Part shown: in pieces, positions 1-64,000 of the stretch | Layout of the letters: every line of letters starts with the position of its first letter | How positions within the stretch are numbered: position 1 is the stretch's first letter | Assembly (NCBI RefSeq): GCF_018350175.1 | Contig: NC_058369.1 | Coordinates: 56,172,001-56,236,000 of the forward strand | DNA from: Felis catus | Lineage: Eukaryota | DNA: 64,000 nucleotides | Direction of reading: 5' to 3' | Notes under the pieces: generated by a model | Databases searched by the model: none | What the model was told of the DNA's origin: nothing | Seen by the model: the letters and a program-made list of their open reading frames with translations, nothing else | Made by a program: the position numbers and the translations under genes

Positions 1-928
1 TGGTCTGAACTGTGAGCATGATGTGTGCATGCACACTCTTGGGGGTTCTCTTTCTGGAGTCCTCTTCCCTCCATAGTTTATGCTGAACACACTGACATGC
101 ACGAACATCAGTGCTCAAGCTCGTGTGTTGCTTTGCTGGCTTTGGTCCCAGCTCCCTGTAGTCCACTCCCATCCAAGTCAAAACAGCATCGGGTCCGGTT
201 TTACCCAGCGACTCACGTTGTGTCATCAGGAGTTACCTTCGCCCTCTGCTTTCCATGTTGGCCTCACTGTCTAGTCAGTTTGTTGCGGGTGGTAGCCCCA
301 ACAGCTCCCCAAGGGAAGAGAGGTTCTCGTTCACAAAAGTTCTGTGGCAAGTCCTGGCATGGGTTTGCTGGGCCCAGGTCACATGTCCAGCCTTGGATCT
401 GTTACTAAAACAAAAGGCATGAAATCCACTGATTGGCCAGATCTAGGTTATGTGCCCACCTTTTGATTCTGTAGAGAGTTAACATCCCCCAAATTATATA
501 GACTAGGAAAAACTGATGGGGCAAGGTCTTCAAAGGAAAAAGGATGTATTATTGGTATAAGATGAGGAAGTAAAGGGCAGGCAGGAAACATAGTCACAGA
601 TGTCTACGGTCCCATCCGGGACAGTGGAGCATCCTAGGATCTTAAGGGATAAGTGCACCCCACAACTGGTGGAAAACCCAACTCAAAACCCCTAAGAACT
701 GCACGTAACACCAGGTGTCATGGAGCCTGGACTTAAGAACCAAATGGAGACAAGAAGAATTGGAAACAAGCACAGGCTTTCCTGCTGGGGCTGCTGGCCT
801 TGGGGGCTTGGGGATGGATATGGCACAGGTGCCCAGAGGCTGTATCAGTAGGGAACCTGGACACTGATGGCAAACAGCATGAGGATGAGAACCTCTGGAG
901 GGATTCTCCTCGGAGTTTGTTAGAAATC

Positions 929-1113
929 TTTTTTTTTTTTTTTTTTTTTTGAGAGAGAGATTGATTGTGAGCGGGAGAAGGGCAGAGGGAGAGGGAGAGA
1001 GAAAAATCTTAAACATGGAGCCTGACACAGGGCTTGATCTCACAATTGGGAGATTATGACCTGAGCTGAAATCGAGGGATGGACACTAACCGACTGAGCC
1101 ACCCAGGCGCCCC
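929..1113 (-). mobile_element. CanSINE, apparently inserted in a MER5A-like DNA transposon relic (~905-1210)
   Basis: GGGGCGCCTGGGTGGCTCAG head on minus, (CT)n, poly-A, short agaaa TSD. Confidence 0.9.
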
Positions 1114-1574
1114 AGAAACATAGCATCTTGAGCCCCACTCCAGACCTCCTCCATCAGAATTTGAATTTTAATCAGGTGCCCAGTTGATTTATGTGCACTG
1201 CTAAAGACTCATCTCTCGTCTCTTAGCCCTCACATTCAGGGGTGGTGGGACCTATGTTAGGTCTTTAATTCAGACTTTCTGGAAGACAGTGTGGTTGTGT
1301 GTATGAAGGAGCCTTAAAAATATTCATGCTTTTTGATGGAGCTGCTATTTCTACTTCTGAGACTGTTGCTTAGCAAAGTCACAAGAGGCAGGGACAAAGA
1401 ATATTATGCACAAAGATGTCAATTGCAGTATTATTTATACTCAGAAACTACTATGTATTCACAAATAGGAAAGGGCAAAGTCAAGTATGACACATTGAAC
1501 ATTGACTGCTGTGTTACCATTTGAAATGTTGCTTTAAAAAACAATTTTGGGGGGAATAAGCAGGGAATATAGTG

Positions 1575-2050
1575 ATAAACCGGATAGACACAGTGCCTGG
1601 CCTCGTGGAGCTGACATTCTACTGGGCAAGACAGACAGTAAGCAAGTGGACAAATGAGACAATTTCAGACTGTGACCGGTACAACAAAGAAAGAATGGGG
1701 TTATGTGGTAGAGAATCCTGGGTGGGTTGGGAAGGACTGTTCAGATGCGGCAAATAGGGAAAGCTTGTCCTAGGAGCTGTCATTTAAAGTGAAATCCAAA
1801 AGATGAGAGGGATCCAGCAAAACAAACAGGTAGGAAAAGATCATCCAGGCAGAAGGAATGGGAATTACCAGCATGCTGGAGGTGGGGAGATTGGCTGTTT
1901 GGGAGATGTGTGGCTGGAGCAGGGTGAGCCAGGAGGAAGCTGGATGCTGAGGAAGCTGGAGAAACGAGAAGTCCCAGACTCCTCCAGCCTTGTAGGCTGT
2001 GGGTAGAGTATGTCTTTTGTTCTTAAAGTGTTATAACAGCGAATGGAGAA
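1575..2050 (-). mobile_element. L2 relic
   Basis: cctggcctcgtggagctgacattctactggg..agacagac, typical of the L2 3' region. Other L2 relics at ~44330-44790 and ~60900-61990. Confidence 0.6.
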
Positions 2051-3911
2051 GGAAAATGATATCAGTAAGAAGGCAGAATAGAAGGTCCTAGCATATCTCC
2101 CCCCACAGAAACACTGACTTGCCAATCACCTACATACAAAATACCTTTTTGAGAGCTCTGGAGTTCAGTTGAAGGTATCAGCACCCCAGTGGACCACAAA
2201 ATCCAGCATCAGTCAAACTGAAAAGGGTAAAAGGAGCAGTTGCACTTTGCATGCACCATCCCTACCCCCGACCAACAAAACTCAGAGCCAAGAGAGATCC
2301 CCGTAGTCCATGACTTCTCCCTCAGGAGAAAGAACAAGAGAGGGTCCAGCTTCCTGACCTTTGGGGGCAACGCCCAAAAGCCCTGCTTACCTTGGCACAT
2401 TAGAGCACTGAGGAAATTGGTATGGCTTGGATCATCGGAGAGCAGCTGAGAACAAAGTAAAGGGCGGACGCTTATAGCAACTAGCATGTATATCCCCAAA
2501 CCACAACCCCCCACAGATGGGGCTCCACACATCCCCACACATGGCATGCAGATCTCAGCATCTAGGAAGGATCTCGGCAATAGCCTTGATTCTGCAGGAT
2601 TGGGAGAAGGTGCACAACTCTGAAACTGTTTCCTCAGGAGGGATGGAGAGAAGTGGAACTTTTACCCATTGTCCTGGCATATTGATGCATTACCCTATGG
2701 AAAGGGGGTGGTTAACTCTTGGCACTCAACATGGCTGTGTAGGGTAGGGAGAGGGCACAAAATCCTAAGGCATGCTTTACAGAGGGGAGGGGAGGGGAGG
2801 AAGTGGAACCTGCACCCAGTGCCCTGGCATATTAGGGCAATGCCCTAGGGGAAAGCAATGGGTAACTCTCAGCACCTGGCATGGCTCTGTGGGATTTAGA
2901 GAAGGCACACAATCCTAAGATTACCTCCCCAGAATGTAGTGGAAGTGGAGTGGTCCATAGAAAAGGTTTGAGAGATCTCCAGAATCTTTAGGCAGGCTGT
3001 CTGATGAAGGTCTTTTCTTCCCAAATCCTGTCCATAAATACTGGAAGAGGTGGCTACTTCTTTATATGTGCAGACACCACCACAGGCTGTAAAGATCATG
3101 AAGAATCAGGGAAACATAACATCACCAAAGGAACAAAACAAGACTCCATTAACTGACCCCAAAGAAGTGGAGATCTATGAATTGCCTTACAAAGAATTAT
3201 AAATTGTCGTTTTAAAAATCTCATTGAACTATGAGAGAGCACAGATAGACAACAAAAGGTAGAAAAACAATCTATTATCAAAATGAGAAGTTCAACAAAG
3301 AGAAACCATAAAAAAGAACCAAAACAAATTCTGGAGTTAAAGCACACAATGCCTGAATTGAAAAAGTCAGTACAGTAGCAGACTTGATCAAGTAGAAGCA
3401 AGAATCAGTGAACTTGAGGAGAGGATATTTGAAACTGTCTACTCAGAGGAGCAAAAAGAAAGAGGAATAAGAAAGAGCTAAGAAAGCCTACAGGATTTAT
3501 GGGGCACCATCAAGAAAACCAATATAAAATAATGGGTGCTCCAGAAGAAGAAGAGAAGGAGAAGGTGGCAGAAAGCTTATTTAAAGAAGTAATGGCTGAA
3601 AACTCCCCAAATCTAGGAAGAGAGATGGACAACCAGATTCATGAAGCCCAAAAGATACAAAATAGGTTGAATCTAAGAAGGTCTACAGTGAAGCACATGA
3701 AAATTGTCAAAAGTCAAAAAGTTTGGAAACAGCAAGAGAAAAGCAACTCATCATATACAACAGAACTCCATTAGGATTATCAGCAGAATTGTTAGCAGAA
3801 ACCTTGAAGGCTAGCAGAGAGTGGAATGATATATTCAAAATGCTGAAGGAAAAAAATCTACCAACCAAGAATACTCTACCTGGCAAAATTCCTCTTTAAA
3901 AATGAAGCAGA

Positions 3912-4106
3912 GGAGCACCTGGGTGGCTCAGTTGGTTAAGCATCTGACTCTTGGTTTTGGCTCAGGTCATGATCTCATAATTTGTGAGTTTTAGCCCCAC
4001 ATTTGGGTCTGCACTGACAAAGCGGAGCCTGCTTGGGATTCTCTCTCTCCCTCTCTCTTTGCCCCCCTACCCGGCATCAAAATAAATAAATAAACTTAAA
4101 AAAAAT
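3912..4106 (+). mobile_element. CanSINE in L1 ORF1
   Basis: tRNA-derived head, A-tail, TSD aaaaatgaag(c/g)aga. Confidence 0.95.
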
Positions 4107-4174
4107 AAAAATGAAGGAGAGATCAAAACTTTCCCAGACAAACAAAAATCAAGAGAGTTTGTTATCACTAGACC

Positions 4175-4201
4175 TTTTTTTTTTAATGTTTATTTGTTTT
4201 T

Positions 4202-4233
<32 letters not shown>

Positions 4234-4404
4234 CAGAGTGTGGAAGTGGAGGAGCAGAGAGAGATGGAAACACAGAATCTGAAGCAGGCTCCAGGCTCCG
4301 AGCTGTCAGCACAGAGCCTGATGCAGGGCTTGAACTCCCAAACTACGAGATTATGACCTGAGCCAAAGTTGGATGCTAAACCTACGGAGCCACCCAGGCA
4401 CCCC
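4175..4404 (-). mobile_element. CanSINE (feliform type)
   Basis: Perfect TSD tcactagacc at 4165 and 4405. Confidence 0.95.
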
Positions 4405-6950
4405 TCACTAGACCAAGGGAGGGGAGTTTGTCAAGTTGAAATGAAAGGACACTAAACAGCAACACAAACGTATATGAAAGTATAAGTCTTACTGGTAAGG
4501 GTGAATATAAAGACAAATAAAGAACAGTGCAATACTGTAATGATTATACATAAATCACTCTTAACCCAAGTATAAAAGTTAAAAAACAAAAGTATTAAGG
4601 ATAACTAAAACTATAAAAATTTAAGGGTGCACAATATAAAATATGCAAATTGTGACATCAATAACATAAAATGTGTGTGGGGGGAGTAAAAGTGTAGAGT
4701 TTTTGTATGTGATGGAAATCAAGTTGTTATCAGCTTAAAATGGACTGTTAAAACTATAAGATGTTGTGTGTAAGCCTCATGTAACCACAAAGGAAGTATT
4801 TAAAGAAGATACACACAAAAAAGAAAGTAATCAAAGCATATAATATCAAAAAAATCATCACATCATAAGGGAAGACAGCAAAAGAGTAAGAGGGGAATAA
4901 AATAACTACAAAAGAAACAGAAAATGATGAATAAATGCCAATAGTAAATCCTTACCTATCAATAACTAAGTGTAAATAGTTTAAACCCACCCATCAAAAG
5001 CCATAGAAAGACTGAATAGATAAAACAACAGGCTCCAACTACATATTGAGTACATATTGAGACTTTAGCTTCAAAGACACACAAGGGCTGAAAATGAAGG
5101 GCTAGATAAAAGATACTCCTTGCAAATGGTGACCAAAAGAGAGTAGGGGTGGTTATACTTATATGAGATAAAATAGACTTTAAGTCAAGAACTATAAGAG
5201 ATAGAGAAGATCATTATGTAATGATAACAGGTTTAGTTCAACAGGAAGATATAACAATTATAAATATGTATGCACTGAACATCAGAGTTCCTAAACATAT
5301 AAAGCAAACATTGACAGATCTGAAGGAGACTTCAGTAGTAGAAGACTTCAATGCCCAACTTTCAATAGTGGACAGAAAATCCAAATGGAAAATCAGTAAG
5401 GAAACTGCAGATTTGAACAACTCTATAAACAAGATGTACCTAAAAGACATATAGAGCACCCAACAGTTGCGGAATACACACTCTTCTCAAGCACACACAG
5501 AACATTCTCATAGATAAAACACATAACAGGTCACAAAACAAGTCTTAACAAATTTAACAAGATGAACATCATCCCAGGTATCTTTTCTGTCCACAGTGGA
5601 ATGAAGCTAGAAATCAGTGACAGAATAAAATGGGAAAATTCACAGATACATGGAAATTAAACAACATATCCTTGAACAGTCATTGGAAAGAAAAAACTAA
5701 AAGGGAAATTAGAAAATATTTCAAGACACATGAAAATGAAAATACAGTATACCAAAACTTTGCAAAAACAATATTAACAGGTCCTGAGAAACACCTCCAT
5801 AAAAAAGAAAAATCTCAAATAAATAATCTAGCTTTATACCTCAAGGTTCTAGAAAAAGAACAGGCACAGCCCAGAGTTAGCAGAAGGAAAGAAATAATGA
5901 AGATCAGAGCAGAAATAAATCACATAGAAAATAGAAAAATAGTAGAAAAAAAATAGATGAAACTAAGTTTGGTGTTTTGAAAAGAGAAACAAAATTGACA
6001 AACCCTTAGCAAGACTAAAACAAAAAAGAGAGGACATAAAGAAAATTGTAAATGAAACAGAAGACATCACAACAGATGCCACAGAAATAAAAAAGAAAAG
6101 AAACGACTATGAACAATTTTATGCCAATAAATTGGACAACCTGCAAAAATAGGACAAATCCCTAGAAACATACAACCTACCAAGGCAGAATTTGGAAGAA
6201 AGAGAAAGTTTGAACACACTAACAATAAATAAGAATATTGAATCAGTAACCAAACACCTCCCAACAAGGGAAAGTGAGACCAGGTGTCTTCACAGGTGAA
6301 GTCTACCATTCAAAGAATTAATAGCAATCCTCAAATGCTTCCAAAACCTACAGGAAGAAGCACGATACTTCTGAACTCATTTTATGAAGCCAACATTACC
6401 CTGACAGGAAAGCCAGATAAAATATTAGAAATAGAGTGATCATATGATTCAGCAGCGCCACCTCTTGGTACATACCCAAAGGAATCAAAATAATCTCAAG
6501 GAGATACCTGCACCCCCATGTTCACTGAAGCATTGTTCACAGTAGCCAAGACATGGAAGCAACCTAAATGCGTATTGACTCATGATGAACAAAGAAAATG
6601 TGGTATATAGTCTCAATGGGATATTAGTAAGCCTTTTAAAAGAAGGAAATCCTGCCATTTGCAACAACACGGACGAACCTGGAGGACATTATGCTAAGTG
6701 AGATAAATCAGATACAGAAGGACAAACACTACATAATACCACTTAGATGGGGAAGCGAAAANNNNNNNNNNNNNNNNNNNNNNNNNNNNNNNNNNNNNNN
6801 NNNNNNNNNNNNNNNNNNNNNNNNNNNNNNNNNNNNNNNNNNNNNNNNNNNNNNNNNNNNNNNNNNNNNNNNNNNNNNNNNNNNNNNNNNNNNNNNNNCT
6901 ATCATTAATATTGCCATTTTATATATGTAAAACTTTGCAGAGAGGGTAGA

Positions 6951-7174
6951 TTTTTTTTTAAATTTTTTTTTCAACGTTTATTTATTTTTGGGACAGAGAG
7001 AGACAGAGCATGAACGGGGGAGGGGCAGAGAGAGAGGGAGACACAGAATCGGAAACAGGCTCCAGGCTCCGAGCCGTCAGCACAGAGCCCGATGCGGGGC
7101 TCAAACTCACGGACCGGGAGATCGTGACCTGGCTGAAGTCGGACGCTTAACAGACTGCGCCACCCAGGCGCCCC
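6951..7174 (-). mobile_element. Young felid CanSINE (SINEC_Fc-like)
   Basis: CpG-rich, close to consensus; TSD agag(a/g)gggtagatttt. Confidence 0.95.
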
Positions 7175-7225
7175 AAGAGGGGGTAGATTTTTAGGTTAAG
7201 TATTCATATCAGAAAAAAATAACAG

Positions 7226-7451
7226 TTTTTAAAAAATTTTTTTAATGTTTATTTTTTGAGAGAGAGAGAGACACAGACACACAGAGTGCAAGCTAGGGAG
7301 GGGCAGAGAGAGGAAGACACAGAAACCAAAGCAGGCTCCAGGCTCTGAGCTGTCAGCACAGAGCCTGACATGGGGCTTGAACTCATGGGACATGAGATCA
7401 TGACCTGAGCTGAAGTTGGATGCTTAACTGACTGAGCCACCCAGGCGCCCC
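7226..7451 (-). mobile_element. CanSINE
   Basis: Standard head and tail; TSD agaaaaaaataa. Confidence 0.95.
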
Positions 7452-9559
7452 AAGAAAAAAATAATAATAAATAAAGAGGGTGGAAGAAACTTTTGGAGGT
7501 GATGGATGTGTTTATGGTGTAGACAGTCATGACAGTTTTACAGATGTTACTTATCTCATACGTCATCAGGTTGTATACATTAAATACGTACACCTTTGTG
7601 TAGGTCAGTTACACCTCAGTAGAGAGGTTAAAGAAAAAAGTCGACGGAGGGGACTCTGATTCAGTCCAGGTTGCTAAAAGCCTCAGGAACAGGGTCACTG
7701 GGGCACATTTCTAATCCACATTAAGTGAGCAAAGCTGGCATAGAACAGTACAAACTGTCTTTTGACTGTATAAAAAGATTTAAAAAAAAAGCCTGGAGAT
7801 AAACCTGCAAAACTGTTACAGTCATTACCTCCAGGTGGTGGGATTGCAGATGATTTATACTTGTTTTTCTTAAGCTTTTCTGTATTTCTTCCACACGAGA
7901 AAACACAATAGAGGTGATTTCAGAATCTGAATTTGTATCCAGTCGCAGTGATTAGTCGCAGACACCAGAATCCACTCTTTCTGGTTTGAGCAGAGTGGAA
8001 TTTATTCCTGGGTGTTCGGATTGAGATTCCAGAACTACCAGGGGAATAAACTTTGATGCGCCATGGCCAGGGACAGCATAGCCTGGACAATCAGCTAACC
8101 CTGCCTGAGACTGTTGCCACGGAAACACCACTGTCTGTGATGCTCAGGCCCAAACACTAGAGCCAGCTGCTGTGGGAGAACCAGACCTTTCTGTTCCCTG
8201 CCAGCCGGGGCGCCCCATCTGTCCACCGCTCTGTGTTGCTCACTTCCACCTTCTGTACCTTGGGCAGGCATCTGTCTAGAGCAGCTGAGACCACCCACAG
8301 AAACCTAGCTGCAAGGGTGTCTGGGAAATGTAGATTTCAGTTTTTTTCCAGAGACCAACTACCACAGGGCACGGAAGGAGGGGATCGGCACCCTTGTTTA
8401 ATGACTCAGTCCGCAAGGTCCACCACAGAATCAAAACAAGAGTGACCAGAATGGTTCCTTACACCCTTGACTTTCTGAAAGGCACATGAAGGCTTAATCA
8501 TCCATTGTGTTGTCTTAAGGACAACGGGATGCTTTCTCTTAGTCCAGAGAGCACTGGCCACCAGCGTCCCTTGCCCTAGCCTCCTCAGTACACACTGGCC
8601 TGACTTGTAACTGCCAGCACCTCCTTGCTGCTGGAGACCCCTTGGCCACTTGGGCGGTAGGCCGAAGTGTGGAGACGGTGTTCCCGGGGGCACTTCAGCC
8701 AGTACCCCAGCTGCCTTGCCTCTTGGCTGGGAGAGCTCTGCACACGGCTTCCTGGTGGCCCAGTTCCTGTTTTCCACAGTAGTGGGCTCCTGCACGGTGG
8801 GTGGCTCGATAGCCTTGATTCGCTGCCTTCCCTTCCTTTTCTCACTTCCCTTCCCCCCTTGCCTTCACCTCCCAAATAAACAACTTGTGCCACAATCCTT
8901 GTCTCCAGGCATGTCTGGGGCCACTCAAACTAATGCGTCCGTGGCCCACGCGTGCACACATGTAAAGCCTCATGCTGGCTCCGGGTGTTGGTTGAACAGG
9001 TGTGAGGCTGTGTTTGTGACCTTGCATCTGTTCATGCCAGTTTGGAAAGGCGCCCTATTCCTGGTTCTCACCCCCTTCGGCAGGGAACCAGAGGGCTCCA
9101 GTATGCTCCCAGCCGCCTGCCACCTCACCCACGCTGACGCCGAGGCCAAGTGTGCATGTGTAGGTGTCGCCCTCACCAGAGTTCTGCCCAGCCGCTCTCT
9201 GCTCCTTCTCCCCACAGCATTTATTACTCCTTCTGCCCTAAGACTGTGCCGCTATGCCTTGAGGTTCAAACATGAGCATGACCATCCTCAGTTTAAATAG
9301 GGACCGCTATGTGCCGCTCTTAGCGTGTGAGGTGGCAGCCAGCTCCGTTACGGGCTCACGTAACAAACATCCCCCCACCCCCTGCAGCCCGCTGGATGCC
9401 AGGCCTCACGCTGGGCTCTGGCACTTGGAGACACATCGTCTACTACAGAATCACCCCTCCCTCCTTCCCTCCTGCGCTGCAGGTCTGCCCGTGAGCGGCC
9501 GCCCAGCAGCCGGGAGCCCGTGTTCTCAAGTGACAACTCAGGCAGGTGGCGAGAGAAGC

Positions 9560-9750
9560 GGCTTTATCAATCAGCTGCTGTGTGTCACACTCGAGCCTTG
9601 TCTCCTTACAGCACTCGTGGGGGTCGTTATCATCCTCGATCCACAGATGAGGAAACTGAGGCTCATAGAGGTTGAGTGACATTCTGAGGCCACTGGGCAG
9701 CAGGAAGTGGCAGTGCTGGGGCTCGGACCAGGAAGCTCTGACTAAGGGTC
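9560..9750. mobile_element. MIR relic
   Basis: MIR core acagatgaggaaactgaggctc. Other MIR-like relics at ~46160, ~54520, ~55460, ~58800 and ~60000. Confidence 0.75.
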
Positions 9751-10019
9751 TGTTCTTGTTTCCCTGGCATGTCCTGGCTTCTCAGACACGGGACATCCCA
9801 GAATGATGGGCTCCTGGTGTTGACCCGTCCTGTAACTCAGCCACTAACCAGCAGCCTCTACATTGTCTTAGCACCGGAGACACCACAGTGAACATAACAA
9901 ACCCCTTATCTCCTTGGAGCACCCCCTTCCTGAGGAATAGATACAGTAAACAAGTGAGATCACTTCAAATGGGGCGGAGTGAAGGCTACCCCGTGGGGTG
10001 ATGCGAGGGAGAGGCGTTG

Positions 10020-10320
10020 AGGAGCATTTTCTACTGCTGTGTAACAAACGACCCCAACACTTAGCGGTTTACAGAGGCGACCTTTTCTTGTCTTGGTGCG
10101 CGTGGGTCAGGAGCCCGGGAGCAGGGTAGCTGGGTGGTTCTGACTCATGGTCTCTGAGATTGCCAGCAAGGTGTCGGTTGGAGCTGCATCAGCCGGGGGG
10201 CTGGGAAATGTACCTGTAAGCTACCAACACACGGTTGGTGGCCGGGGCATCAGGACCTTACCACATGGGTCTCTCCAGGGCCGCTCACAGGACAGTTCGG
10301 CTGGCTTCCCGCAGGGCGAG
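10020..10320. mobile_element. MaLR (MLT1-like) LTR relic
   Basis: ctgctgtgtaacaaacgaccccaacacttagcgg...gggtcaggag...gctgggtggttctg is typical of MLT1. Confidence 0.6.
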
Positions 10321-10968
10321 GTCAAGGTGGACATTAAGAGTGAGATGCACACATGCACGTGTGCTCGTGGGCGTGCACACACAGGCTCTGCTTGCTTGCT
10401 TTTCTGCCACAGCTCTGAGGAAGTGGAAAACAAAAACAAAACAAGAACCTTCTATAGCTGCTCCTAAGGATGGCGCCTCCTGTGGCTCCAGGCCCCCGGA
10501 GGAGGCTTTGGAGCGTCTTCCAGCTAATGGAGGCCTCATGGGCTCCTTGCTGCATCCCCTGGGGTGAGGAAGCATCACACGCTTCTGTTGGCCCTTCTGG
10601 TCATCCATCACCTGCCACAGTGGGGAGCAGTGTGGCCTGTGTTGGCGTGTGCCGATGCCACTTGGAATTGCCAGGCAGGAGTCCGTGGCCCTTCTAGAAT
10701 GAGGGTTCAGGCAACTAGAACACATGTGGCTGGGAGACACCTGCTTTTCACCTTACTTGCTACCGGCGAGGACGCAGGGGCCACTGGGTGTGGCCAGAGG
10801 AACCCACCTGTGACAGTGGGCCCGGATGTTTGAGGAACAGAGTGGGGGCTCTGGCCCTCTTTTGAAAATAACTCGTCACCTTGCCGAACAGTCTGTTCCT
10901 GTTTTTCCATTTTAAAATTGCGGCTTCTACGTATGGAGGACATACGAAGTGTCCGTATACATATGTAG

Positions 10969-10969
<1 letters not shown>

Positions 10970-11009
<40 letters not shown>
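10970..11009 (+). repeat. (GT)n microsatellite
   Basis: Read directly; another (GT)n at 29826-29870. Confidence 0.95.
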
Positions 11010-11011
<2 letters not shown>

Positions 11012-11427
11012 GGTCACAGATTCACTGTGGTACAGACACCTTCCCTCACCACCCAAGTCCACAAGGGGGGGGCCCCCAGCAGCCCGGCAACCACGTACTG
11101 TTCCCCCGACAGCAATGTCTCTCTGGGGGAGGACTGGTGGCCCGACTTTTGTGGCTTCATGGTTTAACTCCCAGGTGGGCACCTCTCGGCTGAGGCACTG
11201 AGTTTTGGCTGCTTTGCTTCATTCAGGTGGATTGTGACATGTGCCTTCTCTGGCTGCCTCAGCCACTCCCCCCCGCTGCTGGGGGTGGCCAGAGCTTGTG
11301 TGTTCTCCTGGCCGCTTAGCATCCCTTGTTTGGTGTGGATGGGCCACATTCACCCATTTTCCTGCCGAGACACAGGAGGCCTCTTCCAGCTCAGGGCTCA
11401 GGGAGCACATCACTTGGGCCAAATCGG

Positions 11428-11933
11428 TGCGGGATTATTTAGTACCTCAGTACCCGGGGTTTGTTGTCTCGCCACTTCGAAGAATGAAGAGGGAGACACA
11501 AAATGAGCAGCAGGCCAGTTGATTAGAGTAGAAGATCAGAAAGGAAGGGCAGTAGCAAAGGTCTCTTTGCAGAGAGGGGGTGTTCGAAAGTGAATGCCCG
11601 AGGCCTCTAGGCGAGGGTCTCTGTTTTAGAAGGTTCTGGTCAGCCCTCTCTTCCCTTCCCCCTCGTTCCTTCTCAGGTCCTACCCTTATTGACTTGATCA
11701 CTCTAGGTGCTGGTTTGTCCATTCCCGATTGCCTCGACCCCCTTGTGTGTGGGGTGGTCTGTGGCCATATCAATCCCTTGTCGGTCATATGTTTTATGGC
11801 CTGCTACTTAGTTTTAGCCAGGTCTTTTGTCACATTCCTGAGGGGGACCTGACAGGGAGGAGGTTGGTGCCTGGTACACGCTTAAGGGGAACCACACACC
11901 TGAAGGGGTTCGCTATGGCCAGACCCTCCCAGC
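11428..11933 (-). mobile_element. Probable solo ERV LTR
   Basis: TG..CA-bounded ~500-bp segment with an LTR-type end (tgcgggattatt..tgttgtctcgccacttcgaagaatgaag); no clear TSD. Confidence 0.45.
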
Positions 11934-12955
11934 ATTGTTCCAAAATGCGTGTTTTTCCCCACCCAGGGACTTCAGGTCCTAAACGTCCCCTCTTCTGCCC
12001 ACTGAATCCAGTCTTTTCCTACCACAAAGTCATGTGTTTCACTGGGGCCTGTACCTAGGAGCAGAACTTGTGGGTCCGAGGGTGTCCTGACCTTCCTGGG
12101 GGAACACCGTCCATCCTATGAGGGAGCACTTCTGTGGGCCCCGTGAAGAGCCAGGGAGGCAGGGAGCAGTACTGAGGGAACCATGACTCAAAGACATCTG
12201 AGCAGTAGACTGGGCCCTGCTGTGCAAGACGGCAGTCTGCTTGAGAGGCCCGAGCAGGTAGGGAGGCCTGGCCGAGTTCCCAGAGGGTGGTGAGAGCTGC
12301 ACCCCTCCCCCCCCCCCCGCCGCCGCCGTGAGGGACCCAGCTGCGGAAAGGGACCGGTAGTCAGGGGGTGTGGACTACGCAGAGCACCGCAGGCAGGAGG
12401 AAGAGTGTGTGCGGAGGCTCAGAGGCCGCAGACGGTGATGACCCTGGCCGCCGTGACACGGCACCTCGGACGGCGTGGCTTGCACAAGAGACGTGCTTGC
12501 ACAGGAACCCCATGACTGGAGTTGTAGGGGCGTGTGTGGGTTTTCCTGGAGTGAGGTCCATGGCTGGGACCAGATTCTCTGATGGGTGTCTCCCCCAGAG
12601 AAGGGTGCCAAGGTCATGACAATACATCTGATTTGAATCTATCTCTGTGACATGGGTGTGAGAGGCAGTGGTTGGCCTGGCCCCTCCGAGGCCACCTCAG
12701 CGAAGCCATGGTTTATCATGGGCCCAACTCCCCACCTGCCACTTGGCAGGAGTCCAGTGACGCGGGCACCCACATTCACTTAACCCTCGTGTGTTGTTTA
12801 TTTCAGCTTGTTCTCGTGGAAAACTTCAAATGTGCACCAAAGTAGGCAAAGCAGCGTAAGACCCTCCCACCCCTCATATCCCACTTCAACAATGGTCAGC
12901 TCACAGCTAATCTTATCCCCCCTCCTTATCCCTGTCATATTGTATATTCTCCAAG

Positions 12956-13168
12956 TTTTTCAAACGTTTAGTCATTTGTGAGAGACAGGGAGACACAACG
13001 CGAGCGGGCGAGGGGCAGAGAGAGAGGGAGACTCAGAACCTGAAGCTGGCTCCAGGCTCCGAGCCATCAGCACAGAGCCCGACGGGGGAGCTCGAGCCCA
13101 CGAACCCCAAGATCATGACCTGAGCTGATGTTGGATGCTTAGCTGACTCGGACCCACCCAGGCACCCC
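12956..13168 (-). mobile_element. CanSINE
   Basis: Standard body; TSD tattc(t/c)cca. Confidence 0.9.
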
Positions 13169-13227
13169 TATTCCCCATTTTTTAAAATAAAACCGCGCTA
13201 TTTCTGAACGTGTTTGTGTTGTGAGCC

Positions 13228-14153
13228 TGTGGCAGCCTGGGTTTTCACACTTGGTTCCCCCCTCCCCCTGCCGGTAGGGATTCTGGTACCCAGTTCCAAA
13301 ACATACATGCTGGGGGGTGAGTTCCCACACCACCAGGCCATTCTCAAGACACAGCCTCGTGTCCTACAGTTTTACCAGTTCTGATACCCTCTAACTGGAG
13401 ATGGCCTCAGATCCCACAGGTGGAGGGCTCAGTCCTACAAGACTGCCCCCACCCACTGCACGGTCGCAAGCCTAACTTGTGAACCTGCGCTTCTGACTGA
13501 CCGGCCGGAAATCAGAGGTTCCTGTGACTCCTCCCCCCCGGCCCCCAACCCTTGAGGTCAATCAGTTTGTTAGAGTGGCTCACAGAACTCAGGAAACCAG
13601 TTTACTCACCGGAGTACTGACTTACTCTCAAAGGATGTAACTCAGGAAGAGCCAAGTAGGAGAGATGCGCAGGGCACGGCGTGGGGAAGGGACTCAGAGC
13701 TTCCATGCCCTCTGGGCACGCCACGCTCTCCGAATCTCTGCGTGTTCCCCAACCGGAAGCAATCTGAACCCCGTCCTTTCGGGTTTTTTACGGAGGTTTC
13801 ATCACATAGACCCGACTGATCGAATCATTGGCTTTTGGTGACTGATTTCAGGGGGCGGGACCGTGAGTTCGCATCCTTAGGTGCTCTCCGAGAGTCACCG
13901 CATTGACATGATCCCGGGTGTGGTGGAACATTTCCTGCTCCCCTCGAGGCTCTGAAGTGATTTCAGGGGCGGAGGACATGCAACCAAATATGATAACAGA
14001 AGATGTTCCCGTTGCTCTTTTTTGCTCAGAAAATCCCAAGGGTTCGGGGTGCTGTGTGCGCCAGGAACTGTGGACAAAAACCAAATGGATAGGAGGAATA
14101 CATTTTGGAATCTGAATGGCCAAATCTGCCCTTTGTATTAATCACGATCTTGC
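13228..14153. mobile_element. MER21-like LTR
   Basis: ctggagatggcctcagatcccacaggtggagggctcagtcctacaagactgcccc resembles the MER21-family core as recalled; boundaries approximate. Confidence 0.7.
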
Positions 14154-17100
14154 ACCTGGGTAACCAGGACCTGGATCAGGAACCAAACGTGAGCAGCACC
14201 TGCAAGCCCCCAGGGCCCCCTTCTGTCACTCGCCCAAGTGACCTCCATCCTGACTGGATGGGGTCTGGTTTGCTCTCTGGCTGCCGAGGTGTGGCAGGAG
14301 AGCACCTCGATGCTGGCCGCTCATGTGACCGTGTGCAGACACAGCCTCTGGGAGCCTTGGTCCCTCTTGGGCACAGCGAGGGCCATGCTGGGCCTGCCAG
14401 GTTGCTGTGAAAATCATCAATAGCCTGTGTCAGGGCCCGGCTCTGGGCTTGGCACCTAGTAAAGGCTGAGTAAGGGGCGTCTCTCATCATCATCATCATT
14501 GACCTTTATTTCCGGTTTTGCACTGGCTGAGCCCAGAAGTGGCCAGTGGCATTGGCCTGCGTTGCGTAGCTGCCGTGAGAGCTGGGGACAACCAGAGCCT
14601 TCCAGACAGCGGACAGTTGGTGTTTAAGATCCTGTAGGGCATCCTGGAGAAACTTTCCTGGGCTGGGCTGTCAGTTAGCTTGAAAGACAACCGGGGTAAA
14701 ATCTGTCATTGACACAGCAGACATAGGAAAGGGCACGGGGTGCTCTCCTAAGACCAGCGAGGGTGGCTCTGTGGGAGGAGCTGTCCCCTGGGCTTGAGTG
14801 CTCATGGGGTGATGCAGTTAGTCTGCACAATTACTGAAAAAGGCAATTTGCAGAAGAAAAAAAAGTACAAAAAAGACTTTGAGTTAAGTGTGTTTTTATT
14901 TCTGTAACTCGCCGGCAATAAAATCCAATTGGGGACGTCCAGGGATTAGCTTCCCAAATGTGCTTGCTCACAGCCCTTTGCTCCTTCAGACTCAGGAAAC
15001 CCAGCTGTGGCTTTAAGCCTTTAGCTGCATGCATTTTAATCCCCAAGCCCCTTTCCTTTGGTTTACAGAGCAGCAAGGCATCGCTGTCTTGTATTTGGCT
15101 GCCGGGTATTTCACAGTCTCCGTTGAAAGTTCAAGTATGCGCGATAGGATCTAATTGTCCAGTTTCTTGACATTCAGGCTTGTCTCCTTCGTAAAGTGGT
15201 GTAATTGATTTCTGGGTCCTTGAAAATAGAGCCGGCAGTGGGGAGAGATGCTGGAAATACCAAGTAGAGGATGCAGTGAGGCCAGCTACACCACCCCACT
15301 CACTCTTTCCTTCCGTTGCGGCCTCACAGGGCCCAGGGCACAGAGTTCTGGAACCCCCCTCTGGGGTTGCTGCCCAACTTCTGGGAGGACGTGGCTTTCA
15401 GGGTGGGATTCCAGGTCAGAAGACCAGCAATGTGACACCTTGGGGGCTGGGCCTGGGGACAGTCTGCTGAGACTGGAGAAGGGATCGCAGGGGAGCTGGG
15501 GACCTCACATGTCCCCACAGCTCATGTGCTCCAGTGGACCTCCCATAGTGGAAGGTACTCGCATCCTAAGTTTGTGTTCTCTCTCATTGCAGGTCTGAAG
15601 GTGAGAGCTCCCGGAATGTCAGGTATGTGTGTCATCGGCCTCTGCTTGTGCGTCTGGGTCCTGGGAGCGGGTGGCTTCAATGAAACCTTGCGCTTTGGTG
15701 TCTCTGTGATGAGGTCGCACCGGGTCAGAGCCCTGCTCCCTTGCTGCTCCTGGCCCTGGCCCGCCACCTGAGGACCGTGGCCCTGCCGTCTGCTGGCTTG
15801 GTGTCCTGGAGAGAGAGCACCGGTTTTCTGTGCAGGCTTACTCGGTTCTAGAGTGACCTTCGTGGGGGGTCACCTGGCTTGGTGGTAGTTCCATCCCCTC
15901 AAGGGCAGCGGCGGTGTCCTAGGCTGTGACATATCTATGACCAGAAGCTTCTCAGCTCAGGCAGTCCCTGGGGCCAGACGGGGCAAATCTCTGGGCTGTT
16001 TGGTGGAGGGGCGGGCTCCTAGCAGCCTTGAACGATGCGGTGTCTCCATGGCCCGTGGAGAACACGATGCCTGCAGTTGAGACACCTGCCTCTCCTCACC
16101 CCCACCAGTGGGGGGGGGGGGGGGATCGGCATGGAGTTGGGTCACAGCTGGGGCTCCTGACTGGATGAAGGGAGGGGCAGCTAGGAACCAGAATCCCAGG
16201 GTGCTACTGCCTCAGCCCAGGGGGCTGGGGCCAGGCAGGTCTCAAGGCTTGAGTTGGGGGACCAGGACGGCCATGAGGGATGGGAGACAGCGGGCTGGTG
16301 ATGAGGGTGGGGGAGGAGAGGAGGAGCATGGAGGCAATTTAAGGGCCACAGGGACGCCCAGCCCCACTGGCAGCAGATTTCAGATTTCTGAAATCGCTCC
16401 GTGACTGGGCACAACGCAAATTGTGCATCCTGAGCCTGGAGCTAGGAGTTTCGGGCTTGGGTGGGGTCCTCTGGGCAGCCTACGGAGAGAGAAGTGCAGA
16501 TGGGTGACAGGTAGGCTGCATCGTGGGGAGGCTCCAGGAATCAGCATGGCGAGGCCCTAGTGTGTACCCGCGCACTCGGCTTGGGCGCAACCCGGGACAC
16601 GTGAGTGGTGGTCCCAAGCCAGGGAGGCAGAATAGGGGGCACTGGGAGGGCTGGGTCTATAGGCCCTGGGTCCGGCAGGGCCCCAGCAGGAAGCAGAGGC
16701 ACACGCAGGGTGAGGGGATGGAGGAGTGTCATACAGAGGCTACGGATGGGGTGAGGGCCAGGTGGCCCCCGGGCCTGAGAGGGGAGAGGAGATGCCCTGA
16801 GAGACGGAGAATGGCCCAGGCCAGGAGATGCGGGAGGAGGGGCAGCTGGGCATTCTGGAGCCATGGCCCCTCTGAATATGTGCAGCCGTGAGGGCAAAGG
16901 GAAGGTGCCCTCCATGGACTGATGGGGAAAGGCCCCAGGTGCGCCGTTTCCTGAGCAAAGCAAGGTGCGGGAGAGCATGTATCTCACGTTACATTTGGGG
17001 TAAGAAAAGTTGCATGGAAGAATGTGGTTTCTTGCTTATCACGTTTGCATGCATAAGCAATGGCAGGAGACCCGAACAGCTGTTCAAATGATCCCTTGGG

Positions 17101-17233
17101 GTAAGGAGCCGGGCAGGCAGAGATAAGAGTGGCTGTGAGCCTCCTCGTAGTGTGCACTGTGCTGTCGCTTGAGCTCGGAACCATGCAACATGTATTACCT
17201 GTCCAGAAAACTTGTTAAAAATGAAGATTTACC

Positions 17234-17447
17234 GGGGCGCCTGGGTGGCTCAGTCAGTTGAGCATCTGACTTCGTCTCAGGTCATGATCTTGCAGTTGTG
17301 AGTTCGAGCCCCGCGTCAGGCCCTGTGCTGACGTCTCGGAGCCTGGAGCCTACTTCGGATTCTGTGTCCCTCTCTTGCTCTGCCCCTCCCTCGCTCATGT
17401 TCTTTCTCTCTCTCAAGATTAAATAAAAAAAAAACATTAAAAAAAAA
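17234..17447 (+). mobile_element. CanSINE
   Basis: Standard body; TSD aaaaatgaaga. Confidence 0.95.
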
Positions 17448-20400
17448 TGAAGAGCTATCTGAGGACAGGGAGGGTTGCTGAGGGGTAGTGAGCATCCCGT
17501 TCCTGGGGTATGCACAGACATTGGACGGGATTCACAGGGGGAATAGGAAGGAGAGGTGCCTTCAGCCCCAGGATCTGAGCCCTCCCTGCTCTGTCTGATA
17601 CACTCCCCCAGAAGGTGTTCGTGGCTGATGACGGGGCACTCTTCACCGAGATCTCCTGAGACCAGTGGGCTTTCACCTGTAAGTTGTGTGTAGGGTGGCC
17701 GTTTGGCCCTGCCCAACCCCACCCACCCCCTGCCTCAGGGTTCCCTGCGGTGGGCTGTCAGGAACCTGATTTTGCAGGCCAGGTGAAGCAGGAGGGCAGT
17801 TCTCTGCTCCGAGGAAGGGTGGGAAAGACATTTCAGTGGGGGGGACAGGAACACCAAGGACCTGCTTGGTGAGAGAATAAGGAATGGCCTCGGAATGGGG
17901 CCCGGGGCTGGGGCGGGAGTGGGGACCGTATGGAGACTGGAACCTATGTCCCCAGCTGGAGCCAACTGGTTGTCAGCAGGACTCCTAGAGGTGAGGAGCC
18001 AGGCAGGGAAGAAAACTGATGTGAGTCCAGGCAGAGAAGGCTGCATCTGAGATTTTTCTGAGGCTCAAAAACCCAACCCCATAACGACTTCTACTCTGCT
18101 GTGCCGACTCTCGGGGACAGCCCCAGACACCCATAGGAGTCGTGGTAGGAGGCCTTGCTGGGACTTTAGGATGCTGGGGTCAGGCGTTGACTGAGTCTCT
18201 ATCCTATGCCAGGCACGTGTTTTGCCCCCAGGGAGCTGTCACGGCGGGGGTCAGACCTTGGTCACATGTCACACCCTCTGCTCAGCACAGGTAGACACAG
18301 GGGCACAGGCCAGGAAGCCCCCCAGACGGTTCAGATCTGACCCACTCTTCACGATTCAGGTCACTACCCCCAGACAGCTGCAAAATCTGTTTCCCAGGGA
18401 AGAAGGACCATGAGGTCCCTTCCTAAAGGGAGCCTGATCTTCTGCTGAGTGTTCCCCCAGGGGCCCGCCCACCAGAAGGACTGGTCTAAAGTCAAGTCTG
18501 ACTGTGACCCTCCCTGCTTCGCCCTCCATGGAGCCCCTTTGCCCAACACTCTCTAGCTGTGGCTCTCACTGAGGCCCCGTGAGCCGGCCGCCTCTCTCGT
18601 GTGCGGCCCAGTTTCCTGCTCCTGTCCCCCCGGGGGACCTTGCGCGGCTGCCCAGCGGTGCTTCCCTCTGGTTCCAGGTGCGTCCATGGGTTCCCTGCCT
18701 GTCTTCCAGGTTGTCTGTGGGACTAGTGCTGTTTCCTGTGCCCCCTGTGTTCAGCAGACCCACACCTCTGTGAGAACCTCAAGCCGTGGCCCCACTGAAG
18801 CTTTGAGGGGGGTCATGGCTGAAGTGCCCTGGCCCTGCTTGCCCTCTTTGGCTTCTTGTGCTTGCTTCTGATATCCATGTTCACTTTGATTTCTGTCCTA
18901 GTGACTTGAACACTTAGCCCCAGGCAGAGTAAGGAGCCTGCATGAAGCCCTGGGTTGTCTCCCGGCAAAGAGCACAGAGCACAGAGCACAGGGCAGGCCC
19001 CAACAGGCCGGGCCGTAGTGGAATGAATTCACCTTGGTCTCGCCGGGCACCCTGGGCACAATGCCTTGCCCACAGAACTGGTGCAAATTAATGTTTGCTT
19101 AATTGGATTCGGAACTCATAAATATTTTCAGGCTGTCAACTGGAAGGGAAAAATAAGTGGACCATCTGCCCTGCTCAGTGGAGACCCCTTCCTCTCCCCT
19201 GCTTCATCCCCCCTTCCACAACAAACACCAAACACAGGGGGCAGAAGGGGCCATGTCTGAACTCAGAAAAGGTGATGTCTGGCTTTCATTATACTGGCCA
19301 AGGTCTGGATGGACACCAAGAGCGGATGATCTTTGCTAAATGTTAAGGAAATGAACCCTGAGAGACCCTCATTACCCCACCCCTACCCTGGGGTCCCTGC
19401 TTGGTGAGGGTTTTTTCTTTCCACCCAGAGGACGGGAGCTACAGCCTTTCTGGCAGTCTGAGCCTCCCCGAGCAGCAGGGAACGGGTTTTGCCAGGAGAC
19501 GCCCGTTTGCGATGGCGCGCGCGCTACTTTTCCCCCCGGGCGAGACAGGTGCAAACTCAGATGTATTCATTTTCCACAAACGAAACGACTCGGTTTTGAC
19601 CATGTTGCAGATCTAGGACTTGGCTCCCTTGTTCCCGGGGGGTGTGCGTCTGGTTTTCACTCCATTCCGAAGGAGCCTGTGCAGGCTCCCAACTTTGAAC
19701 CTTCTAATGATAATGATTTACTGGTTTCAGGGGGTTCGGGGTGGGGGTGGCGGGGGGAGGTGGGACAAGAAGAGTGATGCAGAGTTTGGAGTCTGAAGGA
19801 ATGATTAGCTGCGTGGAGGGCCCGGGGCCAGTGCTGATGCTGTAGTTAAGGCACAAGGACTTTCCGCAGCACCAAAGCATCACCTTTTGCTTCTCATCAA
19901 CCCCTTGAAACAAACTCAGTCATGTTCACTGATAGGAATCAGTACCACGTAATGATGTCCGCCATGGGTCGGGGCCTCACCGCACCTGTACAACCAACCC
20001 CACCCGTTCAAGAGGGTTATGGTGCGCCCCAGTGTTTGAGCTCTGGGAGACTGGGGTAGAGAAATGCTGAACAGCTTCCCTAGACAACACGGCTTTCAAA
20101 TGCAGATCTGAGACTTCCCACCCAAAGCCTTTCCAGGTCCTGTCCTTGGTGCCTGTGGAAGGTACAGATTTCCAGGCCCTGTCCTTGACGTGTCTGACTC
20201 GGTAGGGTCGGGGGGCGGGGCCCGAGACTCTGAATTTTGCCCCCTTCCCGCGTGATTCCAGCAGGCAGCCTGGACACCCAGCCTCTGTCCAAGCAGGCCA
20301 GCGTCCAGTATTCGGCTGTGCCCAGCTCACCAGTGTGAGCTCAGAAACACCGAACCAAGCAGTTCCCGTAGATCCCCCCACCCCCCACCCCTGGCACAAG

Positions 20401-21060
20401 AATCCAAAAACCCTGACTGGCATTTTCCAGAGGTCCCAGCAAGCTTCTCGGGACCCTGAGCAGCCAGCCAGTGAAACCTGAGGACTGCTTATTTGGGGAG
20501 TGTGGGGGCTGCTTCTGGAGAAGGTGGGCTTGGTTACAAGTGTTGTCTTCATTGGAATGAGGGCGTGGAAGGGAAAGCAATGAGTCCAAATTAATCCGTT
20601 TTCCTGTGAACGTCTCCCACCACCCCGTGCCAAGGCGAGGCAGCCTTTGTAATTAACTGACTGGGCCTTTTCTCCCCCCAAACCCAAAATGGGAGCGTGC
20701 GATTTATTTTGTGTGCGAGGTGGTATGAAAATTGCCAGTTGGCAGATGAGGCTGGGATGTTGGTGGAGCTGGGTAAACAGGGCTGAGCTGTCTGTCACCT
20801 CCAGGTCGGAATGGGGAGCTGGCTCCAAAGCAGGGACAGGGGCCGGGGCCACGGAGGTGCTGTGCGTGCCGAGGGCTGAGCAGGTGGCCTTGGGAGGAGA
20901 GCAGAAACTTCTTAGCACTGTGGATGGGAGTAGAGGCACTACAGTTCTGAAATCAAACCCTTCTCCTCGTCCTACCCTGTGTCACCACGGACCAGACACT
21001 GAACTCTCCAAGCGTCAGAGTCCACGTGGGTTCAGCGGTCTTTACTGAGTGCCTGCCGTA

Positions 21061-21608
21061 TGTCGTGGACCCGAGTTCATCTGCCTGATGCGCATAAAGA
21101 CCATCACTGAGACACGGGGTATAAAGCAAAGCAAGAGTTTATTCCAGAGGCAGGAGGGCGAGCCTCACATCCACCTCCCTAGAGGAGGAGAGTCAGGGGT
21201 ACTTAGTGGCGAAGGAAAAAGGTCAGGGTACATAGTTGCGGCTGCTAGCCTTTTGTTTACCCTTTTCAGTCCCCAGGGTCTTTTGATCCGTCCTCATTCT
21301 TGTGGGTATTGGGACCACGACCCAGCCGCGGCTGTTACTTCCTGCTGAGGTGGGGTGGAGACTGGGTTTAGACAAGGGGAAACTTTGGGGTGGAAAGGAA
21401 TGTCCTGCATTACTGGGATTTTTGTACTTTGGTCAATAGTTCCTGTACCATGTTGTGTCTAGGGTTTTAGGGGTACTGGAGAACAACAGGTAGCATGTTG
21501 TACTCCTGGCTTGATTCCCTTGGACCAGTTCCCCCGCGTCGGAGGTTCAGGTCCGGCAGAGGCTCACTGGTCTGAGCCGGGTCCCTTTCGACCTCCTCCC
21601 TGCTGACA
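21061..21608 (-). mobile_element. ERV1-type LTR
   Basis: TG...CA boundaries (tgtcgtggacccgagttc ... tgctgaca), TTTATT at ~21138 (minus-strand polyA signal), adjacent to an integrase C-terminus. No clear TSD. Confidence 0.55.
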
Positions 21609-21619
21609 GGTGTAGGGAA

Positions 21620-22900
21620 CCTGTGGATTCTTGTCATTCACGTGTGAATCCACGGCTCAATTCCCTGTAGTCTCGGGGGAGTGGGGGGGTCAACGGCACC
21701 TCGCAGGGTCTGACGTGTCCAGTGAGGCTGGAGCTGGTCCTCTGGGCTCTCGCTCTTCAGGTCTTTAGTGACATCTTTAGTGACACCTTTGGATGTCACC
21801 AAGGGATTCAGGCAGTGTGAAGACACATCTGTGAGGTACATCAGCCTGCCGGAAGCAAACGCAGGCCCTGGATGTACCTGATAGTATCCAAATCGCTGGT
21901 GGGAGCCCCGCCAGCGACTCCTAGGTCACGAAAGAACATAGAAAGTCTTGCATATGACATTCCACAGGGGCTTAAACCAAGCCCTCTTCTAGGGACCACT
22001 CTTTCCCAAAGCAGGGCAGATGGCATGGGTTGTTCCCAAGTGAAGTGGGTTTCTTGGCAGAGCTTTGCCAAAGTTCATTTTTTTCCCTTTTTCCACTCTC
22101 TCGGTGTCTCCAGGAAGCGTGTGATTTCCACTGAATGCCCAAGGCCTTGGACGCTGTGGTTGTCACTCCATTGTCACTCTGAATTATTAGCGGCAGTCCA
22201 AACCTAGAAATGATCTCGCTTCAAAGCATTTTGACCACTCCCGAGGCCTTCTCTGAACAGCAGGGAGGAACCTCAACCCCGTTGATAAAGGTGTCTGCAG
22301 ATACAAGGAAACCCCGAGAATTTCCCATTGTTCTTTGCATTCTGGGAAAGGCTGCGTGCCGGTCTTCCCCAGGTTTGGGGCGTCTCAGTTGTATACCCTT
22401 GAGAACTTGTGGGCACCCAGTCTTAGGGTTGTTTTTAGCACAAGCGTTGCCTTTTGTAGCATTTCGCTGAAATCGGAGCCCGCAGTATACTTCTGGATCC
22501 ACTGGAGAGGGGCATCTTTCCCATAACGGGTGCTTCGAGGAATGTGGCTAATTATTTCTTTCATCAGATGCTCTAGGGTAAGGATTCCTTCTATTTCCAG
22601 CCGGTGTCAAGGCCAGCACGGTGTCCAAACCCCCACTCCTTACTTAACTCCTCTTTGGTCCTCCAAGGGACGTTGGGGTTGATATGTAGTTAAGTCTATC
22701 TTTGGCACGAGAGCTCTTCCAGAGGGTCTTGGAGTCTTTGACGGGCTGCCAGCATGGTTCCCTTGGGCAGTCGGTCCACTTTGTGGCGTCTTCCGCAGCG
22801 GACGGTAGCTGATGGGTCACCACTGCACCCAGCTCTTGCTTGTCTTTGACCCGTGACACTGTCCCCATCCGTGAACACGTCCACGTCTGGATGCTCCGAT
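21620..22900 (-). pseudogene. pol: ERV pol remnant (RNase H plus integrase)
   Basis: Frameshifted motifs in order on minus: VFTDGDS..GQRQARAG (RNase H), ACAKNNP..PGED..LVSADTF..EKASGVVK (IN Zn finger/core), QWKSHASW..SGK, LAKLCQETHFTW..GLSP, PEDQLQPHW..LQGIEPWIH (IN C-terminus). Confidence 0.9.
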
Positions 22901-25366
22901 GGCAGCTTGTCCAGTCGGGATGGCTGCGATCAGCTTGTTCAGCTCTCCGTGTGTCTCTGGTGATCTTTCTGAGTGGCCCTTAGATCACCGGGCCACTTTT
23001 CTCTCACGTGTACCTCGGCGGGTCTGGCTTCGGTTTGCGGGGCTTCAGGGAAAAGCAGTGTTCGTTCTCAGGGCTTCCAGTCAACACGGTGGGAGAAAAC
23101 TGGAAACCTTAGTTTGGAGAGTCAGGGTCAGATATTCAAGGAAACCAGAAGAAGTCAGGACCCAGCCCAGGTGTATAGACAACCAACGAAGCCTCCAAGA
23201 CGGCTCATCGGAACCATGATCTTACATTTTCACAGGTGTGTTACTGGAACAATCTCTCTCTCTGAAACCACCCTCATCTCCGCCAAAGAGAGCCAGATTA
23301 GGACACGTTTGTTTGTGAAATTGTCCAGTTGAAGCTGGGCCTGTTTACACAAGCGCCATCACAACGGTGATTGGTCATATAGGTGTTGGGTTTTTTCAAT
23401 CTGCTTCGCTGGAACTTTTCGTAAGGAATGTCAGATTGAACTTTTAACAGCCTTGTCAGGCTAAAGAAGCCAAGCCAAATCCTGGCCATCAGCCTTTGCC
23501 TGCCATACCTATAGGTGTGGGTGGCTCCCTCTCTTCTCGAGATCCCCCAAATACCCTGAGGTTCCTGCACCTGCCAGGAAGTGACGACCTTCCTTATTCA
23601 CCTGGTAGGGCTGCTGGAAACTTTGTAAGCAAGGTACGAGGCCAGTTTTCCAAGGGGCTTCATTGGCTCGGCAAAGTCAACCTTAATTAGTTCCTTAAAG
23701 CTCTCTGATTGTAGCTGAGTCTAGGCATATCTCCCTCAACTATGACATTCCAGTCAAAGCCTTGGCAACATGACCAATGTTTCCAGTGGCGTCCTGTTGC
23801 AAGGAGAACGGATTCGTATCGAACTTCTGCAAATAAATACACTGCCGTGAAAGTAGGAGAATACTCCCTGAGAGTTTTGAATTCTGGTGGTACCAGGTAG
23901 GGAGAAAGGGATAAATGTTTCCTATCTGTGTATGAAGAAATTATTTACCAAACGTCTGCCAAATGTCATAGGCAGACTTAAATTTAGAAGAGCAAACATT
24001 AGAGGACCAGCAATGTTTACACAAGGGTCTGTTTGAAAGCAGTTTCCCCATTAGTTCTGGGAATTCTTACTAAGCTTAGCTTTATGATCCTGAAGGGATC
24101 AGAGAGCTGTATTTGTCAATGCAGTGCAGCTGGCAAGGAGATTCTGTGACACACGCTACTTCAGTGGTTAGTAGTACAAGCGATGACGCTATACCAGGAC
24201 ATATCAAACCCTTGGGAATCTTATAAAATCTCTAGGACACTTAGAGCAATCACCCATACAACAAAGCCTAAGAAGGTTCCTCATCGCTTATTTGATGATG
24301 CCTCCCATGTCATTTGACACACCAGGGAATAAGCCTAATTCGTCAAAAAGACTTCCATTCACAAGCTGGGTTTTTGGAAGTTGGTGAAATACCAGAAGGT
24401 TTCAAAACACGTGCCTAAATAGGATTACAGATCACTACAAAACAGGATACTTATTTAGCCGGGATGGCAAGAAGAGATTCTCAAGGTAAATGCAGACAGC
24501 AAGGTAAATGGAGCTGTGAGCAAACCTTAGCTCTCTTAACACTGAGCAGATTCAACTTTCTTAAGTAAGCAAAGACCTAACAGAGACAAGACATAGAAAC
24601 TTTGTTTTTCTAGGCAGCTTAAAGATAAAGAAAAACCTCTGTTGATAATTTAGACCCATCATCTAAGAAGCCTCTGTCACATGAACAGCGAGAAAACCCA
24701 AATTCCAGTCTTATACTGCTGTACTTTGGATATTAAAACTCATTCGTTGCAACAAGATGAATTTTTAAAAAGATATGCAGTCCCTTCTTTCTTCCTCCGT
24801 GTCACCTCCCACGTTGATACATACTTATTTGGACAAGGACATCCAGGGCACTGCATGGGTCTGAGTTCTTGTGGCGGGTGTTGGGATGCGCTGACCAGAA
24901 TGTCCGGCAGGAACCCAGGTCTCCCAGCCATAGCAATGCTGCCTACAGCCTTCGACGCTCAGACATCATCAGGGATCACCGTGACTGTAGGCAGCGGCCT
25001 TGCCAAGGGCATTGCCCGCTGCCCAGGTGGTCACATCCAAAGACGCTTACGAAGAGCCAGCCCCTTCCACCTAAGTTTGGATGCTTCCGAAGGGCAGTCC
25101 AACTTTCGGGACGGCTCAGAGAGTCGGCTAAGGCTTCCGTTGAAGTGTCACTGCTCAACTTCTGCCTGACATCGTTCTCTGCCTCCCCCTTCTCTTCCCC
25201 GGGGGTCGATCGCTGCCCTCATAAACTTGTTTCTTACATGCGAAACTCCAGAATCTCGGCCCCGACCATGCATAGCATTTCTTTCGAAAGATTCCCTTCT
25301 CGCAAACCTTCTGCAATGTTCCCTTTCGCATTCCTTCAGATTTTGTCCTACGTTTTCCCCTCTTTG

Positions 25367-25574
25367 TTTTTTTTTAAATTTTGTTTGAGAGAGAGAGAGA
25401 GAGCACAAGCGGGGGAGGGGGGGAGAGAGAGACACAGAGAGACACACACAGAGAGAATCTCAAGCAGGCTCCACTTGGAGCCTGACAGGGGGCTCAATCC
25501 CACAACTCTGGGATTATGACTTGCGCAGAGGTCAGGAGCGGGATGCTCAACAGACTGAGCCACCCAGGTACCCC
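25367..25574 (-). mobile_element. CanSINE in ERV internal region
   Basis: Head and tail; TSD gttttcc(c)ctcttt. Confidence 0.9.
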
Positions 25575-25983
25575 AAGTTTTCCCTCTTTGAATAACCAGT
25601 CTCACTTTCACTAAATACAGAATTTTTTCCCTTATTTGGTCAAGTAGCCTTAATTACATTTGTTAAAATTATTTACATCTGTCTGTCTGTCCTTCGCTTG
25701 CCCGTAAAGCTTCAGAAGCCATTGGACAGGGCTCTAACGTCTTTCTCTTTTCCATCACATTTTGTGACAGTCACAACGCCAACAGCTGGTTTGACTTACA
25801 GTAAACACAAGCAGAGTGAAACTATCACATTTAATGTTGGCAATTCTAAAGACTTATGTCCATTTTAACTGAACAAACATCGTTACATTAGCTTTCGAAC
25901 CAAATATCTTCCAAGATCACTTGAACTTGAAAGACACCTGGGGTTAGTTTCTATCTTCCTGAGTTTTAGAATGCCCAGTTCTT

Positions 25984-26216
25984 TTTTCTTTTAATTTTTT
26001 TAATGTTTATTTACTTTTGAGAGAGAGAGAGAGACAGACAGAGACAGCGCGTGAATGGGGGAGGATTAGAGAGAGAGGGAGACACAGAATCTCAAGCACG
26101 CTCCAGGCTCTGAGCCCTCAGCACAGAGCCCTACGTGGGGCTCGAACCCACAGACCACAAGATCATGACCTGGGCTGAAGTCAGACGCTTAACCGACCGA
26201 GCCACCCAGGCGCCCC
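25984..26216 (-). mobile_element. CanSINE in ERV internal region
   Basis: TSD tagaa(tg/ca)cccagttctt. Confidence 0.95.
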
Positions 26217-26944
26217 TAGAACACCCAGTTCTTACAAGCACTCGCCTTCAAACCAGCTAAGTAGAGCACTTTTACAAATTAATTTTCACAACCACCACCC
26301 GGAGGTAGAGAAACTATCTCACATTTACAACATACATAGACACACGTACCATTCCACAAACAGGGTGCAAGCAAAACCTTAAAGGCCCAGTTTCCTAATA
26401 TCTCCCTTTTACAAAACACAGCTAAGTGCGAGATGGTCTTACCATTTATGGATCCCTTCATCGGTCGTCTTTCTCAGGAGTCTGATGAATGTTGTGGTGG
26501 AGCAGAGTTGCCAAAACAAACGATGGCCTCGTTTGGGAGACTCCAGCCCATAGGGCTGGATGTGCAGATAGATTGTCCTTTCCCAGTGTCCAACGAGGGC
26601 ATGGCTTGTTGTATTCAAAGATGCCCAAAGCAGTCAAAGCAGCTGACAGACCAATTGAAGCCCAGGTTACCTCCGTGAATTTTCCCCTCCCCACCCCACC
26701 CCCTGCCCCGCTTCAGCTGTGTCCAGTCTGCGGTGTGGCCCATCCGTTGTGGACGGAGGCTCTCAGAAGAGGTCCATAGATGTTCAGCCTGATTCTGGAG
26801 ACACTGCTGGTCCTCTCTTTCCACAGACCAGAGAAAGGTCTCTTTTGTCGCTGAGAAAATAACTCATCTGGCTGGATATTTTAGAAAACTCCTCTGGTGA
26901 CTGTCTGGAAGGTGGCCCAGAGATATTTAGGGTGCATCAAAGCA

Positions 26945-29110
26945 ATGCCGGCCGGATAGAATTAGTTAGGAAGTGTTCTTTCCTGAATTTTTTGGAAGAG
27001 TTTGAGAAGATTGGTGTCAATTCTTCCAATGTTTGGTAGAATTCACCAGTGAGGCTGTCAGATCCGGGGCTTTTTTGGTCAAGTGATCTTCGATTACAGC
27101 CTCAGGCTCCTCCCTAGTTATGTACGAATCTCTTCCGATTTTCTCTTTCTTTGTGATTTAGTCTTGGTAGGTTTTCTAGGTCTAGAAATTGGTCCATTGT
27201 ATCTGGATTCTCCAATTAGCTGGAATACACTTGTTGATAGCACTCTAACCCTTTCTACATCTGTAAGGAGTCAGTGGCAATGCAGTCATTGAGTCTTCTC
27301 TGCCTCCACCGGCAATCCGGCTAGCAGTTTGGTGTTTTCAAAGGACCAGCTCTTGGGTCCATTGATTATCTCTTTCGTTTTTCTAGCCTCTGTTTCATTT
27401 ATCTCCGCTCTAATCTTTATTATGTCCTTCCCTTTGCTACCTTTGGCTTTTTCTAGTTTCTTAAGTTGCACGTCTATGGTGTTGATTTAAGATCTGTCTT
27501 GATGTTTACTGTGAGCGTTTACAGCTATAAATTTCCCCCTCGCCACTGCTTTGTTGTTTTCCAGGAGTTTTGACGCGTTTCATTTCCCTTCACCTCTACG
27601 TATGTTCGCATTCCACTGTGATTTCTTCTTCGACACATTGGTTCTTTGAGAGTGTGTTTTCAGTTTTCACAGCTTTTTAAATTTTCCACTCTTCCTTCTG
27701 TTACCCATTTCTGACTTCATCTTCTTGTGGTTGGAAAAGATACTTTGTATGATATCTATCTTGTAAAATCTACTGAGACTTAACTCGTGACCTAATGCAA
27801 AGACTGTCTCAGAGAAGGTCCCGCGTGCCGTTATTGTTGGGTGGGGTCCCGTGCCCGTCTGTTAGATCTGGCTGGGCTATGGTGTTCTTCAAATCCTCTG
27901 TGTCCTTACTCACCTTCTGTCTGGTTGTCCTGTCCATTATTGACAGTGGGATATGGAAGGCTCCAACGATTATTATAGAACTATTTTTCCCTTCAGTTCT
28001 GTCGATAATGGCCTCTCATTATGTGTGTAAATGTTTATCATCTTTTCTTCTTGCTGTACTGAACCTCTTAATTCATATAAAATGTCCTTCTTTGTCTCTT
28101 GTAACATTTTCTGATTTAACGTCTGTTCTGTCTGGTATTATTACAGCCACTCCACCCTTTCTTTTGGCTGCATTTGCATGGATTATCTTTTTCCTTCCTT
28201 TCACGTTCACCTTTTTTGTGTCTTTGGATCTGAGTCCCTTGTAGGTAACAGAGAGTTGGATCCTATGTTTTTATCCATTTCACTAATCTGTTTAATCTGC
28301 TTACATTTAAAGTCATTACTGATAAGGAAGGAATTCCTTCTGTGGTTTGCTCTTTGTTTTCTATATGCCTTAATTGCTTTCTGTCTCAAATTTTCTGCAT
28401 GACNNNNNNNNNNNNNNNNNNNNNNNNNNNNNNNNNNNNNNNNNNNNNNNNNNNNNNNNNNNNNNNNNNNNNNNNNNNNNNNNNNNNNNNNNNNNNNNNN
28501 NNNNNNNNNNNNNNNNNNNNNNNNNNNNNNNNNNNNNNNNNNNNNNNNNNNNNNNNNNNCTTTTAACATCCTAAAGTTACAACATTGTAGTGTCAATTTA
28601 TACCAGCTTAACCTCAATAACACATGAAAACTCAGCTACTTTAAAGCCCTGACCCCACCTTCTGTCAGTTGTTAATGTCACAAAATCACATCTTTATGCA
28701 TCTTGTGTCCAAAAGCATAGATGAATAATTAGGTTTTTAAATATATCAGTCTCTTAACATAGAGAACAAAAAGTAGAGCTACAGACCAAAGTCATAACAG
28801 TACTAGCGTTCATAATTGTCTGTCTGTTTACCTTTACCGGAGATTATCTCTTCAGAAGGCTTCGAGTTACTTGTTCAGTGCCCTTTCATTTCAACCTGAA
28901 GGACCCCCTTCACTGCAGGGCCGGTCTAGTCATCAGGGCAAGGCTTTCAGCTTTGGTTGATCTGGGAATGTCTTCATTTCTTCCTCATTTTTGAAGGACA
29001 GTTTTCCCAAATGTAGGATTCTTGGTTGACACCTTTTTTCCTTCAGTGCTTTAAACACATCAACCCATGCCTTCTAGCCTCCAAGGTTTCTGATGAGAAA
29101 TCTCCTCACA
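26945..29110 (-). mobile_element. Old L1 fragment (end of ORF1 to ORF2 N-terminal region)
   Basis: Minus-strand KDIIKIRAEINETE..KSWSFE and other L1 antisense signatures. Spans an N-gap. Confidence 0.85.
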
Positions 29111-29494
29111 ACCTTATCAGTGAAAATATGATGAAAAGCAATCTTCTTCTGAGCTTTATAGATGTTAATAATGAGCCTTATCGTGTTGTACACAACACAA
29201 CATTTCCTTATATGTTGTAGCACCATTTTGAGACCAGGAACTGGGTATTTTACGTGTAGACATTATGAGGTCTATATAAGCCAAAATTACAGTTTTCTAA
29301 ACTTGAAGTGAAAGGCCACTGAACCATCTTATAGATTTTGATTTCTAACAAAGTAAATATCAATCTTGAAAAGCCCACACAAACAAACAAAACGCCCATT
29401 GGGGGTCTTTTTGTTGTTGTTGAGTAAAGGGGTTTTGGGAATAAAAAGTGAGGAAACCACTGTGGTCTCAGACATCCCCAGCCATGATCACATA

Positions 29495-29570
29495 ATTGGC
29501 CCATTTCTTGCTGTGCCCTCACATGTGCCTTCACATTGTGAAGTCATGGCAAGACCTGCCTATATAAGAC
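29495..29570 (+). promoter_or_regulatory. Candidate core promoter of the MARK-like gene
   Basis: Reverse CCAAT (ATTGG, 29495), CRE-like TGAAGTCA (29539-29546) and TATATAAG (29561-29568) lie in canonical order ~600 bp upstream of the ORF. Confidence 0.45.
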
Positions 29571-29823
29571 CCTGGCTCGGCTGGGTGTTTGGTCTTTACA
29601 GCCCAGGAAGCTTTGGTGACCTGTCGGCCTTTGACCCTAGCTAGTTTGATTTTGACTTCTCTTTTTTTCATTTTGTTTATTTTTTTATTTTCATTTTTCT
29701 TTTTTCTCTACTCCTTTTCTCTCCCAATTTTTTTTCCCTTTTTCTGTTTTTACTTTTTTCTTTTTTTCTCCTTTTTTAGTTTTTCTTTTTCTCAATTTTT
29801 CTTCGTTTCCTCCCTTCATTTTC

Positions 29824-29861
<38 letters not shown>

Positions 29862-29920
29862 TGTGTGTGTGCGCGTGTGGTTTTTCATTTGTTTTTTTTT
29901 GTGTTAGCGTTTTAGTACAG

Positions 29921-29971
29921 TTAGTATAGTTCATATTGTTAGTATAGTTCATATTGTTAGTATAGTTCATA
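29921..29971 (+). repeat. 18-bp tandem repeat TTAGTATAGTTCATATTG, ~2.8 copies, in a TAG-rich leader
   Basis: Units read directly at 29921, 29939 and 29957. Confidence 0.9.
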
Positions 29972-30168
29972 AGCATAGTATTGTTAGTATTGGCAAATTT
30001 TGTAGGTTGGTATTGTTGGTTAGCATAGTCCGTGTAATTAGCATTATTTAGCGTTAGTATAGTTAGTAGGTCACCATCCTTCAGGGGCGTAAGGCCATTA
30101 CCGCTGGTGAGGAGGACGTCTGTATTTACGAGATCCCCGAGACCACCAGTGAGGGCAGCGTCCCCACG

Positions 30169-31125
30169 ATGAAGCTGACCCAGTACATCCTAACCGGGAA
30201 GCAGTCTGATGTGAAGTTCATCAGGAAAACCCAGGAGGACCCCGCTGGCCTCCAGGGACTTTGTCGTGAAGCCCAGAATATGAAGACCTCAAGTCACCCA
30301 AGTGTTGTCAAGTCACTCAAGGTGATCAACAGGAAGAAATCGTTAGTCCTCCTTTCAAAATATGTAAGCAGAGACAAGCTGTGTGACGATTTTACGCACC
30401 ATGGCCAAGTGACGGAGGAGGTTCCAGACAAATTCTGCCAGCTGTTATCGGTTGTGGAGTACTGCCACCAACAAGGTATGATCGGCGGGGATCAGAAGCT
30501 GGAGACACTGCTTTTTGACAAGAAGCTGAAGGTAAAACACACGGGGGTTGGACTGAGCATCCGGTTTGCTGGCTACAAACTCCACACTTTCTGGGACAGC
30601 CCCCCTTATTCTGCCCCGCGACTCTTCCTGCAGCAAAGGGAGCACACCCCTTCCGCAAACGCTTGGAGCCTGGGGGTGGTTTGGTACTGCTTGGCCACCG
30701 GGTTTGAGCCGTTTGAGGGGGAAGTCTTCTGGGAAGCGGAACGAAATATGGAAAACAGGGAACACAGTGCTTGGATTTTCATGTCCCTGGGGAGTGAAAA
30801 CCTGTGGTACACGTTGACAACCATCCAGCCCAAGATCAGCACACCAACCACAGTCCGCTGCTGGAGCTCCATCGCAACCTGTTCCAGCACAGGCCTGTCC
30901 TCAGAGCAGAGTAGTCTGACCTCCGAAGGGACCAGCATAGGGACCACGATCAGCGGGCCCAGATGCAACTCACCAGCCACAAACTCCGACACCAGCAGTG
31001 AACACAGGCAGCCAGGGAGGATGTCCCTAGAGCCAAAAAATCGGGTTCTCAAAACTCTTGGTAAATTCAAAAAATTATTCAAAAAACACAATAAAATAGA
31101 ACCCCAAAAAACTGCAAATAAATGA
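30169..31125 (+). CDS. Intronless MARK/Smok (sperm motility kinase)-like protein, predicted pseudokinase, 318 aa (may be a pseudogene with an intact ORF)
   Basis: The translation follows AMPK-related/MARK subdomains in order: SDVK (VAIK lysine), LCREAQNMK (alphaC Glu), HPSVVK, YCHQQGMIGGDQKLETLL (HRDLKPENLL), HTGVG (ADFG), KLHTFWDSPPYSAPRLF (KLDTFCGSPPYAAPELF), NAWSLGVVWYCLATGFEPFEG ([21 protein letters not shown]). A Ser/Thr-rich tail follows. AATAAA at 31090 and 31117. Confidence 0.8.
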   Translation: MKLTQYILTGKQSDVKFIRKTQEDPAGLQGLCREAQNMKTSSHPSVVKSLKVINRKKSLVLLSKYVSRDKLCDDFTHHGQVTEEVPDKFCQLLSVVEYCHQQGMIGGDQKLETLLFDKKLKVKHTGVGLSIRFAGYKLHTFWDSPPYSAPRLFLQQREHTPSANAWSLGVVWYCLATGFEPFEGEVFWEAERNMENREHSAWIFMSLGSENLWYTLTTIQPKISTPTTVRCWSSIATCSSTGLSSEQSSLTSEGTSIGTTISGPRCNSPATNSDTSSEHRQPGRMSLEPKNRVLKTLGKFKKLFKKHNKIEPQKTANK

Positions 31126-31169
31126 GAGCCATAAGAGAGCCACGTGTCCGTGCCTTTATTTTATTTTGT

Positions 31170-31364
31170 TTTTTAACTTTAAAGGGACTTAAATGTTTGT
31201 TTTGAAACAGAAGGGACAGTGCGAGTGGGGGAGGGACAGAGAGAGAATCCCAAGTCTACTCTGTGCTATCAGCTCGGAGCCCGACGCGGGGCTCCAGCTC
31301 ACAAAACAGATGGTGGGGACCAAGAGTGGGACGCTTGAGCCACTGAGGCCCACCCAGGAGCCCC
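31170..31364 (-). mobile_element. Degenerate CanSINE, duplicated with the MARK-like unit (copies at ~39115-39295 and ~40180-40376)
   Basis: All three copies share the flank ccccgtccctgc(g/a)ttttaagtgcag, indicating one insertion copied by segmental duplication. Confidence 0.8.
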
Positions 31365-31419
31365 GTCCCTGCGTTTTAAGTGCAGGGAACGATGCTGAGC
31401 TCCAGGAAGCCCGGGGACA

Positions 31420-31536
31420 TGGCACAGGAGATTGGCCAGGGCGACGGGTGGGACCAGAACAGCTTCCCAGGCTGGAGGAGTGTCAGTGGGATAGTGACCT
31501 GCTGGATTTGGAGTTGTAGGAAGCACAAGGTGGAGG
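31420..31536 (+). pseudogene. MARK-like UBA-region fragment (copy A), interrupted by the ERV
   Basis: GWDQNSF..SVSGIVTCWIWSCRKHKVE resembles a degenerate MARK UBA segment. Near-identical to 39350-39473. Confidence 0.6.
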
Positions 31537-32241
31537 TGGTGAAGTGTTGGAGTGATGGGGGGTTCGTGGGTCTGGAGCCGATGGCCAAGGAAGAATTCGT
31601 GAAGAAGTCTTTGGTGCAAAAAGGTGATTTTATTAAAGCACGGGGACAGGTCCATGGGCAGGGAGAGCTGCACTGGTGTCGTGACGGTTAGCTCATTATA
31701 TACCCTCAGGTTGGGAGGGGGTTAGGGAGACAGCCAGAATTCCTTGGAGACTTACTCCTCAAGGTTCCAGGACCTTGAGGGGCTAGCTGTGGCCAGGAAA
31801 ATGCCATTTCTTGCCGTTTAATGAAACCTCAGCCATAAGACCCTTTAGATGGATCTGGGCAGGCCATAAGCGTGGAGGATGATTGCCAGCATATATGTTG
31901 CGGGGGTTGAGATGAAGTAGATTTGCAGGGTCCTTGAGGTTGGGATCATGTGAAGCTAAGGTTCTCTTTTTCCCCCACCAAAATGTCATCCTGTCAGGCA
32001 GCTGAGCTCCCACAGGGAGGCCACTCTGCCTGTTTCAAGGACTTGTCAATGGGCTGCAGGCAGTAAGGGAATTTACGTTTTCATTTGCCTTAGTTTCCCA
32101 CATGACCACGGCAAGCATTTAAACCCCTTTCCTTTGTTCTTGGGGAGCCAGGAGTGTCCAAGGACTAACACACACATTCCACCTGGGAGGGACGGTGCCA
32201 GCCTGGATTTTGCCCTGAGCCTGCCTTATGCTCCCTCATCA
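31537..32241 (-). mobile_element. 3' LTR of the ERV
   Basis: On the minus strand it is preceded by the purine tract AGGGGGCAGGGGGA. It is homologous to 37707-38030, and TTTATT (AATAAA on minus) is at ~31628. Confidence 0.85.
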
Positions 32242-32379
32242 TATCCCCCTGCCCCCTGAGCAGTTTTGGCCCTGGAATCTTTAGGGTTGCTGCAGGTGGA
32301 AGGTCTCATCTTCTGTAGCTTCTTCCTGCTGAGCAAGGGCGTAGAGTTGTCCCTACCTATCTCGGTCAATATGGGTCAG

Positions 32380-32880
32380 TCAGGGAACATAGAGGGGAGT
32401 TATAAAAGGCAGAGGCAGCTGAATCCACCGTGGGCAATGTGTATGAACCTCCTTGAGTAAAAAGGATCGTGTGTTGGCTTGAAGTGATTGCAGTGATGGA
32501 GTCTTGGTGCCAGGCAGAGAGACATGGGAGAAAAAGCAGAACAGAATGAGAACCACTAGAAAGATCAGCCCAAATGGAAGTCCTTTGGTAGCTGACGCAC
32601 CTCCTCCAGTCCAGGAGTTTAACCAATCATTACAGGAAAGGGATTGTTTAAAGTGCCAAGTTGGAGTACTCATGTCAGTGAGAAATCCAGAAATGTTTCT
32701 GTGGTCATCTGGAATGTACACACAGCATTTTGTTTTGATGAGAGTATAAGTTACACCTTGTGCAGCAGTTAGCACATATGCCGTTCTATTTTCTAGAGCT
32801 GTTTTCTGCATTCGAGTTATGTTCGTATTTAACACTATAATGGTATGTTGAGAGTCATTTAAGTCCTTAACTGTGTAACA
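32380..32880 (-). pseudogene. env: ERV env TM remnant
   Basis: LENRTAYVLTAAQGVTYTLIKTKCCVYIPD is a degenerate immunosuppressive domain plus CX6CC region. A hydrophobic TM segment (GLIFLVVLILFCFF) follows. Most of SU is missing. Confidence 0.85.
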
Positions 32881-35360
32881 AGTGATGTATGTACAGCCAT
32901 CCTGTAGACTCTGTTTGGTTCAGTAAGCAATCAGCTAATTAATCAGAGGTACTCTTCTGGAACCGAGAAAAACAGGGGTGACTGGTTAGAGCAAATCACA
33001 AACTTAGTGTTTCCCAGTGCTGCCAGTGAGATATTAGACGTCGGGCGGGAAGCATCCTCAGAGGAGAGTGGGAAGAGGCAGCAGGAATGAGGTTGGTCTT
33101 TCTGATTTGTACCTCAGATGTCTGTGGTGGTCCTTTTGAATGGCCCATTGTAAGAAGGACTTGTTAGTAGAACTTGGGGAAAGAGAATGAAAAAGAAAGT
33201 TGCCATCATCATAAGAGGTGTGAACAAGTGTTCCACAGGTTCACAGGAAGGAGAAGGCACATTCGTGTGCTCATGGATTTCCTGCGAAAGGGGGTACAGG
33301 TTTCATTTAGATACGGGAGCCCGTGAAAAATGCCCCTGTAACTTGACCGCAGCCCTTTTATTTTGGAGTCAAATCCCCTGTTGTATTCGACTTTCCATCC
33401 TTTGAATAAACCAGGTCTTTTGGGTTTCTATGGGGTAGGTTTCTAGTAACTGTCAGATCAGGTTTAGGAGGGACATGTTTGCATGCTTAGAGATTTATGA
33501 ATTAACCCAGCCTCAAGTGACGGATGAATAAACCACTAGCCTCTTTGTCTATTGATAGGTGAATCCATCCCATCTTCCAGTCGTTTAAATCATATACCCA
33601 TGGGGTTATTATTCCCGCAGAATAACAAGCAAGAAGATTGTCCATACCTGTGCCTCTGTGACAAAGTTTACCTCGAGTTGTCTAGCTTAGGCAAACAACA
33701 AACTTTTAAAGACAATCATAACTAGGATTTACCATCCCTAACGATGTGTTCTTGAAACATAGTTTGTCTCTGTAAAAACCCTCATTTCCAGGGATGGCCA
33801 AATCGAGACTAATTCACTCGTAGGACAAGTCCAGCTTTAACAACCTTGGCCCAATTGTTTCCATAAGTTCAGCAAGAATAGTGATGGATCATAAGGATCT
33901 TTTCAAGTCTGCTCTGCCGGAACCTTTTATCAGGAATCTCCAGACTGAACTTTTTGTAGCCTCTCCGGGCCAGAAGCCAAGCCAGTTACTTCCGTCAGAC
34001 AGGCCTGCAATATCTGTGGAATTGGGCGAATTCCTCTTCACGAGGTCCCCGAGATATCCTGAGGTTCCTGCACCTGCCAGGAAGTGACATTCTTGACTCA
34101 CCTGGGGAGGCTACTGGGAACTCTGGAAGCAAGGTATCGGGTCAACATTTCAAGGGGCTGTATGGCTCCATGTTTCCCAAAGTCAACCTTGGTCCCTTGG
34201 AGCTACACGCTCACACCTCTGAGTCTGTGCATGGCTCTCAAATAGGACGTCCCAGTCAAAGCCTTGGTAAAAATAACCAGTATTTCCAATGGTGTCCTGT
34301 TCCAAGGACTTACGCAAATGAGTACGATTGTCACGAGAGAAAGGATACTCACTGGGAGGGTGTGAATGTCAGAGGGTTTAGGTAGAGAGAAAAGATAAAC
34401 GCTTCCGCTCACAAAGGAATGCTTGATGACATTTCCGTAGATCACAGCTATCTTAAGAGGAAGTTTCCTTCACCAGAAAGAGCAAACAGAGAACCAGCAG
34501 TGTCTCTGACAAGAGTCCCAAAACTCTGATCTTCCTCAGTTCGTTCAGTCCCACGTTCCCAACTCTTGTTCAGTTTGATTGCGGCTTTTTAATTCTGAAT
34601 TCTGGACATTCTTACCCGTTTTCATGTTCATCTTAAAGACATCAAATACCCGTGTTTGTCCACAGAGCCCTTTTTCCGAATCGAGAGGTCCTTAAGGATG
34701 CAGCTGACGAGGAAACTCAGTTATTTCTGCGACACATAACACTTCAATAGTCAGACTATCAAGTGAGGACCTTATGCCAAAACACTGAAGACTTTAGGAT
34801 TTGAGTGTAGAGTGGGGGTAGTTGCAACATTTACCCGAGCAGTACAGCCCAAGGTTTACCATCATTTGATAGAGCTTTTCTGAGTAACTTAACATACCAA
34901 ATGAAAAGGCCTACCTGGTCAGAAAGACTTCATTTACAATTGAAATCTTGGGAAAGTCTGCTAAAACCTTAGAAGGTTATGAAGCCTGTCCCAAATAGGA
35001 TTGCAGGTCATTACAAACCTTACAACTTTATTCAACCAAGGTTGAAGGTGGCAATGAGAGACTCTACAGGCAAACGTGTAGCATCATAGAGCTGTTAGCA
35101 AAGCCTAGCTCCTTTACCAAGGACACGTTTTCACTTGAGGTCATCAAAGACCTGATCTTTAGAAAGCTTTAGAAAGCTTTGGTTCTCCTGACAGACAACT
35201 GAGAAAAAGAACCTTGTTTCCAAAGCAGACAAACCTTATGTTTAGGAATCAGTGCTTGAGCGCTCGGTCCTATTTGGAAAAAAAAAAACCTAGATGTCCA
35301 ATGAACTTCATCTTCTTCGTCATGCAGACTTGAAAGAAAACTTTAAAGTTTCAGGTTACT

Positions 35361-35583
35361 GAGGCGCCTGGGTGTCTCAGTGGGTTGAGCATCGGACTTC
35401 GGCTCAGGGCATGACCTCCCGGTCTGTGAGTTCGAGCCTCACGTCAGGCTCTGTGCTGACAGCTTGGAGCCCGGAGCCTGCTTCGGACTCTGTGTCTCCC
35501 TCTCTCTCTAGCCCTCTCCCGTTTGCTCTCTTTCAAAAATGCATAAATGTTAAAAAAAAAAAAAACAGCAACAATGAAACCTG
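35361..35583 (+). mobile_element. CanSINE in ERV internal region
   Basis: Standard body; TSD aaagtttca(g/t)gtta. Confidence 0.9.
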
Positions 35584-35849
35584 AAAGTTTCATGTTAGCA
35601 AAGACTTTGAAAGCTATCCTAACCTGTGACAACTTTGAACCAGGCACAACTAACCATTATTTTAAGTCATCTTTGTGCTAACAAATTGCAACCGAGATAA
35701 AATGAGCTTCTCTGACCTTTGGTAAACCTTGGTAGAAAAAACGTTTTCTATTTAATGCTGATAAGTCTAAAGACAGGTCCGCCAAACTTAGGTGAGTTTC
35801 AACACTGGATTGTTTCACCTGCGTCCACTTAAAAAAAGAAAATCCGTTT

Positions 35850-36660
35850 GTTCTCCCGGGATGCCAGTGGGGGGGAGGGGGATCTGGGGCGGGTGGTCCC
35901 AGGGGTGCTCTGGGCTCCTTGACCTGGAGGGTAGGAGAAGGAGCCGGCGGTGCCCGAGGCACTGAGGATGGGATAGGAACCGGGTACTCAGGCCACCCCC
36001 AAGGTGGTGCAGAAACAGGAGGAGGGGGAGGGGAAGGCAGAAGAGGTGAGGTGCCAGCAGAAGGCAGACAAGGACAATTTCCTGGTTCCAACCTCATCAG
36101 CTCTGTCAGAGGCACAGATGCCATGTTTTCTGTTCCCCCAAAGTGGAAATGGGCGATCTGGGTCAGGCCAGAGAAGAGGGGGAAACAAATGGAGTTTTAG
36201 CAGCTGCTCGGGAATATTCCTTCAAGTCCCCGTCCCAAGGAAGACTAAGCACACGTGGCTCTAATCATAGCTGTGAAGCCGGGAAATAAATGAGGGAGAA
36301 GCCCTCACATCTAGTAGGAGGAGGAACAGAGAGAAAGAGTCCGCGTCCCCTTTGTCAGGGATGGCCTGTGTTTCCTCCCCTAACCTGGGTTCTCTTAGGA
36401 GGAAGGAGGCCTGTTGAGACAATTATCATCCGGTATATCAGGAGGGAGTTTCCTGACCTGGTTCCTGAGCACGTTCCCCAAGGGGCCCCAGGGTCCGGGT
36501 AGCATGAAGGCCTGGAGGTGGGTACCTCTGTCTGTTTACTAAGGCCACACAGTGTTACAGGATCAGTCCTCTCTGCATTTTGCAAGCCCAGTTGTTGCCA
36601 GTGGGTTACAAAGGCATCCCAAGGCAGAATCTTTGGAGACTGAGGAGAAGCCCCCGTGCT
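35850..36660 (-). pseudogene. gag: ERV gag (matrix plus proline-rich region) remnant
   Basis: Frameshifted G.SSVSKDSALGCLC / HWQQLG resembles the ERV1 matrix N-terminus. A Pro-rich p12-like stretch follows. Confidence 0.6.
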
Positions 36661-37706
36661 CCTCCCAGAGAGAAAAGTCGAAAGGAAAGAGAGAGAGGCT
36701 CCGTTGCCGCTGACCATGCCCCCGACTCCTGGGTGGCACCCCATGCACACGGTATGTCAGAGCTTCCTGGTGTCAACGCTCCCTGAGGCGTCCCTCGAAT
36801 AAAATCTCCATGACTGCCAACTGGCCGACTGAGGGCTCTTGAAGGAGGGATGCTAGCGTCCCCCCACTTCCCCGTTGCATTCTAGACTGCAGACGGGTGC
36901 CTGGCGAATGGACCGAATACCTTACCCGGAAGGCCGTGCCTGAAAAGGGCCCTGATGGTCATGTCCTGATTCCCTGGTCTTTGAAGAGCATGCCACAGAG
37001 GCCAGGCTCCAGGTTCTTGAAGAACCTGCCGTTTGTAACCCACGGAAAACACAACACTAGAAAAGTTTCACAAGGGGGAATCAATTGCCCAGTTTTGTAA
37101 TTTCAGTAGTAGTTAGTAGAGGACATTGACAGAAAGCAGCACAGGTGGAAATCCATCATGGTCCAAGTGACAGTCCCACCCATAGAGTCTTCACAAGCAA
37201 CTCCCCTAGGGAACGGTCCCCAGTTGGGTTTTAATTCACTCAGGTACTGGTTCCCGCTGTCTCCCAGTGGAGCTGTTGCGGCCAGAGGTGGCTAGTCCAG
37301 AGTTGTGGAGGGGATCGCCTTAGACCCCTGACGAGGAAACCTCACTTGGGAGTCTTAGGCTTCGTGGCTTAGGTGGCTGTCCCATGCCCTACGCAGACAA
37401 CGTTGTCTAAGGACAGGAGTGAAGACAGGACATCAAGTTTCTGGATCTCATTACCATCCCGGCCAGGGTACCAACTTGCAGCCAAAGGGCAGGCGCTCTC
37501 CTCCTCACAGAGTGGCCGGGGCTAGAGGGTGGCAGCCTGCTCAATCGACAGGAGAGTGTTCCAGTAAGACCACACTCCCCGAAAAGCCCCTGAAATGAGA
37601 GTAAAGGAGGAAAAGAGAAAAGTAGAAGCTTGCAGGATGATTGCCAGCTTCTATCTTGGGGGACTTGAGAGAAAGGAAGCAGACTTCCTCGAAGGAAGGA
37701 TCCTCG

Positions 37707-38030
37707 AGGATCCTCGAGGTTGGGATCATGTGAAGCTAAGGTTCTCTTTTGTCCCCCACCAAAATGTCATCCTCGGGGCAGCTGAGCTCCCACAGGGAGG
37801 CCACTCTGCCTGTTTCAAGGACTTGTCAACGGGCTGTAGGCAGTAAGGGGATTTCTTTTCCACTGGCCTTACTTTCCACACATCACCATGGCAAGCACTT
37901 AAACCCCTTTCCTTTCTTCTTGGGTAGCCAGGACTGTCTGGGGTTATCAAACATATTCCAACCAGGGGGGCGGGAGGGGTGCAGTACCCGCCTGTATTTT
38001 GCCCTCAGCCTACCTTATGCTCCGTCATCA
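37707..38030 (-). mobile_element. 5' LTR of the ERV, truncated (U3 portion only)
   Basis: Aligns with 31927-32241. The remaining ~390 bp of LTR is absent, and AGGATCCTCG is duplicated at the breakpoint. Confidence 0.85.
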
Positions 38031-38582
38031 CAGGGCACACCATCATGGTAAGGCCCTCCCGTTTTGCCGACTCCCACAGCCACAGTCCTTCCCCAAACCA
38101 GGAGGTACAACAGGTCAGTGGCAGGACAAAAGACTGCTCTTCAAAGAGAAGCCGAGGCCCGAAGGGCACCAGGAGACAGAGCACAAGGAAAAAATGCCAG
38201 ACGGTCTCCCAGCCAGCCTAGAGTCCAGGATCCCCAAAGGGAGCCCAGCCCCCTAGCGGAGCCCTGGAGCCTTCTCCTCCAGCTCCAGTTCAGCCCCGCC
38301 CCGCGCCCCCCCCCCCCCCCCGCCACTGGAGCTCGGGCACATCATCCGGCAGCAACACCCCCAGCACTAAGCTGAGCCCCAGAGGGAACCGACGGGGCCC
38401 AGCCTCTGTCATGGGGAACAAGGTCCACTGCCAGTGAATACTGGGAGCCATGGACAATGACCCCAGGATCCCGATTTGGCAACACGAGCCAAAAGGGACC
38501 GGTACGAAGGTTATTCAGATTCTTAGTAACAGCGTTTTGCTATGTGACACCTAAAAAAGGGAATAAAATCATACCCCTTTGA
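38031..38582 (+). pseudogene. MARK-like post-UBA/C-terminal tail fragment (copy A continued after the ERV)
   Basis: GHTIMVRPSRFADSHSHSPSP continues the segment cut at 31536. It ends RRLFRFLVTAFCYVTPKKGNKIIPL*; frameshifts and stops present. Confidence 0.6.
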
Positions 38583-39349
38583 CCTTAATAAATATCATCA
38601 AATAACACCATTTGAAACCTACACTGAAGGAAGACAGGAAGCTGCACCGAAGGAAGCAGCTGAGCCACAGTCCATGTCTTCATTTTGTTCTTTCACTTTA
38701 CCTGGGTTTCATTGTATTTGATTATTCTTTTTATCTGTTTATATTGGTTTAATCCATGCCCATTGTAGTTTACAAAGTGAAAAGACAAGTACCTTTGTAT
38801 GCAATATACAGACACAGCGTCGCACAGTGGGGCCCAGGGGCGGGGCAGAGGAGACCACTTTCCCTGGGAACAGAAGTTCTAATGCCAGGAATGGATTTGG
38901 GTAGAAGGCTGGGCAGCCAGCCATGCCAGCCCCTGCTTAGGTCAATTCCCATTTCCTGGGTCTCCCCTCTCCCCGCAACTCCTAAAAAAGAGCCCCAGAG
39001 ATAACACCAAGGACGGGATCCTATCCCATTGGGCGAGTGCCCACGTCAAGAGAAGAAATATACACCCCTGAGCACGTAGCACGTGGGAAGGGATACCGTT
39101 TCAAAAACTTAAATAAATATTTACTTAGAGAGGGGCAGTGCTAGTGGGGGAGGGACAGAGGGAGAATCCCAAGTCTACTCTGTGCTATCAGCTCGGAGCC
39201 CGATGCGGGGCTCCAGCTCACAAAACTCTGAGATGGCGACCTGAGCAAGACCAAGAGTGGGACGCTTGAGCCACTGAGGCCCACCCAGGTGCCCCGTCCC
39301 TGCGTTTTAAGTGCAGGGAACGATGCTGAGCTCCAGGAAGCCCGGGGAC

Positions 39350-40119
39350 ATGGCACAGGAGATTGGCCAGGGCGACGGGTGGGACCAGATCCAGAACAGC
39401 TTCCCAGGCTGGAGGAGTGTCGGCGGGATAGTGACCTGCTGGATTTGGAGTTGTAGGAAGCACAAGGTGGAGGGCCACACCATCATGGTGAGGCCCTTCC
39501 TTTTTGCTGACTCCAGGAGCCACAGCCCTTCCCCAATCCAAGTTCCAGCCATCTGGGGCGGGGGGGTGGGGGTCTTCTGGGAGGCGCCAGGACAAATACC
39601 GAGCGGGGAATGCACCTATGTTCTAGTATTTGCGACCCTCAAATGAGAAAACCTTTGGAGGAAATTGATGAGCGTCCACCCAAGCAAGAGAGCAGAGTTC
39701 AAAGCCGTTATGAAGGACCGATGGGAAAATATAGGGCAGGAGGAAGGACTCAGTCCTTATGTGGAGCCAGGCCATGACACCGAGGACCCCCCCGGCTGCC
39801 TCAGGTAATGACAGAGCAGAAGGCAAAACGTCCAGGCAGTCTCCCACCAGCCTAGAGCCCAGCCCTCTCCTGGAGCCTCATTCCAGCCTTCTGCAGCTCC
39901 AGCATATTCTCAAAGCGGAGCCTTTTGACTTCTGTAGGAACCAGCATCATGAGAACCATTAGCCCGGCCAGGTGTGACCCATTCACCACAGACGCAGACA
40001 CGCACGGCGAATGCTGGGAGCCAGGGAGCACGTCCCTAGAGCCAGAAAACCGCTGTGTAGAAACTGCATACAGATTGAAAAAAAAGAGTTTTCCAAACAA
40101 TAAAATAAAACCCAAATGA
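39350..40119 (+). pseudogene. Scrambled MARK-like fragments: UBA region, then kinase subdomains X-XI plus linker, then tail
   Basis: WDQIQNSF..IVTCWIWS..GHTIMVRPF, then from 39572 VFWEAPGQIPSG..K*ENLWRKLMSVHPSKRAEFKAVMKDRWENIGQEEGLSPYVEP with an internal TGA at 39644. The tail GTSIMRTISPARC..SLEPENR..NKIKPK* is paralogous to the end of the 318-aa ORF. Confidence 0.75.
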
Positions 40120-40970
40120 GAGAGCCAAGGCTCCGTGCCTCCATTTTATTTTGTTTTGTTTTGTTTCATTTTCGAAGTTTAAAGCAACTTCCATAAATAC
40201 TTGTTTGAAAGAGAGGGACAGTGCGAGTGCTGGAGGGGCAGAGAGAGAACCCAAGCAGCCTCTGTGCTATCAGCTCAGAGCCCGATGTGGGGCTCCAACT
40301 CACAAAACCGTGAGATCACGACCTGAGCAAAAGCACGTGTGGGATGCCGAGGGACGGAGGCCCACCCAGGTTCCCCGTCCCTGCATTTTAAGTGCAGCGA
40401 AAGATGCTGAGCTCCAGGAAGCCCCGGGACAGGTGCAGGACACTGGCCAGGAGTCGGACCCAAACCCACGCGGGTGTGTGTGATGCAACGTGGGTGCACC
40501 GTGTGGACACAGTGGCCCGGGCAAGCAGATACGGTCCTGTGGACAACGGGAATGTGCACACCCCTCAGAGTTCTCTGCAGTGGATTCCCATCAAGAGGGT
40601 ATCTCGTGTCCGCGGCCTACAAGAGGAGAGGCCACCCGAGCTGCGGGTCTGTCCTTCTGTCCCCAGCTGGGTGAAGCTTTAGAGACTGGGCTGCTTTTCC
40701 TGAGGCATCTCTCTCCTCCCCTGCTCTTGTGTTTTTTGTATGGGGAGGAGGGAGGCCGTTATTCCAGATCTTGTAATGAAGTCGATGCCGCAGAAAGGTG
40801 TATCACAGATACTCTGTTTGCATCCTCGCCGCACAGAATTGGGGCCGTGCATGTCCCGGTCGGAGGAGTGTGGAGTGATGTAGTCCTAGGGAATTCACCA
40901 GAACAACTAAATGGAAAAATCACCTAAGGGACTTGTTGTGGGAGTATTGCAGGGCAGAAATGCAGACTGT

Positions 40971-41191
40971 GGAGGCGCCTGGGTGGCTCAGTCGGTGAGT
41001 GGCCGACTTCGGCTCAGGTCACGATCTTGCAGTTCCTGGGTCCGAGTTCCTCGTCGGGCCCTGCACTGACGGCTCGGAGCCCGGAGCCTGCTTCAGATCC
41101 TGTGTCTCCCTCTCTCTCTGCCCCTCCCCAGCTCTCACTCTGTCTCTGTCTCTCTCAAAAATAAAGAAATGTTAAAACAAATTTTTTTTTT
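40971..41191 (+). mobile_element. CanSINE (first of a tandem pair)
   Basis: Standard body; flanked by cagaaatgcagactgt and cagaaatgtagagattgt. Confidence 0.95.
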
Positions 41192-41210
41192 ACAGAAATG
41201 TAGAGATTGT

Positions 41211-41439
41211 GGGGCGCCTGGGTGGCTCAGTTGTTTAAGTGTCCCAATTTAGCTCAGGTCGTGACCTTGCAGTTTGTGGGTTCGAGCCCCGCCTCAGGCT
41301 CTGTGCTGACAGCTCGGACCCTGGAGCCTGCTTCGGATTCTGTCTCTCCCCCTCTCTCTGCCCCTCCCATGCTCATGCTCTGTCTCTCTCTGTCTCTCAA
41401 AAATAAATAAACATTAAAAAAATTTAAAAAAAAGAAAAC
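41211..41439 (+). mobile_element. CanSINE (second of a tandem pair)
   Basis: Perfect TSD aatgtagagattgt at 41197 and 41440. Confidence 0.95.
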
Positions 41440-43419
41440 AATGTAGAGATTGTATCCTACCTTCCTACACTAACATTGCCCCACATTTTCAGAAGCGCCA
41501 AGGGGAACATTTAGGTCCCGTGGCCTATGTTGCTTATGACCAAGACTTCACAACAGGGTAACAAAGTCCTGAGAACCAGCCTGTGTGGGAGTGGAAATGG
41601 CGTGGGGGTGGGCCCCCAAAGTAGCTTAGGGGTCCCAAACGTTGCAGCTGAGTCTCCACTGTAATGCAGGAGTCTAGCTTTTCCATGTCCCACATGGGGA
41701 GGGATCCCCCCCCCACCACAGGAACCTGGAGGGTTCGCACACCAAAGGAAGCTGTGCACATACAGGACAGAGGTGGGGGGAGGCAGGCAGGGGTGGGCAT
41801 TTGGAGCAGCACCCCTTATTTCCAGGACCACGCCCACTAGTGCATTTTGCTCTGCATCCCCAAACTTGAATGTCCCCTAGCTCAGGGCCTGGGAAGCAGT
41901 CTGCTGGGAGCATGGGATGCTCCACCAATGAGACTTTCTCCTGTGAGCTCAGGGCCCCTGGCTGCCTCTGGTCTCCTTAGTCCAAGCGGGTTCTCGGGGA
42001 CAGTCTTCATGTTCTAAAGAGTGGGGACCAACGTGACGACTTCCGCGACACAAGACACCTTTGGCTGCAGGTGCACAGTGGGCTCTGGGTGGGGAGCTTC
42101 AGAGACAGTCATCGCGTCCCTCAGCGATTTGACACCCCTGGTGGGTTCTCACCTGCTTCCTGAATTATGAAATTACTTCATGCAGCTTGTGTGATGAACA
42201 GTCTCTCGTAAAACATGAACTCAGGGTAGAGAGCGGTCAGTGCCGAGAGAGGACATTAAAGGGGATGTGGCAGACGTGTCCATGTGGCTCCCGGTGGCAT
42301 TATCCACTACTTGGAGTAACCAGACACCGGACTCTGAACTGCGCATGTGGCCGCCCAAGACCCTAGGGTTCCCGGCATCCTCTGCGGCAGGGCCGGTTGA
42401 GTGACCACACTCTCCCCCCTGGATGGGACGGGAAGCGATTTGTCCTTCTGGGATGTCTCCTAGCAGAGAACCAGGCCCTTTGTGCTTCTCTCCCTATCCT
42501 GCTGCTGGGAACGCAAACTCCCACCCTGGCCCCAGGGCGGCTCCTCTGGGATGACAGGGCTTTGGGGAGAGGAGCTTCCTGGGGCAGCCCTGCCAGGCCA
42601 GCCCTGGACCGTCTGCCTGTAGACCGAGCCGGAGAGAGATGCAGACTCATGCGGGGCACCTCCGTGACAGCAGCTGAACCTTGTCGTAACCAGGACAGCA
42701 GTCTTGGGGCAGATTTTCCGTGTGCTTCCTTTGGGCCAGGCTGCTCCCAGAACCACAGCCCTCCGAAATTCTCAGCCCTTCCTTCCGTGGGGTGAACGGC
42801 CAAGCTCGGCTCTAGCCCTCTCCTCTCCAGGGGCTTCCCTGGAAATGCAAGAGGCTCCACACTCCCAACGTAAGGAGTCCACCTCGTATCTTCAGGGACT
42901 TCATCCTCTTCCCTCCCACACCGTGCATTCCCACCCTCCGCCAGAGAGGTAGCTGGCTTTGAAATAGGCTGTGCTGACTCTCGCCCCGCTAATAGCTGCG
43001 GATTCTAATTAAATAACTCCGGGAACAGGCCGTCTCGCGCACGGTGTAACTTGATTATTGCTCGAAAGATGAGTTTGGAGCTGACAAGTTCCCTGCGAAG
43101 CTGACAAGCTTAAAAGCTGAATTTGACAAACCGACCAAACAGCAATTGCGCACGGTAGGAAGGTGGAGCCCGGGACTTGGGGACGACTGGGCCTGAGCTC
43201 TCAGTCTGGGGAGACAGATACCGAGGACTTCGCAGGTGCCTGGTCTGCTCAGGGTCATTTCCTATACGCCCTCCGCTCTTACGGAACCTGCCATTTTATG
43301 GGGGGAAGGACTTCTAATAACATTAACTTTGCTGAAGATGTCATGACAACGTATACAGTCCATTTGTTTGTTACTCTTAATTGTCTGCAAAGGGTCTGGT
43401 AGTGCTGCTTTAAAATAAA

Positions 43420-43870
43420 GTGTATCTAGAGAAAATCTGAGGTTCAGTAAGGCCTACAGATCAGGAGACGATGCCTTTGAGAAGAGTTTGTTACTCACGG
43501 TTCCCAGGAGGAAGGGGCACGCCACACCGTGCAGGGCCACGTGAAGAAACCCCAGGAGGAGGGACAATTGTGACAGGCGCCTTACTTGTGGTTTCTGCAG
43601 GAGGGAACAAGCAAGGCAGGTGACACGCTTAGGATTGGGTAGTGTGGATAATTTCAGGACCCTGGGGCCTGGGTGGGGCCTGTCCCGAATGATCTGGTAC
43701 CTGGCCCGGGGGTGATTACGCCAGGTAGACAGTGGCCCGGAGTCGGAGAGTCTGACAGCCTGAAAGGAGGTGGGGGGGTGTGGGCTCTGCGTTGGTCGTT
43801 TCTATTTGGCGAGTGGGCCCCTAGAAGGAGGATTCTTCCTGGGGGCGGGAGGGGGTGGTGACAGGCCAGA
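43420..43870. mobile_element. ERVL-class LTR relic (MER76-like)
   Basis: tttgttactcacggttcccaggaggaaggggcacgccacaccgtgcagggccac motif; family name uncertain. Confidence 0.45.
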
Positions 43871-46800
43871 GAGGTCAAGTCAAAGTGACTCGGCACGCGA
43901 CCTGTCAGGCAGACAGACGCACACACACCGGCCTCATCTTACATGTCACCTTCTCGGAGGAACCATCCCCGCCTACCCAACCCCCAGTCACAGCGCCCCC
44001 CACCCCTAGTCTCCCTTGCCATTACCAACTTCATCCCTTCGGGCCATTCAGGGCTCCACCCCTGCTCAAGCACCCAGGCACAGCTCCCCCATCCGGAGGA
44101 AGAGTCCTCATGCACAAGGGCACCAGGTCCTGTGCAATCTCTTCTCCCGTGATTGTTCCCCCACGCCCCAGCCGTGGCTGGCCCCCAGCCTCCTCCAGCC
44201 CCACCCTGGCACTTCTGAGCCTCCTGACTCCTGCCTTTCCTCTGCCGCGCATGCCCCTTCTAACACAGTGTGCTCACTGTCTGCCCTCCACAGTGTCTTT
44301 GCCTCAGGAGCAGGGCACAGAGGCATCTGGGGGTTGTTGTTTGTTTGTTTGTTTTGTCTCATTCATTGCTTTGTCTACGCCTAGGTCGGTGCCAGGCACA
44401 CGTAGGGGGTCAATAAAGGGTGAATAAACAGCCCTCAGCACTACCCAGGACATTCTGGTTTGTGGTCTACAACATTCACTCACCCGGGGCACATTCACTG
44501 AGGCCCTCGCATGCCGGGCTGGTTCCAGACACCAGGGCACAGTGGTGGCTCAAGCCAGCAGGGGTCTCCATTCTCATGTAGCCAACGGTCTAGTGGGAGA
44601 GACGGGAAAAAAAAAAAATGACGTGTACGCGAAATCAGGTGGCGGTGTATAGAGTGGAGAAAAATAAAATCAGGAAGGATGTTGGACGCAGTTCCTAAAG
44701 GTGTTTCGGGAGCAAGTGATGCACTGGGCAGAGTTCCAGGTTGCGAGAAGAGCAAGTGCAAAGGCCCTGAGGCCGCAGCGGGATGCCCGTGTCTTAATTA
44801 TTAGTGTGGAATCTTAGCTTTGTCTCGAGTCTGTATTTTGTGCATTCGGTACTCCTTGGTTTCACCTTTCTAGCTAATTAGCCCGAGTCTGCGTTATCAA
44901 TCTGTTGAACTCAGCCAACCCCCAGGGGGCAGGTACAAGTACACGTGGGGATACTGAGGCCACCCTGGGGGATGTTGCTAGGAATGATGAGCAGTGTCCC
45001 GGAGCAGAGGACAGAGCAGGGCTCCCGTGCAGCCGGCTCAGGCTAGGTGTGGCAGGGAGAGGGCCATAGGGACAGGTGTGTGGCAGTTATCACACTACAG
45101 CCCTCCCACTCAGGGTGCCTCGCGTTTCCACCCGGGCCTGGGCTGGCTGCTCCTCCTTGCTCTCTGTTGGATGGGCACCCATTTGTTCATTCGTTCATTC
45201 GTTCATTCACTTACTCATCATCATGTGTTCCCATTGCTTCCCTGTGGCCAGATGATGGCTCATCCTGGGAGACCCTCCTCCTCGAAGCCCTTCTTGATTC
45301 CCACCGCCTTCCACAGCCCCCTCTGGCCTCACCGAGACCCCCTCCGGCACAGGGCTGTGATCACCCTGGTTCCTCTCCAGTCCGTGAGCTCTCTAAGGGC
45401 TCTGGGCCAGATGCAGAAACGGGCTGAGAAAAATGTGACGGTAGATAGAATACTGAATAGACACAGGCCACCTGTGGGTCAAGCCCACCTCCTCCCTCTC
45501 TCTAGGACCAGAAGGGCTCCATCATTAATAGGAGCCGAGGGACCTTCTCTTACTTCCGTGCTCATTTACACCATTAACAGTCTGGGTTTTTTTTTCCAAC
45601 TTTAATTTATTTTAAACTTTGAGGACATGTCAGGATGGTACCTCTCGGTAATGAGAAACTAATTATCACTTCAAGGGCGGGAATCCATCTGTTGTGTCTG
45701 AGCCAAGACAGGACAGTGTGGAAGCTCAGGATGCTGAGGAGACGGCTAGGGGGCCGGGCCTCGGGGCAGGAGACAGATGGAGACGTGGAGACAGGGCTGC
45801 CAGGACGTGGGTGAAGCCGGGAGGAGGGGGGAATCTGGGGGCTTCCACACATGGGGGCGAGTGCACCCAGCGTCACCTTCTGTCCCACCCCGCTGCTCCT
45901 GCCTTAGCATGCGAGCCCTGTCGCCCCCATTGCATCCCACCCCTGGGCCTTTGCACAAGCTGGGTCCTCAGCACCTAGCAAAGCCCCTCCCCCTTCAGGA
46001 CTCTGCTCTTCCGACCCTGCCTGCCCACTGCCCACGCCCCACCCTGACACACTCACCCCATCTATACTCAAATCACCTGATTGTAACTGCCTGATGACCA
46101 GTCTCCTGGGGACATGGTCTGCTTTTTGAGGGGCAGCTTTATAGACTGGCAGACCGAGGTTCTAACCCCTATTAGTGTGCATGACCTCGGGCAAGCCCCT
46201 TGTCTCCCTGCAAGTGGGCCTGGCCACAGCCACCTCACAGGATGCTGTGCTATACATGAGCACATGTGCCATACATGAGCTATACATGCCAGAACTGGAG
46301 CGTTGGGCCGGGCGTCTGCTGCTGTGTGCCCTCAGTGTTGACCTTGGGACCACAGACACCCGCTGGCTGGGGTCTGCAAATGCCTGATGGAGGGCCGTAT
46401 GAGGGACTGTTAGGGTGGATCTTGGGAAGTCAGAAGCCGTGGCATACCTTGGGGACACTTCCCAGAGCCCTTGTTCCCAATGCCTGGCCCACCTCCTCCC
46501 CTTCTCAGCTGCCTCTGCAGGGCCGGCCTTGAGGGCTACCTTCTCAGCCCATTGAGACCCCTGGCCAGGGACTGGGGCAGGCTGACATGGCTGTGGCTCA
46601 TGCCCAGATGAGGAGGTGAAGCTCCATGAGGCAGCAGGGAGGACAGCAAACTCAGATGACTCCAGGGGCCGAGTCTGGAGAGGCAGGGGGAGCTTAGGGA
46701 GCAGTGGGGACTGTGGAGGTCTGGGGACACAAGCTCTGTCCACAGGATGGCTCCAGCTCAGCCCCAGAAGAGAGCGGCCCGGAAGGAATGTCCCCCAAGC

Positions 46801-47826
46801 GTCTGGATCTTCTTTTTTTGTTTATATTTATTTTCTTGACTTTATATGCAAGTTAGCGTATAGTGCAACAATATAGATTCCTTAATGCCCCTTACACATT
46901 TAGCCCATCCCCCCTCCCACAACCCCTCTAGTAACCCTCTGTTTGTTCTCCAGGTGTAAGAGTCTCTTATGTTTTGTCTCTCTCCCTGTATTTATATTAT
47001 TTTTGCTTCCCTTCCCTCTGTTTTGTATCTGAAAGTCCTCATAGGAGTGAAGTTATAGGAATTTGTCTTTCTCTGACTGACTAACTTCACTTAGCATAAT
47101 ACCCTCTAGTTCCATCCACGTAGTTGCAAATGGCAAGATTTCATTCTTTTTGATTGCCGAGTAAGACTCCATTGTATCTATATACCACATCTTTATCCAT
47201 TCATCCAGAGATGGACATTTGGGCTCTTTCCGTACATTGGCTATTGTCGACAGTGCTGCTGTAAACATCGACGTGCATGTGTCCCTTCAGAACAGCATAC
47301 CTGTATCCCTTGGATAAATATCTAGTAGTGCAATGGCTGGGTCATAGGGTAGTTCTATTTTTAATTTTTTGAGGAACCTCCATACTGTTTTCCAGAGTGG
47401 CTGCACCAACTTGCATTGCCACCAACAATGCAAAAGAGATCCTCTTTCTCTGCATCCTCGCCAACATCTGTCATTGCCTGAGTTGTTAAGGTTAGCCATT
47501 CTGACAGGTATGAGGTATTCTCTCATTGTGGTTTTGATTTGTATTCCCCTGATGATAAGTGACGTTGAGCATTTTTCCATGTGTCGGTTGGCCATCTGGA
47601 TGTCTTCTTTGGAGAAGTGTCTATTCATGTCTTTTGCCCATTTCTTCACTGGATTGTTTGATTTTTGGGTGTTGAGTTGGATAAGTTCTTTATAGGTTTT
47701 GGATACTAACCCTTTATCTGATATGTCATTTGCAAATATCTTCTCGCATTCTGTTGGTTGCCTTTAAGTCTTGCCGATTGTTTCTTTGGCTGTGCAAAAT
47801 TTTCCTTTTGATGAGGCCCCAGTAGT

Positions 47827-49014
47827 TCATTTTTGCTTTTTGTTTCCTTGCCTCCGGAGACGTGCTGAGTAAGAAGTTGCTGTGGCCAAGATCAAAGAGA
47901 TTTTGCCTGCTTGCTCCTGGAGGATTTTGATGGCTTCCTGTCTTATGTTTAGGTCTTTCATCCATTTTGAGTTTAGTTTTGTGTATGGTGTAAGAAAGTG
48001 GTCCAGGTTCATTTTTCTGCATGTCGCTGTCCAGTTTTCCCAGCACCAATTGATGAAGGGACCGTCTTTGTTCCATTGGGTATTCTTTCCTGCTTTGTCA
48101 AAGATTAGTTGGCCATATATTTGTGGGTCCATTTCTGGGTTCTCTATTGTGTTCCATTGATCTGAGGGTCTATTTTTGTGCCAGTACCATACTGTCTTGA
48201 TGATTACAGCTTTGTAATACAGTTTGAAGTCTGGGATTGTGATGCCTCCCGCTTTGGTTTTCTTTTTCAAGAGTGCTTTGGCTCTTCGGGGTCTTTTGTG
48301 GTTCCATACAAATTTTAAGATTCTTTGTTCTAGCTCTAGGAAGAATGCTGGTGTTATTTTGATAGGGATTGCATTGACTATGTAGATTGCTTTGGATAGC
48401 ATTGACATTTTAGCAATATTTATTCTTCCTATCAAGGACCATGGAATATTTTTCCATTTCTTTGTGTCTTCTTCAAATTCTTTCATAAGCTTTCTATAGT
48501 TTTCAGTGTGTAGATTTTTCACCTCTTTGGTTAGAATTATCCCTAGGTGTTTCATGGTTTTTGGTGCAGTTGTAAATGGGATCGATTCCTTGATTTCTCT
48601 TTCTGTTGCTTCATTGTTGGTGTATAGGAATGCAACTGATTTCTGTGCATTCATTTTATATCCTGTGACTTTGCTGAACTCATGGGTCAGTTCTAGCAGT
48701 TTTTTGATGGAATCTTTTGCATTTTCCATATAGAGTATCATGTCATCTGCAAAGAGTGAAAGTTTGACCTCCTCCTGGCTGATTTGGATACCTTTTATTT
48801 CTTTGTGTGGTCTGATTGCTGAGACTAAGACTCTCAATACTATGTTGAATAACAATGGTGAGAGTGCACATCCCTGCCGTGTTCCTGACCTTAGGGGGAA
48901 AGCTCTCAGTGTTTCCCCATTGAGGATGATATTAGCATTGGGTCTTTCATATATGGCTTTTATGATCTCAAGGTGTGATCCTTCTATCCCTACTCTCTTG
49001 ACGGTTTTTATCAA
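47827..49014 (-). pseudogene. L1 ORF2 reverse transcriptase fragment
   Basis: 395-aa ORF with FADDMILY and GTRQGC.LSP, frameshifted on both sides. Confidence 0.95.
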
Positions 49015-50309
49015 GAAAGGATGCTGTCAAATGCTTTCTCTGCATCTATTGAGAGGATTATGTGGTTCTTGTCCTTTCTTTTATTGAGGTGATGAATCCT
49101 ATCTATTGTTTGCAGATATTGAACCAGCCCTGCATCCCAGGTATAAATCCCACTTGGTCGTGGCGAATAATTTTTTTAATGTATTGTTGGGTCCTGTTGG
49201 CTAATACCTTGTTGAGGACTTTTGCATCCATGTTCAGCAGGGAAATTGGTCTATAGTTCTTCTTTTTAGTGGGGTCTCTGTCTGGTTTTGGAATCCAGGT
49301 AATGCTGGCCTCATAGAAAGGGTTTGGAAGTTTTCCTTCCACTCCTCTATTTTTTTTGGAACAGCTTCAAGAGAATAAGTGTTAACTCTTCCTTAAATGT
49401 TTGGTAGAATTCCTCTGGAAAGCCATCTGGCCCTGGACTCTTGTTTTGGGGGAGATTTTTGATTACTAATTAGATTTCTTTACTGGTTATGGGTCTGTTC
49501 AAATTTTCCATTTCTTCCTGTTTCAGATTTGGTATTTATATGTTTCTAGGAATTTGTCCGTTTCTTCGAGAGTGCCCATTTTATTGGCATATAGTTGTTC
49601 ATAATAATCTCTTATTGTTTTTATTTCTGCTGTGTTGGTTGTGATCTCTCCTGTTTCATTCCTGATTTTATTTATTTGGGTCCTTTCCTTTTTCTTTTTG
49701 GTCAAACTGGCTAGTGGTTTATNNNNNNNNNNNNNNNNNNNNNNNNNNNNNNNNNNNNNNNNNNNNNNNNNNNNNNNNNNNNNNNNNNNNNNNNNNNNNN
49801 NNNNNNNNNNNNNNNNNNNNNNNNNNNNNNNNNNNNNNNNNNNNNNNNNNNNNNNNNNNNNNNNNNNNTTTCCTTGCTGTCCTTTTTCCAGCTCTTCAAG
49901 GTGTAAGGTTAGGTTGTGTATCTGAGACCTTTCCTCCTTCTGTCAGAAGGCCTGGATTGCTATGTCCTTCCCTCTTATGACCACCTTTGCTGTGTCCAGA
50001 GGTTTTGGGCTGTGGTGTTATTTTCATTGGCTTCCATGTACTTTTAAATTTCCTCTTCAACTTCTTGGTTAGCCCTATCATTCTTTAGTAGGATGTTCTT
50101 TAGTCTCCAAGTATTTGTTATCTTTCCACGTTTTTTTCTTGTGGTTGATTTTGAGTTTCCCAGCATTGTGGTCTGAAACTATCCATGTTATGATCTCGAT
50201 CTTTTTGTGTTTGTTGAGGATTTATTTGTGTCCCAGTACATGATCTATTCTGGAGCAAATTCTGAGCGCACTGGAGAAGAATGTATATTCCGTTATTTTA
50301 GGATTTAAA

Positions 50310-50519
50310 TTTTTTTAACGTTTCTTTATTTTTGAGACAGAGAGAGACAGAGCATGAATGGGGGAGGATTAGAGAGAGAGGGAGACACAGAATCTGAAGC
50401 AGGCTCCAGGCTCTGAGCTGTCAGCACAGAGCCCAACGTGGGGCTCAAACTCACGGACCACGAGATCATGACCTGAGCTGAAGTCGGACGTATAACTGAC
50501 TGAGCCACCCAGGCACCCC
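50310..50519 (-). mobile_element. CanSINE inserted in L1 ORF2
   Basis: TSD tttaggatttaa; interrupts the endonuclease-proximal ORF2. Confidence 0.95.
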
Positions 50520-51149
50520 GTGTTGCTTTAGGATTTAATTTTCTGAATATATCTGTTAAGTACCTCTGGTCCAGTGTGTCATTCAAAGCCATTGTTTACT
50601 TCTTGACTTTCTGTTTAGATGATCTGTCCTTTGTTGTAAGTGGGGTGTTGAAGTCCCCTACTATGATGGTATTATTATCAATGAGTTTCTTTCTGTTTGT
50701 GATTAGTTGACTTATATATTTGGGTCCTCCTACATTTGAAGCATAAATCTTTACAATTGGTAGGTCTTCTTGGTGGATAGACCCTTCATTATGATATAAT
50801 GCTCTTCTTCATCTCTTGTTACAGTCTTTATTTTAAAGTCTAGATGGTCTGATATAAGTATGGCTACTCTGGCTTTCTTTTGTCAGCCATTAGCATGATA
50901 GATGGTACTCCATCCCCTTACTTTCAATCTGAAGATATCTTTAGTTCTAAAGTGGATCTCTTGTAAACAGCATATACATGGATCTTGTCTTCTCATCCAT
51001 TCTATTACCCTATGTCTTTTGGTTGGAGCATTTAGTCCATTGACATTTAGAGTGAGTACTGAAAGATATAAATTTATTGCCATTATGTTTCTTGTAGAGT
51101 TGGAGTTTCTGGTGGTGTTCTCTTGTCCTTTCTAGTCTTTGTTGCTTTT

Positions 51150-51150
<1 letters not shown>

Positions 51151-51195
<45 letters not shown>
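51151..51195 (+). repeat. (CT)n microsatellite in the L1 inter-ORF region
   Basis: Read directly. Confidence 0.95.
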
Positions 51196-51198
<3 letters not shown>

Positions 51199-54147
51199 CT
51201 TTCTCCCCTCAGAGAGTCCCCCTTAAACTTCCTTGCAGGACTGGTTTAGTGGTCACAAACTCCTTTAATTTTTGTTTGTCTAAGAAACTTTTAATCTCTC
51301 CTTCTATTTTGAATGACAGCCTTGCTGGATAAAGAATTTTTGGCTGCATATTTTTCCAATTCAGCACATTGAATATATTCTGCCACTCCTTTCTGACCTG
51401 CCAAGTTTCTGGTGATAGGTCTGCTGAAAACCTGACCTGTCTTCCCTTGTAGGTTAAGGACTTGTTTCCCTTGCTGCTTTCATGATTCTTTCCTTGCCTG
51501 AGTATTTTGTGAATTTGACTGTGAGATGCCTTGTTGATGGTCAGTTTTTGTTGAATCTAATGGGAGTCCTCTGTACCTCCTGGATTTTGATGTCTGGGTC
51601 TTTCTCCAGATTAGGACACTTTTCTTCTGTGATTTGCTCACTTAAACCTTCTACCCCTTTCTCTCTCTCTTCATCTCCTGAGACCCCTATGATTCTGATG
51701 TTGTTCCTTTTTAATGAGTCACTGATTTCTCTAATTCTTAAATCGTGCTCTTTTGCCTTGGTCTCCCTCTATTTTTCTGTTTCATTATTCTCCATAAGTT
51801 TGTCCTCTATATCCCTGAATCACTTCTCTGCCTCATCCATCATTGCCACCATGGCATCCTTTCAAGATTGCAGCTCAGTATACCATTTTTTATTTCATCC
51901 TGACTAGATTTAACTTCTGTTATCTGTGCAGAAAGGGGTTCTAATCTATTTTCGACTCCAGGTAGTATTCTTATTATCGTGATTCTAAATTCTGATTCAG
52001 ACATCTTGATTGGGTCTGTGTTGGTTAAAGTCCCTGGCTGTCGTTTCTTCCTGCTCTTTCTTTTGGGATGAATAACTTCGTTTTGTCATTTTCAAGGAAG
52101 AAGAGGAATTAATCACGTAAAAAATATAAAATTAAAAATTAAACACACACACACAAAAATCAAAGAAATGATGCTAGATCCTAGGTGTGTTTTGTTCTGG
52201 TTCTTGAATGGAGATTGATAGATTGGAGGGGAAAAAAAGGGAGGGAAAGGAAAACATTTGAAAATTTGAAAAAATGAATATAGAATGAAAAATGATATAG
52301 AATAAAATGAAATGATGGAAGTAAAATAGAATTTGAAAACTTACAAAAAGTAAAAAGTATAGTAGAAAGAAAAATTAAAGAAAAATATTTTAATAAAAAT
52401 TGAAAATAAATGTTTTCTCTTCCTGTAGTCAAGAAAAAGAAAAGAAACAAAAAAAGAAAAAGAAAATGGAATAGATGGACCAGCAAACAGCCTGAAATAT
52501 GGTTGAAATTACATCCTTTTTCCCTAGAAGTCAAACTATGAAGCACTTTATAGTCCATAAACTAAGCAAGCAGAGAGACTTTTGGTGTTCCTGAAGAGCG
52601 AGGTTGGCCCAGTTGGGCAGGGCTTAGTGTAACGGCTCCAATCTCCACTAGATGGCGCTGCTTAGCTTACTGGGGTGGATTGTTGTGGTGCTTGTAGGTA
52701 TGTATGCTCATGCGCGGGAGGGGTGAAAATGGCGACTCCCGGCTACCTAGTCTCTAGTATGGGAACTCTGCTCTCCCCAACCAGCAGTCGTGCACCTGTC
52801 CTTTGTCTCCGGCTTCCATTCACTGCCTGCTTTTACACTGTCCTGACCAAGCCGTCAGGTTGCCAGGCGGCACCTCCCTCCTGAGTTTTATCTCAGATGC
52901 AGTGGTGTTTCCCGACCCCTTACTTCTGAGGGTCTCTGGCTTTGACCCGCTGAGACTTTCCGCGGGAGAGTCTCACTGAGCAATGGCCAGGTGCCAACCA
53001 CACCCAGGAACGTTCATGGGACCGTGCTGCTGCTGACGCGCAGAGACTGCGACTGGGTGCCAGCCCGCCCCAGAAAAAGTTCACGCAATCGTATAGTGGC
53101 AGCATTTCAAGGATTATGCAAAATCACAACACCATTCTGGCGCCAGGCTTCACCCTTGACAACCTTGTTCCAGCACTGGCGAATATGGTTGTTCTCCGGG
53201 GTCTGCTGGTACCTTTGCCTCTGTGGGGGCCGCAACGCCTCTACCAGATGTCCTCCCAGCAGGGGAACCGCCTCTCCCCTGTGGCTTGAAGACCCTCTGG
53301 ACTTCACTCTGCTCCTGAGGATTTGCCCTTCCCACCAGAGCACTGCCAGGTATTGAGTTGCGGACTTCCAGGCTCTGTGTTCCACCTGTTTATAGCATCT
53401 TAACGGAATTTAAGCCTTCTCCTTTCTCCTTTCTCCTTTTTTAGTTCAGTCACTGTGGCTGTTTCCACTTTTTCACTTTCCCTCCAAATGCTTTTGGGGG
53501 GGGAGTGCTTTTCCCGTACCTCACCCCCCCCCCCCGCCTGTGTCTCTATCCTCTCTCTACATGCAAAAACAACTCCCTGCCCTCCGTGGCTTCTCTCCCC
53601 CCAGTTTGCCTCTCCGTGTCGTGTACCTGCTGAGTTCTGTGGTTCAGGTTGTGCATGTTGTGTTAATCCTCAAATCCGTTTTCTAGATGTGCAGGATGGT
53701 TTGGAGTTGATCTGGCTGTATTTCATGGATGCAAGATGCAAAAACAACTTGCACTCTCTCCCTCCATGTTGGCTCCTCCCCAGCTAGATCTTCTCATGTC
53801 AGATCACACAGCCACCGCTAAAATCGCCACACCTGGGTTTCCATCTGAACTCTCCCAATGTTGAATGTGAAAATTAATTCTTTCAAAGTCTGGATTTGGC
53901 CCCTGAGGCCTAGTTCCTGGCCCTTGGTTGAAGTCGCTTGACTAGAGATGAGCTGAGGGCCAGGAGCCCCGAGACAGGGTCCAGATTCGGGATATGCACA
54001 GCCCCTGTGCCCCCACCTGGTGGCCTCCTTGTGGACATGCAGGGGCACCCCTTCACCACCACCACCACCCCAAAATCAGCCTCCTGGGCAGGGTGCGGTG
54101 GCCTGCAGGCTGCTAGGTCTCTGCCTCACTGGCAGAGCCGCCTCACT

Positions 54148-54270
54148 GCCTGGAGCTGGCTTCGGATTCCGTGTCTCCCTCTCTCTCTGGCCCTTCCCTC
54201 GCTCACGCTCTGTGTCTCTCTCTCTCAAAACTAAATAAAAAACGTTAATTAGAAAAAATTTTTTTAAAAA
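54148..54270 (+). mobile_element. 5'-truncated CanSINE
   Basis: Only the 3' half is present (gcttcggattccgtgtctccctctct... plus A tail). Confidence 0.85.
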
Positions 54271-57200
54271 GTAGTTGCTGATTTCAGCACTATGGGGACA
54301 GGAGGACTTGGTGACTCACCCGGAGACAGAGCCAGGATTCAAACCCAGCCTGGCACCCAGGAGACGTCCCTGTCCTTCCTCCCTTTTATGACTGCCTGGT
54401 TGTTGGGCAGGGATGGCTCCCGGGGCTGATAGCTGGTACCTCTCCGAAGGACACTGGCATGTGTCATGATGGCTCCTGGGGAAGTAGAGAGGGTGGGCCT
54501 GGGCATCAGGTCTGCATCAGACCCCAGCTCTGCCCCTACCTGCTGTGTGACCTGGAAACTGCCCTGGCCTCTCTGTGCCCGGCTTTCCCAACCTGACTCG
54601 TAGGGTTGCTGTGCTTGGCACACAGTCGGCTCTCCATCGAAGGACAGAAGCCAGTGCTCCCAAAGGGACCTTCTCTTACGAGCTGAGAGGTGACACACGT
54701 GGGCCATGTGTCACCCAGAGCTGCTCCTTGACAGGCGAGGCTAGTGTGACTCAACAGGTCCTCCTGCCCGCACACCCCTCCCACCTGAGGCCTTTCCCTT
54801 GTCACTGACAGTGATGAAGAGCAGGTCACATTGCCCCAGGAAGTCTGAACTGAGTTTGTGTGACCTGGGTGAATCCCCCGTCTCCCACGACTGGGTTTCC
54901 TGGTCGTTTGAATAAGGGACAGAGCGCCACTCACTTGGGTCTTAGCTGCAAGGCCCCCAGGGGCACGATTTACTAATTGCCCCACTGCTTGGGGGCCGGG
55001 AGGTATGGATTCCAGGGCACATGAGCCTCTGCCCGGGGACTTTAGGGGACTCCAGGGGACTCATGCCCAGCCAGCCTCCTAGAACAGGGTTAGCGATCCA
55101 AGGCCAAGTGCAACTTGTTGGGAAAACAGCCCTGCCCACCGCTGAAAATGTGACTGTGACACATGGCGGGTCCCAGGTGCCTGAACCCCTGTCACCCAGA
55201 AAGCAGAGCTGGAGAGTGTGGACTACCTGTGGCTAAGGTTTGTTTTGCACCAGAACAGCAGAGCTGAGGAGTTGTGGCAGACACAAAGGCAGAGTAAAAT
55301 GCTTTATGGAGAAAGCATTCCGACCCTGCCCTGGAAGACAGGGATCACGACAGCAATGATAGCATGTCTGGGAGCACACTCAGCCCCAACCAGCTTCCGA
55401 GCTAACCCGGTGTTACCTCGCTTAATCCCCCCCACCCCAACCTAAGAGGGAGGGCTTTCAAGAGTCCCAGTTTACAGATAAGAAAACTGAGGCTCGTTTT
55501 CCTTTTGATGACTAAGCGATGGAGCCAGCTTTGAATGCCAGTGTTCCTATTTCAAAGCCACATCTCGCCACCTGGTTTGGAGAAGGGGCGGGTCCAGGCA
55601 GCTGGGACACTCCATCTTTCACACATACAGCCCCCCTCCGGGGCCTGCCGTCCCGGAGGCAGCTGGATGAATCCACTTAATCGATTTCCTCTAAACCCAC
55701 TCAATCCCTGGCGGCAGCTCTCCTGCCGGCCTGACACTTTGCTGGCTGAGGTTTTCTGGGTGAATCCTCGGCGCCCGCCCACCCGCCCTGCTTGGTCAGA
55801 CAGACTCCTCCCAGCCTTGTGATTCTAAACCCTCCACTCAACGTTTTACAGAACTGCATGATAAGAGGCCTGCTGGCCTGTGTGCGAGGGGGAGTTTATT
55901 GGGGTGGCCTCTTAACACTAAAGTCAACGCAGGAAGGGAACAGAATTGATGTGCATAATGGGACTCAACTTGAAGCTCAGAAGCTGTGGCCCCAGAAGAA
56001 ATCAAAGCTGAGGCTGAGGGCTACAAGAGAGCAGGATTGGGGCTTGACTAGTTGGTTCTCAATGTGCCATTTAATTTAAAAAAATCAGCCCCCTGGATGA
56101 TACCAGCTTGCCCTTTAAGGCCAGAATTGGCTGACCTAGCAACCTGGGCACCTGTCCATCCCAGGATGTGATTTCCTGGAACAGAGGGCCTTCATTAGGG
56201 CTGCTGCCCTCTCAGACACGGGCTGGACCGTGAGGGCCTCCCCCGCGGTGCACCTGCCCACCTGGGCACCCCCTGGACCGTGTGGTCCCTGCAAGAGCAG
56301 GGCATTCTTCACACTCGGCTCAGAGGGCCCCAGGGCATAACGGATGGATGACACGTTTATGGGGTCACATGTGTGCCCCTCTGCATGGGTGAGCATGGCA
56401 CAGAGCAGAGCCCTCCTCCCTCCCCTCCCCATGTCCTTTCCCTTCCCATCCTCTGCACCCCCCTGGTGGAGCGCTGGAGTGAGCAGGAGTTCTGAGCCCC
56501 CTTGGGTTTGTTTAGCCAATAAGCAAACTTCCTGAAGTCCTGAAGTCATACATAGTACGGTGGACGGGGAAAGGCAGAGGCTCTGGGGTCACACCCTACC
56601 CCACACTTCACAGCAAGCCCCCACTCACTTCCAGCCTCTGCTGTCTTTTCTGGAGAGTGGGACACAGTCAGCCCCACCCTCGAGCTGGGGGCATCCTGTG
56701 TACGTGACAACACCAGGCACTGAGTCATTTCAGGCCCCCTGGGGCCTCCAGCTGGAAGCCAGGCTGAGGGCAGGTGGGACCGGTGAGGGCCACAGGGTCG
56801 CGGATGTGACACAGTAGCTGTCTAAAGGACCAGGCTGAGGGTGTGCGTTCTAATATCCAGAAACAGGTAGCTGCCACTACCAAATGCACGAGTTAAGGTC
56901 ATGTTTGCTCTCTCTTGTCAATTATAATCATCCGTTTGAATAGAGGCCACCAGAGTTTTATTAGCGACATTATTGGCTGTCACAGAATGGCTCTACTCCG
57001 TTCCTAAAGTGTCCGTACAAAACTGCAATTTCCCCTCTGCTCCTGCACTCACTCTCATGCTCAGCGTCTCCTAGGAGCTCCCCATAGCCTAAGGCCTGCC
57101 CCACTCCAGGCCTAAACTGGAAAATGAGGGCCTGCCCACCTTTCCCACCTGTGCTGTGTTCCCACGGTAATGAACCAGCAGTAATCCCGAGCACCCAAGC

Positions 57201-57302
57201 TGTCCCCACACCTTTACACCTCTGTGCCATTCCTTCTGCTCTCCATCCCCTGTGCTTTGAGCCCTCAGCTCCCTTATCCACTTGTCCCTTAGAGCTGGAT
57301 GG

Positions 57303-57820
57303 TGTCAGATGCTCACATAGTAACCTTTGTTCAGCCCGCCCTGCCTTCTTCCTGTGGATGCTCCACTTGGAGGAATCAGGGTTGGTCCAAGCCAGTCACG
57401 GCAACCACTTTTCCTGCAACTGGTGACTGGCTGAGGAAGGGGCTCGGGACCCAGTTCTGGCCAATGAGGTATTAGAGGAAGTCTTTGGGGGCTTCTATGA
57501 GAGATTCTCCTTCCTGAGAAGAGGTGGGCAGGGTTCAAGAAGGTGCCCCCTTGCTTCCGACTTGAGTGCTAACTGTGCAGATGTGACGGAGTGGAGGCAG
57601 CCACACGGCAACCGTGAACCAGTGACACCAATATTTTGTTAACGGTAGAACGGAGAGGCAGGCAGCACCTGGGTCACTGATGACATTGTGAGCCACCAGA
57701 CCACCTCTGGACCTCCCATCTCACATCGTCATTAAACATTCAATGTTAGATGCCTTCATAGTTTAAGCCACTCTTGGTAGGGTTTTCTGTCACTTCAGCC
57801 AAACACATCCAACTGATACA
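57303..57820 (+). mobile_element. LTR16-like ERVL LTR relic
   Basis: ggccaatgag...gaggaagtct..gggggcttct, with the 3' end tttaagccact..ggttttctgtcact..ctgataca. Confidence 0.6.
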
Positions 57821-59106
57821 GCCTTCTAGTGTCGGTTAAAATGTCTCTGTTCTTAACTAGTTCCCCAGCAGACTTGGATCTCTGCCCCTGTCCCTGTACT
57901 CTACACCCATGAGCTACGGTGCTCTGTCTGTCTGGTTGGCCCATTCATGTTTGGTCTGTGAATACCTCTGGGACAAGCCTCTGCCTTTTCCTCTCTGGCC
58001 AACATGAGCCTGCACACAGTGGGCCTTTGGGTCACCCCAGGGACCTCACCACACCCTCTCCTCCCCCATCATGGCCAGAGCCTCCAGCCATCATGGAGCC
58101 TTCCAGTTCACTTTGGCCCAAGCACTGCTTCCGGACCGCAAGGGCTTCGACAGCCTCTTCAGTGTAAAGCGTGAGGTCTTTTCTAAATAGAGCTTTCCAG
58201 CTGTCAGCTCTTGCCTCGTGTGTCCCTTCAAGTGCTAAGCTGTTGATTTCTTGTCAGCTTGGCCTCTCCTGTGGCAGGCACGGGAGGCCACAGTGCACAG
58301 AAAGGAGTGCACGAGTGAGACATGGAAAGTGCAGTGATGGATACATCCCATTCCAAACCGAGTGAGACTCTTGGCATGTTCTGGAAAAGACCTCGGGTGT
58401 GCAAGTCGGGCGTCAGGTTCCCCAAGGCTCCAAGGAAAGAGATGTCCCAGGCATGATGGAGGGGTGAAGGCTCTTGGCCTCCCTTGTAGCAGCTCCCAAT
58501 GCCGGCTGTGAATGGGGGACTGCCCTGTTGTCACAGGAGCAGGACTCTGCCAAGGAAAGCAAGGGAAAGAGAGGGATTCTAGTCTTCGGGGAACTGGGAA
58601 GGTGTGTTAGTGCTGGGGAAAGAAGGTCCCTGCCTGCCTTCAGTGCACATTGCTTTTTTGAGTCTTGTAACAGGCACATGACAGTTACCAAGTCTCAGGC
58701 ACCCACAGAATGCCAGGCGTGGGGCCAGGTGCCCTGACACACGGAGAGGCCATACCATGAGGCTTCTCAGGCTGCACACAGCAGAATGCAGGTGTGCAAT
58801 CTGGGCTCCACACTTCCAAGCTATAGCCCTGTCACCTCCTTTCTCTGAGCCTCCGCCACGTCCTCTAAAATGGGGTCATCAGTTGCTACCTTAACAGGGT
58901 CGGTCCTATGAGGATTAATTTGGGTAATGTGACTGGCCCAGCCTATGGCAGGCCGCCAACAGATACGGTTTGAATCCATTTGGATCTCCAGGTTAGACTG
59001 TGGAGTTTTGCACTGTTATCTCAAAGTCCCCCTTGAACCTAGCCTAAATCCATACTGTCACAATTCCAGGATGCTCCATTTAGACAACTTCAAGGAGCAA
59101 TTGGAG

Positions 59107-59147
<41 letters not shown>
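59107..59147 (+). repeat. (TTG)n microsatellite
   Basis: Read directly. Confidence 0.95.
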
Positions 59148-59148
<1 letters not shown>

Positions 59149-59149
59149 G

Positions 59150-59560
59150 AGTGACAGAAAAACCAAAGCGGCCTAAACAAGCAATCAAACGAGGCAGGAG
59201 AGAATGATTTACGTCCTAAGAAGGCTAAGGGCAGACAGTTTTAGGCAAGGCCGTACCTGGGTGCTTGATGACATCAGTAGCAATCATCTTTCCCGACCTC
59301 TTGGCCTTGCTTACTTTCCTCTGTGCTGGTGTCATTCTCAGCTGGGCTTTTCTGTTAGGAAAGCAAGATGGCCCCCAACAGTCACCTTCAGCCTCCCAAC
59401 AGAAAAAGAACCCCTCATTCCCTATGATTCCAGCCCTAAGGTCAGGACCCACTGGGACCTAACTGGCACATACCCAGTGCTGAGCCAATCACTGTGGCCA
59501 GGGAGGATGGCCAGATTGAGGTCGTGTGACCACCCTCCCTAAGGAGACTCCCGAGCTGTT
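59150..59560. mobile_element. MaLR (MLT1-like) relic
   Basis: agtgacagaaaaccaa..., aagatggcccc.., tgagccaatcactgtggccaggg. Similar relics at ~200-590, ~7930-8400 and ~61270-61650. Confidence 0.5.
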
Positions 59561-62500
59561 CAACCTGTTTTCCTGTGTGGGAGTGAACCTGAGAGAACAG
59601 AGGTTAGTGTCCAGTTGCTGCCTCCTCTGTGCTTAATATCCTGGGTTGCACCTGCTCTTATCCTCTTCCCGCCTCCCACTGTCTTCGTGGCAGCACTTCT
59701 TCCCTTCCCCCACTGCTTTCTTCCGTACCATTTCACCCGTACCAAAAAGGACCACGACTTCCTGTTTGAATTCAGGATCCGGGGCCCACGCCCAGCTTCA
59801 AGATTTGTTTTTTTGCGTCCCGGTATAATCGTTTATTCAGTCAACCAGTGTCCACTGAGTACCTACTATGTGCTCCCGTGAGTTTTTTCAGGGTCTAATT
59901 ATTCTGGGTTTCTGGGGGCAAATCCCAGGAACCTTCCAAGGAAATGAGTTTTGTCTGAGCAAGCTTCTAGAGGCTAGCTTCCAGTCCCTCAGTGCCACCC
60001 ACTGTGTGGCCCTGAGGGAAGTCTTTCCCCTCTCTGGACATGTGCTTTCTTATCTGCAAAATGAGGCACTGGGAAAGTTGAAATCCTGGAGCCCTCTCAG
60101 CTCTGACATCCTCTGTGGCTGGGTCTTAGAACAAGCCCCTCCAGCTGAGTCAGCCTTAAGCACCATGGACAGTGACCACAACACTCCCTCTGCTGCCACT
60201 AGGAGAATCCTGGTTTCTGTCCCCGTGGGTGTGCTGAACTGAGTCCACAACCACATAGTTTTGTGTCTGAACCTTCCATTTCTTGGCTAATGAGAACACC
60301 CAGGGCAGAGGAGACCCCTCGGCTTTCTGTGCCTGTGTGGACCCCAAGGCTCTAAGTTCCTGTAAGGTGGCCTAATGCTGCTGCTACAGAAATTCTCTTT
60401 TGAGGTGTTTGTGAATCCCAAGCCCTCCCACCACTGAAAGTCAAGTCTGGAACTCTAAAAGGAAGCATAGGGAGGGAGGCCACATGGAGGAGAGGAGAGG
60501 ATCCGATAGAGGTTGCTATGTGTCCATGGAGCCCATCCTTCCTCTGCCTCCCTGTCCCTCCCTTCTTCTTCTCTCACCCACTCCCCTTTCTCTGTTATAG
60601 CAGAAAGTAGTCTTAACCCCATGGAAGAAGAAAGATGCCTGATGTGTCAGTAGGGAGGTGAGGGATCCTTTTGAGGCATGCCCAGTGGGAGGACTTTCTT
60701 TTTCTTCCGGTTGAGTCTAGTTTCTCTTCACTCTTTGAACACTTGGAGACATGAATTAATTCCCCTGGTCACTGTGTCACTCATTTGTCGGCTCACTCGG
60801 CTGCTCACCCCATCCGTGTCTTCCCATCTTTATTGAGCTCAGCCTTTTTTGTCAAGCAAGAAGGGAGATTTCTTAGGAGAACATAGACAGCCCAAGGACA
60901 AGCAGAGAGTAGAGTAGCTGGTCCTCCCCAAAGATGGGAGCCAGCAACTGTTTAAGACATGAGAAGCCAAGCCTGCTGTATCTTTTCGCCATTCTGGGGT
61001 CACACATTCACTCACCTCTGCTCCTCTTTGTACATCACTAGACCCTTCCATCTTTTCAATCTCTTGGCTTCTCTCCATTTCCACTGCCATGACCCTAGTG
61101 TAAAGTACTTTTCTTTTTTTTTTTTTTTTGCCTGGGCAACTGAGGCAGCCTCCTGAATTTTCTCCCGAATCCCACCCTTGCCCACTTCCAATCTGTGTCT
61201 CTCACTACAGCCAGAGGGATTTTTAGAAATGAACAGTTTATTCAACAGATTTCACTGATCCTAGGAAAGATGTCAAACTCATAAGCACGGTGTGGAACTG
61301 GATTACCACTCCCCCACATTCGGTGCCCTGTATCGAAGTGCCCTGCTCGGTTGGAGGATTATACAGCACGGCCCATGTTGTCCTCAGGCATGGCAGAGAG
61401 GCTGCTGAACAGTGAAAACAGATGTGAGCACACGCGTGAAGAACCAGTGTGAGTAATTTACCACTTTTCTTTTCCTTTTTCCACGACAATGGCAATATAC
61501 CAGATAGAGACAGACTGCTCCGTCAACCTGAGTGCAGAGGGGAGAGGAGACGAAGGAGAGCCACATGTGCATGTAGTCTGAGACATAAAGAAACTTTATT
61601 GTAGGCCACAGAGATTTAGGGAATTGTGTGTTACGCAGCGTAACCCATCCTAACCTAACCGATACGCATAATCCATGAACTCTTGCCCATTGCCCCATTG
61701 CTTTGCTGAGGCACCACTGGCCTTTCGGTCCTTACACAAGTTGCTCCCTCCCTCCTTACAACATTCGTCTGTGACTCTCTCTCTCCTGGGAAAGTTCTTC
61801 ACTCCCACTGTTGGGCAGTTGACAGTTACTCACCAATGAGGTCTTGGCTTCGCTGTGAAGTACTCAGGAAAGGATGGCCTGGTCTCTGTTCAGAATACCT
61901 AGAATTTACCTTCTTTGTCATTAGAGCTCTTTCAGTACACTCTAAGTTGGAGGAAAACAGAGCCCAGGGATTTAGATCATGCTTCTTTGAGGCCCTACTC
62001 CACCCCTCACCAATGTGCCCGAGGCCATGCTGAGGGGCTGGAGGTAAGGGGGTACATCAGCCCTGCGCCCTGCTCCCACAACCTGCCCCGTGACGGGGGA
62101 GATAGGTGTGCAAGCGGCAGCGTTTGAACCCATTATGATCGTTCTAGCAGGAAATTAGTGTAAAGAGGCCAGTGAGAAGGCCAGGAAGAGGGGGAGTCAG
62201 AGATGGCTTTGAGGAGGATTTGGAGGTGTCCAGGTGGGGGGAGCTTCCTGGGAGAGTGGGCGATGGGGGGATCTGACGGAGGGATTGTAGGGCAAGAAGT
62301 GGTGCCCAGAGTTTCCAGGACTTGAAAGAGGATGAACCCAGGAGAAGTTGGAACCAGAAGTAAATATCTGGCGTCTGTGTGTATTCCTGGGAACACAAGT
62401 GAGCGTTCCTGTTGGAGTGCCTTTGCAAGCTCATGGTGTTGGCTTCTTGGGGTCGAGGGATGGTGATAACGATGACAGTGGGTTCCAAGCCCTTTCACAC

Positions 62501-64000
62501 CGTGGATATCAGTGGCAGGCTCTGATCCGGGGGTGTGGTGGGCGTGTGTGGGCAGCTGTGTTCCCGGACACAGCAGCGGGAGAGACATCTTTGTCTCCAC
62601 TCTGCTCAATGGACATGTGTGGATGCCTTAAATTCCTGACTTTGTCTTCTTCTAAGAAAACCCGCCACGGCTCTTTCTAGTGAATCAAGGCTTCCTGTGT
62701 ACACAGCCCAGTAGTCATTTAAAACGTGTATCAGTTGAACAAAATGAAAGAGAGACGAATCGCCGAAGCATCACGTCCCTGGGTATGATGTCTCTCCGCG
62801 TGATCTTGTTGTTAAAAGAATCCACAGGGACCAGGATGAAACCAGATGCTCCATGATTAGGGGCTGTGGTCACTCATCAGGCCCCTGCTCGGGGAAGTGA
62901 GGTGTTTCCTGGGGTTTGAAGGCCCTGATGGGACATGACAGAAAAGCTTCTCAACCTCCCAGAAGGTTGGAGGGTGGGCAGTGATGCTGGAAAAGTCACC
63001 CCCCTCTGTGGCCCTTGAGTTTCTCGCTGTTGGAATAGGGAGGGAGGTACCATTCCCCGACTGCCAACCTCACTGGCTGTGCGGCTGAGGCAGTAGGTGG
63101 ACAGTTCTCGGAGAAGCCCATTGATTCCAAGGAATTGTGGCTGTTTGATGGTATTATTTTCATGCGGGTGTGAGGTGGCCCCTGCTGGGCTCCCCATACT
63201 GGAGGGGACAGACACCCACAGAAACTGGACCAGACCCAGCACACAAGCTCTCCTCGGGAAAGCTGACCTCTGTGTGGTGGTTGTCTAGAGGAAGGGACGT
63301 CCGCGCTCACTGGGGGGGTGGGGGTGGGAGGTAGATGGAATAGCACAACCAAGGAGGAGTCTTGTGAGCTGGGACCATAAGGGGAGGAAGAGGGGACAGG
63401 AGGGGGCAGGGGGGCAGGTAGCGAGGGGAGCAGAGGAGCAAAGGCCTGCAGGCCCAGGCAGGCCTAGGTGGTGGTGAAAGGAATGCCATCGTCCTGCCTC
63501 GGAGAGCTGGTTGAGTCTGGCACAACGGGGCCGCTTCCACGGCTCTCTGGGCTAGAGGGTGAAGCTGAGCTCCTGCCTGGCCCTCCGCCCATCTTGCCGT
63601 TTTCAGGTCCAGCAGAGCTCACCCGCAGAGCGTAGACATGAGCCTGCCCACCCGACGGATGGGAGCACGGGCTCTGGTCAGATGATGGGGGGGGGCCAGG
63701 GGCCCCCCCGCGGCGGACCGGAGGCCACAGGCGTGGGCAGTGTAGACGCTGAGGCTGCACGCTGCCAGGGTCCGGCTAGGGACAGTTCCAAAGCCAGTCG
63801 GCTCCTCCCTAGGGCCCCTGCCTCTCAGACTAGCTAGTGCCTGCTGGTGAGGCTTCAGAACCTTCCAGGCCACAGCTGGAGGGATCTGGGTCTCTCCAGA
63901 TCAGCACGTAGGTATCACTTAGTGTGCCCTCTCAGACTGGCATTCCCGGCGGCCTGCAGGGCCCAGCTGCGGAGCACAACGCTGCGTGTCTGTGCTCCAT

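Follow-up and report, generated by a model that had tools for sequence, protein, structure and literature searches.

An intact, multi-copy, testis-expressed MARK2-like retrogene of the domestic cat with a predicted catalytically dead kinase-fold product

A 64,000-nucleotide stretch of the Felis catus genome (contig NC_058369.1, positions 56,172,001 to 56,236,000; hereafter the window) contains an open reading frame that resembles a protein kinase, and in which several motifs of an active kinase have been replaced. The locus raises the question of whether such a frame is the remnant of a dead gene or a gene in use, and what its product might do if it cannot catalyze. A preliminary description, made from the letters alone, had taken the frame to be the open member of a decayed paralog cluster and had likened it to the Smok kinases of the mouse, with a possible part in sperm motility or transmission distortion.

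The reading frame, its motifs and its surroundings

The frame runs from an ATG to a TGA at 30169–31125 (+) and encodes 318 amino acids without interruption, as first described. Pfam recognized a Pkinase domain (E = 4.8e-28), and the closest sequences of solved structure were those of MARK3, MARK1, MARK2 and MARK4 (E about 1e-43, residues 2–221, 37–39% identity), bearing out the MARK-type identity; MARK1–4 were also the nearest solved folds to a model of the ORF by Foldseek (TM about 0.6). The similarity to MARK stops at residue 221. The pseudokinase domain (residues 1–221; 30169–30831, +) extends from beta2 to alphaH, its translated part being without beta1, the Gly loop and alphaI. It is followed by a Ser/Thr-rich tail (residues 222–318; 30832–31122, +), which is of low confidence in the model and ends in a predicted basic helix (about residues 288–307) and the residues NKIEP. 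The UBA and KA1 domains that follow an active kinase domain are absent; Pfam saw the kinase domain only.

The window copy keeps K16 (the beta3 Lys), E34 (alphaC), D108 and K110. Its DFG has become GVG (126–128), its HRD is GGD (106–108), its APE is APR (149–151) and the catalytic-loop Asn is T113; further losses, absent from the preliminary description, are the alphaF Asp (N164) and the subdomain XI Arg, which is gone. The residue-by-residue check of these motifs agreed with the earlier residue-level observation of GVG, T113, GGD and APR, which was therefore right. The same was true of the degenerate Gly loop placed 5' of the ATG: its homolog, SEGSVP, belongs to a 33-codon relic of the ancestral N-terminus that is itself open (30070–30168, +; 99 nt, in frame and untranslated). 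Alignment to MARK3 revealed single-codon deletions only, in keeping with the claim that all indels were in frame. The statement that the Lys and the catalytic Asp remain held for the window copy (K16, D108) and failed for many relatives, in which one or both are replaced.

The ATG of the ORF is the first one past a TATA-like box, TATATAA (29561–29567, +), a candidate promoter proposed from sequence only. Between them lies a candidate 5' leader of about 600 nt (29568–30168, +) that is U-rich, carries (TG)n and TAG repeats, and is without ATG. A candidate poly(A) signal, AATAAA (31117–31122, +), stands directly before the stop codon, with a second AATAAA at 31090–31095, and one read contig (X11) stops at 31128. 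The gene occupies the 3' end of a core duplicated block of about 12 kb (19438–31689, +) that is 97–99% identical in the fetched C2 copies. At the C-terminus, residues 288–314 (31030–31110) form the basic predicted helix leading into NKI[EQ]P. In clouded leopard and cheetah, variants end at the P itself, a bat MARK2-like protein closes a similar stretch with NKVKP, and the stretch is missing from some leopard cat and lion models; the helix with NKI[EQ]P is a possible targeting motif.

We found no second kinase domain in the window. Its single other paralog region is a decayed fragment at 39323–40120 (+), made up of a post-kinase remnant, presumably UBA-like, a kinase-domain end (39620–39790) and a copy of the tail that is 69% identical and carries one TGA; a short duplicate of part of this fragment lies near 31.2–31.5 kb. 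A provirus-like old remnant 3' of the gene (31868–38030) has direct repeats at 31868–32241 and 37626–38030 that are 79% alike, and encloses an ORF without a Pfam match (32380–32919, −) that we take to be env-like. The block shared by most C2 copies ends near 31.7–31.9 kb, and these copies lack the remnant. A LINE-1 fragment with reverse-transcriptase ORF remnants (−) lies at 47017–49410.

Structure prediction depended on the alignment supplied. A model from 11 family rows, without MARK rows, reached a pLDDT of 33, and one from 91 rows, mostly MARK/SIK, gave a kinase fold with a pLDDT of 64 and a TM of about 0.6 to the MARKs. Because the kinase fold emerged only with the MARK-rich alignment, the result is partly circular and shows compatibility only. 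Between cat and meerkat, 51 of 57 core hydrophobic sites were kept vs 43.9 in neutral simulation (P = 0.007); the values for cat vs hyena (43 of 48, P = 0.07, marginal) and for cat vs a 176-residue relative, P0057 (38 of 47, P = 0.35), were not significant. The product may fold. Look-alikes in the ESM Atlas were generic kinase clusters only, with STRAD clusters among them (score 0.96, rank 7), which we treat as a lead only.

Copies, relatives and origin

The cat genome contains 13 full-length copies, as given by a protein search (83/83 candidates scored) and a DNA search (17/17). Six lie on the + strand of C2 (56.20–56.48 Mb), six on its − strand (57.30–57.61 Mb) and one on a small contig, C43. 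The 12 C2 copies form two inverted arms, with ISY1 between the arms and RPN1 just past the right arm, a neighborhood that we take to be the human 3q21 block, away from the mouse t-complex region. Amino acid identity among the copies is 89–100%, and DNA identity is 98–100% in 11 of the 13. Every full-length copy is open through codon 312; a one-base gain in an A-run of four copies changes the last residues only. With 13 of 13 copies intact, and one broken fragment in the window, the picture of a decayed cluster and a lone survivor had to be abandoned. A frameshift occurs in one of the 15 cat-cluster members listed (P0035). The copy at 57.606 Mb shares less than 3 kb of upstream sequence, unlike most fetched copies, which share the block of about 12 kb. 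Pfam detected no co-amplified gene in 80 long ORFs (the window and one full unit) and 120 flank ORFs, a scan that short exons would escape; its matches there were this kinase, LINE reverse transcriptase, RPN1 and one below-cutoff EBV-NA1.

Two features of the layout deserve mention in their own right. The arms flank about 0.8 Mb (C2:56.49–57.30 Mb) holding ISY1 and a broken sister of the family, a setting prone to inversion polymorphism. On the small contig, C43:385100–434108 carries the window unit in rearranged form, at about 96% identity, and its gene copy (L012) has Y at the D108 site; this stretch may represent either a locus of its own or a haplotype that was never placed.

Relatives annotated as MARK- or SIK-like occur in domestic cat, leopard cat, Geoffroy's cat, cheetah, lion, tiger, leopard, jaguar and clouded leopard, with many copies in several felids. 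Meerkat and spotted hyena also have relatives, and the family is not restricted to felids as had been supposed. The site of the DFG Asp is G in all unspliced feliform members aligned, including a lion model with A-G. Cat, jaguar, meerkat and hyena also lack the APE Glu, and have T or Q for the catalytic-loop Asn. At the K16 site we found T or M in Panthera and Neofelis, Q in meerkat and T in hyena; the D108 site is Y in the aligned cheetah, Panthera, Neofelis, Leopardus and Prionailurus sequences, as it is in L012. Loss of at least one of the VAIK Lys, HRD Asp and DFG Asp is one mark of a pseudokinase, beside a kept kinase fold and no measurable phosphotransfer, and the family shows this loss. 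Because the DFG Asp is lost in all members aligned and the beta3 Lys or HRD Asp in many relatives, the whole family is predicted to be dead; judged by these motifs, catalysis by its members appears very unlikely. Three members of 176 residues (P0057, P0208, P0209) still have RRDLKLEN but no longer DFG, a halfway stage in motif loss. In clouded leopard, many near-identical copies (P0045–P0050) lie on a 244-Mb record and one more on a 170-Mb record; their presence on two records suggests a second, independent expansion on another chromosome.

In a tree of 32 rows the family formed one clade (100/100) with a stem of 1.07 changes per site. It joined a broken sister (96/76) within mammalian MARK2-like kinases (94/84), the last two supports not being starred. 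This sister (L014; C2:57244392–57245160, at 57.244 Mb) keeps GQGNFAKV, HRDLKPEN and DFG and carries frameshifts and stops. It shares more than 1 kb of 5' flank with the gene, and DNA identity between the ORF and the sister is only 64%. It was thus the copy with canonical motifs that was lost, and the motif-dead one that persisted and was amplified. No intact active MARK2-like retro-kinase was found in the cat genome among 110 of 525 candidates scored. Further broken kinase retro-copies lie about 3 Mb from the array (C2:60311507–60312184 and C2:60884957–60885648). We propose that an old MARK2-like retrogene beside RPN1 would have duplicated, and that its canonical copy would later have decayed at C2:57.244 Mb. 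The other copy would have lost its Mg-binding residues before the cat-hyena-mongoose split, and then the UBA region, gaining a fused tail and expanding in felids.

Frame maintenance, rate of change and expression

About 60 variant alleles occur among the 13 ORFs, and not one disabling change was found in codons 1–312. For a neutral expectation we used a nonsense rate of 4% and 0.03–0.115 indels per substitution (the flanks had 23 per 315 and 16 per 130, hardly any of triplet length). On this basis 4.3–9.4 disablers were expected vs none seen (P = 0.014 to 0.0001), and survival of the ORFs by chance is unlikely. A frameshifting 10-nt deletion is present in four copies, in the untranslated 99-nt relic. 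About 10 nonsense hits were expected along the path from cat to meerkat alone; intact protein frames occur in cheetah, jaguar, clouded leopard and meerkat, although database proteins are biased towards intact frames. The start codons tell a similar story. Pantherines use an upstream Met and have the downstream Met deleted in frame, whereas in the cat the upstream site is ATC and the downstream Met is used; cheetah and Geoffroy's cat have both. The cat ATC, at 30076–30078, is the site of the start Met (MLQGRK) in cheetah, Panthera, Neofelis and Leopardus proteins. The leader of about 600 nt is free of ATG in 11 of 13 copies, vs a mean of 3.3–5.7 after shuffling (P = 0.001–0.02, a post hoc test). 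The preliminary description had proposed stops or frameshifts in close felid orthologs with dN/dS near 1, together with a missing testis transcript or peptide, as evidence against its reading; felid relatives are mostly intact, and a transcript exists.

Rates of change were consistent with fast evolution of the protein. Alleles among the 13 paralogs comprised 51 nonsynonymous and 9 synonymous differences (a crude count at multi-hit codons), and a binomial test gave p = 0.09 without transition bias and p = 0.002–0.03 with transition and CpG bias. Fitted to 7 of the 13 copies, a codon model yielded omega of 2.04–2.19 (2dL = 4.3–5.9 vs omega = 1, p = 0.02–0.04), in a test whose tree assumption is broken by gene conversion. 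Compared with the window copy, L013 had dN of 5.0%, dS of 1.7% and flank divergence of 1.5% (Fisher p = 2e-8, nonsynonymous vs flank), and L012 looked neutral (dN 3.9%, dS 2.1%, flank 3.6%; p = 0.84). With five outgroups, the cat protein showed 64–79 unique residue changes vs 21–25 in the broken sister (about threefold, p ≤ 2e-5), a comparison in which the sister may have been constrained for part of the time. Between ORF and sister, omega was 0.36–0.60, and dS of 0.8–1.25 vs a flank distance of 0.27 is a three- to fourfold excess without explanation. Nonsynonymous changes leaned from AT to GC (20:16, vs 128:207 in the flank), and synonymous ones stood at 2:7. GC-biased conversion was judged unlikely as the sole cause, because synonymous changes run from GC to AT (7:2). 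CpG retention in the ORF (0.45 vs 0.19 in the sister) was dropped as evidence, the whole amplicon having values of 0.37–0.54. A metagenome scan for felid DNA around the relatives returned 164 pattern matches, none confirmed. Overall, the codon data make positive selection on the family plausible and lend it modest support; relaxed constraint with frame maintenance also fits most of the rate data.

Testis RNA-seq from the supplements of PMC8611880 covered 5 adult, 2 late-juvenile and 3 early-juvenile samples. LOC101089681 (XP_006929096) had a baseMean of 4,917 and was 75 times higher in adult than in early-juvenile testis (padj 4e-60), and LOC105260366 (XP_019680706) had a baseMean of 5,380 and was 88 times higher (padj 7e-48). 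Both were 7.6–8.0 times higher in adults than in late juveniles, and 10–11 times higher in late than in early juveniles. TSSK6 (baseMean 1,692) followed a similar course (190-fold adult vs early, 9.2-fold adult vs late, 20.6-fold late vs early), and SPO11 differed only twofold between adults and juveniles. From the TSSK6-like pattern in bulk tissue we infer expression at the post-meiotic, spermatid stage. The current XP_006929096 corresponds to one copy (L007) and the current XP_019680706 to five (L002–L006); the window copy is XP_044909143.1, one base from the XP_019680706 copies. Because the testis reads were mapped to an older reference, the counts pool copies. The pooled baseMean of the two loci is about 10,300 vs 1,700 for TSSK6, values that are not length-normalized. 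Read mapping in 4 of 24 runs, for which the tissue is not given, found in two of them 12 and 5 reads per 12.9 million records each, which is near background. Neither locus name had a main-text match in the literature. Both gene ids were absent from the supplements of PMC7846758 and PMC11394312, which are differential tables or nearly empty and hence uninformative, and the accessible parts of PMC11216403 and PMC4676127 do not mention the gene.

The frame had been called intronless, which is true of the genomic frame as a single exon and is qualified by the RefSeq model of the same copy (XP_044909143.1, P0038), in which 30532–30633 is spliced out. This GT..AG segment of 102 nt (+) encodes residues 122–155, from GVG to APR, that is, the activation segment. 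For all 13 cat copies, the RefSeq models that match them exactly skip it, one type having an unspliced model as well, and every one of the 13 has the same donor and acceptor. The same segment is spliced out in leopard cat, Geoffroy's cat and cheetah models. Lion and tiger models have this or other internal splices, several being only 125–257 residues long; a candidate second donor at 30476 matches the junction of the short ones. Jaguar models and most of those of clouded leopard are unspliced. In the 4 of 24 runs mapped, with almost no depth, we saw no splice joints at the gene; two read contigs (X11 and X2) are unspliced and may be DNA.

Proposed function and likeness to known systems

Taken together, the data support a fast-evolving, frame-kept, MARK-derived, motif-dead and testis-expressed gene, as first suggested. 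We consider it probable that this intact, multi-copy MARK2-like retrogene makes a predicted dead kinase-fold product which, likely as a decoy or scaffold, works by binding in post-meiotic germ cells or sperm. The protein, if translated as its maintained frame suggests, would act without catalysis through its MARK-type surfaces and its tail; amplification would raise its dose, and diversifying selection likely pushes its sequence.

An unlikely alternative, raised as a candidate role in the preliminary description, is that the gene is a party to genetic conflict, acting as responder, driver or suppressor of sperm transmission distortion in the manner of Smok-Tcr, with copy number and sequence caught in an arms race. 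Its ampliconic layout, omega above 1 and expression that climbs with spermatid numbers would suit this role, as would the long U-rich leader and the roughly 0.8 Mb between inverted arms, which could invert. Smok kinases are MARK-related, and by this origin the cat family has its parent superfamily of MARK-like kinases in common with them. According to the accessible parts of PMC3305403, PMC7861394 and PMC9863905, the Smok-Tcr kinase acts as a dominant negative and stays within haploid cells. However, the dead state of the cat family is fixed across Feliformia and is not an allele segregating against an active form. The search of 110 of 525 scored candidates gave no intact active MARK2-like retro-kinase, and the one sister at the locus that has canonical motifs is broken, which leaves a dominant negative of the Tcr kind with no active paralog, among those found, to work against. 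Sperm competition or ordinary divergence of reproductive proteins would leave the same signature. With the locus beside ISY1 and RPN1 and the dead state family-wide, a specific link to Smok or to drive was not supported.

Rather less plausible is a neutrally amplified, transcribed pseudogene, with permissive testis transcription, repeat-rich recombination and a frame kept by luck. Its appeal lies in the erosion of all catalytic motifs, the missing beta1, Gly loop and alphaI, and paralogs without purifying selection among them (omega of 1 or more, L012 being neutral-like), together with the poor stand-alone model, variable splicing and truncated models. It has to contend, however, with 13 of 13 intact frames (P of 0.014 or less), the roughly 10 nonsense hits expected on the cat-meerkat path, and intact proteins in cheetah, jaguar, clouded leopard and meerkat, allowing for the preference of databases for intact frames. 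Reciprocal retention of start codons, a protein that changes faster than the broken sister and an abundant transcript also tell against it. We give little credence to the idea that a spliced short form does the work (284 residues without the activation segment, or an N-lobe form of 125–151 residues), the kinase fold being incidental and the N-lobe, tail or basic helix the active part. The spliced RefSeq models with identical donor and acceptor in all 13 cat copies, the same splice in leopard cat, Geoffroy's cat and cheetah models, and the short lion and tiger isoforms speak for such a form; yet unspliced proteins of jaguar, clouded leopard, cheetah, meerkat and hyena carry the segment in frame and well preserved, and contigs X11 and X2, which may be DNA, are unspliced. 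Hardly credible, finally, is an RNA role of the locus as a small-RNA source or a sponge against MARK-family transcripts: a high testis transcript level, inverted arms and DNA similarity to the sister would fit, but frame retention and the excess of amino-acid-changing variants point to a protein, and even the nearest sister has only 64% DNA identity.

Returning to the binding protein that we favor, we compared the family with known systems. Canonical MARK1–4/PAR-1 kinases are multi-exon, active enzymes with UBA and KA1 domains. They are the nearest solved sequences and folds (37–39% identity, TM about 0.6), yet the cat family has neither their multi-exon build and activity motifs nor UBA and KA1. 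It is closer to the mammalian MARK2-like retro-kinases of rhino, bats, mole, whale and buffalo (RefSeq automatic names), with which it groups in the tree (94/84, not starred) and shares a MARK2-type N-terminus, and several of which are also multi-copy. Most of these retro-kinases keep HRD and DFG, whereas the cat family is long-stemmed (1.07 changes per site, 100/100), motif-dead and without the UBA region, and has a fused tail. STRAD pseudokinases are old, conserved and single-copy per paralog. STRADalpha, a scaffold of the AMPK/MARK pathway, resembles the cat product as a predicted dead kinase fold; unlike it, the cat family is lineage-restricted, amplified and fast-evolving. Mouse Slx/Sly and the cat X and Y amplicons likewise have near-identical tandem and inverted copies, testis expression and rapid change, but the cat family is autosomal by contig context and encodes a pseudokinase. 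Smok is multi-gene and variable in copy number (bioRxiv 10.1101/2021.12.22.473661) and is expressed late in spermatogenesis (PMC9863905), according to the accessible parts of these sources; the cat family is likewise a MARK-derived retro-copy, multi-gene and testis-expressed. Wild-type Smoks, however, are described as phosphorylating, whereas every cat-family member examined has lost the DFG Asp. The cat locus lies in an ISY1/RPN1 neighborhood, and no active partner paralog was found for it among the candidates scored. The resemblance to Smok would be at most an analogy, the two being set apart by catalysis and neighborhood and not by a sequence comparison.

In the literature searched, with subscription papers outside our reach, we came across no account of the family, of its dead motifs or of its amplification; what is already known consists of automatic RefSeq models ('MARK3-like') and rows in the testis table of PMC8611880. 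Its transcript is one of the abundant ones that puberty induces in the cat testis, yet the gene is labelled only 'MARK3-like'. An autosomal amplicon in which a predicted dead kinase outlived its canonical-motif sister and changes faster than a pseudogene is unusual, and bears on whether Smok-like control of sperm, or drive, arose more than once in mammals. The boldest reading, to which we assign a small chance, is that a device like Smok-Tcr arose independently from a MARK2 retrogene in cats, hyenas and mongooses: a dead kinase that spermatids retain and whose dose would bias sperm performance, with the felid autosomal amplicon in ongoing transmission conflict. If this were true, segregation would be distorted by the number of copies and the type of paralog, which would also have a share in felid sperm defects or in the sterility of hybrid males. 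With variation in copy number and between paralogs to type, association and transmission could be tested in existing cat pedigrees and hybrid breeds, and the gene is a testable candidate for poor sperm morphology and hybrid male sterility in felids.
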